NCBI GenBank assembly: GCA_000004985.1
Contig: GG738845.1
Strand: one strand, 5' to 3'
DNA from: Naegleria gruberi
Lineage: Eukaryota
Length of the DNA stretch: 64,000 nt
Positions 1-64,000 of the stretch are shown in pieces; positions within the stretch are counted from its first letter, which is position 1; each line of letters begins with the position of its first letter. The position numbers and the translations under genes were made by a program. The notes below the pieces were generated by a model. It was not told where the DNA came from, searched no databases, and was given only the letters and a program-made list of their open reading frames with translations.

Positions 1-274
1 CCAACCCAAACCCAAACCCAAACCCAAACCCAAACCCAAACCCAACCCAAACCCAAACCCAAACCCAAACCCAAAACCCAAACCCAAACCCAAACCCAAA
101 CCCAAACCCAAACCCAAACCCAAACCCAAACCCAAACCCAACCCAAACCCAAACCCAAACCCAAACCCAAACCCAAACCCAAACCCAAACCCAAACCCAA
201 ACCCAAACCCAAACCCAAACCCAAACCCAAACCCAAACCCAAACCCAAACCCAACCCAACCCAACCCAACCCGT
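1..274. repeat. Terminal telomeric array (CCCAAA)n with occasional CCCAA units; C-rich strand on + strand means left chromosome end (G-strand repeat TTTGGG)
   Basis: About 45 tandem hexamers starting at base 1 and ending abruptly at 274; the same unit recurs at 4096-4360. Confidence 0.9.
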
Positions 275-545
275 AACTTTACCATATACCTTTAATCACT
301 CTATTATACATCTGGTATCAATTTCATACAGTTAGAATTGAATTCAGTATGATAATAATAACAATCTTTCAAAATGACATATTTCAATAAAAAGATTACA
401 CTCCATCTCAGTCAGTTTACAAAATATCATACTAGTATCAAATATGAATAGACTCCTCTTGATGAGGAGTACAATCTGAGAAAGTTTCAAATTCATGGCT
501 CAGTATCTTCAAGTCAACTAAGTAACCTTAGAATAGACAAGTCAA
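275..545. repeat. Partial copy of subtelomeric module Y (5' 270 bp), directly abutting the telomere
   Basis: cgtaactttaccatatacc...ggctcagtatcttcaagtcaactaag aligns with the starts of the Y copies at 1538 and 7806 and with 9546-9790. Confidence 0.7.
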
Positions 546-936
546 TTAAGTACATCAATTCAACAATTGAAAATTGAAATATAGTATATTTATTACAAAT
601 TAATAGGACTCTTCTAAATAACTATATCGTTTAAATTAATATTTGTAAAGTTGTCAACACATCATGTCACAGATCATACTCTTTCTCAATGAATAGTTGA
701 CTAAATCAATTTAAAATGACATATAGTTGTTTATACATAGTATTGTATATGTGGTATCAATATCTTTTAAAATTGTCAAGTATTAAGGAAGATCTAAAAA
801 AATAAGGTGGTAAAATTGAATAAGTTAGTAAAATGACCTTGAATCGATCACTCGTCCCTTAATTGACATTCCAACATACAACCACTGAACCAACAGTGTT
901 ATAGCATTATTATCTAGAAATAATTCATACGAATAA

Positions 937-986
937 NNNNNNNNNNNNNNNNNNNNNNNNNNNNNNNNNNNNNNNNNNNNNNNNNN
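937..986. other. Assembly gap (N run, 50 nt)
   Basis: Run of n. Confidence 0.95.
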
Positions 987-1537
987 CTCTTCTTGACCTA
1001 ATTTGGTCAATTAAGACAATTAAGGATGACACTATAGGAAAAGTTACCAATCTCAAAATAAATGATAATATCGAGTTCCACATCTCAAATAAGGTGGACT
1101 TTCATCAAATTATATAATTTCATTTCAAGAAATACATCCGTTAGATAGTACATGGTGATATTTCAAGGGAATGGCTGGAAATCTGAAAGATATAGAAACA
1201 ACTCCATTTTCACTGAAATTGATACCATGATATGTAGACACTCTAATTAGCATATAATATCAATTTCATGAGTATTGGCTCAGTAGATATTGAGTTGTCA
1301 ACTCTATCATTTTACTATAGAACTTTGACATAAAATCAAAGATTATGCTCCAACTCACTTATTTTATATGCAATTAGTCTAGAACTGATAACACACATTC
1401 TGTACACCATGTATATACATCTATACAAGTTTAAAAACAATTCATGATACTTTAATTCAGTCAATCAGTAAATGTTCAATGTCAATAGTGATTATATCCA
1501 AGTGTACACTCTATCTCAGCGAAAGTACATTCAACCA
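987..1537. repeat. Subtelomeric module X (about 550 bp), copy 1
   Basis: Near-identical to 9020-9545; 5' part matches 5440-5610; 3' part matches 7425-7805 and 2400-2649. Confidence 0.8.
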
Positions 1538-2259
1538 TCATGTAACTTTACCAGATACATTTAGTCACACTATTATACAACTGGAATCAATTTTAATGTT
1601 TTAGAATTGAATTCAATATGATAATAATAACAATCTGTCAAATTGTCATATTTCAACATATAGAATATACTCCATCTCATTTATTTTTCAAAATATCATA
1701 CAAGTATCAAATATGAATACACTCTCCTAGATGAGGAGAACAATCTGAGAAAGTTTCACATTCATGGCTCAGTATCTTAAATTCCACTAACTTACCTTAG
1801 AAGAAGTTTACGTTCCATATCAGTCATTTCATAGAGTTATTGATCAATTCCAACACCAGTATGTTATTCATCCGTTCTAGTACAATTTATGTTTCAAGAG
1901 TGATTTCTGTGATAAAGTTGATGGAAGTGAGTGCCAAATGGCACTTTCACTTCCAATATAGTAGTAAGCTTTGTTAATCCTTTCGATTCTGAGCCATTTT
2001 CACATCAACTTGAATCTATTTTTAACTTTTCCGCGCGTTTGGCGGTTTGATCAAGCGGCAAAAATAATTTTGATCAAGTGATTTTATTACCACTAGCCAC
2101 CATCATAACTTGATATATATAAATATTTAACAATTTCACATCAGCCGAATATTGTGCCCCATTACAATCACCATCTTTTGACATCATTTGTGATATATAT
2201 TGTTAATGTATTTAAGGAGAAAAGCTTAATAAATAGGGGTTGACATGGGATCCAACCCC
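1538..2259. repeat. Subtelomeric module Y (about 722 bp), copy 1; contains a near-perfect palindrome (1920-1952) and a GC clamp with two TTGATCAAG repeats (2030-2085)
   Basis: About 95% identical to 7806-8526, from catgtaactttaccagatac to ggggttgacatgggatcc. Confidence 0.85.
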
Positions 2260-2399
2260 TTGAGTGAGGAATTGCTGATTATCTCAATAATTAGATAAGA
2301 AACTATACACAATCTATAGCCCACTGGATAGCTGAGATTGTAACCTATTTAATGATGTATATCATTGATTATGTATTTCAGTAATAATAAAGATCCAAT

Positions 2400-2649
2400 G
2401 AGTACGAAACCTAGATATTTGACATGATATCATAGATTATACTCCAACTCACTCATTTTACATATAATAAGTCTAGAATTGATACCACATAGTCTATATA
2501 TCAATTAAATACATCTACAATAGTTTAGAAACATTTCAAACTATTTTCATAAAATTAATCAGTAAATGTTCAATGTCAACACTTAATATATCTTAGTGAA
2601 CACTCCATCTCAATGAAAGTACATCCAATCATCCTATAACTTTACCAGA
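2400..2649. repeat. 3' half of module X, truncated by a gap
   Basis: Matches 9330-9545 and 1330-1537 (…gtcaatagtg/acacttaatat…catcctataactttaccaga). Confidence 0.7.
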
Positions 2650-2699
2650 NNNNNNNNNNNNNNNNNNNNNNNNNNNNNNNNNNNNNNNNNNNNNNNNNN
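2650..2699. other. Assembly gap
   Basis: N run. Confidence 0.95.
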
Positions 2700-4045
2700 T
2701 TCCTTATAATTGTGAAGTAAGAAAAGTTCAGTAAGAATGTAAAAATTTTAATTTGTTGTATAGTATAATACAGTCTTGTCAAAAGGTTGGATACGTCACT
2801 CTTTCGAAAAGAAGCAACGGGTTTGAGCCACTCCACGTTCATTTGAAACAGTTTCAAACAGTTTTTACATCGGGTTGGATAACAACCATTGTTTTAAAGA
2901 TTACAGTTGTGAAAAAATGGCAAATCTCAATCATTTTTGAGAATTTAAGTATACTGTAAAAGACTGTCACCATTTCCATCGAGTTTTGAACATTTTCCAA
3001 TCACTTGTAAAAAATTCTTAATAATTGTGAAATACTCAAAGTTCACTAAGATAGAAATATTTCATAAACTTATAGTTCCTTATTGTAAGGAATTGTCAAA
3101 AGGTCTGAAATCCACTTTCATGAATATAATCAACGGGTTTGAGCCAATCCACGTTCATTTGAAACAATTTCAAGTGGTTTTTACATCGGGTTGGATGACA
3201 ACCACTGTTTTAAAGATTACAGTTGTGAAAAAATGGAAAATCTCAATCATTTTTGAGATTTTGAGTACACTCCAATGGAATGTTACTATCTACATACAGT
3301 TTAGAACATTTTCCATCTACTTGAAAAAATTCCTTAATAATTTTGAAATATTCAAAGTTCAGTAAGATTGCAAACAATTTACTTTGTTGAATAGTATATT
3401 CCAGCCTCATCACATTGCTCGATCAGGAACTTTTTTGAAAAGAAGCAACGGGTTTGAGCCACTTCACGTTCATTTGAAACAATTTCAATTTGTTCCACAA
3501 GCGGGTTGGATGACAATCACTGTTTTAAAGATTACAGTTGTGAAAAATCGATCAATCTCAATCATTTCTTAGAATTTAAGTATACTCCAATGGAAAAATC
3601 GATCAATCTCAATCATTTCTTAGAATTTAAGTATACTCCAATGGAATGTTACCATATACATACAGTTTTGAACATTTTCCAACCACTTGTAAAACTTCCT
3701 TAATAATTGTGAAGTAAGAAAAGTTCAGTAAGAATATAAAAATTTTAATTTGTTGTATAGTATAATACAGTCTCATTCAAAAGGTTGGATAAGTCTCTTT
3801 TTTGAAAAGAAGCAACGGGTTTGAGCAACTCCAAGCTCATTTGAAACATTTAATAGTAGTTGGTACATCGGGTTGGATAACAACCACTGTTTTAAAGATT
3901 ACAGTTGTGAAAAATCGACCAATCTCAATCATTTTTGAGAATTTAAGTGTACTGTAAAGGACTGGTACCATTTCTATCGATTTTGGAACATTTTCCATCT
4001 ACTTGAAAAAATTCCTTACTATGTGAAATATTCAAAGTTCAGTAA
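2700..4045. repeat. Tandem satellite, about 330-bp unit x4, telomere-associated; conserved core aagaagcaacgggtttgagccactccacgttcatttgaaaca…catcgggttggat(a/g)acaacca(c/t)tgttttaaagattacagttgtgaaaaa
   Basis: Four head-to-tail units starting near 2700, 3020, 3350 and 3700; the ORF track shows the same peptide (RSNGFEPLHVHLKQFQ…VLKITVVKK) repeated in 4 ORFs, which is a repeat artefact. Confidence 0.85.
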
Positions 4046-4095
4046 NNNNNNNNNNNNNNNNNNNNNNNNNNNNNNNNNNNNNNNNNNNNNNNNNN
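4046..4095. other. Assembly gap
   Basis: N run. Confidence 0.95.
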
Positions 4096-4360
4096 CAAAC
4101 CCAAACCCAAACCCAAACCCAAACCCAAACCCAAACCCAAACCCAAACCCAAACCCAAACCCAAACCCAAACCCAAACCCAAACCCAAACCCAAACCCAA
4201 ACCCAAACCCAAACCCAAACCCAAACCCAAACCCAAACCCAAACCCAAACCCAAACCCAAACCCAAACCCAACCAAAACCCAAACCCAAACCCAAACCCA
4301 AACCCAAACCCAAACCCAAACCCAAACCCAAACCCAAACCCAAACCCAAACCCAAACCCA
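4096..4360. repeat. Interstitial (internal) telomeric tract (CCCAAA)n, same orientation as the terminal array; degenerate telomere-like remnants continue to about 4400
   Basis: About 44 hexamers with one cccaaccaaaaccc variant; followed by aaacccaacgtttaaaccctagcccaaaa. Confidence 0.9.
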
Positions 4361-4689
4361 ATTCTAAAAATAGAATTCTTCTAAACCCAACGTTTAAACC
4401 CTAGCCCAAAATTATAAACTTCTTCATATATCATTAAATTTTATATCATTCGATAGGAAATTATGAGTAGAACAACGTAGTATATTTAGTTTTACAATTT
4501 ATAAAATATTAACTTTGTAAATAATGTCAGATTAAAATTTGTAAAAAGAAACTATAGGAAGAATGTTAATTTCAAAATCCTTTAATGAGATTATATAGTA
4601 TATATCATCATTAACAACATTCATAATCACTTTGATATAAAATTTCAAAGGTTCAAGTCTGTAGGTATAAAAGTATCGAATGAAAAGGG

Positions 4690-5340
4690 AAGATGTAAGG
4701 TAAAAGAGGTCAACTATAACTTTTGAGTTTCTCATCAAAACATATTGAAACCTGACATGAAAATGTCCCATTTGATGATTAAACATCGAACATCAAATTT
4801 ATTTTAACTTTCATATTTAAAGATTTCTTCCCTCAACCATCACGGTCAACTATGATGAAAAGGATGAACTCTTGAAAAAGGACCACCTATTGAAACTTTA
4901 CCAAAATGATGTACATGATCTATAATGATGTAGAATTCAATTTCATATCATAAAAATCAGAAATGGTATCATGGGAAGGTAAATGTTGATATTTTATGGT
5001 TGACTTTAGAGAAAGACAAGTCAGATCAACTCTATCAAATACATCACTTCAATCAACAAAATATATATGAAAATGCTCCATTCGATGAGTAGAGATAGAA
5101 AATAAAGTTTATTTTCACTTTCATGTTCATGATTTCAACTCTAACATACCAACTTGTCAACTGTGAACATGGATGAAAATCTGGAAAATGACCACTCTAT
5201 GCAACTTCACCACCATGTTCAACATCTCAAATAATGTATATGATTCAGTTTTTAGACGTTTTAGTGAACATTCCATCATTCACTAAGGTAAAGGGTGAAA
5301 TATCAGGGTTGACTTGGTAAGTTAAGGAGGAACTCTTCAA
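4690..5340. repeat. Diverged tandem duplication (module W, two units of about 320 bp, about 75% identical); second copy of the 3' portion at 8527-9000
   Basis: ccacctattgaaactttaccaaaatgatgtacatgatctataatgat… at 4870 and 8527; unit 1 and unit 2 share …gaaaatg(t/c)(c/t)ccatt(t/c)gatga…. Confidence 0.7.
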
Positions 5341-5439
5341 ATAGAGAACTTCATCCTCAATCTACAAAATACATATCAATCGGTTGGAAATCAATAGTAC
5401 ATCTCGTAAATATCATTTATTTTATGTTTTGAAATCTCT

Positions 5440-5610
5440 CCATGACCTCTTTAGGTCAATTAAGACAATTAAGGATGATACAATAGGAAAAATTACTAAT
5501 CTCAAAATAAATGATAATATCGTGTTCTACATCTCAAATAAAGTGAACTTTCATCAAATTATATATTTTCATTTCAAGAAATGCATCCAGTGGATAGTAC
5601 ATGGTGATTG
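5440..5610. repeat. 5' part of module X, truncated by a gap
   Basis: Matches 987-1150 and 9020-9180. Confidence 0.75.
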
Positions 5611-5660
5611 NNNNNNNNNNNNNNNNNNNNNNNNNNNNNNNNNNNNNNNNNNNNNNNNNN
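5611..5660. other. Assembly gap
   Basis: N run. Confidence 0.95.
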
Positions 5661-6975
5661 ATATGAATACACTCCTCTTGATAAGGAGAACAATCTGATA
5701 AAGTTTCACATTGATGGCTCAGTATCTTCAAGTCAACTAAGGAACATATAAGGAAATTAATTAGGAAGAATCTTAATTTCAAAATTAAATTTTACCATCA
5801 TATCAAAATCATTGAATAATGAATTATTGATACAAGAATCATATGTTCAATTGTTATATTCATGTCAATAATCAGTGAAGGTACCATTTCATCAACCTTA
5901 GTGTTCACATCTCAATACAGTAAATGTGACTTAAACTTGAAATACAACCTATTTAGATGATATAATGATGATTCTACATAGTAACATGCATGTGAAATTG
6001 AATGTTGACACTTTTCATATTGTTATATTTATAGAGATGGTATCCAACAGTCAGTTCACAATATTAAATATTGAAACTCATTCTGTATGGTATATTTGGT
6101 GTATAGAGTGGTTTTTTATTGATTATAATCAGTTTGAAATAATTTGATGAAATTGACACTGTCTAGTCACCATTACATAACAAATAGACCATAGTTTACA
6201 TTCCCTCTAAGTCATTTCAACGATTTATTGATTAATTCCAACACCAGTATGTTTTTCATACATTGTAGTACAGTTTATATTTCAAGAGTGATTTCTGTGA
6301 AGATTATTATAATCGTAATAGCATGCAATACCAATAAAACTCAATAGAAGAGTTAATTCTTCTCATTTTCAAATAGATTATTCAATATAGAACACATCTA
6401 GATAGTTTCCAGATCATAAAAGTCAAGCTACTATATATGGTCTTTGATTAAATTTAAAAATAGACTGCCGTTAATTACTGGAATATTAATTCAAAGCTTG
6501 TTGATCAAGCTGTTGATTGAAATCAAACCGATTATTGAATATTGATCATTGAATTGGAGAATAATCACTCTTGATAATGTTAGTTATTCATATTGCATGC
6601 AAATCAACCTGATTCAATCTACAAAGGTTGGTAGTTGCACCACTTCGTGGCGAAACTACCCATCCACGATCAATCAACAGTTGATTCACTTTCATTCAAC
6701 TCAATTTGACCGTTATAATCAATAAATCAATGAAATGTTTCTTTATTAGCAATACCTGTTCAATCCAATGCGTGGCTTCACGTCCCAAACATTTGACTTC
6801 TCAAAGTCCATAATTCAAAAGTTAGTACTGACCTGACCTTTAAATATCTGTCAATACAAGAAATGAAAACATCAAAATTACATCATTAATAGATTATAAG
6901 AAATATAATCAATGATATAAATCTTCACTAAGTAATCTCTTAATTAACCCAAATAAATCAACTCTGAATCCCCTT
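5661..6975. repeat. Subtelomeric module Z (about 1.3 kb), copy 1; contains hairpin GGTAGTT-GCACCAC-TTC-GTGGCG-AAACTACC (6632-6662) and a T-element at its 3' end (6775-6975)
   Basis: Collinear, about 90% identical to 9700-11035. Confidence 0.85.
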
Positions 6976-7267
6976 ATTTCCTTATTCTCAAGTAGTTTCA
7001 TCTCTAGAAGAATCATGGCTCTCCACAGTGGTGGACTTTCCTCCGTAAACATCTCTTGTTCTCCTGATAACTTTTTTGATAACTATTACCAACACGTCTA
7101 TTTGCCAAATTTTCAGTTCATGACCAAACATTGATAGAAATGGAATACGAACAATTTGTAAAAAATAAATAAATCTAAATACTCACAGGTTGTAGACCTA
7201 GCCAATCGTCTCCAAAAATTATTTGATGAATTTGATGATGGTGATGGTGACAAAAGTTTACAAAAAA

Positions 7268-7374
7268 ATGACATCACAACCTATCACCGCACCTCTTGAT
7301 CAACTTCCCGATGAGTTGTTACTTTATATTGTTACCTTCTCCACCACAATCCTATTGACATCATTAAATTCTCC
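7268..7374 (+). pseudogene. N-terminal fragment of an F-box protein (MTSQPITAPLDQLPDELLLYIVTFSTTILL…), truncated by a scaffold gap; embedded in subtelomeric repeats
   Basis: aaaaaaATG context; LPDELLLYIV matches the F-box consensus LPxEIL..I; local GC higher than surrounding repeats. Confidence 0.4.
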
Positions 7375-7424
7375 NNNNNNNNNNNNNNNNNNNNNNNNNN
7401 NNNNNNNNNNNNNNNNNNNNNNNN
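7375..7424. other. Assembly gap
   Basis: N run. Confidence 0.95.
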
Positions 7425-7805
7425 ATTGTCAAGGAGAATGGATGGAAATCTGAAGGGACCAGAAACAACTCCATTTTCACTGAAATTAATACCATGATAT
7501 GTAGACACTCTAATTAGCATATGATATCAATTTCATTAATATTGGTTCAGTAGATATTGAGTTGTCAACTCTATCATTTTACTATAGACCTTTGACATAA
7601 AATCAAAGATTATGCTCCAACTCGCTCATTTTATATGAAGTTAGTCTAGAATTGATAACACATATTATATACATCATTTATATACATCTACATACGTTTT
7701 GAAACAATTCATGAAACTTACATTCAGTCAATCAGTAAATGTTCAATGTCAAGAGTGATTATATTCAAGTGTACGCTCTATCTCAGCGAAAGTACATCCA
7801 ACCAT
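7425..7805. repeat. Module X (3' 380 bp), copy
   Basis: Matches 1158-1537. Confidence 0.8.
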
Positions 7806-8526
7806 CATGTAACTTTACTAGATACATTTAATCACACTGATATACATCTGGAATCAATTTTAATGTTTTAGAATTGAATTCAGTATGATAATAATAACAA
7901 TCTGTCAAATTGTCACATTTCAACATATAGAATATACTCCATCTCATTCATTTTACAAAATATAATACAAGTATCAAATATGAATACACTCCTCTTGATA
8001 AGGAGAACAATCTGATAAAGTTTCACATTGATGGCTCAGTATCTTACAGTCAACCAATATACCTTAGAATATAGTTTACATTCCATCTCAGTCATTTCAA
8101 AGAGTTATTGATCAATTCCAACACCAATATGTTACTCACACATTATAGTACAATTCATGTTTCAAGAGTGATTTCTATGATAAAGTTGATGGAAGTGAGT
8201 GCCAAATGGCACTTTCACTTCCAATATAGTAGTAAGCTTTGTTAATCCTTTCGATTCTGAGCCATTTTCACATCAACTTGAATCTATTTTTAACTTTTCC
8301 GCGCGTTTTTCGGTTTGATCAACCGGCAAAAATAATTTTGATCAAGTGATTTTATTACCACTAGCCACCATCATAACTTGATATATATAAATATTTAACA
8401 ATTTCACATCAGCCGTATATTGTGCCCCATTACCATCACCATCTTTTGACATCATTTGTGATATATATTGTTAATGTATTTAAGGAGAAAAGCTTAATAA
8501 ATAGGGGTTGACATGGGATCCAAACC
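7806..8526. repeat. Module Y, copy 2 (palindrome at 8187-8219)
   Basis: About 95% identity to 1538-2259. Confidence 0.85.
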
Positions 8527-9000
8527 CACCTATTAAAACTTTACCAAAATGATGTACATGATCTATAATGATATAGAATTCAATTTCATGTCCTAAAAAT
8601 CAGAAATGGTATCATGAGAAGGTAAATGTTGATATTTTATGGTTGACTTAAAGGAAAGACAAGTCAGACCAACTCTATCAAATACATCACTTCAACCAAC
8701 AATATATACATGAAAATGCTTCACTCTACGAGTAGAGATAGAAAATCAAGTTTATTTTCACTTTCATGTTCATGATTTCAACTCTATCATACCAACTAGT
8801 CAACTGTGTACATGGATGAAAATCTGGAAAATGACCACTCTATGAAACATTACCATCATGTTCAACATCTCAAATACTGTATATGGTTCAAATTTCAGAC
8901 ATTTTGGTGAATATTCTATCTTTCAGTAAGGTAAAGGGTGAAATATCAAGGTTGACTTGGAAGCAGTAGGAAATCTTGAATATAGAGAACCAAATCCTCA
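8527..9000. repeat. Module W copy (matches 4870-5340)
   Basis: Alignment by eye, about 90% identity. Confidence 0.7.
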
Positions 9001-9019
9001 ATCAACAAAATACACAATT

Positions 9020-9545
9020 AAGATAATAAGGATGATACCATAGGAAAAATTACCAATCTCAAAATAAATGATAATATCGTGTTCCACATCTCAAATAAAG
9101 TGGACTTTCATCAAATTATATATTTTCATTTCAAGAAATGCATTCAGTAGATAGTACATGGGGATATTTCAAGAGAATGGATGAAATCTGAAAGGTACAG
9201 AAACAACTCCATTTTCACTGAAATTGATATCATGATATGTAGACACTTTAATTAGCATATGGTATCAATTTCATAAATATTGGTTCAGTAGATGTCGAGA
9301 TGTCAACTCTATCACTATACTATAGAACTTTGACATGATATCATAGATTATGCTCCAACTCGCTCATTATACGTACAATTAATCTAGAGTTGATACCAGA
9401 TAGAGTATACATCAATTAAGTACACTGTATACAGTTTGGAAACAATTCGTATTACTTTCAAAGAGTGAGTCAGTTAATGTTCAATGTCAATAGTGAATAT
9501 ATCCAAGTGTACACTCTATCTCAGTGAAAGTATATCCAACCATCA
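9020..9545. repeat. Module X, full copy 2
   Basis: Matches 987-1537. Confidence 0.8.
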
Positions 9546-11035
9546 TGTAACTTTACCAGATATGTTTAATCACACTATTGTATATATGGTATCAATTTTA
9601 GTCTGTTGGAATTGAATTCAGTATGATAATAATAACAATCTGTCAAATTGTCACATTTCAACATATAGAATATATACCATCTCAGTCAGTTTACAAAATA
9701 TAATACAAGTATCAAATATGAATACACTTCCCTTCATGAGGAGAACAATCTGAGAAAGTTTCATATTCATGGCTCAATACCTTCAAGTCAACTAAGGAAC
9801 ATCTAAGGTAATCAATGGGGAAGTATCTTAATTTCAAAATTAAATTTTACCATCATATCATAATCATTGAACAATGAATTATTTATGCAACAATAATATA
9901 TTCAATTGTCATATTCATGTCAGTAATCAGTGAAGGTGACACTTCTTCAACCTTAGTATACACATCTCAATATGTAGACTGTCAATTCCACTGAAACTTG
10001 AAATATTACCTATCTAGATGATATAATGATGACTCTCCATTGTAACATGCATGTGAAATTGAATGTTGACACTTTTCATCTTGTTATATTTATAGAGTTG
10101 GTATCCAACAGAGTCAGTTCACAATATTAAATATTGAAACTTATTCTATATGACATGTTTGATGTATGGAACGGGTTTTTATTGATTGTAATCAGTTTGA
10201 AATAATTTGATGAAATTGACACTGTCTAGTCACCATTACATGACAAATAGACCATAGTTTACATTCCATCTCAGTCATTTTAACGAGTTATTGATTAATT
10301 CCACCATTATGTTTCTCATACATTGTAGTACAGTTTATATTTCAAGAGTGATTTCTGTGTAGATTATTATAATCGTAATAGCATGCAATACCAATAAAAC
10401 TCAATAGAAGAGTTAATTCATCTCATTTTCAAATAGATTATTCAATATAGAACACATCTAGATAGTTTCCATATCATAAAAGTCAAGCTACTATATATGG
10501 TCTTTGATTAAATTTAAAAATAGACTGCCATTGATTACTGGAATATTCAAAGCTTGATGAGCAAGCTATTGATTGAAATCAAACCGATTATTGAATATTG
10601 ATCATTGAATTGGTGAATAATCACTCTTGATAATGCTATATTTCAGATTGCATGCAAATCAACCTGATTCAATCTACAAAGGATGGTAGTTGCACCACTT
10701 CGTGGCGAAACTACCTGAATCAACATCAGATTCACTTCCATTCAACTCAATTTGACCGTTATAATCAATAAATCAATGAAATGTTCCTTTATTAGCAATA
10801 CCTATTCAATCTTACGAGTAGATTCACGTCCCAAACATTTGACTTCTCAAAGTCCATATTTCAAAAGTTGATACTGACCTGACCTTTATATATCTATCAA
10901 TATAAGAAATGAAAACATCAAATTTACATCATTAATAGATCGTAAGAAATATAATCAATGATATGAATCTTCACTAAGTAATCTCTTAAATAACCCAAAT
11001 AAATCAACTCTGAATCCTAACCAAACCCAACCCTT
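9546..11035. repeat. Module Y 5' part (9546-9790) fused to module Z copy 2 (9790-11035), ending in a T-element
   Basis: Collinear with 275-545 plus 5661-6975; hairpin copy at 10683-10713. Confidence 0.8.
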
Positions 11036-11263
11036 CAATCTAATGAGTAGATTCACGTCCCAAACATTTGACTTCTTAAAGTCCATAATTCAAAAGTTGA
11101 TACTGACCTGACCTTTATATATCTATCAATACAAGAAATGAAAACATCAAATTTACATCATTGATAGATTATAAGAAATATAATCAATGATATAAATCTT
11201 CACTAAGTAATCTCTTAAATAACCCAAATAAATCAACTCTGAATCCTAACAAAACCTTAAATA
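10808..11263. repeat. Telomere-proximal T-element (about 230 bp) in tandem duplicate (10808-11033, 11034-11263); unit ends in degenerate telomeric …ctgaatcctaaccaaacccaaccc
   Basis: gattcacgtcccaaacatttgacttct…aaataaatcaactctgaatcc repeated twice; also at 6775-6975 and 17385-17495. Confidence 0.8.
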
Positions 11264-11331
11264 ACCAAAAAAAATCAACTCGGAGTCATAATCTTTGAAT
11301 TAAAATTTGAAGAGCAGTATAACAATTTTAT

Positions 11332-14300
11332 TTAAATACTCAACAATTCCTTCTCATTAAGCTTGTTGGAATTACCAGGAGTTTCTTTGCGTTTCTTAGT
11401 AAAGACGAAAACAGCACCAACAATGACAGCAATCACTGCCACCAAAGGAATAATCAAAAGTAATAAAGCAAGATAGTTCATGTTAGGTTTAGGAACAACA
11501 ATAGGTGGAGGAATAACAGTATCACCAGAAGTAGAAGTAGGTGGTTGAGGTTTTGTTGTTTCAGCTTCAGCAACAACATAGGAACCAGAGTCTCTGATTT
11601 GGATTGTTACAAATGTGGAATCATTACTAACAAGTGTACAAGTTGGTGTAATCACATAATCTTCATTTTTCAAGGTATAACATGCTATTTCATTAGTCAA
11701 AACAGATCTGGTTTGAGAAATCTTTTCAATCTTGATTGAAGCAATGGTTACATTTTCATTCAAGAAGGACATTATATTATTGTTTACAACAATACCAAAA
11801 TCAACAACCTTACTGATTGATTTGAGTGTTGAATTCTTCAATGTGTAAATCTTGTTGACTAATTTGACACTTTCTAAACTTTCCAAAATTTTCATTGAAC
11901 TGAATACATCCTTCATTTCAAAACGAGAGACACCATTTTGAGAGATATCTTCAGATAATGTACCAAGAGTCGAAATACTGACAAGTCTTGCATATGTAGT
12001 GGTACCAACTCCAGAGCTTCTAACAGCAGGCATGTCAGCCACTGCACTCTTGAGTTCAACACTTACAAGATTTGCTTTGATTTGGTCAATCTTGTTCAAA
12101 TCTTGAATAGTAAATGTTGAAATGGCTCTCTTGGATACGGAACTAGAAACATATTCTTCTAGCGATGATGCAGACTTCTTAGAGTTTTCAATATCATCAG
12201 GTTTCATGCTAATAGTTTCAGAGGAAGAAACACCCATAACCGTTGTAAAGAATTGATCAATAATCTTTGAAACAGTATCATCTGGGAAGTTTCGAACATT
12301 ATCACTCACTGATGAAATAATTGAAACCTTAGTTGATGCTGATTCTGATGATTCTGAAACAATTTGACTTTGTTGATCTTCTTGTTCAAAGAATTTATCA
12401 ATGAAAGCTTTACCAGCTTGTTGTAAAGCAAGTTTTTCTTCAGCACTAGCTGGAGTAACAGATGACACAACACTAAGAACGGCCGATAAAGAAGAAACAG
12501 AAATAGAACCTTTTTGTGCAGTTTCTAAAAGTCCAAGAGCTTGTCCAGATGATGGAAGTGATGTTGTCACTTCACTAATAGTTTCAGAAGCAGCACCCAA
12601 GGAATCATAAACCACAACCTTAATTTGCAAGTTACCAGCAGGCAAAGAAGTAGCAATAGATCTCTTTTCAGATCTTTCAGAAAGAACCTTCCAAATAGTT
12701 GCATCAGAAGTCTTGTACATGAATTTGTAAGAAAGTGGAAGTTGAGTATCGTACCAACCATTACCACACTTGATTTGGAATTCATCTTGTAAAGCAATGC
12801 CAGATTTTGGATAAACTTCTAAAATACCAATTGTTGGTGGTGAGTTTACAGTGAAAGTAAATGTTGCGTCACCAGATCTCAAACCATCAACAACCTTAAC
12901 ATTGATAGAATAAGTGGCTCCAGGAACAAGTAAACTCTTTGGTATGTTAATGTACTTGTTAGATGTTGAAATGGAGCTCAATTCTAAATCAGTTGATGAC
13001 CAAGTAAATACTCTAGATGTTGAAAGTGTATCAGCTGATGATGATTGTAAAATCAAGTCACTAGATGGATCCATAGATGTGGAATCAGAACCAACTGGTG
13101 CAATAATTGAAACTCTTATAACACTGCTCTTTGGTTGATCAAGAACAGTAACCTTAACAGTTGCTGAGCTTCTTCTGGATCCTTTGGTGAAAATAGTAGT
13201 GAACAAATAAACACCAGGAAGCATGGAGCTCTTAAATGACAAGAATGTTTGATCAATATTATTTTCATTGGATTTGAATCCTGAACAGTCAACTCCTGTA
13301 TCAATATTGGAACACAATAATTGGACATTACCTGAAGCATCTGACGGATTACTTGGATCATTCTTGTTGACAACGAATGAAACATCTGTTTCAAAGGACT
13401 GAGACATGTCACGTATATTAAATCCTACTACCAAAGGTAATGCTTTGGCAGATACTGTAAATGGAATTGAAACAGAGGCAGCTCCAGTTTGAGAAACAGT
13501 CAAAGTTAAATAATATTCACCAGGTTCTGTAATCTTGGTGTAAGTATCGCTGAAAACAAGCATTTCCTTCATTTGAAGGATAGGAACAGTTATGGTTGTT
13601 TTGGAATCCCAACTGTATACATAAGAAATTTCACCACTTCCGATATAACATGATGGGAATGTTACAAGAGGAGTTATTGTTGAAGTCTTACCAATAACTA
13701 GTGTACTTTGAAGACCTTCCTTAATGGTTACAGTTGGAGCTGTCAAGTCAGTGACTTCAAAAGAAGCAAAAGCAACAGTTGACCTTTGAGAGAAAGTACT
13801 TGAAACAGTAACTTTGACTGAATAAGAACCAACACTCAAATCTTTAGCACTAATCTTTACACCAGATATATCTTGTTGTTGATCAAGAATTTTTTGTAAG
13901 GTTGAAACGTCATCAGCTGAAGGAGATATTTCAACAGCCCAAATAAATTTCAATGCTCTACGGTCCTTGGAAATAGATCCAGATGCATCCAAATAAATTG
14001 AACCACAAGCTTTAGAAATAATAGACTTATCAGCAGTCAAAGTTGCTGTTGGTGGTATTGGCACAAAATCTTTTGTTTCTACGGTAACTGCTACAGTTTC
14101 TGGTGATGAGAAATACTTCTTGAATATTAATTTGTCATTGACCTTAATAGATGCAGATGGACCAATAGAGATTGTCATAGTCATGGTTTCACTATTAATT
14201 AAACAACCAGCACCTTCTCCAATTGAGCTCACATCAGTAATCAATTCTGAACAAGTAAACTTCTTTTTAAGTGATGAGTAAACGACACCAGAAATAGAAT

Positions 14301-16982
14301 CGCCATTTTGAGAGAAACCAAAAGAGTTTTGATCAATCTTAAAGTCACATTTTTCACCATACCAACCCTCAACACACTTTTCACAGTTTGCACCCATTGA
14401 GTTTCCAATACAAGTACAAGAACCATCAGAATTACATGTACCTCTACTGGAACAATTTTGAGCAGAAGTACATTGAACTTGACAATTGCTTCCAACAAAT
14501 CCTTCTTTACAATTTCTACAATATTCACCAACCCAATTACCAGTGCAAGAACACTTGAAATCTGATGTACAAACACCATGACCGTTACATGTTCCTTCAT
14601 CAGAACAAATTCTACCAGTACAATTGACTCCACTATAAGCAAGTGTACAAACTGAACAGAATTTGGATGGCTCATAATTTCCTTTACAAACACAAGTGTC
14701 AACTGAAACACAAGAACCAACTCCTGAGCAAACATCTCTATTACTTCTATCAATACCATTACATTTGAAGTTTTGACACAAGTCTCCATCATAACCTTCG
14801 GAACATTTACAAGTTGGAACACCTTCAATAGAAACACATGAGCCTCTACCTCCACAAACTCCCTTATCACTTGCCTTAATACCATTACAGATAGGAACGT
14901 CACATTTAGAACCTGTAAAACCTTCCTTACATGATGAACATGATGAACCAGCAAAATTATTCTTACAATAACATCCACTTGATGTACATGTTCCTTGGAA
15001 AGAACAACCTCCCTCGCTCTCTTGTTTACCATTACAAATTGGAATGTTACAACTGCTTCCAGTAAAACCAGTCTTACATTTACAATTATTGACTCCTACA
15101 CAATCACCATTTCCATTACAAACACTTGATGAATTTCCATCAATACCAAAACATAAATTGAATTGACAATTCAAGCCAGAAAATCCAGTCCGACAAGAAC
15201 ATGAATTTTCATCCATGCAAAGTCCTTTACCAGAACAAACAGCTGCATCAGTATAGAGTTTACCATAGCAACTAGTTGAAGGTGGTAAGTATTTACCATA
15301 GAAACATTCACTTTCAGGTTTTCCTTCACAATTACTTGTTGAGGTTGAGTTTACAATACCGTTAGTCCAAATGAAAGCACAAGTGTTCTTACAAAGTGAT
15401 TTTTCGTATGGAGTGGATTTATCGGAAAAGCAAGGTTTGATATCTTGATAACAAATATAGTTAGCAATAGCTTTACGACAAGTGTCATCACAAGTTTTTC
15501 CACCATTAATAATAGTGTCAATCATTGATTGAGCTTTCTTTTCTGCCTCACTATCAATACTCTTCAATAAGTTAGTAATTTCTGTTAAAGCAGATTGTGG
15601 ACTAGAATAATGTGCTGTTGGGGAAAAGGCGGTATTCAGTACCTTGTAGTAAACACTTGATTTACAATAAGTTAATGAACCACTTGGAACCTCAATACAT
15701 TGAGTTGGTGGAGTATAAACTGAACAGTCTTCTCCAGAATATCCACTTTCACACACACGTAAACAAATTCCATTGCTATTCTTTGAGTAACTTGATGCAC
15801 ATTCAGAGCATGGTGATTGAGCATTTGTTGTTACGTATTCAGTGAAACATTTACATTGTGTGGCATCAGATGTAGCAACATTAATAAATTCACAAACTCC
15901 CTTACCACAACCATTTACACATACAGGAACTTTAGCTACACATGTACCCTCGATATTCTCAAATCCAAGTTTACAGACACAGTTGCTTCCCTCTTTGATA
16001 AAACCTAAAGATTCACTGCAAGCGCAGGCACTACCAGTATTATTAAATCCACTCAAAGTATCACAAATACAATCAGAGCCACTTGAAATATAACCAGAAG
16101 CTACATCACAGACACATGTAGATCCTTTTAGAACAGATCCAATTGGACATGAAGAACATGGTAGTGATGCAACTTTAGTCTCAAAACCATTCTTACAAAC
16201 ACAATCTGAAGTTGTTGCAGTAATAAATTCACAAACACCATTGGAACCACAATCATATTGACATTTTGGAGCATTTGTTTGGACACAAGTTCCATTGGAT
16301 GAAGTAACTAATCCAGCTGATTCATCACAAACACATTTGCCATTTGATTCAACATATCCTAAAATATCATTACAAGAACTACATGGACCTGATTGAGATT
16401 TGTATCCTAAATCACAATCACAAAAAGTAACTGATGATTCATCATCACTATATTTACAAACGCCATTGCCACATCCATTATTACAAACAGGCTGACTACG
16501 AACACATTTGTTATTTTGGAATGCATAGTTGGCACTTTCATCACAAATACAAATGGCACTTCCTGTGGTATTAACACAAGCTCCACGAGGATTACAATCA
16601 AGAGTACATGGGTTTGAAGGGGTGTTGTTTTCATTATCACACAATTTTCCACTATATCCTAAATTACAAATACATTCAGCAATACCAGTTGCATTTTCAC
16701 ATTTACCATGAACACATGATAATGTACATGGATTAGTAAAGTTGGAATTACCATTATTGGAATCAAAATTTTGACATAATTCTCCACTATATCCAGGTTC
16801 ACATGTACATTTAGCAATACCATTTGTATTGTCGCATTTACCATGTACACATGATAATTTGCATGAATTGGTAACATTTACAATATTGCTACAGTTCCAT
16901 CCAATAGGATTGCAGAATTGACCTGCAGTACAATCAGAATCTGAGTAACATTCGTATCTACAAATAGAAACAGGGAGAACCA
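11332..16982 (-). CDS. Giant type-I membrane glycoprotein, 3'-terminal exon (stop at 11332): N-terminal array of EGF/laminin-EGF-like Cys repeats, central run of PKD/REJ-like Ig-fold repeats, Ser/Thr-rich stalk, single C-terminal TM (LALLLLIIPLVAVIAVIVGAVFVF) and short basic tail. 5' exon(s) with signal peptide lost in gap 17000-17049
   Basis: Open frame continues upstream of the ORF-track start (16644 is a TTG) to a pyrimidine-rich acceptor …ttctatttgtag at about 16960-16972; about 60 Cys repeats CxCxxG(F/Y)xGxxC. Confidence 0.8.
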
Positions 16983-16999
16983 GTTACAAGTGAAAATGA

Positions 17000-17049
17000 N
17001 NNNNNNNNNNNNNNNNNNNNNNNNNNNNNNNNNNNNNNNNNNNNNNNNN
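17000..17049. other. Assembly gap
   Basis: N run. Confidence 0.95.
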
Positions 17050-17384
17050 TCCATATCAAATCATCAGACAAGTTGGCATACTCGATACCTATGGGATTGG
17101 GATTGAGCCTGGGCCTACTAAGTTTCGGCCATTTCTCTTATTTGACATTTGCTCCAGCAACCTCTATATTTATGACCCTGTTTATTTCAACATTGAAAAG
17201 AGAGAAAAAGGAAGCAATTTTGCTAAAGTGCTATTAAAAATTTAAATAATAACATGCATCACGATTACAATTATATCTGTGGCTAATCTTGTAAATAAAT
17301 GGTAAAAATATTTTACTGCCCTAGTAGAGACAAGTGGACAATTTTCTTTACATTAATCCATCAGTTCCAGTTGATACGACCTGA

Positions 17385-17495
17385 CCTTTAAATATCTATC
17401 AAATTTACATCATTAATAGATCATAAAAATACAATCAATGATAATCAATCTTCACAAAGTAATAACCAAAAAAGTCAACTCGAACCAAACCTTTT
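17385..17495. repeat. Displaced short copy of the subtelomeric T-element, lying between the surface-protein gene and actin
   Basis: cctgacctttaaatatctatcaaatttacatcattaatagatc…aatcttcac(a/t)aagtaat…aatcaactc…aaccaaacc matches 10860-11035. Confidence 0.65.
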
Positions 17496-17693
17496 GAGGT
17501 GTTCATTTTTTTGACCATTAAATATTTTCTAGCTTCCCAATCTATAACTACTCGACAATTTAAAAAGATTCAAACATGCGCCCACCAAACAAACCATGGA
17601 GATTCCTAAAATCAAGTCTTTTTTTAAAAATTCATTTAAATTACATATTTATTTTTACAGAGCTCGACAGTTGACTATACAAAGTGCCATCAT

Positions 17694-18711
17694 TTAGAAA
17701 CACTTTCTGTGAACGATACCTGGACCGGCATCCTCATATTCTTCCTTTGTGATCCACATTTGTTGGAAAGTGGACAATGAAGCCAAGATGGAACCACCAA
17801 TCCAGACAGAGTACTTTCTTTCTGGTGGAGCAACAACCTTAATCTTCATTGAGGCAGGAGCCATAGCAGTCAATTCCTTGGTCATTCTTTCAGCAATACC
17901 TTCGAACATAGTAGTACCACCAGACAAGACAACGTTACCATACAAATCCTTTCTGATATCAATATCACATTTACCAATTGAATTGAAAGTAGTTTCATGA
18001 ACACCAGCAGCTTCCATACCAATGAAGTTTGGTTGGAACAAAACTTCTGGACATCTGAATCTTTCGTTACCAACAGTAATAACATTACCGTCTGGCAATT
18101 CGTATGACTTTTCAACAGATGATGATTCAGCAGCAACCTTCATTTCAGCTTCAAAGTCCAAAGCAATATAACAGAGCTTTTCCTTAATATCTCTGACAAT
18201 TTCTCTTTCAGCAGTAGTATTGAATGAGTAACCTCTTTCCATCAAAATCTTCATCAAATAATCAGTCAAGTCACGACCAGCCAAATCCAATCTCAAAATG
18301 GCGTGTGGCAAAGCATAACCTTCATAAATTGGAACAGTGTGAGAAACACCATCACCAGAGTCCAAAACAATACCAGTAGTTCTACCAGAAGCATACAAGG
18401 ACAAGACAGCTTGAATAGCAACATACATAGCTGGAACTGAGAAAGTTTCAAACATAATTTGGGTCATCTTTTCTCTATTGGCCTTTGGATTCAAAGGAGC
18501 TTCAGTCAACAAGACTGGGTGTTCTTCTGGAGCAACTCTCAATTCATTGTAGAAAGTGTGATGCCAGATCTTTTCCATATCATCCCAATTGGTAACAATA
18601 CCGTGTTCAATTGGATACTTCAAAGTTAAGATACCTCTCTTTGATTGAGCTTCATCACCAACATAGGCATCCTTGTTACCCATACCAACCATGATTGATT
18701 TTTGCTTTGGT
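17694..18711 (-). CDS. ACT: Actin, partial (residues about 38-375); N-terminus lost in gap 18712-18761
   Basis: [84 protein letters not shown]…IVHRKCF; over 85% identical to canonical actins. Confidence 0.95.
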
Positions 18712-18761
18712 NNNNNNNNNNNNNNNNNNNNNNNNNNNNNNNNNNNNNNNNNNNNNNNNNN
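18712..18761. other. Assembly gap
   Basis: N run. Confidence 0.95.
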
Positions 18762-19589
18762 AAACAAAGCTTTGAGTTTGAAATAATGTATAAAAGTATT
18801 TTCATTACGTTTTGTTATGTAATAAATATTTCAAAAATATTGGCAATAACCAGCCATAACGATTCTGTTGATTCACATATTAACTCCAAGAATTTCACCA
18901 CATCATCTCATCATTTAAATAGTATTGTATAGTAAGGGTGAATTTAATCCTTCAGCACGATTTGGAAATAATTTTATTATTTGGAAAAATTCAAGTTGGT
19001 ACATCATCATCGGAACAACTACCAACCATCATCATTGTTATTTATCATCATTAATAGTAATATATAAATCTGATAATAGTAATATTTTAGTGAAATTTAA
19101 TATTTTCACTAAAATCATCATTACTGCCAGATTCATATGGTAATTTGGAAAACTTTCAATCATAAGTATTGTAGTCTGTGGTCCATCAAGGTAAAATCAC
19201 TTCCGAACATTTTCCTATTGTTTCATGAACATTAATAAACTATTAGTATATCAATTATATCGTTATACTTGGTTGAAATCATTTGGGACTGTCCGTTAAT
19301 GTAGATCAAACATGATAAAACAATTGAAAATTGTTGTGTTGAGTTGTTGTGAATCAAGGTTGAAAATAAGCAAGATTTCCGACCTTGAAATTTACCATTA
19401 GTTACTTTTATTGGTGGTGTGATTCATTTACATCAATGATATGATGTTATTAATGATACTATGTTGTTGAAATTCACTCATCATGATGAAAATATAGGGT
19501 GAATGATGAATACTACACCAACAAGATGACTATTATTCGGAGTTGTTGTATACTGATAATATGCTATTAAAATTAAATTGTAATATTTA

Positions 19590-19970
19590 TTACCTCTTGT
19601 ATCGTAAAGACCTGAGAGACGAGGTCTACAACCAGAAAGTTTCGGTTCAGCGTTTAAGAGTTATGTGTTGACACTAAGTGGTTGGTTAGACTGAGCCTGC
19701 CTGTGGTAGGCAGAGAGGTATTTCCTGTTAATAGTGAAGCTCGCATTATGACGGTTGTACCACACTGAGTTCTTGTAGCAATTTTCCAAATAAATAGCTA
19801 GTGATTTGTAGATTTCTTGAGCCACATTCTTAGGTGTTCGTTTGCGCTTAGACCAGTTAAGCCAGTCATTATGGGAGCAACGACCATCAAACTCTATCCA
19901 AGTTGAGAGGATTCTGAGATATCAGTAGGAAAACGAATCTTGTTAAGGCTAAATTTCTAGTCCCAATCTT
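19590..19970. other. GC-elevated (about 45% GC) ORF-free island with several stem-loops (gacct-gagagacg-aggtc; ctgcct-gtggt-aggcag); candidate structured ncRNA or degenerate transposable-element relic
   Basis: Composition contrast with flanking DNA of about 25% GC; no ORF of 60 aa or more in any frame; hairpins visible by eye. Confidence 0.3.
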
Positions 19971-20019
19971 TCGTTTCATAGCATATTATTTAAACAAATA
20001 GATGAAAAATAACAGTAGT

Positions 20020-20736
20020 TTACTTATTGCATGTTAATTTATGCACCTTCCAATGCTTGCTTTGGCATTCTTTAGAGCAATAAACAACTGCTTGACATGC
20101 TCCACACTTCTTTTTAGAGTTAGGTTTGCCACAATTTACACAATCATAATTTTTCTTTTCCACAGAATTAGTAATGACGGTAGTATTTTCTGTATTTTCT
20201 TTTTCCTTTGGTTGAATTGTTTGTTGATTAATTTGTAGTTCTTGTTTAGTTTCAATATCTGGCTTTAGTGTTTTCAATAAATTAATGAAAAGTTCATTGT
20301 TTGGATCTTTAGCAAGTGCTACTTCACAAACTTGAATTGCTTCATTAACCCTTTCTAAACTCTGTAATGTTAATGCTTTTCTATAATAACCTTTAGAAAA
20401 ATTCTCATCTACCAAAATAGATTCATTTGCAGATATTAATGCTCTTTCATAATTTTTTAAATTAAAGAAGCAAGCTGACATATTGGAATATAAAATAGGT
20501 TTGATATTTTGAGTACAATCTGGATGTTTCAACGCTTTGTTATAAAAATCTAATGCCTTCATTGATGCACCTTTTTTAAATTCTTCATTTCCCTTATTTT
20601 TTAATTCTTCAGGTGTTTCTAGTGGAATATTTGATTTTTCATTTGAAAGTAAATCAATAATTTCTTTGTCAGTAATATTTAGTGATATTGGTAATATTGA
20701 AACAGAACCATCAATTCTTGATTCAATATATTGCAT
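20020..20736 (-). CDS. TPR-repeat protein with C-terminal MYND-type zinc finger
   Basis: ATG at 20736-20734; …CVNCGKPNSKKKCGACQAVVYCSKECQSKHWKVHKLTC matches the MYND consensus C-x2-C-x7-10-C-x2-C-x5-7-C-x3-C-x3-H-x3-C; three TPR-like helices (ALDFYNKALK…, YERALISANESI…, YYRKALTLQSL…). Confidence 0.8.
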   Translation of the reverse strand: MQYIESRIDGSVSILPISLNITDKEIIDLLSNEKSNIPLETPEELKNKGNEEFKKGASMKALDFYNKALKHPDCTQNIKPILYSNMSACFFNLKNYERALISANESILVDENFSKGYYRKALTLQSLERVNEAIQVCEVALAKDPNNELFINLLKTLKPDIETKQELQINQQTIQPKEKENTENTTVITNSVEKKNYDCVNCGKPNSKKKCGACQAVVYCSKECQSKHWKVHKLTCNK

Positions 20737-22636
20737 GAATGATTTTTTTAAATGTTGATCTGTTCATAACTATATAAAATTTGTTTAGTAATTTTAATCC
20801 AAATAAAATAATTGCATCAACACATTTTTCAAATGAAACATCATTAGAATGAGGTACATTAGTCATATAACATCTTTGACATTTTTCCAATCCTTTAACA
20901 CATTCATATACACTTGTATTAAAAAGTTCTTTTACACAAGTTTGTAAAATATCATTTGTAAGACTATTCTTTTTGAGTAGATATGATAAAATTTCAACTA
21001 GAGGTTTCCAATTACCTTGATTAATTGCCATTATTAAAGGACTTTGCTTAATTTTTACAGTTTTCAAAGGAGTACCTGTTTTTTCACAAAAATATTTTAC
21101 AATATCTGATCCATAATCATAATAACATGCGAAATGAAAAGGAGTAGGTTCACTTTTCGTATAAATTGTAGCTCCTTGATCAACTAATAATTTTACAGCA
21201 TCAAGATTTTTAGCACGAACAGCACAATGTAATAAATATAAATTTACATCAGCTCTAGAATCAGGAAAATATAATTTTGAATATAATTTAAAAAAATTAT
21301 CAAAAGGTTTCGAATTATCAAAATATTTTCTTCCAAGCTTTTTTTCTTCATTATTTAAAGTTAAATGAGAATTAATTATATTTGCATTCTTAATTGCCCA
21401 TTCTAAAGCTTCTGGATTTGATAACCATAAATCTAAATGATCTGAAATATATTGTGCTTGTGAACAAATAGATGATTCATCACTCGAAAATACTAATGAA
21501 TTTGGTATTCTTACATTTGCAAGTTTTCTAATACCTAATAAATATTCATATACTAATGGTGAATTAAGTGCTGCAACAGCAATTGATCCATAAAGTTCAG
21601 AATCTTTTTCTCTTCCACTTTCAATAAATTCTACATGTTCTTCAACTGAATTATCTTTTGATGATTTCTTTTTTATCATAAAATCACAAAGTGCAAAACT
21701 CCAAAGTAAAACCTTAGAAGATGCTAAACTTAATAAATCTTTGTTTTTTTTCATAAAATCATATGCTTCTTTCCATTTTCCTAATTTCATTAAACATTCA
21801 GGAATATTATATTGGAAATTACAATAACTAACCATAGATCCATGAATAATTGCATCAAGTTTTACAGCTCTATTATATGAATCTAAGGCTTCTTGATATT
21901 TACCCATTTTTCTTAAAATATTTGCTTCTCCAATAATTGATCTAAAATATTGTCTTAATTCATGTTTAGTCCAATTATCTTTTTCATTAAATTTTAAATT
22001 TGAAGAATAATATTCATCTTTTTTTTCTTGTCCTTCTCTAAAATATTTTAAAGCTTGTTCATAATTATTAGATTTATATAATCCTAATATATTAAAAGCT
22101 TCAATACAATTAGGTGATATTTTAAGTGATTCATCAGCAATTTTTAAAATATTATCTAATTCTTTAATATTAATAGAATTTAAATCATCATCAAAAAATA
22201 ATTTAGTTTTAGAATAAGCTTCAAGAGATTTCTTTGATGCTTGAAAATTTTCCTTTGTTTTAAACATATTTTGTCTTTGTTCGGAATCATGAATAGGTGA
22301 TCCAGCCATTTCATTATTCTTTTTAAAATCATTAATAAGAAATTCTACATCTCTACTATCAGGATTTTTATAATATTGTTCAATTAAATAAATTTTCTTT
22401 TTCTTTTCTGTTTCAAATTTTAAACCTGATGTATTTTCGTGTTTTTCATAAATATTACATAAATCTAATATTTTAAGTATTTTATCAAGTTGAATTTCAT
22501 CTAAACTATGTAATTTACTTGATGCTCCGAATATTTTAGAAAATGTATCCGTATATTTTTCAAATAAACAAGATAATGATGGATTATTGCAACTATTTTT
22601 TAAACCTAGCATTGAAGCTAGATTGAATGAAGACAT
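20723..22636 (-). CDS. Hypothetical 637-aa protein with TPR-like and ankyrin-like repeats; its stop codon overlaps the start of the MYND gene by 14 nt in a different frame
   Basis: Long uninterrupted ORF; ankyrin-like LLHCAVRAKNLDAVKLLVDQGATIY; divergent promoter shared with the cyclase gene. Confidence 0.6.
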   Translation of the reverse strand: MSSFNLASMLGLKNSCNNPSLSCLFEKYTDTFSKIFGASSKLHSLDEIQLDKILKILDLCNIYEKHENTSGLKFETEKKKKIYLIEQYYKNPDSRDVEFLINDFKKNNEMAGSPIHDSEQRQNMFKTKENFQASKKSLEAYSKTKLFFDDDLNSINIKELDNILKIADESLKISPNCIEAFNILGLYKSNNYEQALKYFREGQEKKDEYYSSNLKFNEKDNWTKHELRQYFRSIIGEANILRKMGKYQEALDSYNRAVKLDAIIHGSMVSYCNFQYNIPECLMKLGKWKEAYDFMKKNKDLLSLASSKVLLWSFALCDFMIKKKSSKDNSVEEHVEFIESGREKDSELYGSIAVAALNSPLVYEYLLGIRKLANVRIPNSLVFSSDESSICSQAQYISDHLDLWLSNPEALEWAIKNANIINSHLTLNNEEKKLGRKYFDNSKPFDNFFKLYSKLYFPDSRADVNLYLLHCAVRAKNLDAVKLLVDQGATIYTKSEPTPFHFACYYDYGSDIVKYFCEKTGTPLKTVKIKQSPLIMAINQGNWKPLVEILSYLLKKNSLTNDILQTCVKELFNTSVYECVKGLEKCQRCYMTNVPHSNDVSFEKCVDAIILFGLKLLNKFYIVMNRSTFKKIIHAIY

Positions 22637-22869
22637 TCTATGAAAAAGAAATGATGATGTTGAGTTAAAAAGGGAGAGAGTGATTACACGGAAGTGATGA
22701 TGAAATTTTTTATTGTTCTAAAAATAATTGGAATTTACGATGTCTTCAAAATGAACTACAACTTGTTAAAAGAGAACAAAACCAACATGAAAAAAATCAC
22801 CAACCCGACAATAATAACAACAAAATATAATTGAAGACACTCAACATCATTCCTTACTTTAAGAAACGA
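22637..22869. promoter_or_regulatory. 233-bp bidirectional intergenic/promoter region between divergent genes
   Basis: ATG of the minus gene at 22636, ATG of the plus gene at 22870. Confidence 0.5.
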
Positions 22870-23035
22870 ATGAATTTAATTAAATCTACATGTTTAATAA
22901 TAGTCTTATTTATTTTAATAATAGATATTTCTAAATGTGATGATAATAATGGTGAAATTTCATGGAATGATGAAAATGAGATTTGGTTTGCTCAATCATC
23001 TCCATTTAGCGGAACTTATTCATCAACAGGACAAG
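22870..23035 (+). CDS. Receptor-type nucleotidyl (adenylyl/guanylyl) cyclase, exon 1/3: signal peptide MNLIKSTCLIIVLFILIIDISKC…
   Basis: Real ATG at 22870 (the ORF-track start 22831 is a TTG); GTTTGT donor at 23036. Confidence 0.75.
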
Positions 23036-23086
23036 GTTTGTAAAAATTCTTCTATTATTAATATCAATTTTATCTTCATCTTTCAG

Positions 23087-34239: not shown

Positions 34240-34591
34240 GGCACCTTCAAAATCACGTAATACTATATCATTGGAGTTTGTTATTTTAGAATTTCCACAA
34301 TCTTTATCAGCTAAAAGAATTGATATTTTTGAAACTTTCAATCCAGGAAGTTTAATTAGAATAATAGGATATTCAACAAATCCAAAAACTGATATCTACT
34401 CAACTCCATATGTTATTTATTCAGGAATGGCTAATCCACAACTAGAAAAAGTTTCTAGAATTAATTCTATTCAGGTTGGCAATGAATTCAGCTCAATTCC
34501 AATCAAATTTTTAAAGTTAGAAATAGATACAAGTGGAAATTCAGGATTTTATGAAATTGATGCTGTAAAGTTAATAGGCTATAGTTTTTAA
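34240..34591 (+). CDS. Same gene, exon 3/3: second repeat domain (…LEFVILEFPQSLSAKRIDIFETFNPGSLIRI…EIDAVKLIGYSF)
   Basis: 48-nt intron 34192-34239; stop TAA at 34589-34591. Confidence 0.65.
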
Positions 34592-35499
34592 TTACTCTTT
34601 TCCTTAATATCAAGTTTAACCATTGTTCTGAATGGATCATAATAAGTCATTTCAGCTTCTTCTACACCATGACCAAGTAAAGTCATATATTTCCACAATG
34701 TAGATTTGGCATTTGCTGCTATAGCTGTCATAATGTGCCAAAATACATGTAAATACAGAAAATAAACATTTGGACAAAAATAAAATTCTATTGCCCAAAG
34801 TATGAAAGCAACCAAGAAGAATACGAAATAAATTAAATAAACTCGTCTAACATTTCTAGAGCAGGCATCAATTTTTTCTTGAGAAGCATGTGGTAAAACC
34901 TTTTTAAACCATATCTCTAAATTATTTCCTCTATAAACATGAAGAGCTTCTAGTAGTGTTGAGATATTCAATAGAGCAGCAAAAACATAAACGAAAATAG
35001 AATAACTGTCAGAAACCCAAATAGTTGAAATTGAATGACCAACTGTCACAAATGTCAATACACTTGAAACTAGTATATTATACCATAAACATTCATCATC
35101 TTCCTTATTTCTCAATAAGAACATGTGTATTCCAAGCATTACAGCAACAACCATAGGAATTTCATCAAAGTATTGGAAAAATCTTGTAAGGGTACAATGT
35201 AATAGAGCACTTCCCAATCCAAGAATCATTGAACATACACTACTTAAAACAAATCTCCAGTAAAACCTATTTTTCTTTCCATAACAATATTTGAACGTAA
35301 AATAAAGATGAGAGATGGAAATTAAACAGTAAACCAATGAAGAAATGGTATTGGCAGGCTCAGCAATAAATGAAGTATGTTGGAAATTGGCTTCACAAAA
35401 ATCAACAGTTGACGTTATTAATGTCTTTCCTGCATCATCCCGAGAGTAGAAAGATGGATATCCCTCAAAAGATGAATGGCTTTGGTCTGCTTGAAGCAT
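34588..35499 (-). CDS. Alkaline ceramidase (ACER/YPC family), 303 aa, 7 TM
   Basis: STVDFCEANFQHTSFIAEPANTISSL matches the family N-terminal motif (DWCEeNY…yIAEfwNT.SN); C-terminal HVFWHIMTA matches the HxxWH motif; stop codon overlaps the stop of the convergent gene. Confidence 0.8.
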   Translation of the reverse strand: MLQADQSHSSFEGYPSFYSRDDAGKTLITSTVDFCEANFQHTSFIAEPANTISSLVYCLISISHLYFTFKYCYGKKNRFYWRFVLSSVCSMILGLGSALLHCTLTRFFQYFDEIPMVVAVMLGIHMFLLRNKEDDECLWYNILVSSVLTFVTVGHSISTIWVSDSYSIFVYVFAALLNISTLLEALHVYRGNNLEIWFKKVLPHASQEKIDACSRNVRRVYLIYFVFFLVAFILWAIEFYFCPNVYFLYLHVFWHIMTAIAANAKSTLWKYMTLLGHGVEEAEMTYYDPFRTMVKLDIKEKSN

Positions 35500-35720
35500 T
35501 TTTTTGTTTTGTTAATTGAGTGATTTTTTGAGGTGAGGTTGGAGATTAATTTTTGGTCCGACAGATTAGGGCGCACTAAATCAAGAACAGAACCTCAATA
35601 AGCAAGAGAAACAATTTTAGACATGACAAGGAGATTAAATTTATTTATTTTACAACAATTAGTGATTAAATTTACAATCTTTTGATGATTAATTTGCTTG
35701 GTGGTGATTGAGGATTCTTT

Positions 35721-36734
35721 TTACATCATTCCATTCTTCTTGTGTAAGCAAAACATGTCTGCAATTCCACTAACTTTTTCAAATAAATGTCTTTCTTCAT
35801 CAGAAGACATTTGACCATCTAATTCTCCCTTTCTTAAAATCCCCCAATTTGTAAAAATGAAGTGTACTGCCTTATCATGAATATCTTGTTCTTCTCCTCT
35901 TGTTGCAAGAGAAAATATTCTTCCAACATTTTTCAATGTAATGGAGGTAGACATTTTCTTTGCATATTCACCAACAATACCAATTAAACCCATTCTTTCT
36001 GCCAAATTGAATAATTCAGTTAAATCTTCATCAGATGAAATTCCTTGCTTCTCACAACTTGATTCAAAATCTTCAGTGTAACAATATTGTATTATTGCTC
36101 TAATATGTTTTTCTGATGATGGTTGGAATTGATCCAAATCAATTTCCATTGGATTTGACAACATATTCTCCTTTCTTTCTCTCATATATTTAGCAAAATT
36201 TTCAGGAGCAATATAAGGTGTTGAGGATTGGGGTGGTGTTGGTTTGTTTGAAACTTGAGAAAGTACATTTCTAAATTTTGTACAATGACAAGCTAAAACC
36301 AATCTATGCATTTGAATTGGTTGTTTTAAATATTTTGATTTAAGAGCCAAATCTGCTAGAGGCATCTTTTCATAAATGGTTGGCATTGAATACTTTATCC
36401 ATTTTGAGGTTGAGGTACCGGATGTTTTGAGAAACTCTTCAACCTTTTTATATTGAGGAAACTCCTTGTCAATTTTACCAGTTAAAATATATTCTAAGGC
36501 TTTGATAGTAATGTCAGTATCATATGTTGTTTTATAAGTAATAATACCATTCTTCTCCTTCTTTAAAACTTGAAGTTCAGGTGCATTGTTTTGAATAAAT
36601 AATTGATAGAATGGAATAGAATCTCCTGTTGATGTTGTAAGAATGGCGTCATACAAGTGAGGATACTGATTATTGATTTCATTTCTTGAAAGTAAATATT
36701 TGATTGAGCGACCTGGATGTTTAGAGGATGACAT
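35721..36734 (-). CDS. Hypothetical 337-aa protein, possibly BTB/POZ-like (HRLVLACHCTKFRNVL)
   Basis: Uninterrupted ORF with an ATG start; weak BTB-like motifs. Confidence 0.5.
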   Translation of the reverse strand: MSSSKHPGRSIKYLLSRNEINNQYPHLYDAILTTSTGDSIPFYQLFIQNNAPELQVLKKEKNGIITYKTTYDTDITIKALEYILTGKIDKEFPQYKKVEEFLKTSGTSTSKWIKYSMPTIYEKMPLADLALKSKYLKQPIQMHRLVLACHCTKFRNVLSQVSNKPTPPQSSTPYIAPENFAKYMRERKENMLSNPMEIDLDQFQPSSEKHIRAIIQYCYTEDFESSCEKQGISSDEDLTELFNLAERMGLIGIVGEYAKKMSTSITLKNVGRIFSLATRGEEQDIHDKAVHFIFTNWGILRKGELDGQMSSDEERHLFEKVSGIADMFCLHKKNGMM

Positions 36735-36886
36735 TTTTTTCTTTCTTTTTGAAAACTTACAATATTATGACCACAATTTAAACACTAAAGTTGACCACAG
36801 ATGATTTAATAATTGAAGTTGAAAGATGGAGGAGATAGACACGAGTCCTCTCTTCAGAGATAAGGTGCGGATGTATAGTAAGAATA

Positions 36887-37324
36887 TTAAGAAATTACTT
36901 TGGAAATTGCTCTAAATACTGTTGATACCCACAACATGTAAATCATATGAACCAATACAACAATACCCAATAGAATAAATCCGTTTGTTTTCTTTACAAC
37001 TTGTTTTGGTCCTGATACATTTTGTAAACTTGTTTCAGCTGTTCTTGAATAAAAAGTCAAACCAAAATTAATACTTCCTGATAACCCAATTGTAAAATAT
37101 AACAAGTATGGAATAATTGTCGATAAAGATCCAGCTCCATATAAAACAAAAACGACAACTTGAATGAGGCAAATAGGCACAAGTTGATATCCTGTAATGC
37201 ATAAAATAGAAATTAAACTTAAATTACATCCAAGAATTAATCCAGCAATAAGGAAGAAAATAGATGCACCAATCCAATAAACAAATGATGCGAATAAACT
37301 TGTTCCAATCAATGTTCCTTCATT
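36887..37324 (-). CDS. Yip1-domain (YIPF) membrane protein, exon 2/2 (5 TM)
   Basis: Acceptor …aaattggaaag at 37325-37326; NEGTLIGTSLFASFVYWIGASIFFLIAGLILG…. Confidence 0.65.
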   Translation of the reverse strand, partial: NEGTLIGTSLFASFVYWIGASIFFLIAGLILGCNLSLISILCITGYQLVPICLIQVVVFVLYGAGSLSTIIPYLLYFTIGLSGSINFGLTFYSRTAETSLQNVSGPKQVVKKTNGFILLGIVVLVHMIYMLWVSTVFRAISKVIS

Positions 37325-37487
37325 CTTTCCAATTTGATTATATTTAATAATTATTGTTAGAAGGTTTCAATAACATATTGTTAATAGATTTGATGATTAA
37401 TTATAATGTGTGAGTATTAATTGCAATAAAACAATCAAATTTTCATTATTATTGTTAGTATATTAATTTCCTTTAAAATAAACCTAC

Positions 37488-37946
37488 AACATGAACATCA
37501 GAAAACTTCATTTGAAAATCTAATATTATAGCTAAAGTAAATGTAGCAACAAGTGGAACAAATAAATCCGGTTCCTCAATGTGATTGATCATGGGGTTAA
37601 GAGGTTTAACAGAGTTGATTATTCTCTGAAAAACTTGTTTTTCTTCTAAATTAATAAAGTATGGTTTTAAAAATCCGAAGGAAAACCATGATGGTACGAC
37701 TTTGGAAGTTGTGCTTTGTAGCATTGATTTAGCAAATTGAAATTGAAAAGAATTCGTAAGCTCATCCTCATCTTGATCTGGTATTGTTGGTGTGGATGTT
37801 TTCGTTGTCTTGGGTTTACTTTCTTCCAGTGATGAGAGGTTTTCATCAAAGTTTGATTCTATCCAATCAGAGTTGTTATTATTCATGATGATATTTTTTA
37901 ATAAAATATTATTAACAAAATATTCGGAAAGAAATAAAATCTTCAT
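37488..37946 (-). CDS. Yip1-domain protein, exon 1/2 (acidic/Ser-Thr-rich N-terminus, …EEPDLFVPLVATFTLAIILDF…HV)
   Basis: ATG at 37946, alternative ATG at 37886; GTAGGT donor at 37487; 163-nt intron; EPDLFVPL resembles the Yip1 DLYGP motif. Confidence 0.6.
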
Positions 37947-38129
37947 AATAAATCATCTTTAAAAGTTGAATCATTTAATAAACTAAATAATTAGTGATAA
38001 TAAGTCATCTTTATAATGAAAACATTTGGGAGGGGAAAGTGAAAAACCAACAGATAGAACTTCAACAAAAAATGGCACCTCATAAACGCATAGGACAAAT
38101 TTAATTTCTCTTTTGAATTTTTAAAAAAA
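37947..38129. promoter_or_regulatory. 183-bp bidirectional promoter region (Yip1 gene divergent from RPAC1)
   Basis: Divergent ATGs at 37946 and 38130. Confidence 0.5.
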
Positions 38130-39482
38130 ATGACTAAGAAGAACAATCCATCTCTCCCACCACAAGTGGAGGATTTGAGAACAAGAGTTCGTGTTGGTAG
38201 ACACGCTCCTACACAAACATCAACAATTAGCTATCACTCTAGTTTTCAAAATTTAAATTATGATAATAGTTTTTCTTTAGAGGACTTTCAAGAAAACTTA
38301 CGGATTAATATTCTTAAACGTGATGAAAATGATTTAGTATTTGAAATGATTGGAATTGATGCTCCTATTGCTAATGCTTTCAGAAGAATTATGTTATCCG
38401 AAGTTCCATCTATGGCTATTGAAAAAGTTGTTTATTTAACAAATACATCTATTATTCAAGATGAAGTCCTTGCTCATAGAATTGGTTTGGTACCAATTAG
38501 ATGCGATCCAGACTTTTTCTTCTTTGCTAGGGATATTAATCAAAATGAAGATATTAGTGCATTTGCTCCTCCACAAGAAAGCAAGTACAAAAACACGAAT
38601 GTTGACTCTGATGATTCTGATGATGATGAAATTCATCCACCTTTACCAACAATGGCTACCTATGCACCATCTTTAGCAAACAAATCTACACCTTTTTGGC
38701 AACCTCCAGAAGTTTTACTTGATAACGAATATATTTTATTTGAGTTGAATGTTACTTGTGAAAAGACATTGGTTCCAAATCCACATAACCAAAACAAACT
38801 TGAATACAAGCATTCTAAAGTCTATTCAGGTGATTTAAAGTGGGTTCCAATAGGAAATCAATCAACTCACTTCAATGGAGAAAATGCAATTAGACCTGTT
38901 TATGATGATATTTTATTAGCCAAGTTGAATCCTGGACAATCTATTCACGTACAATGTTATTGTGTTAAAGGAATTGGTAGAAGTCATGCTAAATGGCAAC
39001 CTGTTGCTACTGCTACATATCGTTTAATGCCAGAAGTTGTTTTTAAAGGAGAACCTGTTACTGAACTTAAACAAGCTAAGGAACTTGTTGAAAAATGTCC
39101 AATGAATGTATTTGATATTGAAGATTCTCCACAAACAGAATTTGATTCTAAGGTTCGTGTTGCTCGTCCAATGAATTGTACAATGTGCAGAGAATGTATT
39201 CGTGAAGATAATTGGGACAAGAGAATTCAATTATCAAGAGTGAAAGATCATTTCATTTTCTCCATTGAAAGTGTTGGTTCTATACCAGGTGGACCAGCAG
39301 AAATTTTCAGACGTGCTCTCAAGATTTTCTGGCAAAAGTGTGAAGCACATTTGATTAATTTAAGAAATAATCCAATAGGTTCAAGACAAACTACTTCATC
39401 CGAAACGAATGAACAAGATGATGTTGAAATGAAAGAATCATCAAAGAAGGATAAGAAAAAGAAGAAGAAAATTTTACAATAA
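38130..39482 (+). CDS. RPAC1: DNA-directed RNA polymerase I/III subunit RPAC1 (AC40), 450 aa, single exon
   Basis: LVFEMIGIDAPIANAFRRIMLSEVPSMAIEKVVYLTNTSIIQDEVLAHRIGLVPI, the RPAC1/Rpb3 dimerisation domain; aaaaaaaATG context. Confidence 0.85.
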   Translation: MTKKNNPSLPPQVEDLRTRVRVGRHAPTQTSTISYHSSFQNLNYDNSFSLEDFQENLRINILKRDENDLVFEMIGIDAPIANAFRRIMLSEVPSMAIEKVVYLTNTSIIQDEVLAHRIGLVPIRCDPDFFFFARDINQNEDISAFAPPQESKYKNTNVDSDDSDDDEIHPPLPTMATYAPSLANKSTPFWQPPEVLLDNEYILFELNVTCEKTLVPNPHNQNKLEYKHSKVYSGDLKWVPIGNQSTHFNGENAIRPVYDDILLAKLNPGQSIHVQCYCVKGIGRSHAKWQPVATATYRLMPEVVFKGEPVTELKQAKELVEKCPMNVFDIEDSPQTEFDSKVRVARPMNCTMCRECIREDNWDKRIQLSRVKDHFIFSIESVGSIPGGPAEIFRRALKIFWQKCEAHLINLRNNPIGSRQTTSSETNEQDDVEMKESSKKDKKKKKKILQ

Positions 39483-39589
39483 ACTATTTTAATAATAATT
39501 ATATTAATAATAATTGAATAATTTCAACAAAATTAATTTCAGCAATTTGTTTGAACAAGCTTGTAAAAAAAAGAACAACAATAAAAAAA

Positions 39590-39640
39590 ATGACCAACAA
39601 GAGAAAAGCAAATGCTCCACCAAAAGATTTCAAGAAGGAA
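39590..39640 (+). CDS. TEX10: TEX10/Ipi1 (rixosome / pre-60S processing) homologue, exon 1/3 (MTNKRKANAPPKDFKKE)
   Basis: GTATGT donor at 39641; 42-nt intron. Confidence 0.65.
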
Positions 39641-39682
39641 GTATGTAAATTTGTGATGATTTAATAATAACAATCGGAATAG

Positions 39683-40042
39683 AAAAAAAAAGTGGGAAGA
39701 AAATTAAAACCAACAAATTATACAAATATCGAATTCAAGACAAAGGGTATTTATATGGCCCACCAAAATTTGAGAACTGTAGATACATTGGAAAGTAATT
39801 GGGTTACAAGCAGAAATATTGGATTACAGGATATATTTCCAAAGTTAAAACACTATAATGTAAAAACTGTGGTGTCTGCTATGAAAAGTCTTTTGGAGTT
39901 AGTTACTCTACATCCTATTGTCTTGAAAGTTTATTTGGGAAAAATATTAAATGAAATATCACATTTACTCTTAATGGGAGAAGATGAAATTCATGCAGCA
40001 TTATATAATTTCTTGAGTTATAGTTTACCTAAAATATCAAGC
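39683..40042 (+). CDS. TEX10: TEX10/Ipi1 homologue, exon 2/3 (KKKVGRKLKPTNYTNIEFKTKGIYMAHQ…)
   Basis: Aligns with the human TEX10 N-terminus ([28 protein letters not shown]…MHHYNAGVKQSALLGLKDLL); the ORF-track start 39692 is a GTG; GTAAGT donor at 40043. Confidence 0.7.
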
Positions 40043-40082
40043 GTAAGTTTGAGATAATTTGAACTTTTCCAATATTGTTTAG

Positions 40083-42497
40083 GCTTCTATCACTCCATTT
40101 ATATCATTATTAATGGCTTATCTTACATCGGGAATGACTCATCTTATTGGAGCTGTTAGAAGATATTCATTAAAGATTTTATCAAAATTTTTGGAACATT
40201 TTCCAATACCAATTTCCCAATATGCAGTTAGAGTAATGCCTAATATTTGTTACATTTTCATGTTGAGCAGAACAGGAGTCTTATATAAGGGAGCAAGATA
40301 TAGAAGCTTACAACAATTATGTGTTACTGTATTGGATAATTATCTTTCTGTTTTATTTGAAAATAACAAACTTGGAATACCATCCAGTAAAAAGGTTAAT
40401 CATACACATACACACAACCACATGAAAATGAACCTGACAAATATTAATTCATCATCATCTCAATCAACAGGTAATATTTACTTTTCTAACAATAGTTCTG
40501 AAAAGGCTCAATATTCATTTGATAATGTGGACCAAAAGAAACTTCACTTATTGAATCAATTGTTGACTAGAAAGATGGCTGTTCAAGATAATCTAGAAGA
40601 AAAAACAGTTAAGTTGGATGCTGAACAACTCCTAGAAGTTGGAGATGAAAAGAAAGTAGAACAAGAAGATAATGATAACAAACCATCTGAATTACCATCT
40701 CTTAGAAAATTATTACAAGAAGAAATGCAAATCAAAGTTTATAATTTAGAGGATGAAGAATCTATTGCTGAATTCTTTAAATTAATTTTCCATATACTTG
40801 TTGAGGTTTGGATTGAAATTTTTGAAGAACAAAGAGCTTCTGCAGCTAGTCACCATATTCAAACCGAATATGTGCTAACTGTTATCAAATCTGTCTTAGA
40901 TATTGCTTATCAACTTTTATATGCCTTTGAACACACTCAACAAGGTTCTCAAACTAAGAATATTAACAGCAAAATTGTAAATAAGGCATTGAAGAAATCA
41001 TTGAACCACTTTGTTACAAAGTTACCACTTCAACTTTCTTCTAAAATAAGACAAACAACAAATAGTATTGATAGAACCAATGCAAGCTTGCTTTCAATGC
41101 TATCATTTGCATTTGGAAAGTTTAGTACAGAAAAGGAAAGTAGCGAGATTACTTACAAAGAGTGGGAACTTGTTTATTTAAAGCAATTTTCATACTTTTT
41201 ATCAAGTGCAGAATCACTCAACTTGCATGATGAGGATTTTGCAAAACTTCTTGGATCATTCTATAGAATGTACAAATATTTACCACCTTCAATAGGAGCT
41301 CAATTATGGAAACATTTAACTAGTTTGTTTGTTAAACAAGGAGCTTATTCATCAAAGCAACAGTTAATTTTGGAATTCTTTGCTAATGTTGGACTTAAAG
41401 ATGAGTCAATTACACCTCCTCCAGATGTTATTGAACAGTGGGTAGCAGTATTAGTACCAATGCTATGCCAATTAGATGAAAAACATTATGAATTAAGCAA
41501 ACATATTCTTAATGTTTTACTTGGACTTGCTAAAAATCCAAAGTTCCAATCTTTCATATTGAAACAAGTCAATCAATCAATTGTTCCATTCTATTATGAT
41601 GAAGAAAAGAAACAATTTGGACCATTTGTAAATCTACCAAAATATTTACAATCCCTATCACTCCAGTTAATTTATTATTTTGATGTTTTACCTCCAGAGT
41701 TAATGAAACAAATATCAAGAGCATGCTGTAATACAGAAAAGAGACTAAATTTCGATTTGCTTACTCAAGTCATTGAGGTTGTGAGACATCATACAAACAA
41801 TGCAAGCAAGCAAAATAAGCTTAAGCCATCTGTACATATTAGTTTCCTGTGTACTATCCTGTGTTTTGTTTGCTCTCCAACTGGTGAAACTAACAACCAA
41901 ATTGGTCTTGTTGGTGTTGGTGATGTTATACAAGAAATCATTGTTTCACTTCAAGATTATTCCACTACTATCTTTTCAAAGTTGGTTCCTTTCTTAAGAA
42001 ATAATTTGGAAAAACAAGTTAAAACTGAAAAGCCAAATATTACACTATTGGGAGCTTTATTACAAATATCCGCCAAGACTATTAGTTGGACAAACATGGA
42101 GCAAATTGAAACAACAAATCTCTCACTAATTGAAGAACTTATACCGAAAGCTCTGGTTTGTTTCCTCAAACATACAATTCTCCAACAACGAAGATCAAAA
42201 TCATCTTCCATTATTACTAGAGAGATTTTAATCTCTTATTATCCAACCTTGAGAAATATTATCAGTTTACTAGATAATCAAATTTCAACACTTGAGCCTC
42301 ACTTTGTTTTGGATATTATTTTAGTTTGTATGAAAGTTGCTCTTTCTCATTATCATACCAATAAGGGAGAATCAACAACATTAATACAACAAATTGAACA
42401 GCAATGCAAGACACTATTTGAGAAGAATGAGTTTGTTGAGAATGAGTACTCATCAAAGAAGAATCAAATTTTAGGTCTTTTAAAGATGAATCAATAA
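40083..42497 (+). CDS. TEX10: TEX10/Ipi1 homologue, exon 3/3 (ASITPFISLLMAYLTSGMTHLIGAVRRYSLKILSKFLEHFP…)
   Basis: 40-nt intron 40043-40082, acceptor tttag; matches TEX10 [35 protein letters not shown]. Confidence 0.7.
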   Translation, partial: ASITPFISLLMAYLTSGMTHLIGAVRRYSLKILSKFLEHFPIPISQYAVRVMPNICYIFMLSRTGVLYKGARYRSLQQLCVTVLDNYLSVLFENNKLGIPSSKKVNHTHTHNHMKMNLTNINSSSSQSTGNIYFSNNSSEKAQYSFDNVDQKKLHLLNQLLTRKMAVQDNLEEKTVKLDAEQLLEVGDEKKVEQEDNDNKPSELPSLRKLLQEEMQIKVYNLEDEESIAEFFKLIFHILVEVWIEIFEEQRASAASHHIQTEYVLTVIKSVLDIAYQLLYAFEHTQQGSQTKNINSKIVNKALKKSLNHFVTKLPLQLSSKIRQTTNSIDRTNASLLSMLSFAFGKFSTEKESSEITYKEWELVYLKQFSYFLSSAESLNLHDEDFAKLLGSFYRMYKYLPPSIGAQLWKHLTSLFVKQGAYSSKQQLILEFFANVGLKDESITPPPDVIEQWVAVLVPMLCQLDEKHYELSKHILNVLLGLAKNPKFQSFILKQVNQSIVPFYYDEEKKQFGPFVNLPKYLQSLSLQLIYYFDVLPPELMKQISRACCNTEKRLNFDLLTQVIEVVRHHTNNASKQNKLKPSVHISFLCTILCFVCSPTGETNNQIGLVGVGDVIQEIIVSLQDYSTTIFSKLVPFLRNNLEKQVKTEKPNITLLGALLQISAKTISWTNMEQIETTNLSLIEELIPKALVCFLKHTILQQRRSKSSSIITREILISYYPTLRNIISLLDNQISTLEPHFVLDIILVCMKVALSHYHTNKGESTTLIQQIEQQCKTLFEKNEFVENEYSSKKNQILGLLKMNQ

Positions 42498-42507
42498 ATT
42501 AAGTTTA

Positions 42508-45500
42508 CTATATATTGGCTGAAGTGTTTGTTAATTTTACGAAATATTGTTGGACCAAATTGAGCACTTTTGGCTTACCAACAAAAACAGTTTTAAGCTC
42601 GTGGACAACTTGAATACACTCTAAACAGAGGAATGGGAATGCTCTTGATAATCTCAATAATGTATCCAATATTTCCTTTGCATTGGATAACTCTTCCTGT
42701 TGATTTGCTGAATGTTTGCTTGTAAAAAGATCAATACTTCCTTCTGGTGATGACATGTTGTTTGCTATTAATACAGATCTCTGGTTTGCAATTAATTTTA
42801 ATTTAGCAATGGCTGACCTTGCAACATCAATATATCTTTGTAAAGGATACTTTTCGCATATAAATGAGGCAAGTTGTACTGCAAACATTTGCTGATTAAT
42901 TTTTGGTTGATTAAGTAATTCATTAATAAAATCCATACATATATGGATTGAATCTATAAGGGAGACTGTAATAGGTAAAAGGGCAGGATTATAGGTTTGG
43001 AAGTGTATTAATTTAGATATTGGAGGATTTTCAATAAATCTTTGATGTATAAATTGGCAAATTTTTCTTTGAATAATTCTCATATCGGTACTCCCATTAT
43101 CTTCATGAATTGAAGAATTATCTTTGGAAAAAAGGTTTGGATTTAAATATTCTAACAAAAGTTGAAGAATAGTACTTTCTTGAACTTTAGAAAAGCTGTC
43201 TTTCAAGACAGCTTCATTTGGTACAACTTGTGTAACATATTTTGAAGAAGCAGTCATGAAAAGAGATAATACTTGTAAGAAAATATCCAATAATGGTGGA
43301 CACATAAAAACTCTTTGATCTACTTTGAATAATATCAGGATATTTTCATAGAAATTAATATAGGACATTTGGGAAGGGTTATATTCTTTTGGTAGTAGGA
43401 CCTGTGCTGTCTTTAATGCTAAAGACATTGGATTTGTTTTTGAAAACATCCATTTCCACCACTCTTTAAAAGCATTGAAAACAAAATGTCTAACATTTTG
43501 GAAATTATACAAAAGACCATTATGGTTAGATACATCAAGCATGAATAATATTTGGTCTTCGAGTTTCTGTGAAATTTGCTTGTCATTTCTTAGATCATCA
43601 AGTACCATCTTTGTTTTGTTTTGGTCTTTCATTGGTGTCAAAATGATTTCCTCAATAACAACAGAGGTAATATGTACATTTTCTCTTGTTTCGTAATGAA
43701 TCACACTCTCTGATAAGAGAGTTTCAAGATGGAATAAATATTGTAACTCTTCCACAACTGATAAAAGTTGACTATAAAAAACTTTGACTTGTCTTCTGTG
43801 TTCTTTGATGTATTTTACCACTTCTACAACATTACATTTCTCTATAATATTAGGTCCATATCTTTGTTTTTTAAAAATATTATTAACCGATAGAATATAA
43901 TACAATAATAAAGCTCTAGAAACTTGATTAGATTTTGGATTTTCAAAAATCTTGGCAACTTTTTCTTCTTTGAATAATCTCATTTCAAATATTATTGTTG
44001 GATGTGGAGTACAATTACTAATTAATTCATCAATTATTTTTGGAATGAGATGATGCAATGTTGAGCGTGGGTTATCAACAGATTGAATATTTTCGAGTTG
44101 TTCAAACACCCAATCAGATGCATCTACAGAATGCTTTCTAAATAATTTACTTTTCAGCATTCTAAAAACACACTGAAGCACATAATCATTGTCTGAAGTA
44201 TAAAAAGGAAGTGGAGTAACAGTCAATATGTCCTTGGCAAGCTTTTCCACAGGAAACAATTCAGAAATAAAAAGTTGAGAAATCTTATCTCCCAATTGTC
44301 TCTTCAATGTATTTTCGTCCAATAAATAACGTGATGGTTTGTAAGAATGTACTATTGTCTCACCTCCCGTTTGAGAACCTTGATTAGATGTACTTGTATT
44401 AAATGAACCATGGCCACTGTGTTTTGAATTTCTATAGACTGGATGAAGAGTATCCAATACAAAAGTAGAAATACTCTTGTAAAGCTCAGCATGAAAATTT
44501 GTGGCTAACAATAAGAGAATATTCTTAATAATAATTTTGTCAAAATGTGATGTACCTCCTTCAGTGTGCATAGAGTTGGCTACATCCATTAAAAACTTAA
44601 TAAAATCTCTCAATATAGATACTATATTACTGTTAGAAGAGTTATCAACTACCATTAAATCTGAAGAAAGTGACGCAGTCAAATTTTCTCCACAAATAAA
44701 TAGAAATGAGAATCTTAGTTTTGTAAGATGTATGCTAACTGGGATGTTTGGATTTGTGTTAATCACCATCGAAAAATCGTTTCTAAACACATTAAAATTT
44801 GAAAGAAGCATTAAAGCCGAGCATAGTCTCATTAAGGAACATGTTTCAGAAACAGATAAATCTTCTCTTTGGAGTTCACTAATAATAAGTTCTCTTATGA
44901 TTGCTTGAGTTTTTGTATTTTGTTTGATACAGTCAAACAAGCAAGATTCCGAGGGTTTAGAATCTGTAAAAATGTTATTAGCACCACTCTCAAGTACTAC
45001 ATTGAAGCAGTTATTGAAGAAGCTACAATAGTCCTTTACACAATCAAATGTTATTCCAAGACATAGATCTGAAAATTTCTTGAACTTCATACAATAAAAT
45101 CTAACTTTCTCTGCTATAACTCTAGAAAAAAGAGAGACTTGTTTTAGTATTGATTCCAACCTTGGTAAATAGAGACTTTGTGATGCAAATTCTCTTATTA
45201 AAAATTCAATTACTTCTTCTATAATATAAGGGTGGTTAAGCATGATTGAAATAATATATTTTTCGGAGAAACAATGTTGATTCTTATTTGATGATTGATC
45301 ATCTCCGAAATATGAAGGTAATTGAAGACTGAAAAGAAACTTGATTAAATCTTTAAATAACCAAGTCAAGTGTTCTTCATTTTGTAAATTTTTTCTCCTA
45401 TTAATTGCTGCCTGTATAATTGAATGATGATATTGGCCAACATTTGATGGAAATAAAAAGCAAGGCATTTGCATCAAACAAAAAGAAAGAATAAAACTAA

Positions 45501-45589
45501 TCTCTGTAAAGTATACATCATTACAGAAAAGTATACTACTTGGATAATTTGTTGTTGAATAAATTCCAAATATTTCCTTCAAAACCATG
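42508..45589 (-). CDS. Large alpha-helical-repeat (HEAT/ARM-like) hypothetical protein, main exon (1026 aa)
   Basis: Long ORF; family not recognised by eye. Confidence 0.6.
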
Positions 45590-45633
45590 CTAAAAAACTG
45601 TTGTTGGCAACTTGATAATCATCTTTAACCTAC

Positions 45634-46028
45634 CTGACTCTATTTTGTGGATCGGAATTTTCAAAATTGATAGTTATATTATTATTGATAGGATTTTGTT
45701 GATTATTAGTAATGAAAGTAATAAAATCCTTCTCAATAGAATTCCAATCAACTTGTCTGTACTTGTTGCAAAGTCTAGAATATTCATTCAAAAAAGGGGA
45801 ATTTAAAATGTTGTATAAATGAAGTTTGTTGTTGGAGTTATTTGGTGATTGGAAATGTTGATGGGAGAGGCAAGGAATGTAAAATTTTAGATCGTTTGCA
45901 AAAGGAGTCACTCCGTCAAATAATTCCAAATTACAATCGTTGTTATATACTATTTTCTTTAAATTAACAACTTCATGTTCTAAAATATCAAAAAGCCTAG
46001 ATGTAATACACTCAAAAAAGAGGGACAT
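45634..46028 (-). CDS. Probable 5' exon of the same gene (MSLFFECITSRLFDILEHEV…DPQNRV), joined through a 44-nt GTAGGT…ttttttag intron (45633-45590)
   Basis: Splice keeps the frame (…NRV|S|MVLKEIFG); ATG at 46028. Confidence 0.4.
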
Positions 46029-46094
46029 GTCACCAATGTATTTTTTTTAATCTAAAAATTTTATTAAATTATTAAAATCACAAACAAAAACTAA

Positions 46095-46893
46095 TTAGAA
46101 TAGAAGTGGGAGTGTTTGAGATTCACGTTCTTCGGAATCTAATAACATTCTCTCAAAAGACCATTTGTTTTTTTGAAATCTAAATAGGGAACTATCATCA
46201 TACCATTCACTTGATGGCTTCAGTATAAATTGTAATAAATATCTACAATTATCATCAAATTGTTTCTTTTTCACCTGAAGAGTCTCTCCTCCAAGCATCT
46301 TATACATTCTCTTTGATGAAGCGGATTTCTTCTTGTTGTTATTGATCACTAATCGACACTTTTCTACTAAAACTTTTCTAAGTTGAGTGTAATACTTTAG
46401 AAATTCTTTCTTTTTTAAAGAAATAGCCTTATCTTGTGTTGGTATTTTGGAAGATTCATACCTTAATTTGTCCAATAAAATTTTCACGTATTGTAGAAGT
46501 TGTTCCTTGTCTGATTCTGCAATGGATGGAGTATTAGTAAAGCAATCAGAGATACATTTAACCAGTAATTTAAATCTGTACAACAAATTTTCCTTCAGAA
46601 AAAGCTCTTGAATTATTTCAAAATAAATTGAAAATAAGGAAATATCTCTGATAGTAATACTGGAACTAGAGCTTTCACTCTTCAAGCTTTTGTTATCACA
46701 AAATTGCCATTCTTTTTCAGTGAATCTATTCAATAAAAGATTGACCTTTTGTTGCATTGAGCTTGACATAATGGTACCAAAAAGTAAGGCAAAAGTTTTG
46801 CTGTTGAAACTAAACTTGTGATAACTTGTTAAAATATCAGGAGAAAATTCTGGAATATTATTACTTGCTATTTTAGAGGTAGTAAACTTTACG
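46095..46893 (-). CDS. Same gene, exon 2/2 (about 266 aa)
   Basis: 40-nt intron 46933-46894 containing TACTAAC; frame restored (…RIF|C|VKFTTSKIASNN…). Confidence 0.6.
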
Positions 46894-46933
46894 CTATGAA
46901 TTGTTAGTAGTGATGAAATAAGATTTAACTTAC

Positions 46934-49452
46934 CAAAATATTCTATCATTAGATTTGATTGGTAGAATATTGATCGAAGCGTCTCCAATTTTAATTCTTC
47001 TTGGCATTCTATATTTGAGATTTTCGAAAAATTCCTTTTTGTGAATTTTCATCAATAAATATGGTGATTGGTCTCTCTTTTTTTCTAGATAATTATTAAC
47101 CTTATCTAGAAAGAGGGTCTTGGAAGGTTTTTCTATTGGATAGAAAATACTTAAATACTTGGAATCAATAATATGAAAATTCTTTGAATAGTTTTGAGCA
47201 TTATGCTCAAATAGTTGATTTCTGTAGTCAGATGAATCCAGAGAGTAGGGATAGCCAGTAACATATAGCAAACCGCTTTCATTCGGAGTTACAGTAGAAT
47301 TGTTAAAATGTGAAACTATTCTTTCGTATTTCGGAGTATCTGATGATGTGGTAAAGAGAGTAACTAAAATTAGTGAATCTTTAAAATATGGGAAAATGTC
47401 CCTATTATTCTTATCATCGCCATGATATCTGGAATCCCAAACATATAAAGCAAAACCTATAGATCTGAGTAATCTTTTGTAATACAGGTATGCTTTAGAG
47501 GTTAGATGATTACTATCCGTAACTAGTAATGCTTTTCCTAGATTAGTGTTATGATAGTTACTTGAAATGGATTTGTCTGGTATTAATACTATTGTTTGAA
47601 CTTTCCTTTCTATGGTATTTCCTTTATATTCTAACTCTATTATCAAATGGAATTTTCTAAAGCCAAGAGTTTCTTCATCAATTTTCTTATGATTCAATAT
47701 CTGTAATGCAAAATTAAGTGTTGTCACTCTTTCTGTTAGTTTTTTCTCTAGAGTAAATGCCAAGTCCTTTTCAATAACCTTCATATCTTGAGGTATGGAG
47801 GAAATAGACTCAATTATAGAAAGCTCTGGGTCCATTTGAGAATTATGCCTATCAAATTTGTTTCCAGTTTCTTGTATTAAAAACACATTATCTGTGAATA
47901 TTCTTTCTGTATCAACATCTTTGTTAGTAATGTAAACCTTGATACTGGAACCAATAAGGGTATGTTCAGTCTTGTTTTCTATTGAAATGGTAAATTTTTG
48001 AGAATTATTGGAAATACCCAGTGCAGATGGACAGTCAAACGAAGAAAGAGATAATGGATAATAAATAGGCATGTCACATAATTGGCCTTGAGATAATGTT
48101 AAGCCGTCTTTCTTTCTAATAGAATAACTCAGGCAACATGATTGAGAAGTAATTTGTTGTGGCTGTTTAACTTGCTTTCCAACCAGTAATCTGAGAGGGA
48201 GAGGTAATTTAACACTTTCTCCTCCGCTTAGAGTTGGTAGTGTTAATTGGTTATTGGATTCTGATGATTGATTTAACTTTAAAGAATTAGAAAATCCAAG
48301 TACATCAGCAAAATCATTTCCCTCAAATTCTATAAAGCAATAATCAGGTGCAGATAAGCCTCCTGTATTCTTAATTTCAATATCTGTAATTGCCAATTCA
48401 CATCCAGGTTCAATAAAGTGAGTTGGATCTACTAGATCCAGCTCTGAAGAGTCAAAATTGTCATCCTCTAATATCAAATTATGACCTAAACTTTTTTCTT
48501 TGATAGCATTGGCTACAATCTTTACATTGAATGACATCACTCTCAAACTGAAAGTTGTATTGGCCTGTTCTATCACATCTCCAGTTTGTTTAGAAACTAC
48601 AATATACTTGATAACACCACTTCTTCCCTTTCTACCATTGACACCTTTCCAAATAGAATTATTTTTGGTTTTTGTTTGATAGCCACTAAAACCTGTGTGT
48701 GAAGGTGTCTCAAAGAAACTCAATTTGGAAAATGTCAAAACACTTGATTGACTGGTAATAGTAGAGAGTGGAACCTCTGGTGGAAGCACTATTGAATTAA
48801 CATCAAAATCACCAAAACTACTTTCTATGTAGGGATCTCCTCCATTCCCACCTTCACAACAAATTTTTAAATATTGTTCATCCAATAAATACTTGATATG
48901 TTCCTCAATTACAATAGTTACATTTCCACCATCTCCACCATCTTTACCCATTATTGATTCATTACTGCTGTTATCAAATGAATCACCAAAAAGTTGACTT
49001 GTTGGACAACCATTACCTCCTGTTCCACCTTCTGTAGTGATGAAAATATGAGGTTTTCGGGAAGAGAAATTTTCCAATTCATAAACCTCTTCAACAGTAT
49101 CATTTTCATTGGTAGGAGAAGACATAAAAACAGAAACTCTCAAAGTATCCTCTAGTAATTTGATGAGTACCAGTAGGTGTCTACCATCTGCTCCTATTTT
49201 ACCTAATCTACCATTAGAACCAGAACCATCAACAACTAACTGTTCATCGTTTTTCAACTCTATAATTTCAGATTCATAGATGGATTGTGTTGTAGAATAG
49301 TTAGTTGTATTTCCTTTCGTGTCCAAATCTGTATGTTTTCTTTCCGAGTTGAATAATTTGAAATCAAAATTATTCTTATAGTGATTAATATTGTTATTAT
49401 TTATACTATTGTTCTTCAGGTCTAGCTTTAATCTAGAGAGTAGTTCATTCAT
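46934..49452 (-). CDS. Hypothetical large protein, exon 1/2 (840 aa); contains Gly-rich motifs GGTGGNG / GGDGGN / GGNGG
   Basis: ATG at 49452; donor TG|GTAAGT at 46933. Confidence 0.6.
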
Positions 49453-49762
49453 TTTCTTTCATCTTGCCGTTAATGATGAGATTAGTCTTGTATGTTACCA
49501 AGCACAAACACCATCTTTGTTATTTGCTCATAAAACTGAAATTCTATTTTTTTAGAAAATGCTCAAATTTAATTAAAAGGACTTTATTGAAATAAAACTA
49601 ATATTACTTTACAAACATAATATTATTTTACAAATAAGTATTATCTATTGTTCTATTAATACTAGACCAATAATCCAATTCCCTTCCAAAGAATTCTTTC
49701 ACCACAAAGAAAATCCTTTGTTCACACCAAAAGCCAAACATTGCAACAAGTTCGAAAAAAAA

Positions 49763-49873
49763 ATGAACAACAATCAACAACAACAAGACCAGATTTTCCA
49801 AAATCTTTTGCAGGCAATTCACATCATCCACAACTCTTCTTCACCACAACAACAAAGATTGGAGGCTCAACAG
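49763..49873 (+). CDS. XPO5: Exportin-5-like karyopherin, exon 1/5
   Basis: aaaaaaaaATG; GTAAAT donor at 49874. Confidence 0.6.
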
Positions 49874-49912
49874 GTAAATATTAAAATAATTTTTTAAACT
49901 CATAATGAAAAG

Positions 49913-50214
49913 TTTGTTGAAAACTTTAAAACCAATCAACCAAACAAGATTGATTTTTGTTGGACTTTTATTAATAATAATCAACCGGAAGAAGTTAGAC
50001 ATTTTGGATTGCAAATAATTCATCATATTGTTAGTAGAGAATGGCCAACAATACCTTCAACCTATCAATCAACACAAGCAAAAATTAAAGTAGCACAAAC
50101 ACTATTGGATTATGCAGCATCGGGCACAAAACACATGTTGGAAGAAAAATCATTTATCAAGGAAAAATTAGCTTCAATATTGTCAATAATAACAGAACTA
50201 ACTTGGCCATCTGT
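49913..50214 (+). CDS. XPO5: Exportin-5-like, exon 2/5 (importin-beta N-terminal domain: …FGLQIIHHIVSREWPTIPSTYQ…)
   Basis: 39-nt intron; donor GT|GTAAGT at 50215. Confidence 0.6.
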
Positions 50215-50257
50215 GTAAGTTGATGACAAATAGTTTTATTTCTTATTAATATTTTAG

Positions 50258-50651
50258 AATACCTGACATGTTGGAAAATATTGTTAAATTAACTGGTATG
50301 GGAGAAACACAACGAGAAATTGCTATTATCACTTTGAGATCCTTAGCTCAAGATTTGACAAGTGATTTTGCTACTGATATGCCACCTAATAAGAGAAGAG
50401 ATTTAATCGAAAAATTGCAACCAAAGATTCCAGACATTTTTACAATGGCATTTCAATTATTTGATACTTCATTTGGAATTTATAAGTCTAAAAATGACCA
50501 AAAGTCATATACTATTAATCAAAAATTGCTTAGGTCATTAATAGACATGAGCATGGCATTTGTTAGCGATTGGCTAGATCCAGCTCACTTTTTCAATCAT
50601 AATATTATTGACATTTGGATTAGTTTAATGCATGTTGAAGAATTTAAAATG
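50258..50651 (+). CDS. XPO5: Exportin-5-like, exon 3/5
   Basis: Acceptor ttttag at 50257; GTAAGT donor at 50652. Confidence 0.6.
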
Positions 50652-50697
50652 GTAAGTGATTTAAATTGTTGGAATTATTCTTTAATAATTTTTTTAG

Positions 50698-50948
50698 GAT
50701 TCAAGTCATTGTTTAACCGAATTTGTAGATGTTTCATGGGGTTCAAAGAAAGAACTAAATATGGCTAATCACATGTCTATTCTTTTAGCTAAATTATGTG
50801 AAAATGCTAGAATTATTCTTGGAAAAGCTAATCCTGACAATTTGGAAGATGAATATGAATTTCACAAAGTATTATCAAAGTTATTTGTTGCATTTTCTCA
50901 AAAGCAATTGAAATACCTTTCTGAAAAACATACTGAGATTGTAGACAA
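50698..50948 (+). CDS. XPO5: Exportin-5-like, exon 4/5
   Basis: Acceptor tttttttag at 50697; GTAAGT donor at 50949. Confidence 0.6.
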
Positions 50949-50995
50949 GTAAGTTTTTGTAAAACAATTAAGGTGTAACGTTCTTTTACGAAAAG

Positions 50996-53471
50996 TTTTT
51001 TGACAGTAGTATTGGAATTTGACAAACATCCTTCATTGGTTATTTTTAATGATACTCTTGTGATTTGGAATGGTATTTTCAGTAATCCAAAACTTCCTTT
51101 TTGTAATGCACCATTTTTGGCAAAATATTTTGAACCTCTTCTCCAAGTAACCAGATTAAAAATAACAAAAGAAATTGGTAATCCAGACGTGGAAAGATTC
51201 GAAAGTAATCTAACACATCAATTGTGTTTAATAGATTTCGAAGATAAAAAGGAATACTATCAACTTCATGGCTCTATGAGAAGTCAAGCAAGATCGCTTG
51301 TACAACACATCACACATAGAGTACCTTTTGATTCTGTTAAATTTGCAACTCTTCAAGTAACAGAGGCATTAAAGACAAACGCTCCAAATCCAAAAGATGA
51401 CAAGGGACCTAATGGATACTGCAGTGTTTTTAGTGATGCTTATCTTTTATGGGAATCTTCAACTACATTTTATGAGTGGGTAATTGAAAGTGTTAGTAAT
51501 GATAAAGCATCTGGTGATGAAAGAATAATTGAAGCTGAAATGTACTTGCTTGATATTTGCCTCAAATTTAGTACTGATGATCCACTTATTCAAACTGTAT
51601 TTGTTAGACTTTTCAAATCTTTCTCTCATCTCAATAGAAGAAATAAGAATTCATTGATGGCAATCGCTGAAAATTTATTCAAACAAATGCAATTTAGACC
51701 AAGTAAGGAGGTTGGAAAAGCTGTTGAGGACCTCACAGAAGATACATCTTCAGCTAGACAAAAGGCTCACACAACTTTCATTTCACTTTGTCAATCCAAT
51801 GCTAAAGATCTTCCTCAATTCTTAAAAGAGTTTGTTAATTTAGCAGAACAACTCTGGTCAAAGAAAGAAATTTTAAGTAACGAACTCATTTTAATGTATG
51901 AAGCCTTTGTAGTTATTAGTAATGAGTGGAAAGATTTTAATCAACAAAAGCAATTTTTAGATTATTTATTGAGTCCACTTATTAACGAACTCAACTCTAA
52001 TTTATATAAGGAAGTTATGAATTCAGTACCACTACTTTACCAAGCATGTGGAATTTTAAACGAAGAAAATCAAGAAAAGAAGGCAAAATTAGAAGATATC
52101 AAGAGTAGAATATTCCATATACTAACAACAATAACAAGTTTGGCAGACAGAATGCCTGAAAATCCTCAGGATATGGGTATGGTAGATCCTTTGTCTAAAC
52201 AAGTTAAATATCCAATTTCAACCTTCATTTTAGAAGTTTTACCAAATATTCTTGGATTGGTAAGAACCATTCATATGTGCTACACAGTAGAAGGTCAAAA
52301 TCTAGTTCCTCAACAAGTAAGAAAATACATTTTACATATTGGTATTGATGAACAATACATGGCTCGTGGAGATGCTTTTGTACAGTCAAAGGTTTCATCT
52401 GAGCAATACACAATTCATAGAATCCATTATTACTTGACAAATTTAAGAAGATTGTGCTATCTATTAATAGGACAAGCTTGTAAATATTGTGATAAGGAAT
52501 TGTTTTGGGCTAATCCATCTTTATTCCAAATGTTAACAGATTCTGTGTTTTCTTTTATTGAATTTATTGGTATTAGAGACCTATCATTGATGATGTTAAA
52601 CTTTTTCCAAAACTTTTTCGAAAATATTCCAGAAGAATTACACAACACTTTACTTTTGAATATTTTGAAACCTCTCCTTTCACTTTTGGCATCAAGAATT
52701 GAAACAGCACAAGCAGAAATTTGTGATAAGGCTGGACAAACAATAGGAGATGAAGGAGTTCTTGATGAAATAGTTAAGGAAAAACACTTGAAAGAATTAT
52801 CTTCTGTTGTTGTAAATATTATTTTGAGAGCTACCAATTCAATTAGAATATCCAAAGATAATCTCAAACCAAAAGCAGATGTTATTTGTACGTTTATTAT
52901 TGGAAATAGTGATTTGGTAGGCTTGATTGTGATGCTTTTCTGTAAAATAATTGCTGTAATGTTAGATCCAACAAGTGTTGTGAAATGCGTAATGATTTGT
53001 GATAGAATTATTCGTTTTATGAGTAATAATCAATTAGGAGCCTATACTAATTTATTTGCTGGAGAGCTTTTCTACTCATTACTGAGATCTTTAATGACAA
53101 CAGTTGATGAACAATTGCAAGATTCTATCATTTCACTCACTACATTTATTTATGGTTGTTTTAGAAAAAAGACAAATACTATGCGAGACATTTTAACACA
53201 GGTACCAACTTTAACCCCTCAAAAGGTTAAACATTTTGATGATGCATTCGGAAAAGCTAATGATGAAAAGGATAAGAAAAAGAAAGTCAAGACTCTTTTA
53301 TCTACAATCTGTGGTATGCAAAAAGGTGCACCTTCAAAGTCAAAATCTCTCTTATCTTTAACAGGTACAAATCCAATTCAGCAACAAAGTAATGACAAGA
53401 AGAAGGGATCAAAGAAACCAACTTCATTCCTTGATAATGCCACAGTTGCTGAACTTCAAGGTTTATTTTAA
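50996..53471 (+). CDS. XPO5: Exportin-5-like, exon 5/5; C-terminus …QKVKHFDDAFGKANDEKDKKKKVKTLLSTICGMQKG… resembles the XPO5 tail
   Basis: Acceptor …acgaaaag at 50995; HEAT-repeat exportin architecture; exact exportin subtype (XPO5 versus exportin-T) is uncertain. Confidence 0.6.
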
Positions 53472-53524
53472 AATGGCGCCAAATAAAACTACAATCATTT
53501 TTTTTCAAAGCTCAAAAAAAAACA

Positions 53525-55612
53525 ATGCCTAAGAAAAAGCAATCCAAAGAGGATTTTCCAACCTCTCTCGGAGAACTTCTAAAGAGGAAGGAAAATTTTG
53601 TTACCAAACAAATTAACGATGAAAAAGCTGAGAAGGAAAAAGCAAAACAAGAAGTTAAAACAGAATCAAAAAAGTTACCATTCTACAAACGACCTTTTTA
53701 TTTAAAGTATATTAAACCATCAATTCTATTTCTCGTTGATAGAAAGAAATGGTTCAACAAATGTTGGATGGTTTTTATATTTTTGATTGAATTGTATAAT
53801 TCCTTTATAATTCCATATAGAGCTTCTTTCGATTTTGAAAATTCAATGATGTGGTATATTGCTGATGCTCCTTTTGACTTAATTTTGTGGCTTGATTTGA
53901 TTCTTAACTTTTTCTATCCTTATAGAGATGCTATGAACTTGTGGGTTGATGATTTTAAGAAAACTGCCAAAAGGTATGCAGTCAAAGAAAAACTTGGATT
54001 ATGGACAGATTTGATTTCATTATTTCTTCTTGATTGGATTCCAGTCGCGGTTGCTACTTCAAGTAACGATCCAAGCCAGTCCTATCGTGCAGTTTGGAGG
54101 TTGAATAGAGCTCTATTATTTTTCAGAGCCCTTAAAAGATTCCCTAAAATTGAAGCTCTTATTCCTGCCAAATTCGCATCGATTGCCAAGATGTTCAAAT
54201 TACTTAACTTTGTCATTATCGTCGCAATGTCTGTTCACATTTCATCATGTGTTTGGTTTTCAATTGTTATGGCTGAATATCCTGATTCACAAGTATTTAC
54301 ACTTAGTGCCTCAATTTTTGAGCCATCAACCACTACTTTGTACAAGTATATGTATGGTTTTTACTGGAGTTTAGTTTCCATGGCAGGATATGGAGGTACC
54401 ATGCCTGTCTCTGATTTACAGGTTGCTTTTGTAGCTATTATTTACTTAGTAGGAATCGCTGTCTTCGTTACCGTCATTGGTATCGTCTCTTCATTAGCTC
54501 AGGATTTAAATGTAACAGAAAGTGCTTTTATAGAAAAAGTGGATGCAGTAACAGACTATATTAATTCAAGAGGATTGTCAGCTTCCTTAAAAAAGCAAAT
54601 TTTACAATATTACCAATATCTATGGAAGAGTAGAAAAGGATTGGATGAGTCAAAGATTATTAGAGAACTTCCTGATTTTTTGAAAATAGATGTTGCTATG
54701 CAGCTTAATGCTGATATTGTAAAAAAGGTTGAATTGTTCAAATCTTGCTCTCAGAACTTTATTCATGAAGTTGTTATTAACTTGAAACCTAGAATTGTCA
54801 TGCCTGGATCTTATGTGATCAGAGAAGGAGAACCAGGAAATGAAATGTTTTTTATTGGAAAAGGTGTAGTGGAAGTTAGATCTAAAACAGGAGTTTTGTG
54901 GTCAACCCTTGGAAGTGGTTCTTTTGTTGGCGAGACTGCTCTAATTGATTCTGTTAAAAGAACAGCCAATGTTATTTCAATCGAATATGTTGACTTGTTC
55001 GTGTTAGAAAAGGAAGCTTTTGATGAAATTATGTCAACTTATCCTGAAGATGCCAAAAATGTTATTGCAACCAGCGAGGCAAGAAAACAAATGAACAAAC
55101 AAAAGGCAGCACAATCAGCCCTCAATCTCAAAGGAGACACAATTCCATATGAAGAAATTACCAAACTATTGGAAAAGATTTCAATTGGCCTTGTTTATCA
55201 AAATGTAGAAGGAAACGACTTGTTCAAAGCACTTTCAGTAGTTATTCACGATCCTGCAGAGGTAATTATTCATCACATGGATGAATATTTACGAAATAAG
55301 AATAAGGAAATGCAAAGTATTATTCTTCCAAACGCAAATTGTGCTGATATGGATCAATTTATGGAAAAGTTGAAAAAAGGTGAACATAAGGCTGGTGAAA
55401 CTGAAGTTAAGGTTATTGCTTTGCAAATGAGAAGAACAATTATTGTTGCGAATCCTATAGATGGAGGTAAATTTATTATTCACGGACATGATGGATCAAC
55501 ATCTGAAGTTTTCGAATTGCATGATTTGAGTGATTCTGATAGATTCCACAAACCTGTTATTATTATCACTAGTGGAAAACCAGGTGTTTACTTGGCAACC
55601 AGAAAGAAATAG
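53525..55612 (+). CDS. Six-TM cyclic-nucleotide-binding cation channel (CNG/HCN/KAT-like): S4 YRAVWRLNRALLFFRALKRF, pore …MAGYGGTMPV…, CNBD (FFIGKGVVEV…GSGSFVGETALI…R.A), plus an approximately 150-aa C-terminal extension with an OTU-like motif order
   Basis: Single 695-aa ORF with an ATG in aaaaaacaATG context, only 53 bp after the exportin stop. Confidence 0.8.
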   Translation: MPKKKQSKEDFPTSLGELLKRKENFVTKQINDEKAEKEKAKQEVKTESKKLPFYKRPFYLKYIKPSILFLVDRKKWFNKCWMVFIFLIELYNSFIIPYRASFDFENSMMWYIADAPFDLILWLDLILNFFYPYRDAMNLWVDDFKKTAKRYAVKEKLGLWTDLISLFLLDWIPVAVATSSNDPSQSYRAVWRLNRALLFFRALKRFPKIEALIPAKFASIAKMFKLLNFVIIVAMSVHISSCVWFSIVMAEYPDSQVFTLSASIFEPSTTTLYKYMYGFYWSLVSMAGYGGTMPVSDLQVAFVAIIYLVGIAVFVTVIGIVSSLAQDLNVTESAFIEKVDAVTDYINSRGLSASLKKQILQYYQYLWKSRKGLDESKIIRELPDFLKIDVAMQLNADIVKKVELFKSCSQNFIHEVVINLKPRIVMPGSYVIREGEPGNEMFFIGKGVVEVRSKTGVLWSTLGSGSFVGETALIDSVKRTANVISIEYVDLFVLEKEAFDEIMSTYPEDAKNVIATSEARKQMNKQKAAQSALNLKGDTIPYEEITKLLEKISIGLVYQNVEGNDLFKALSVVIHDPAEVIIHHMDEYLRNKNKEMQSIILPNANCADMDQFMEKLKKGEHKAGETEVKVIALQMRRTIIVANPIDGGKFIIHGHDGSTSEVFELHDLSDSDRFHKPVIIITSGKPGVYLATRKK

Positions 55613-55650
55613 AATCACCAACAAAATATCAACTATTTTGGCTATTTGAC

Positions 55651-56694
55651 TTACTTGAAGAAGTTCAGCTTGGTTTGCTTTGTTTTCTTAGCCAGCATTT
55701 CCTGATTTTTATCTTGTTTGACTTCCTTGACTTCTTCAGTGTTTTTACCTAGATTGTTAGAATTATTAGAATTAGAGGATAATTTTTGTAAAAGTTGTTG
55801 GGATCTGAGTGATGTGGTGGTAGTTTTTGGACTATCCACCTTTTTCTTTTTTAAAACTACTTTACTTTCATCAAATCCCATTAAACCATCACTACTGGAA
55901 GAAGATGGAATAAATTGTTTGGAGGTATTATCCAGAATGATGTCATCCCTCTTTCTTTTTGGAGCCTCCCCTTGGTTTTCTTTAAGTTTAATTGAAGTGA
56001 TTCCACAAGTTTCCTTCATTGAATCCACAACAGAAGAAAGGGATTTCACATTTGTTTTAGTTTCTTCTGCTAATTTTTTGAAATCGACCTTGAATTTGTA
56101 GGTCTGAGTTGCTGTTATGTAGAATGCAGCTACCTTCAGAATAGGTTTGGTAAAATCGGTCTTTTTCAATATTTCTGCAGAGTAACGAGACTCGAATTTC
56201 TTTTTATATTCTTCCAAAAGCTTTTCACATGATCCTCTAATTCCTTGACATCCAAAAGTAAGAATTAAATCATCTAAACTTATTGCAAATGAAATTCCAA
56301 GCAAATTAACAACCTCTGTAAAACAAGATTGATAATCTTTCATGTCAGCACCAATTTGTTGGACTGCAATTTCACGATCAAATTTTTGGTTGATATTTAA
56401 AAACTTGAAAGCCAACTCCACACAAATCATTCCTTCACATAATGAAAAATTAGATGGCAATACGCCTGCAGTGTTGTTTAATTTAGCGTGAAGGCTTCTA
56501 AAGTAATCTCTAGCTTTGCCAACAATTTTTGGAATAAGTGTGTTATTGTCACTTTCCGATGATGATTTTGTAGCAACATTTTCACTTGATTGTTCAGTGT
56601 TGGAGCCCTTTTTTTTAGGTCTTGCAACACCTGTTAAAACTTTTTCCACTATACTTTCTGTTATTACCTGTTTTGCAAAATTAAGTTTTGACAT
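55651..56694 (-). CDS. ORC6: Origin recognition complex subunit 6 (ORC6), 347 aa
   Basis: …MKDYQSCFTEVVNLLGI… and …LDDLILTFGCQGIRGSCEKLLEEYK… align with human ORC6 KETYQSCLKSFECLLGL / IRDLAVQFSCIEAVNMASKILKSYE; cyclin/TFIIB-like fold. Confidence 0.7.
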   Translation of the reverse strand: MSKLNFAKQVITESIVEKVLTGVARPKKKGSNTEQSSENVATKSSSESDNNTLIPKIVGKARDYFRSLHAKLNNTAGVLPSNFSLCEGMICVELAFKFLNINQKFDREIAVQQIGADMKDYQSCFTEVVNLLGISFAISLDDLILTFGCQGIRGSCEKLLEEYKKKFESRYSAEILKKTDFTKPILKVAAFYITATQTYKFKVDFKKLAEETKTNVKSLSSVVDSMKETCGITSIKLKENQGEAPKRKRDDIILDNTSKQFIPSSSSSDGLMGFDESKVVLKKKKVDSPKTTTTSLRSQQLLQKLSSNSNNSNNLGKNTEEVKEVKQDKNQEMLAKKTKQTKLNFFK

Positions 56695-56713
56695 TTTTTT
56701 AATTAATTATTTT

Positions 56714-58348
56714 TTAATATTTATTTCTCAAACGTTGTAAAACAACTGGTTTACCCAAAGCTTCTATTATTTGATTAATGGAAGGTCCAACTTTTTTACC
56801 TGATAAGTAATATCTTAAAATTGAAACAACATTTCCATAGCCTTTTACCACTTCCTTATTTTGTTGTACATATTGTGAAATCACATTTGAAATTGTTTGC
56901 TCGTTCCATTCTTGTTCACTAATGGACAAAAGTAAATCACTAATACCCAGTGCAACATTTGAATGTGATGGAATCTTTTTAGTAATACTTTCTAACAATT
57001 CTTTTGCCTCCAGAGTATCAAGTTTGACATCAAAAAAGAAATAGTCAAAGAAATCAACAAAATCAGGTACTCTCTTGATTCTTTCACGTCCAATATATAC
57101 AATCTTTCTTAAATATTCATCCTCTTTGATAGACTTTTGTTGCAAATGTGGCCTGAGTATTTCTAAAAATTGGTCCATATCTTTTTCAATCTTGGTACGA
57201 ATATGTTGAGAATTAATCCATTCCAATTTAAGTAAATCAACTTTGCAATTTCCTTTGTTAATTTTTTCCAAATCAAAATTCTTTACCAATTCTTCCAATG
57301 TGAAAATCTCATCATTAGTTCCTGGATGCCAACCTAACAATGCTACAAAGTTAGTAAGAGCCTCAGGTAAATAACCCATATTTACGTAATAATCAACACT
57401 GGCATGGCCTTGTCTCTTACTTAATTTTGATCCGTCTTCATTACAAAGTAATGGAAGATGTGAAAAAGTTGGTCTTTCCCATCCAAACATATCATAGAGA
57501 ATACAATGTTTTGGAGTACTTGAAATCCATTCTTGACCTCTGATAATATGAGAAACCTTCATTAAATGGTCATCTATTACATTAGCTAAATGATAGGTTG
57601 GTGTACCATCTGATTTCATAAGTACTTGATCATCAACTATTTTGTTTTCAATTTTGATTTTTCCGTACACTTTATCCTCAAACACTGTGTATTGAATATT
57701 GTCAGGTATTTTCATTCTTATAGTATAGGAAGCTTCCTTTGGTTTTTCCTCTTCTGACAAGTAGAGACAATGTCTATCATATTTACTTGGTCCTCTAACA
57801 CTTCTTACTTCTTCTAATCTTTCCTCAGTACAATAGCATTTATAGGCATAACCATTGTCGAGCAATTGTTGAACATAATATTGGTATATTTCATTTCTTT
57901 GTGATTGTACTGCATGGTCAATAACCGTACCATCTTGTAATGTAATAGGGTCATAATTTAGAGAAGCCCATTTGAGAGTGTTTTGAATTTGTTCTACAGA
58001 ACCTGGAACCAGTCTTTTTTGATCTGTATCCTCTATACGAAGATGGAATTTTCCTCCATTCTTTCTTGCAAATAAATAATTGAAAAGACTTGTTCTCAGA
58101 GCTCCGAGGTGCATAAAACCAGTAGGACTAGGAGCAAAACGAGTGACAACTTCAGAAAATTTACCATTACAACTAAAAGCACTAGTATGGAAATACTTGT
58201 TTCCTCCACAATTTAGAGCAGCTTTGACACTGGTTCGTGTTTGTTTTCTAAGCATTTTTTTAACTGTTGAATTTTTAATTATTTTAATAAATAAATATTT
58301 AATTACCTTCTTCATATTCTGACTACTTAATATTGTTTCATGCACCAT
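56714..58348 (-). CDS. EARS2: Organellar (bacterial-type) glutamyl-tRNA synthetase with N-terminal presequence
   Basis: HIGH motif RFAPSPTGFMHLGALRTSLFN; KMSKS motif GSKLSKRQG; basic presequence MLRKQTRTSVKAALN; a possible 5' intron gtaattaaat…ttcaacag suggests the true start may be the third Met. Confidence 0.85.
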   Translation of the reverse strand: MVHETILSSQNMKKVIKYLFIKIIKNSTVKKMLRKQTRTSVKAALNCGGNKYFHTSAFSCNGKFSEVVTRFAPSPTGFMHLGALRTSLFNYLFARKNGGKFHLRIEDTDQKRLVPGSVEQIQNTLKWASLNYDPITLQDGTVIDHAVQSQRNEIYQYYVQQLLDNGYAYKCYCTEERLEEVRSVRGPSKYDRHCLYLSEEEKPKEASYTIRMKIPDNIQYTVFEDKVYGKIKIENKIVDDQVLMKSDGTPTYHLANVIDDHLMKVSHIIRGQEWISSTPKHCILYDMFGWERPTFSHLPLLCNEDGSKLSKRQGHASVDYYVNMGYLPEALTNFVALLGWHPGTNDEIFTLEELVKNFDLEKINKGNCKVDLLKLEWINSQHIRTKIEKDMDQFLEILRPHLQQKSIKEDEYLRKIVYIGRERIKRVPDFVDFFDYFFFDVKLDTLEAKELLESITKKIPSHSNVALGISDLLLSISEQEWNEQTISNVISQYVQQNKEVVKGYGNVVSILRYYLSGKKVGPSINQIIEALGKPVVLQRLRNKY

Positions 58349-58530
58349 TCGCTTAGCAAGGATGTGGATAATTGGTTGATTTTAAAGGAAAGGATTTCAT
58401 GAAGAACGATTTGGGAGATAAAATGTTCTTCTCACCCAAACAAGTACAAAAAACAAGCAAAAAAAAACAAACGTTATCACTTTTGTTTATCAATAAAAAC
58501 CGACTACAATAATTGTTACAGGGTTTCAAA
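58349..58530. promoter_or_regulatory. 182-bp bidirectional promoter region (GluRS divergent from coiled-coil gene)
   Basis: Divergent ATGs at 58348 and 58531. Confidence 0.5.
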
Positions 58531-61500
58531 ATGACCTCATCAAGACAATCAAGCAGCAGTACCATTGGAGGAACAATTTCCTCATCAACAAATAGCTCTA
58601 CCAGTAGAACGGTCTCTGGCAGATTGAACACTTCCGGAATGTCATCAAGCGCACTCACCTCATCAAGAACACCACTTTCATCCTCAACAAGACCTTCTAG
58701 CAGTCTCTCAAACTCAAGCAATACATCGAGTCCTTCTAATGCATCTACAAAGAGTAATACAAGTGCCACTTCCAGAACCTCAGTTAAGAGTTCTATCAGT
58801 TCCACACCAACATCATCATCCTCTTCCTCTGCACTTCTTAAAAAGTCTCCTTCTAAGATTGATACTGGAAAAACAACATCCTCAACCCTTAAACCACCAA
58901 GCAGTACAAGTTTAAAATCCTCTTCAAGTGCCCTAAATACCTCTTTGAATTCAAGTACATCAACACCAATATCAAGAACAGGTTCCAGCTCCTCAGTAAA
59001 AAGTACAACCTCATCGTCAGGTGTTTCAAGAGCAAAATCTGAGGAAAAAGAAACCTTAGAAAAGCAACTGAAAGAGTTACAACATAGATTTGAGCAAGAG
59101 AAACAAAATATGGATAAATTAATTGCCGAAAAAGAAATAGAAATGAAAAATCTAGTAACAAACAATTCAGCTGGTAACCAACAGATTGATCCAACAACAA
59201 TCGAGCTCAATAATCAAATACTGTTCCTTGAAAAAGAAAAATTTGATGTTGAACAAAAGCTTGAAAACTTTAAACTTGAAATGAAAAATAGCATTCAACA
59301 ATTGAAAAATGAAAATGAAACTTTAAGAGGAGATGTAAAAGCTACTGAGGAAAAAAATAAGGAAGTGGTACAAAAATTTACAAAAGAAATAGATACTCTT
59401 AAAAAAGAAAATAGTGAATTGGAAAGTAGGCTAGAACTTGCTCAAGCTCAAATATTGAATCAGCTTTCAAACGAAGGAGCTGAATCTGAAAAGTTGGATT
59501 CCTTTTTGGAGAAAATTACGTTACTCGAAGAAGAGAAGATCAAACTCGAACAAATAGTTACCGACTCAGAAAAGGAAAATAAGAGGCAGCAATATTCATT
59601 TGAAGAAGAAAAGGAAGCTTTTAAATCTCAACAGACACAACTTGAATCAAAGATTACAGAAATTAATAGTCAAATAGACCAGATAAGAAGAGAAAAAGAA
59701 GAAACTGATAAAATGCTCAAACAATCTCAAGCTGAAATGGAATCCCTCTTGGGAAAAATCAACTCAGAAATTACAATCAGGGATAATGAGCTCTCTGTAA
59801 AGGAAGGCTCTGTATCAGAACTGAAAACAGAGATTGAGATTTTAAAAAGAAAGCTCGAAACAGAATCAGAAACCAATACCAAAAACAAAATAGTAGTACA
59901 AGAATATAACTCCTTAACCATTAAGGTTAAAACATTGGAAGACGAAAACGAAAGGCTAAAGCAAGAAAGGCAACAAGTTGAAAAGGAGAATGTTGACAAA
60001 TTGGAAAAATATAACAATGTGAAAACCAATTATGATAAAATTGTGGAAAGGGAATCCCATTTATCAACATTGGTTAATCAATTAGAATACAGATACATTG
60101 CAAAAGAAGAAGAGATTTCATTGTTACATAAGACCCTGCTAGAATTAAAACAAAAATTACAGCAGACAGAAGAAAAGTTCTCCACATCTCACACTTTAAA
60201 CTCAGAAGAGGTTAACAAACTACAGATGGATTATGAGAAATCAAAAGCTGAAACAGAATTAATTCAATCCAAACTTATCAAAGCAGAGAACGATGTCAAG
60301 TCTCTACAACAAGAGAAAATCAGTCTCAGCGCAACAATTGAGCATGAGAGGGGAAATATTAACAACCTTGAAGAGGAGTTGGAAACATTAAAGAAAACTC
60401 TTACAACCAGTCAATCACATCTTAATGAAAAGGATATCCAGCTCGAAGAGCTTAAAGCAACCCTAAATGATGTGGAAGATACTTTGAAACTTGAAATGTC
60501 TCTGAAAGACCAACTAAACTTTACACTTTCCACAGAACAAAAAAGTAGAGAGATGATTGAAAAATCCTATAAGGACTCTACAAGTTTAATTTCTACCCTT
60601 GAAAGGAAATTGGAAGAAGAAATTTATTCTAAAAAGATGGTAATAACATCTTTTGAGCAACAAATTGCCTCATTGATTACAGGAAAAGAAGAGTTATTAG
60701 GTCAAACTCAACAATTAATGACAGAGCTAGCATATGAAGTCCAAGAAAAAAAGAAATATATTCAAATCTCATCTCAAAATGAAGAATTGGTGTCAAAGGC
60801 TGCTGTTGAAATAGAGAGACTCTCCCAACAAAACTTGTCTTTGGAATCTCAATCACTATTGAATGCTTCTTCACAAAAACTAATGAAAGATGAAATTGAT
60901 GATTTAAAGAAGCAAATAGATCAAAAAAAATCAAAATTGGAAGTGTTGAGGCAAACACATGATTCAGAAATGTCTAATCAAAAAAATTACATTAACAAGG
61001 TTCAAGAATTAGAGTCAATGATTGATGTTGAGAGAAGAGAGAAGAAAGATATAAACGACAAAATGGATTTGCTATTGAAGGAAAATATGGAAAATAAGAG
61101 GAGACTTTTGGATTCAATGAAAAATGTGGAGTCATTAGAACTAACTCTTTCAATAGAAAGAAAAGAAAAAGATTTGTTTCTAACAAAGGGGAAATCTGAA
61201 CAAGAGTCAAAATTAAAACTCGAATCGCGCATATCAGAACTTGAACTTGAAAAGAAGAAACTTGTACTAGAAGTTGAAAATTCCCACGAACTTGTCTCCT
61301 CTCAAAAATTATCTTTGGAGAAATCCTTAAAAGAAGAATTTAACAAACAGAGGAAAAATGTTGAAGCCAAATTGACTGAAATGACAAACGTTAAAGATCA
61401 ATTAGAAATACTATTGACTTCAGAAAAGGAGCAAAGAACTACCTTAGAACAATCCTCCAAGAGGGAAATTAAAAAATTGCAACAAGCTTTACTCGAAGAA

Positions 61501-61815
61501 AAAGACTTTATAATAGAACTAGAAAGAAGAATACAAGAAGAGACAGCAAAGAACGGAGACCTTAACAAGAAGATAGAAGAACTATCACTAAAAAATAACA
61601 ATTTTAAAAGTGATATTGTTGTACAACACGAAGCTAAGAAAGAGGAAACTATTGCTGAAAAAATGTCAATTGAAACAACTACCCATCATCCAGACAAAAC
61701 AGTGCAAAAATCCAATGTTGGGGTAGGTCTATTAATGGGAATGGTTGGAGTTGGTATTGGAATAGTTATGCCGTCTCTCTTGAAAAAATTTGATGTTGAT
61801 GTTCCTAATGTATAG
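58531..61815 (+). CDS. Tail-anchored long coiled-coil protein (golgin-like): about 180-aa Ser/Thr-rich N-terminus, about 850-aa coiled coil, C-terminal TM VGVGLLMGMVGVGIGIVMPSLL
   Basis: Real ATG at 58531 (the ORF-track start 58513 is a TTG); heptad-rich E/K/L sequence throughout. Confidence 0.75.
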   Translation: MTSSRQSSSSTIGGTISSSTNSSTSRTVSGRLNTSGMSSSALTSSRTPLSSSTRPSSSLSNSSNTSSPSNASTKSNTSATSRTSVKSSISSTPTSSSSSSALLKKSPSKIDTGKTTSSTLKPPSSTSLKSSSSALNTSLNSSTSTPISRTGSSSSVKSTTSSSGVSRAKSEEKETLEKQLKELQHRFEQEKQNMDKLIAEKEIEMKNLVTNNSAGNQQIDPTTIELNNQILFLEKEKFDVEQKLENFKLEMKNSIQQLKNENETLRGDVKATEEKNKEVVQKFTKEIDTLKKENSELESRLELAQAQILNQLSNEGAESEKLDSFLEKITLLEEEKIKLEQIVTDSEKENKRQQYSFEEEKEAFKSQQTQLESKITEINSQIDQIRREKEETDKMLKQSQAEMESLLGKINSEITIRDNELSVKEGSVSELKTEIEILKRKLETESETNTKNKIVVQEYNSLTIKVKTLEDENERLKQERQQVEKENVDKLEKYNNVKTNYDKIVERESHLSTLVNQLEYRYIAKEEEISLLHKTLLELKQKLQQTEEKFSTSHTLNSEEVNKLQMDYEKSKAETELIQSKLIKAENDVKSLQQEKISLSATIEHERGNINNLEEELETLKKTLTTSQSHLNEKDIQLEELKATLNDVEDTLKLEMSLKDQLNFTLSTEQKSREMIEKSYKDSTSLISTLERKLEEEIYSKKMVITSFEQQIASLITGKEELLGQTQQLMTELAYEVQEKKKYIQISSQNEELVSKAAVEIERLSQQNLSLESQSLLNASSQKLMKDEIDDLKKQIDQKKSKLEVLRQTHDSEMSNQKNYINKVQELESMIDVERREKKDINDKMDLLLKENMENKRRLLDSMKNVESLELTLSIERKEKDLFLTKGKSEQESKLKLESRISELELEKKKLVLEVENSHELVSSQKLSLEKSLKEEFNKQRKNVEAKLTEMTNVKDQLEILLTSEKEQRTTLEQSSKREIKKLQQALLEEKDFIIELERRIQEETAKNGDLNKKIEELSLKNNNFKSDIVVQHEAKKEETIAEKMSIETTTHHPDKTVQKSNVGVGLLMGMVGVGIGIVMPSLLKKFDVDVPNV

Positions 61816-61820
61816 AATAT

Positions 61821-62116
61821 CTATCGCTTTGATGACCTGAGAAATTCTAGCTCCTTTCTTAAGTTCTCCACCTCTTGTTTTAAAGTTTCGTACTCCAATA
61901 AATCAATAGTAATTGTTGCTCTTTGTTTATCCTCAAGGTAGATATCTTGTTCCTCATAATCATGATTAACACTCTCCATTTCAAATCTTAATGAATCATA
62001 TCCTTTCTTTAAATTATTTTGAGAATTATGAACTACTTGTTGTGATAGTGAAGGTGATTTTTTAACAATGGCTAGGTTCTCTTCAGTCTTTTCAACACCA
62101 TCATCAATAAATTTAA
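61821..62116 (-). CDS. Same gene, exon 3/3 (…KFIDDGVEKTEENLAIVKK…LLEYETLKQEVENLRKELEFLRSSKR)
   Basis: 41-nt intron 62157-62117; stop TAG at 61823-61821, 6 bp from the convergent coiled-coil gene stop. Confidence 0.5.
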
Positions 62117-62157
62117 CTTGATAAATTGAATTGAGGGCATGAACAGCAAGAACTTAC

Positions 62158-62424
62158 TTGAATTATTTTCAAACTGATCATCATTTTCTTGGTATTGCAT
62201 GAATAGAAAGTCTTCATTTTCTAGTTCTTTATTTTGGCTGGAAGTTGTAGTAATGTGCACGGAGTTTTTCTTGCCATTGAGTTGTGTTCTTTGTAAGAAG
62301 TCTATATCAAGAGGAATTCTAGGAGATGTTTTTGTTGTTTTGACCACACAATTAGTTTTATTCTTTTGGAAAAATTCAAGTTGTGTTTGTTGATTATTCT
62401 TCTTTCCAACTCTTGAACGTGCTC
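62158..62424 (-). CDS. Same gene, exon 2/3 (GARSRVGKKNNQQTQLEFFQKNKTNCVVKTTKTSPRIPLDIDFLQ…ENNSS)
   Basis: 45-nt intron; acceptor aaattag at 62426-62425. Confidence 0.45.
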
Positions 62425-62461
62425 CTAATTTAAGGCTTTAAAAATGACAAAAGTCAACAGC

Positions 62462-62489
62462 ATTACTTACCACCAGTCCAGCGTTTCAT
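62462..62489 (-). CDS. Small hypothetical coiled-coil protein, exon 1/3 (MKRWTG)
   Basis: aaaaaaATG; GTAAGT donor at 62470-62465 (the intron begins at 62470, so the coding part of the exon is 62489-62471). Confidence 0.4.
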
Positions 62490-62493
62490 TTTT

Positions 62494-64000
62494 TTATTGT
62501 TTCGATTTTTGATCGAGATAATTCTTCAGATGATACTGTATCAGTTGTACTAACATCACCTCAGCATTCCCTCCAATGCCATTCCTTCTTGAAAACTCTT
62601 TTGCAACATTAGTTGCAATGTCACCTTCCCTAATGGTCAAAATTTTACTATTTCCCTCACTAATTTCGACGTCAAGGTTGAATAATGTTTTTCTTTTTGG
62701 CTCTGGTTTAAAATCTCTTTCCATATTTGGTTTAATTTGAAGTGGTGGTTGTAATACCTCTTCTGGTTGGTCTGATTCCTGCTCCACTTCCAAATGTTTC
62801 TTAATTTTCTCAACAATCTTTGGTAATTGTTCTCTTTTTAATCCAAATGTATTGATAAAATTTTTTGCAAGTTCTGTAATGTCATCACCTTCTCTAACCA
62901 TTATAACACCACTCTTTCCCTTTGAAATCGTGATTTTTAATTGGAGAATTGGAGGTCTGATTGGTCTTGTTTGTAAATGATCTGAAGCAAAATTGAAAGG
63001 TTGAAATGACGTAGAATTTTGAAACAAGGAATGTGCTGTTTGGTTGAATTGTTCTGCTTCTCTAATTTTTGGATTATTATTCTTTTTAAAAGAATCAGTT
63101 CCTTGTTGCTTTTCTATATATTTGTTGATGGAGTTTCTTATGTTGAACGCTATTTCTTGTCTTAATTTGGGATCTACTTGATGTTGTTTAATAACAAGAT
63201 CAGCAAGTTGGAATATGTTGTCTCCAGAAACAACACCAACTTTACATATTCTTCCCTCTCCTAGATTGATTGATAATATTAATTTTGCTCCAGAGTTGTC
63301 AAAAGTTGTTACAGGTCTGAAATAATTTAGTTTTTGAGGATTAGGAAATAAGTCAGTTTCAACAACGGGTACGACAAAGCCCTCCTTTGTCTCTTGATAG
63401 CTTTGAACCTTATGAGTAAAATTGGCTTTGGTTGATGAAGGAAATCTTAGTTCTTCTTGTGTTTCTGTAGTTGGAGGAAGTGTAATAAATCCTGAGGCAT
63501 TGATTCCATACATTTCACTATTGGTTTGAAAATCGTTGAAATCTGGTACATAAGAATCTTGTATTTGTTTTGATCTGGCGAAATCAGTTGGTGTTTGAGA
63601 AGATGAGCTCACCTTCTTTTTTAATTGGGATGTTGGAGTCCTAAACTCATCAGTTAAATTTGGACCAGTATTGTACAGGGGTATTTTTGATTGTTCGACA
63701 TTAGAGGGTTGAGGTTGTGAACTGTTGTAATTTTGATTCATAGAAGAAGGGATATTTTGATAGAGACTTGTTTCATTTCTGGAATGAGGATTATTTTGAT
63801 AATTCATGGAATTGATGCTATCATCATTCGTAGATGGAGGGTTATTTTGGTACAGGTTTGATTCAATTCTGGAATGAGGATTATTTTGGTGCATACTTGA
63901 TCCATTTCTTGGTGTTGTTGGTAACACTTGAAATGATGATGAACTAATTTCTTGTGGAATATCATCGTTTTCTTTTAAAATAGAAACCAAATGGGATATC
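62494..64000 (-). CDS. 3' part of a gene running off the window (500 or more aa): N-terminal Asn/Pro/Ser-rich low-complexity region with internal repeats (YQNNPHSR…), then three approximately 45-aa ubiquitin-fold-like repeats (G..I.(V/I)REGD.I..(L/V)AK.F)
   Basis: ORF open to the window edge (the reported start 63990 is a TTG); stop TAA at 62496-62494. Confidence 0.6.
   Translation of the reverse strand, partial: ISHLVSILKENDDIPQEISSSSFQVLPTTPRNGSSMHQNNPHSRIESNLYQNNPPSTNDDSINSMNYQNNPHSRNETSLYQNIPSSMNQNYNSSQPQPSNVEQSKIPLYNTGPNLTDEFRTPTSQLKKKVSSSSQTPTDFARSKQIQDSYVPDFNDFQTNSEMYGINASGFITLPPTTETQEELRFPSSTKANFTHKVQSYQETKEGFVVPVVETDLFPNPQKLNYFRPVTTFDNSGAKLILSINLGEGRICKVGVVSGDNIFQLADLVIKQHQVDPKLRQEIAFNIRNSINKYIEKQQGTDSFKKNNNPKIREAEQFNQTAHSLFQNSTSFQPFNFASDHLQTRPIRPPILQLKITISKGKSGVIMVREGDDITELAKNFINTFGLKREQLPKIVEKIKKHLEVEQESDQPEEVLQPPLQIKPNMERDFKPEPKRKTLFNLDVEISEGNSKILTIREGDIATNVAKEFSRRNGIGGNAEVMLVQLIQYHLKNYLDQKSKQ

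Follow-up and report, generated by a model that had tools for sequence, protein, structure and literature searches.

The window analysed here, 64,000 nucleotides that form the start of a 1,555,553-bp scaffold of Naegleria gruberi, carries two telomere-repeat tracts in the same orientation, one at the very beginning of the scaffold (1–272) and a second that appears to lie inside it (4096–4361). We favour the reading, at a probability of about 0.68, that both tracts are true chromosome termini which were placed side by side by scaffolding. The second tract would then be the physical end of a chain of contigs (4096–5610, 5661–7374 and 7425 onward) that runs into the gene-bearing chromosome, and position 4096 probably marks where this chromosome arm really ends. 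It would look internal since the scaffolder set three short contigs, 1–936, 987–2649 and 2700–4045, before it across placeholder gaps. Contig 1–936 would itself be a second true terminus, and the two tracts are inferred never to share one DNA molecule. As a sequence feature the second tract is real and of a known kind, and it probably does not occupy an internal position in the cell.

The (CCCAAA)n array at 4096–4361 on the + strand forms the left end of the contig that we call c4. TRF describes it as a repeat of period 6 with 44.5 copies and 98% matches, and when its 266 bp are parsed unit by unit they give 45 units, 41 of them the canonical CCCAAA. Variant units are found at 4268 (CCCAA), 4273 (CCAAAA) and 4357 (CCCAA). 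Both TRF and the unit parse bear out an initial annotation of this DNA in its claim of a second telomeric tract, oriented like the terminal one and beside a 50-N gap; the start that it gave, 4096, is correct and the end, 4360, falls one base short. The string CCCAAACCC occurs 79 times in the window, each time within 1–272 or 4096–4361, and a 15-mer telomere scan of the window returned 83 matches against 0.07 expected. These counts, and the confinement of CCCAAACCC to the tracts, place the internal tract far beyond chance. Its unit is the telomere motif of the species, TTTGGG/CCCAAA, and by this motif the tract belongs with the N. gruberi telomere arrays. TTTGGG, which is present at scaffold termini, was proposed as the candidate telomere repeat of N. 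gruberi in an in-silico survey without experimental confirmation (Fulneckova et al. 2013, PMC3622300). The same survey reports that internal blocks accompany the terminal telomere arrays in most of the genome assemblies that have such arrays. The structure of the N. gruberi subtelomere is not described in the main text of that survey (PMC3622300), and a literature search found no description of Naegleria subtelomeres.

The orientation of the tract is that of the terminal tract, with the C-rich strand on the + strand and reading inward, and it fits a left chromosome end, where the 5' to 3' direction of the C-rich strand leads from the end towards the interior. The first base of the tract directly follows the 50-N gap at 4046–4095, and unique sequence adjoins it on the right side only; the array is terminal on its contig and internal in the scaffold. 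The transition from tract to flank at 4361/4362 (CCCAAACCCAATTCTAAAAATAG) is clean, with a variant unit and a nearby cluster of degenerate motifs. This cluster, AAACCCAACGTTTAAACCCTAGCCCAAA at 4383–4410 on the + strand (of the form AAACCCAA..AAACCC..CCCAAA), lies 22 bp inward of the tract. It is the convincing part of an earlier argument that degenerate telomere-like remnants record repeated telomere addition and erosion in this region. The argument as a whole is weak, and the telomere-like ends that had been assigned to the T elements, a 229-bp repeat family, come down to a single 15-mer at one copy. This 15-mer, AACCAAACCCAACCC, has its one occurrence outside the tracts at 11019–11033, in the spacer between two T copies; the other T copies lack it, and 17485 shows only AACCAAACC. 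We rejected the T-element remnants as evidence for this reason.

Could the tract have been made by a cloning or read-level chimera, or by an assembler error, with no telomere joined to 4362 onward in the genome? It does lie at a contig edge, where consensus quality is lowest. However, the clean transition with its variant unit and neighbouring motif cluster is as found at natural telomere junctions, the length and regularity of the tract match those of the terminal one, and c4 is otherwise consistent with its paralogue at 8526–9165. We regard an artefact of this sort as very improbable.

The terminal array (1–272, the C-strand (CCCAAA)n on the + strand at the scaffold start) parses into 46 units, 38 of which are canonical, with four CCCAA variants at its inner edge. 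The two tracts are thus close in length, 266 bp for the internal and 272 bp for the terminal one, and their variant maps differ, which argues that they are two independent tracts and not one set of reads used twice. Near-equal length, 98% regularity and a variant map of its own also mark the internal tract as a well-kept array rather than a decayed relic. Judged from its sequence, 4096–4361 is a genuine N. gruberi telomere array, the TTTGGG repeats of which would have been made by telomerase.

Directly inside the terminal tract lies the 3' part of a copy of R (273–535, + strand), a repeat element of ~800 bp with its reference copy at 1008–1802. The cut matches position 1542 of this full copy. 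Homology of the junction to full R copies begins at GTAACTTTACC (230–340 compared with 1499–1609, 7766–7876 and 9504–9614), and the left ~550 bp of the R copy are replaced by telomere repeats. Truncation of R in the middle of the element is the signature of a break followed by the addition of a new telomere, in agreement with the earlier suggestion of telomere addition after breakage, and it argues that 1–936 is also a real end. The flanks just inside the two tracts are unrelated, 273–535 being part of R and 4362–4756 unique, with no similarity shared between them, so the tracts do not belong to a tandem telomere-plus-element unit.

All seven gaps in the window are exactly 50 N long and all fall within its first 19 kb. 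The first 7.4 kb consist of five short contigs joined by such gaps, and each contig break in this stretch falls within either the ~800-bp R element or a satellite of ~315 bp. Contig c1 (1–936) carries the terminal tract. It is followed by c2 (987–2649, + strand), which holds a full R copy and a module S (93% identical to 7429–8527), 150 bp of unique sequence and part of a further R copy, which breaks off where the gap begins, and by c3 (2700–4045), which is pure satellite. Beyond the 50-N placeholder at 4046–4095, c4 (4096–5610, + strand) comprises the internal tract and a body (4362–5610) made up of unique sequence (4362–4756), a module U and the first part of an R copy, which ends ...GGTGATTG at the gap. 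Contig c5 (5661–7374, + strand) opens with 68 nt identical to 7978–8045 and continues with a module V and 400 bp of unique sequence, and c6 spans 7425–16999.

The gap sizes are placeholders. Judged from the paralogous copy in c6, ~548–550 bp of R are missing at the gap between c4 and c5 (5611–5660), the true content of which would be ~548 bp of an R copy identical to 7429–7977. The actin gene further inward (17694–18692, − strand) is interrupted by the gap at 18712–18761 and loses about the first 31 positions of its Pfam profile there, and the missing amino-terminus implies that this gap is longer than 50 bp unless an intron is present. At least two of the seven gaps, 5611–5660 and 18712–18761, therefore seemingly cannot have their true size. 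The initial annotation had put the second tract 3.8 kb inside the terminal one; since the spacing crosses three 50-N placeholders, this distance has no physical meaning.

In these respects the region resembles the false telomere joins of draft scaffolds, where a tract of end-type orientation sits at a gap, the gaps are uniform placeholders and the distal contigs are short and consist of repeats only. Here too the junction lies at a gap across which there is no sequence continuity, the gap sizes are placeholders, and the flanking contigs are bounded by repeats or unanchored. The likeness to a trivial false join is incomplete, as the paralogous modules are 7–14% diverged and mis-mapping of mates is not an obvious cause. 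Sanger reads normally tell apart sequences with 7–14% divergence, and simple misplacement of mates is for this reason not an easy explanation. Presumably the scaffolder had some read-pair links when it placed 1–4045 here.

The ends of the contigs point to the partner of the second tract. At its right, c4 stops (...GGTGATTG) at the same position of R at which c6 opens (ATTGTCAAGG...), and the end of c4 and the start of c6 (7425) share the four nucleotides ATTG, where other R copies read ATAT. We estimate the chance that two independent breaks fall within 2 nt of each other in the 800-bp R at below 1%. At the other side, the first 68 nt of c5 are identical to 7978–8045 in c6 and diverge thereafter, and an exact match of 60 nt elsewhere is reached by only ~3% of random positions in the region. 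The simplest reading of these ends is that an R segment of ~620 bp (7425–8045, + strand) would be present in at least two near-identical copies and was assembled once and used twice, as a collapsed repeat. Contig c4 would enter this segment at its left edge, through the ATTG overlap, and c5 would leave it at the right edge. The ATTG overlap between c4 and c6 and the 68-nt identity between c5 and c6 tie c4, with its telomere tract, to the gene-bearing side, a tie that assumes that contigs are cut where near-identical repeat copies diverge and that includes a short overlap of 4 nt. A comparable contig-end tie of 1–4045 to c4 was not found, the right end of c3 being satellite, and none of the contigs of the window runs into CCCAAA repeats at its right. 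Contig c2 ends on the right at 2649, 13 nt beyond the R coordinate at which the terminal telomere cuts; the 13-nt match of this end to other R copies is not significant, as 40% of random positions in the region do no worse.

Self-comparison shows the end region to be a mosaic of direct repeats with 86–93% identity, all copies being in direct orientation. Besides the reference copy, R is present in full or in part at 273–535, 2412–2649, 5436–5608 plus 5661–5745, 7429–8071 and 9015–9800. Module S occurs at 1805–2259 and 8073–8527, module U at 4757–5373 (also given as 4883–5373) and 8526–9014 with 90% identity, and module V at 5746–6971 and 9801–11017 with 90.5% identity. The T element occurs singly at 6759–6971, as a tandem pair at 10805–11256 and in part at 17370–17490. 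Repeated modules had been noted distal to the internal tract; they are there, but they lie on both sides of it and mostly on the centromere-proximal side. Metagenome scans with a 44-nt core of R gave no match. The non-coding subtelomere shows a GC skew of −0.13 to −0.15 in c1, c2, c5 and c6, with C exceeding G on the + strand, and across 273–11331 this skew and the telomere C-strand agree in sense. No skew is seen in the satellite (0.00) or in the gene-rich remainder of the window at 19000–64000 (−0.003).

The satellite in c3 consists of four units of ~315 bp plus 35 bp, with a mean column identity of 75%. A four-copy array at 2700–4045 had been reported before and is real, although its unit, given then as 330 bp, measures ~315 bp. 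Units 1 and 4 are ~88% identical, in a three-unit higher-order pattern, and unit 3 contains a 51-bp internal duplication at 3542–3646. The satellite is found once in the window, and c3, which has no unique anchor, touches neither telomere tract in contiguous sequence. The contig begins and ends in the same repeat register, which marks it as a collapsed array lacking a unique anchor. A satellite a few kilobases from telomere repeats recalls the Plasmodium TAREs, the Chlamydomonas Sultan elements and the subtelomeric satellites of potato (PMC3276127). Unlike in these systems, continuous sequence here links the satellite to neither tract, and the assembly contains only 4.3 units of it; a satellite array that ran through the gap into the tract would look identical in this assembly. 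The initial annotation had offered three alternatives without ranking them. The first, that 1–4045 is joined only by scaffolding, is the one favoured by our analysis. A regular telomere–satellite–telomere structure as the normal end in this organism is unsupported in this window, given that the satellite occurs once, the inner flanks of the tracts are unrelated and c3 is contiguous with neither tract.

We also observed that the invariant blocks of the satellite contain GGGTTTG and GGGTTGG. These motifs lie on the + strand in the sense of the telomere G-strand, opposite to both telomere tracts, and could be putative binding sites for telomere proteins or could be due to chance. Metagenome scans with a 27-mer of the satellite gave no match, and RNA genes were rejected as a reason for the satellite, which has no Rfam or tRNA matches.

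The remaining alternative is a genuine interstitial telomeric sequence, in which an old end is trapped in the same orientation under newer distal DNA. The tract and the sequence from 4362 onward would then have gained at least ~4 kb of distal DNA (R copies, module S and the satellite) with a telomere of its own, which could have come about by break-induced replication or by recombination with another end that started in the telomere repeats. The shared orientation of the tracts and the position of the second between blocks of subtelomeric repeats agree with this. The scaffold places 1–4045 here, which suggests read-pair links; the truncated R copy at the terminal tract indicates earlier breakage and healing of ends in this region; and the motif cluster at 4383–4410 shows a junction of some age.

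Tracts in such an arrangement are real in yeast and humans. In Saccharomyces cerevisiae, internal tracts of telomere repeats lie between Y' elements and between Y' and X. The tract studied here resembles them in having the orientation of the terminal tract and a place between subtelomeric repeat blocks, a likeness that here concerns the order of contigs in the scaffold. It differs in that the block distal to it does not copy the proximal one, which speaks against a trapped end, and in that its length and regularity equal those of the terminal tract. The same element does not follow each telomere tract, as it would in a Y'-type unit, and no long or helicase-like ORF of Y' type is present in 273–11331, where the longest stop-free run is 138 codons. 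In human subtelomeres, interstitial (TTAGGG)n occurs at the boundaries of duplicons and marks former ends, and the region here is likewise a mosaic of duplicated modules with 86–93% identity. Human interstitial tracts are usually short, degenerate and sequenced through on both sides, whereas the present tract has a gap on its left and consists of near-perfect repeats.

Several observations count against a trapped end. To the left the tract is flanked by a gap, so that non-telomeric DNA bounds it in continuous sequence on one side only. A contig that terminates in CCCAAA repeats is missing, though reads over the distal junction should have yielded one. Trapped telomere tracts usually shorten and decay, yet this one keeps 98% regularity and equals the live terminal tract in length. 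On balance we consider an interstitial tract unlikely, at odds of perhaps one in five by our own reckoning. To a similar degree we doubt the wider proposal that N. gruberi chromosome ends lengthen by taking over entire terminal blocks of other ends, with the captured junction keeping a full-length, near-perfect array. Were the tract internal, it would give the first described architecture of a heterolobosean subtelomere, the principle of which is already known from yeast and humans, and it would be unusually well preserved, perhaps through recombination or the binding of telomere proteins.

If both tracts are instead true termini, as we favour, the distal contigs would derive from a second end with the same subtelomeric modules, which may be another chromosome end or, in a longer version, this same end as carried by the other homologue. 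In an added variant of this scheme, two homologues, or two near-identical ends, would differ in length and would have been merged by the assembler. Naegleria is described as mainly diploid and heterozygous, and its karyotype varies between strains (PMC9928731). We count a difference between homologues within this favoured explanation and keep it apart from a further possibility, in which the end varies in length within the culture. In that case a short form, with its telomere at 4362, would coexist with a long form that continues into other sequence, either through terminal deletion and healing that occurred recently in some of the population, or through regulated alternative telomere addition, as in ciliate macronuclei. 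Such variation would suit a mainly heterozygous diploid with karyotype variation (PMC9928731), and the contig breaks at repeat forks fit two alternative paths. In the window, however, no contig right end overlaps the start of 4362–4375, which would be expected from a diverging long form. Nothing suggests programmed fragmentation in Naegleria, and we know of no report of it. We consider length variation in culture improbable, clearly more so than a trapped end.

For users of the assembly the region carries a quality flag, as the first ~7.4 kb of the scaffold are an unreliable chain of repeat contigs. The apparent internal telomere should not be counted as an interstitial site, nor used to infer chromosome fusions or healing. 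Nanopore reads and a Flye assembly exist for N. gruberi (PMC12695648).

The interval from 273 to 11331 is non-coding, each frame containing 243–285 stops in ~3,686 codons. Its longest ORFs have no Pfam match, and the end region gave no Rfam or tRNA matches. An ORF with an F-box-like start (LPDELLLYIV) at 7223–7374 on the + strand was dropped as evidence, having a Pfam E value of 0.16 and no homologue. Placed at the right-hand margin of c5, it continues into the gap at 7375–7424, where more than a few bases would be missing if the ORF is genuine. The first gene inward, at 11332–16983 on the − strand, encodes a membrane protein with REJ and EGF domains, for which the NCBI N. gruberi model is a 'basal body protein' of 1830 aa. 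T elements are found just downstream of this gene and close to the actin gene's 3' end. A 13.5-kb scaffold of N. gruberi, possibly a further chromosome end that has not been placed, carries a paralogue of the REJ/EGF protein with 50% identity.

The CCCAAA unit brought Paramecium to mind, but a ciliate origin was rejected. The window contains long ORFs under the standard code (1,883, 1,242 and 1,100 aa), and the ciliate code adds little; protein identity established the species as N. gruberi. An exportin-5-like ORF at 50979–53468 is 100% identical to an NCBI Naegleria gruberi protein, and an ORC6-like ORF is an exact match to EFC50612.1; exact look-ups returned the NCBI gene model only and no ORFs from other assemblies. 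Finally, a degenerate tandem repeat of 18 bp (and of 33/93 bp), with CTGGTTGTTCAATAGCAG units, occupies 27552–27782 in an ORF-dense part of the window, just after a cyclase-like gene.

What the first reader, a model, noticed from the sequence alone, without database searches (positions are those of the whole stretch)
17050..17690. Subtelomeric T-element copy and a GC-rich patch immediately upstream of the giant surface-protein gene, separated from the subtelomere by the whole gene
A truncated copy of the approximately 230-bp telomere-proximal T-element, ending …aaccaaacc, lies at 17385-17495. This is 6 kb internal to the subtelomere boundary and between the 5' end of the EGF/PKD surface-protein gene and actin. 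The region 17050-17140 is also unusually GC-rich (gggattgggattgagcctgggcctactaagtttcggcc). The surface-protein gene is therefore bracketed by subtelomeric sequence on both sides. That is the configuration expected if the gene was transposed or converted into place from another chromosome end. It is the classic arrangement for subtelomeric variant-surface or adhesin gene families. Its first exon(s) are missing in a gap, so copy identity cannot be assessed here.
Basis: partly seen in the sequence, partly recalled or inferred. Interest (0 to 1): 0.5.

Follow-up and report, generated by a model that had tools for sequence, protein, structure and literature searches.

The report
Old subtelomeric repeat relic upstream of gene
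A 136-base decayed fragment of this amoeba's chromosome-end repeat really does sit upstream of a large membrane-protein gene, so the gene lies inside the chromosome-end zone, but nothing indicates a variant-surface-gene switching system.

Summary
The window is one end of the 1.56-Mb scaffold of Naegleria gruberi NEG-M, starting with its (CCCAAA)n telomere. The repeat copy is real. Window 17357-17492 aligns to positions 49-218 of a 229-bp unit that is tandemly duplicated at 10805-11262 and present again at 6759-6971. The alignment score is 137, against 22.6 +/- 3.7 for shuffles. The copy ends in AACCAAACC, a 9-mer found only twice in 64 kb, both times at the 3' end of a unit. The unit is the inner end of a 1.3-kb subtelomeric block, not telomere-adjacent DNA.

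The solo copy is sharply bounded and 5'-truncated. It is more diverged (87-90%) than the three subtelomeric copies are from each other (92-95%), so it is an old relic. I read it as a fossil junction from an earlier chromosome-end rearrangement.

The bracketed gene is an EGF/REJ type-I membrane protein. It belongs to an old family of at least 13 N. gruberi members, at most 56% identical, on many scaffolds. Three relatives sampled in sister species lie 73 kb or more from a contig end. That does not fit a variant-surface cassette.

The GC patch is real but modest and unexplained. The relic sits on a 1.66-kb contig with gaps on both sides.

The parts
1..272 (+). Terminal telomere tract, (CCCAAA)n, C-rich strand. 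It abuts the middle of a repeated block.
   Evidence: TRF period 6, 45 copies. TTTGGG is the published candidate telomere of N. gruberi (PMC3622300). Junction alignment A2.
9716..11017 (+). 1.3-kb non-coding subtelomeric block. A second copy lies at 5661-6971 (90.5% identical). Its last ~210 bp are the 'T' unit.
   Evidence: Self-blastn. No ORF of 70 aa or more other than telomere or gap artefacts.
6759..6971 (+). T-unit copy at the end of the distal block copy, followed by an F-box-like ORF fragment.
   Evidence: 94% identical to 11034-11246. Alignment A1.
10805..11033 (+). T unit 1, ending in the telomere-like seed AACCAAACCCAACCC (11019-11033).
   Evidence: TRF. This is the only telomere-like 12-mer with 11/12 or more matches outside the two telomere tracts.
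11034..11283 (+). T unit 2 plus a ~25-bp sub-repeat (11257-11283), directly 3' of the EGF/REJ gene stop codon.
   Evidence: 95.5% identical to unit 1. The sub-repeat matches the tail of the solo copy (sequence reading).
11332..16960 (-). Main exon of the EGF/REJ type-I membrane-protein gene (EFC50603 / XP_002683347, named 'basal body protein' by the source). A 3' splice site lies at ~16960. The signal-peptide exon is not found.
   Evidence: ORF. Pfam REJ 6.4e-40 plus EGF domains. P0008 at 97% identity.
17000..17049 (.). Assembly gap (50 N, nominal size) inside the gene's first intron or first exon.
17093..17130 (+). GC-rich patch (58% GC), starting GGGATTGGGATT. Unexplained.
   Evidence: Composition ranks. 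Unique in the window. No RNA family and no significant fold. Telomere-likeness 18/24, reached in 6 of 100 shuffles.
17357..17492 (+). Solo, 5'-truncated, internally deleted relic of the T unit (unit positions 49-218).
17483..17491 (+). Telomere-like seed AACCAAACC at the 3' end of the solo copy, in the same orientation as the terminal tract.
   Evidence: Two matches in the window, both at the 3' end of a T unit.
17467..17506 (-). Annotated first coding exon of the public gene model (MNTSKGLVRVDFF). It lies mostly inside the relic and has no signal peptide, so it is probably spurious.
   Evidence: P0008 sequence mapped onto the sequence. Paralogues with complete N-termini start with signal peptides.
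17694..18711 (-). Actin gene (C-terminal 338 codons plus stop). The N-terminal ~36 codons are lost in the 18712-18761 gap.
   Evidence: ORF. 100% identical to N. gruberi actin P0069.

Best explanation
Window 17357-17492 is a non-coding fossil of the inner (centromere-side) end of the N. gruberi subtelomeric repeat block, including the short telomere-like seed that closes each unit. It most likely marks an older junction between subtelomere and chromosome body next to actin.

Proposed history (inferred, not shown). A later chromosome-end rearrangement broke inside that repeat near unit position 49. It joined on a terminal piece carrying the EGF/REJ gene together with that piece's own subtelomere. 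The simplest form is a one-junction terminal translocation or break-induced copying from another end. The gene therefore now sits between two same-orientation copies of the repeat, and the working subtelomere boundary lies at about 17.49 kb, not 11.3 kb.

The relic itself has no demonstrated function. It lies in the spacer between the actin 3' end and the gene's promoter region, and it has been mis-annotated as the gene's first coding exon.

Shown: the homology, its sharp limits, the shared seed, the greater age of the solo copy, and the family structure of the gene. Inferred: the order and type of the rearrangements.
For: Homology is far above chance, with sharp limits at both ends.

All four copies lose similarity to one another at about the same 3' point (the second tandem unit carries an extra ~25-bp sub-repeat) and continue into four different sequences. 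These are the F-box fragment, another unit, the gene's 3' flank and the actin 3' flank. Three of the four carry a C-strand telomere-like seed there, in the orientation of the terminal tract.

Telomere addition inside repeats is seen directly at this end. The terminal tract abuts the middle of a block whose three internal copies continue a further ~500 bp, at a CCAACC microhomology.

The solo copy is an outgroup: 87-90% identical to the others, which are 92-95% identical to each other.

The relic is the only repeat shared between 1-11.3 kb and the remaining 53 kb.
Against: Only one chromosome end could be examined, so the genome-wide distribution of the unit is unknown.

The seed in the solo copy is only 9 nt long.

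The relic lies on a 1,662-bp contig bounded by gaps on both sides. That contig carries a member of a multi-copy actin family, so its adjacency to the gene rests on scaffolding.

No junction signature can be read left of 17357 beyond the loss of homology.

Synteny with N. lovaniensis is not conserved here, so an outgroup test of 'gene arrived later' failed.
Confidence: 0.55

Rival explanations
1. The repeat pair is the working homology of a subtelomeric gene-conversion or transposition cassette for a variant surface-protein family.
For: Same-orientation repeat copies flank the first gene inside the subtelomere. The gene belongs to a multigene family of large EGF/REJ membrane proteins. One paralogue sits on a 13.5-kb orphan scaffold and two are annotated 'partial'.
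Against: The closest paralogue is only 50-56% identical. The upstream copy is short (136 bp), deleted, and older than the other copies. Sampled relatives in N. lovaniensis and N. fowleri lie 73 kb or more from a contig end, two of them between the same ABCE1-type and Pex16 genes. The organism is a free-living amoeboflagellate with no known antigenic variation (general knowledge).
Confidence: 0.06
2. The unit is a short mobile element, for example a non-autonomous retroposon that targets telomere-like repeats or a MITE. The 17.4-kb copy would then be an independent, 5'-truncated insertion unrelated to the gene.
For: The solo copy has a constant 3' end with variable 5' truncation. The unit has an A-rich 3' tail (AACCAAAAAA). 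Telomere-like bases sit at the 3' junction of three copies.
Against: No terminal inverted repeats and no target-site duplication around the solo copy (and direct reading). Two of the four copies are simply the end of a larger 1.3-kb segmental duplication, and one is a tandem copy. There are no copies in the other 46 kb of gene-dense sequence. No coding capacity.
Confidence: 0.15
3. Scaffolding artefact. The 1.66-kb contig (17050-18711) with the relic and an actin copy belongs at another locus or chromosome end, so the bracketing does not exist in the cell.
For: There are gaps on both sides of a very short contig. The actin protein is encoded identically by at least 4 N. gruberi genes. The first 7.4 kb of the scaffold is visibly a chain of small contigs, including a second full telomere tract right after a gap.
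Against: About 640 bp of the contig is unique sequence suitable for mate-pair placement. Another actin copy differs by 4% at the DNA level, so copies are distinguishable. The intron 3' end at 16961-16999 and the actin orientation fit the placement.
Confidence: 0.12
4. Remnant of a tandem [T-gene] array made by unequal crossing-over between T units and later reduced to one gene copy with a decayed T on the far side.
For: The flanking repeats are in direct orientation, and the unit is demonstrably prone to tandem duplication. The tail of the solo copy matches the sub-repeat found only next to the gene-adjacent unit.
Against: There is no second gene copy or gene fragment in the window. The core of the solo copy is not closer to the gene-adjacent unit than to the others.
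Confidence: 0.1

Closest known systems
Yeast Y'/X subtelomeric elements separated by interstitial TG1-3 tracts (established knowledge, not tested here)
   Same: A repeated block at the chromosome end. Tandem copies are separated by a short telomere-like tract in the orientation of the terminal telomere. The distal element is constant and is joined to variable proximal sequence.
   Different: No helicase ORF or any other ORF. The unit is 0.23 kb and the block 1.3 kb, against 5-7 kb for Y'. The seeds are only 9-21 nt. Only one chromosome end was seen.
Primate subtelomeric duplicon patchworks with degenerate (TTAGGG)n islands at block boundaries (established knowledge)
   Same: A mosaic of blocks duplicated within and between ends, with degenerate internal telomere-like seeds marking old end-joining or translocation events. 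Ordinary genes are embedded between blocks.
   Different: The scale is kilobases here, not tens of kilobases. Exchange between chromosomes is not demonstrated here.
Trypanosoma brucei VSG cassettes (upstream 70-bp repeats plus downstream homology)
   Same: A telomere-near surface-type gene with repeat sequence upstream and downstream.
   Different: Here the same element sits on both sides, and the upstream copy is a single decayed 136-bp fragment. Family members are at most 56% identical. Sampled relatives in sister species lie 73 kb or more from a contig end.
PKD1 / sea-urchin REJ-type receptors (for the bracketed gene)
   Same: REJ domain (Pfam 137 bits), many EGF repeats, and a single C-terminal membrane span (and the sequence).
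   Different: No GPS/PLAT or 11-TM channel-partner part was detected. The N-terminus is unknown.

Membership tests
Subtelomeric variant-surface / adhesin gene cassette | Family members concentrated at chromosome ends | tested here: inconclusive
   N. gruberi paralogues lie on many different scaffolds, but their positions cannot be read with these tools. Three relatives in N. lovaniensis and N. fowleri lie 73 kb to more than 110 kb from contig ends.
Subtelomeric variant-surface / adhesin gene cassette | Recent exchange: near-identical copies or mosaic genes | tested here: not met
   The best paralogue is 50% identical over the whole protein and 56% in the REJ half. The other N. gruberi members are 28-52% identical.
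Subtelomeric variant-surface / adhesin gene cassette | Shared repeat homology on both sides of the gene | tested here: met
   T units at 10805-11283 and the relic at 17357-17492, in the same orientation. The upstream copy is short and old.
Telomere-associated repeat bounded by interstitial telomere tracts (Y'-like) | Repeated, partly tandem, within the subtelomere | tested here: met
Telomere-associated repeat bounded by interstitial telomere tracts (Y'-like) | Telomere-like tract at the proximal junction, in the orientation of the terminal tract | tested here: met
   11019-11033 and 17483-17491 on the + strand. A degenerate CCTAACAAAACC lies at 11241-11252. The 6971 copy has none.
Telomere-associated repeat bounded by interstitial telomere tracts (Y'-like) | Present at many chromosome ends | not testable with these tools
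   The N. gruberi genome outside the window is not held. Two metagenome scans with the core sequence found nothing.
Telomere-associated repeat bounded by interstitial telomere tracts (Y'-like) | Encodes a helicase ORF (Y' proper) | tested here: not met
   No real ORF of 70 aa or more in 1-11330.
Transposable element (MITE / SINE-like) | Terminal inverted repeats or target-site duplication | tested here: not met
   No such repeats around 17357-17492 (direct reading).
Transposable element (MITE / SINE-like) | Dispersed copies outside subtelomeres | tested here: inconclusive
   None in 17.7-64 kb.
REJ-domain EGF membrane proteins | REJ domain above the Pfam cut-off | tested here: met
   PF02010, 137.5 bits against a cut-off of 25.
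REJ-domain EGF membrane proteins | N-terminal signal peptide | tested here: inconclusive
   The exon is missing (gap). The annotated start MNTSKGLVRVDFF is not a signal peptide, whereas paralogues P0133, P0137, P0140 and P0141 have one.

The most novel reading that the evidence does not exclude
Naegleria chromosome ends may be built by repeated stacking of a non-coding, Y'-like block. In this reading the block's inner end carries a telomere seed, each addition uses a healed or shortened telomere as the recombination site, and ordinary genes such as this EGF/REJ gene are trapped between successive layers. A variant of this reading is that the unit is a telomere-repeat-targeting retroposon. The relic at 17.4 kb would then be one dated layer of that process.
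Probability: 0.15. Interest if true: 0.45.

Novelty: new member of a known kind. Interest (0 to 1): 0.2.

Why it matters
No description of N. gruberi subtelomeres was found in the papers searched; one survey records TTTGGG as the candidate telomere repeat. This end shows three things: a mosaic of non-coding blocks, a telomere added inside a block, and short internal telomere seeds at block boundaries. That pattern is familiar from yeast and primates.

The practical consequences are small but concrete:
- The public gene model for EFC50603 starts in repeat-derived DNA and lacks its signal peptide.
- The boundary of the unstable end region should be drawn at about 17.5 kb.
- The first 7 kb of the scaffold probably mixes contigs from several chromosome ends.

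None of this opens a new biological question.

Tried and rejected
- Fetching other N. gruberi loci by exact protein look-up failed for four proteins. That genome is not indexed.
- Two metagenome scans with conserved cores of the unit found nothing.
- A near-identical N. gruberi strain exists in an ENA metagenome (99.83% over 3.5 kb). No contig for the EGF/REJ gene or the relic could be reached, and the only retrievable contig for this exact actin protein (P0069) was a 1.2-kb transcript-like contig of another gene copy.
- Synteny tests through N. lovaniensis actin loci and the orthologue of the neighbouring TPR/MYND gene showed no conserved neighbourhood, so they say nothing about when the gene arrived.
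- tRNA and Rfam scans of the region and of the whole window found nothing.
- The GC patch as a structured RNA: z = 0.30. As an inverted degenerate telomere: 18/24 matches, reached in 6 of 100 shuffles, so not significant. As a protein domain: the 54-aa plus-strand ORF has no Pfam hit.
- The word-indexed protein search wrongly suggested a two-member family. The exhaustive search corrected this.
- Looking for residual homology outside 17357-17492 found none.
- The unit has no match in the N. lovaniensis or N. fowleri loci fetched.

Full report
Source. Exact matches of several window ORFs to GenBank proteins identify the window as Naegleria gruberi strain NEG-M, at one end of its 1,555,553-bp scaffold. 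The sequence starts with 272 bp of (CCCAAA)n. Its complement, TTTGGG, is the published candidate telomere repeat of this species (PMC3622300). The assembly has seven 50-N gaps in the first 19 kb.

The observation. blastn of 17050-17690 against the whole window finds one family of significant, collinear, same-strand hits. They lie at 10866-10982, 11095-11211 and 6820-6936 (67 bp at 91%, E=1e-19; 35 bp at 94%, E=1e-8). Tandem Repeats Finder shows that 10805-11256 is two copies of a 229-bp unit. A gapped local alignment places the solo copy at 17357-17492. It covers unit positions 49-218, with 21-bp and 9-bp internal deletions. The score is 137 against 22.6 +/- 3.7 for shuffles. No similarity continues to the left or to the right. 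The copy ends in AACCAAACC (17483-17491). That 9-mer occurs only twice in 64 kb, and the other occurrence is 11019-11027, at the 3' end of the first tandem unit.

What the unit is. A self-comparison of the window shows that the first 11.3 kb is a mosaic of non-coding blocks, each present two to four times. None carries a real ORF. The 229-bp unit is the last ~210 bp of a 1.3-kb block (5661-6971 ~ 9716-11017, 90.5% identical), plus one extra tandem copy. It is therefore the centromere-side end of the subtelomeric repeat domain. It is not telomere-adjacent DNA. The sequence that abuts the telomere (273-535) is a different repeat.

All four copies of the unit lose similarity to one another at about the same 3' point (the second tandem unit carries an extra ~25-bp sub-repeat). 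They continue into four unrelated sequences: an F-box-like fragment, the second tandem unit, the 3' flank of the EGF/REJ gene, and the 3' flank of actin. Three of the four junctions carry a short C-strand telomere-like motif in the orientation of the terminal tract. AACCAAACCCAACCC at 11019-11033 is the only strong telomere-like 12-mer outside the two long tracts.

Telomere addition inside these repeats is directly visible. The terminal tract abuts the middle of a block whose three internal copies continue a further ~500 bp. The join is at a CCAACC microhomology.

Age of the solo copy. Over the shared core, the three subtelomeric copies are 92-95% identical to each other. The solo copy is 87-90% identical to each of them and has no clear nearest relative. 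It is therefore older than the duplications that made the present subtelomere. It is also the only repeat shared between 1-11.3 kb and the remaining 53 kb.

The bracketed gene. The gene at 11332-16960 (minus strand) encodes EGF repeats, a REJ domain (Pfam 137 bits) and one C-terminal membrane span. A 3' splice site at ~16960 is followed by the gap. The public model (EFC50603, 'basal body protein') takes its first exon, MNTSKGLVRVDFF, from 17467-17506, mostly inside the relic. That peptide is not a signal peptide. Paralogues with complete N-termini start with a signal peptide followed directly by the cysteine-rich motif. The annotated exon is therefore probably spurious. The real ~20-25-codon exon is probably in or beside the gap, and an ATG at 17054 reads into the gap.

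Family test. A word-indexed search found only one paralogue. An exhaustive HMMER search with the REJ half found 20 representatives below 1e-30. Look-ups show at least 13 N. gruberi members on many scaffolds, at 28-56% identity, plus homologues in N. lovaniensis and N. fowleri. Three of those relatives could be located. One N. lovaniensis gene is 73 kb from a contig end. A N. lovaniensis / N. fowleri pair sits more than 110 kb from contig ends, between the same ABCE1-type (RLI) and Pex16 genes in both species. The family is old, genus-wide, and not intrinsically subtelomeric. It also does not fit a recently exchanging variant-surface family.

GC patch. 17050-17140 is 44% GC and 17093-17130 is 58% GC. 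These are the top 2% of 91-bp windows and one of three such 38-mers, respectively. The patch is unique in the window. It matches no RNA family or tRNA and folds no better than shuffles. It resembles the G-strand telomere hexamer at a level reached in 6 of 100 shuffles. It lies 40-75 bp upstream of the ATG that reads into the gap. It could be 5' UTR or core promoter of the gene, but that is only a guess.

Mechanism. The pattern is a constant distal repeat end, then a short telomere seed, then variable proximal sequence. It is repeated in layers and includes one old, truncated layer next to actin. From established knowledge, yeast Y'-ITS-X ends and primate subtelomeric duplicons show the same pattern, where it results from telomere healing and from terminal translocation or break-induced copying between ends. 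The simplest history here has two steps. First, an earlier end had the repeat joined through a seed next to actin. Second, a later break inside that repeat, at unit position ~49, was joined to a terminal fragment carrying the EGF/REJ gene and its own subtelomere. These steps are inferred, not shown.

Caveats. Only one chromosome end could be examined. The relic, the patch and most of actin lie on a 1,662-bp contig flanked by gaps, and the actin protein is encoded identically by at least four genes. Against misplacement, about 640 bp of the contig is unique, and another actin copy differs by 4% in DNA. A synteny test with N. lovaniensis was uninformative, because the neighbourhood is not conserved.

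Verdict. This is a real but ordinary feature. It is an old relic of a subtelomeric repeat, and it places the first gene of the scaffold inside the subtelomeric domain. It is not evidence for a variant-surface cassette.

Noticed in passing
window 265-290 versus 1535-1560, 7800-7825 and 9540-9565: The terminal telomere tract abuts the middle of a repeated block. Three internal copies of that block continue a further ~500 bp upstream. The join is at a CCAACC microhomology, which looks like a truncated end healed by new telomere addition.
   Followed up: partly
window 4046-4361: A second full (CCCAAA)44 tract starts immediately after a 50-N gap, 4 kb inside the scaffold. Either it is a large interstitial telomere, or contigs from other chromosome ends were chained onto this scaffold. 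The latter seems more likely given four gaps in the first 5.7 kb.
   Followed up: no
window 2700-4045: A tandem array with periods of 316 and 366 bp (75-88% identical), including a perfect 51-bp duplication at 3542-3646. It is a separate subtelomeric satellite.
   Followed up: no
window 7223-7375: An F-box-like ORF start (MTSQPITAPLDQLPDELLLYIV...) lies about 250 bp after the distal T-unit copy and runs into a gap. It may be a gene fragment embedded between subtelomeric blocks.
   Followed up: no
window 19600-19950: A GC-rich (44% or more) stretch lies upstream of actin. It has no long ORF, no Rfam match, no Pfam match on its translated segments, and no significant fold. It is unexplained.
   Followed up: partly
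window 20020-22636 (minus strand): Two ORFs overlap by 14 bp: a 637-aa TPR/ankyrin ORF and a 238-aa TPR/MYND ORF. They correspond to a single 993-aa MYND protein in N. lovaniensis (P0283). The N. gruberi annotation (EFC50606) probably splits one gene, or there is a frameshift or short intron at ~20730.
   Followed up: partly
window ~11950-12080 (minus strand), inside the EGF/REJ gene: The public model removes 44 residues (VSVELKSAVADMPAVRSS...FEMK) as an intron. The ORF is open there, and the stretch is conserved in paralogue P0009. The predicted intron is probably wrong.
   Followed up: partly
window 17073-17237 (+): A 54-aa ORF overlaps the GC patch (MAYSIPMGLGLSLGLLSFGHFSYLTFAPATSIFMTLFISTLKREKK...). 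It has two hydrophobic stretches and no Pfam hit. It is probably chance.
   Followed up: partly
L001 (ENA ERZ929261, run ERR1078381) versus window 52574-56118: A public metagenome assembly contains a 3.5-kb contig 99.83% identical to this N. gruberi scaffold. A near-identical strain is therefore present in that sample.
   Followed up: partly
The word-indexed protein search returned only one N. gruberi paralogue of an EGF-rich query. The exhaustive search returned a dozen at up to 52% identity. Repeat-rich queries appear to saturate the candidate list.
   Followed up: yes

Follow-up and report, generated by a model that had tools for sequence, protein, structure and literature searches.

The GC-rich island between the actin and TPR/MYND genes of the Naegleria gruberi DNA analyzed here (64,000 nt, hereafter the window) is, with a probability of about 0.95, the remnant of an N. 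gruberi non-LTR (LINE-type) retrotransposon: a dead insertion, truncated at the 5' end, on the minus strand at ~19980..19574. What is left of the element is the C-terminal ~105 codons of ORF2, followed by the stop codon of the family and the 3'UTR. The original prediction had named three candidates for the island: (i) a structured ncRNA gene, which was the lead candidate, (ii) a degenerate transposon or retroelement remnant, and (iii) a decayed horizontally acquired fragment. It is the second that holds, as the minus strand carries a decayed LINE ORF2 C-terminus plus 3'UTR and the family is dispersed in the genome. The Rfam and copy-number outcomes that had been tied to a TE relic, i.e., no Rfam match and multiple dispersed copies with TE hallmarks, are likewise those found. 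Four window ORFs match the N. gruberi NEG-M proteins EFC50606.1, EFC50609.1, EFC50610.1 and EFC50612.1 exactly, while a fifth is identical to an ENA protein from the cluster of EFC50264.1; the five share one scaffold of 1,555,553 bp. The features of the relic and its surroundings are given below, where P0003 is an N. gruberi protein and L001 (ENA ERZ4903137), L002 (Logan run SRR26902778) and L004 (ENA ERZ12289966) are environmental contigs that carry relatives of the element.

17694-18767, minus strand: actin ORF, interrupted by a 50-N assembly gap (ORF list)
19556..19571, no strand: inverted-repeat arm ATAATATGCTATTAAA, in the flank (repeat search)
19574..19980, minus strand: whole relic of ~407 bp, ORF2 C-terminal tail plus 3'UTR (tblastn, DNA alignments)
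19574..19660, minus strand: element 3'UTR, ~87 nt (alignments with L002, L004 and L001)
19581..19574, minus strand: terminus ACAATTTA, common to L002 and L004 as ACAMTTTA
19591..19586, minus strand: AATAAA, common to L002 and L004
19594..19620, minus strand: conserved 3'UTR core GTCTCTCAGGTCTTTACGATACAAGAG (alignment with L004 and L002)
19661..19663, minus strand: ORF2 stop codon TAA, at the position where the intact N. gruberi copies end (SVNP, then stop)
19664..19897, minus strand: second piece of the ORF2 tail, IEFDGRCSHNDWLNWSKRKRTPKNVAQEIYKSLAIYLENCYKNSVWYNRHNASFTINRKYLSAYHRQAQSNQPLSVNT (phmmer, tblastn, alignment)
19898..19899, minus strand: frameshift, the R189 codon of P0003 being 2 nt (gg) after a 1-nt deletion (tblastn, sequence reading)
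19900..19980, minus strand: first piece of the ORF2 tail, YETKDWD, a stop and then KFSLNKIRFPTDISESSQL (tblastn, alignments)
19974..19989, no strand: inverted-repeat arm TTTCATAGCATATTAT, in the flank and overlapping the 5' junction of the relic (repeat search)
20020-20736, minus strand: TPR/MYND ORF, 238 aa (ORF list)

The position of the island between the actin and TPR/MYND genes agrees with the ORF list. The block at 19590-19970 is richer in GC than its surroundings, as the original prediction stated, but at 41.2% overall rather than the ~45% it gave; GC peaks inside the block at 42.5% (200-nt windows), compared to 20-29.5% in the spacer to the left (18700-19500) and 31% across the whole window. 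The rise is due to the coding-type composition of ORF2 within an AT-rich spacer. Other local GC maxima of 41-43% are at 27420-27780 and 58460-58640, both in or beside long ORFs, and the first includes short tandem repeats (27531-27782). The claim that no ORF of at least 60 aa is present is correct for conventional ORFs, the longest of which to overlap the island is 54 aa; to call the island ORF-free is, however, misleading, as six-frame translation reveals a minus-strand stop-free stretch of 85/86 codons (19918..19664) that begins without an ATG and is of a length reached in only 6% of shuffles. The coding-like peptide FLGVRLRLDQLSQSLWEQRPSN noted earlier is present in plus frame 0 and is the antisense of ORF2. 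The two hairpins singled out earlier are also real: AGACCT/AGGTCT (19608-19627, loop of 8 nt) is in the LINE 3'UTR, and CTGCCT/AGGCAG (19697-19713, loop of 5 nt) is in the ORF2 coding sequence, where it arises as a side effect of the SAYHRQA codons.

The identity of the island is established by protein homology. When searched by phmmer against 1.84 billion representative proteins, the minus-strand peptide of 19918..19664 matches residues 190-266 of the 267-aa P0003 with 92% identity (E=2.5e-41), followed by P0004 (E=4e-21) and P0005 (E=6e-19). P0003 clusters with P0008, P0009 and P0010, and all four are N. gruberi "predicted proteins". With these four proteins as tblastn queries against the window, P0003 residues 170-188 align to 19956..19900 (95% identity) and residues 190-266 to 19897..19667 (91-92% identity across queries). 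The two segments are collinear, in different frames, abut at 19900/19897 and reach the C-terminus of the protein. Alignment of the DNA with L002 and L001 runs from TATG (19980) to ACAATTTA (19574). Homology thus extends from residue ~160 of P0003 to the family stop codon and then through the 3'UTR to the terminus common to L002 and L004, such that the relic has an intact 3' end and a truncated 5' end. The ORF2 tail is outside every Pfam family, and a Pfam search of six-frame island peptides returns nothing. The RT, EN and ORF1 parts of the element are not detected elsewhere in the 64-kb window by tblastn, nor is a second copy of the island found there by repeat search or tblastn.

The relic is decayed. 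In addition to the frameshift, an in-frame TAG is present at 19959..19957, and the region near the 5' end differs from the intact copies by a 6-nt insertion and a 9-nt deletion (family copies read LYATWDAISQKFSLNKIRFPPDISESSQL over the region of the first piece). Amino-acid changes amount to ~9%, some of which fall on residues conserved in the family (e.g., NRP to NRH and VAL to VAQ). The relic is therefore not a working gene. Its identity to the N. gruberi copies is 89-92% (89% over the reconstructed 106 aa), which makes it the most diverged copy. It is an old, dead insertion, whereas other members of the family are young.

The family is assigned to the LINEs through the proteins in which the tail follows a reverse transcriptase. 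The tail is located after RVT_1 in P0012 (E=6.5e-28), P0020 (E about 1e-33) and P0005; the island peptide is, in this way, homologous to the ORF2 of RT-containing LINE proteins. P0021, encoded by environmental contig L003, has an RVT_1 domain (E about 1e-33) and the start of the tail, within which the contig copy breaks off. Both P0021 and P0023 have N-terminal matches to Exo_endo_phos and Exo_endo_phos_2; with E=1e-3 to 1e-4, these do not reach the curated cut-offs of Pfam. P0021 residues 13-845 align with human LINE-1 ORF2p, for which a structure is solved (phmmer, E=4.5e-17), and this alignment begins at residue 13 versus 23 and spans the EN domain. A CX2CX7HX4C knuckle precedes the tail in the family. 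Upstream of ORF2, the ORF1 of contig L003 has a coiled coil, and P0010 has a weak RRM in the position that matches ORF1. Judged from these sequences, the family has the architecture of an ORF2 from an AP-endonuclease-type non-LTR retrotransposon (AP-endonuclease-like domain, RVT_1 and CCHC knuckle). While this architecture is L1-like, the RT of P0021 aligns with R2 proteins (E=1e-30), which likewise include a solved structure, and obtains 110 bits against R2 as opposed to 65 bits against L1 ORF2p, a comparison of clades by score.

Human LINE-1, an AP-endonuclease-type element, is the closest model for the anatomy of the family, which has a putative AP-endonuclease-like N-terminus, a central RVT_1 and a C-terminal Cys-His knuckle, preceded by an ORF1 in which a coiled coil and a weak RRM are seen. 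The relic itself is like the 5'-truncated copies of LINE-1 in that the 3' end is kept without the upstream part, in a dead-on-arrival form. An AATAAA near the 3' terminus and dispersed copies are further points of likeness. By contrast with LINE-1, the relic has no poly(A) tail or recognizable target-site duplication, the RT of the family scores better against R2 proteins, and the 3'UTR core exceeds the coding region in conservation, which suggests a mode of recognition unlike the poly(A) dependence of L1.

Multiple dispersed copies of the family are found at the protein level. Copy number is taken here from annotated proteins, and the ends of the element consensus are deduced from three related environmental contigs. 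Seven N. gruberi proteins carry the tail (P0003, P0008, P0009, P0010, P0023, P0022 and P0059), on scaffolds of 196593, 712659, 3081, 351708, 461873, 613270 and 418085 bp, all of which are distinct from that of the window. The tails of P0003, P0008, P0009, P0010 and P0023, on five scaffolds, are 96-100% identical to each other, which suggests that the family may have been active recently; P0022 and P0059 form a second subfamily at about 61-63% identity. Relatives on four environmental contigs have unrelated flanks. Scans of JGI metagenomes with the tail alignment and with a pattern of the 3'UTR core give no matches.

The 3' end of the element is marked by a short sequence that is conserved beyond the coding region. 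L001 is cut off at the contig end, and L003 ends before the full tail and is thus uninformative on the 3' end. Downstream of the stop codon, the window, L001, L002 and L004 share GTCTCT[C/A]A..TC[G/T]TTA[C/T]. The full core, GTCTCTMAGGTCKTTAYGATAYAAGAG (19620..19594 in the window), is common to the window, L002 and L004, in which it is followed by AATAAA (19591..19586) and then ACAMTTTA (19581..19574). Similarity to L002 and L004 ends after ACAMTTTA, and the three flanks diverge beyond this point. Core identity to the window is 26/27 for L004 and 23/27 for L002, compared to only ~57-66% protein identity for the ORF2 tails of L002 and L004 and 69% DNA identity for L002. The conservation of the core beyond the coding region suggests 3'-end-specific ("stringent") recognition rather than an L1-like dependence on poly(A). 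In stringent-type LINEs such as eel UnaL2 and R2, the RT recognizes a stem-loop of the 3'UTR. The family resembles these elements in the retention of a short 3'-terminal sequence (23-26/27 nt) with a possible 6-bp stem across diverged subfamilies. The RNAalifold consensus of the core, from three sequences, is a 6-bp stem GUCUCU/AGAGRY with an inner 3 bp; the candidate stem of the window (GUCUCU/AGAGGU) reaches 19592. Unlike the stringent LINEs, the core has no compensatory change among the three sequences (two changes are one-sided). The GACCT/AGGTC hairpin of the window, immediately 5' of the core and overlapping it, is also found in L004 and is shorter in L002. The 3'UTR core (GUCUCU...AGAGRY) is probably the cis signal that is recognized by the RT of the element. 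R2 differs from the family in having a C-terminal, restriction-like endonuclease and site-specific insertion, whereas the domain of the family is N-terminal and putatively AP-type, and its sites are dispersed.

LINE ORF2 proteins nick target DNA, and the RT copies the element RNA from its 3' end, primed on the nick. By analogy to this established biology, the AP-type endonuclease of the ORF2 protein would have nicked the target DNA, the RT would have primed on the nick and copied the element RNA from the 3' end, and an early abort of copying would have left only the last ~105 ORF2 codons and the ~87-nt 3'UTR to be integrated. Integration would have occurred about 40 bp downstream of the TPR/MYND stop codon and in the same orientation as this gene. 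Such abortive target-primed reverse transcription would account for the exact 3' end and the missing upstream part of the relic. A clear target-site duplication is not visible at the flanks of the relic, where only a degenerate, AT-rich direct similarity is found (TTTAAATAATAT versus TTTTAATAGCAT). Similarly, no poly(A) or simple-repeat tail is seen: in the window, L002 and L004 alike, the common terminus is not succeeded by a run of A. Such tails are missing from many LINE clades, and their absence here does not exclude membership in the LINEs. Bracketing the relic are the arms of a 16-nt inverted repeat (19556-19571 and 19974-19989), of which 12 nt are perfect and 15/16 match overall; inverted repeats as good are found at 0.1-0.4% of comparable, equally spaced position pairs in the window. 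With the relic removed, the arms would form an AT-rich palindrome of ~32 bp that lies ~30 nt past the stop codon of the MYND gene. A bracketing inverted repeat is not predicted by the standard mechanism of LINE insertion and could reflect insertion into a palindrome or chance.

The lead candidate of the original prediction, a structured ncRNA gene (snRNA, snoRNA, RNase P/MRP, SRP or novel RNA) transcribed from the island, has in its favor the local rise of GC in an AT-rich spacer, the lack of an ATG-initiated ORF of at least 60 aa and the two perfect 6-bp hairpins. The first two traits are shared with the ncRNA genes that form GC islands in AT-rich protist genomes (e.g., snRNA, SRP and RNase P/MRP), but the island differs from these genes in that it has neither a covariance-model match nor an excess of folding energy and includes a recognizable protein-coding remnant. 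A scan of the whole 64-kb window with Rfam 15 at gathering thresholds gives 0 matches, and a permissive scan (E<=10) of 19300-20100 gives six at chance level (E=0.6-10), of which only one, sR60 at 12 bits, is inside the island. No tRNA is found in the 64-kb window. The MFE z-scores of the 381-nt block relative to dinucleotide shuffles are -0.31 (plus strand) and -0.62 (minus strand), and the five perfect hairpins with stems of at least 5 bp compare to 3.3 +/- 2.2 in 500 shuffles, of which 49% attain a 6-bp stem; the description of the island as structured is thus not upheld. Motif resemblances fare no better. The plus-strand GUAAAGACCUGAGA is loosely similar to RNase P CR-I, and the string TCCCATAA is found on the minus strand; neither resemblance has support from a tool, and the RNase P/MRP CR-I, SRP and U-snRNA motifs have no Rfam support. 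CCCAYAA (the DUSE promoter motif), a dictyostelid motif irrelevant to Naegleria, is rarer than chance, with seven occurrences in the window, one of them inside the island, compared to 14.4 expected. As the island is in addition accounted for end to end by homology to the LINE ORF2 tail (92% over 77 aa, E=2.5e-41), the ncRNA reading is effectively refuted and its residual probability is minimal. Outside the island, C/D-box-like motifs (AUGAUGA ... CUGA, e.g., 19500-19558) cluster at 19430-19560 on the plus strand, with a match to Dictyostelium snoRNA DdR11 that is not significant (13.8 bits, E=8.6) and no convincing terminal stem.

Equally improbable is the view that the island is the decayed remainder of a host gene, or of DNA gained horizontally, rather than of a mobile element. 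The N. gruberi homologs bear no annotation other than "predicted protein", and P0010 joins the tail to EGF repeats, both of which might point to a host gene. The tail is, however, always found after a reverse transcriptase where the sequence suffices (P0012 and P0020, with P0021 cut off inside the tail), is near-identical (96-100%) on five scaffolds and has relatives on four environmental contigs with unrelated flanks. Horizontal acquisition, the third of the original candidates, has no support, the closest relatives being other copies inside N. gruberi. P0010 (EFC41040.1; 1920 aa, on another N. gruberi scaffold) includes teneurin-like EGF repeats, ORF1 (RRM and coiled coil), endonuclease and ORF2 tail without an RT, and is evidently a chimeric gene model in which an EGF gene is joined to the ORF1 RRM, endonuclease and tail. 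The window has a 1770-aa EGF-rich ORF (11332-16644) to which the EGF part of P0010 is similar. A separate proposal, which is compatible with a LINE relic, is that the insertion is dead as a transposon and now forms most of the 3'UTR of the TPR/MYND gene together with its polyadenylation signal. The relic is co-oriented with the MYND ORF and begins 40 nt after its TAA (20022..20020), no canonical AATAAA is present between this stop codon and the relic, and the relic ends with the AATAAA conserved in the family (19591..19586). This exaptation is, on the other hand, putative: AATAAA is a presumed poly(A) signal in Naegleria, the AT-rich spacer holds many near-cognate signals, and the MYND ORF has neither an exact match nor a close relative in the protein collection, such that its gene model is undocumented. 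We regard exaptation as unlikely, at about one chance in five. Slightly less likely still is the joint scenario in which the core (GUCUCU-N17-AGAGRY, possibly pseudoknotted with GACCU/AGGUC) would be the RT signal, the copy would have entered the palindrome by capture at a break in place of canonical nicking, and the relic would now supply the MYND 3'UTR and poly(A) signal.

The neighborhood of the relic has further traits of note for annotation. The MYND ORF may be unannotated or modeled differently in N. gruberi NEG-M. Exact look-ups of this ORF, a 637-aa ORF and a 1026-aa ORF in the contig index return nothing, and a homolog search of the protein collection with the MYND ORF gives only two weak TPR matches; its neighbor at 20726-22636 is EFC50606.1 and does have a match in this collection. 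The 50-N gaps at 17000-17049 and 18712-18761 flank or interrupt the actin gene, and the latter removes codons near the 5' end; thus, the actin ORF as read is incomplete. Positions 1-11300 of the window form a large block of tandem and segmental repeats interspersed with five 50-N assembly gaps, with repeat pairs that include 5661-6971 versus 9716-11017 (90.5%) and 1163-2259 versus 7429-8527 (93%), among others. Two stretches of this block, 5169-5231 and 8812-8874, correspond to the N-terminal 21 aa of P0009, which is itself a chimeric gene model of N. gruberi.

Repeats make up 5.1% of N. gruberi, and 190 LINE fragments are noted in N. lovaniensis (PMC6125883). A description of the LINE family reported here was not found in the searchable literature, where only general statements on Naegleria repeats are made; thus, the family appears undescribed, while the kind of element is thoroughly known. 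The island is an ordinary 5'-truncated LINE relic, and a dead LINE tail of this type, which a protein-level search identifies at once, has little import beyond annotation. For annotators, EFC36925.1, EFC49433.1, EFC35442.1, EFC41040.1, P0022, P0023 and P0059 are LINE ORF2 fragments or chimeric models to be masked. More generally, the absence of an ORF from a GC island of an AT-rich protist genome does not by itself imply an RNA gene. The conserved 3'UTR core, in turn, is a candidate cis element for studies of retrotransposition in Heterolobosea.
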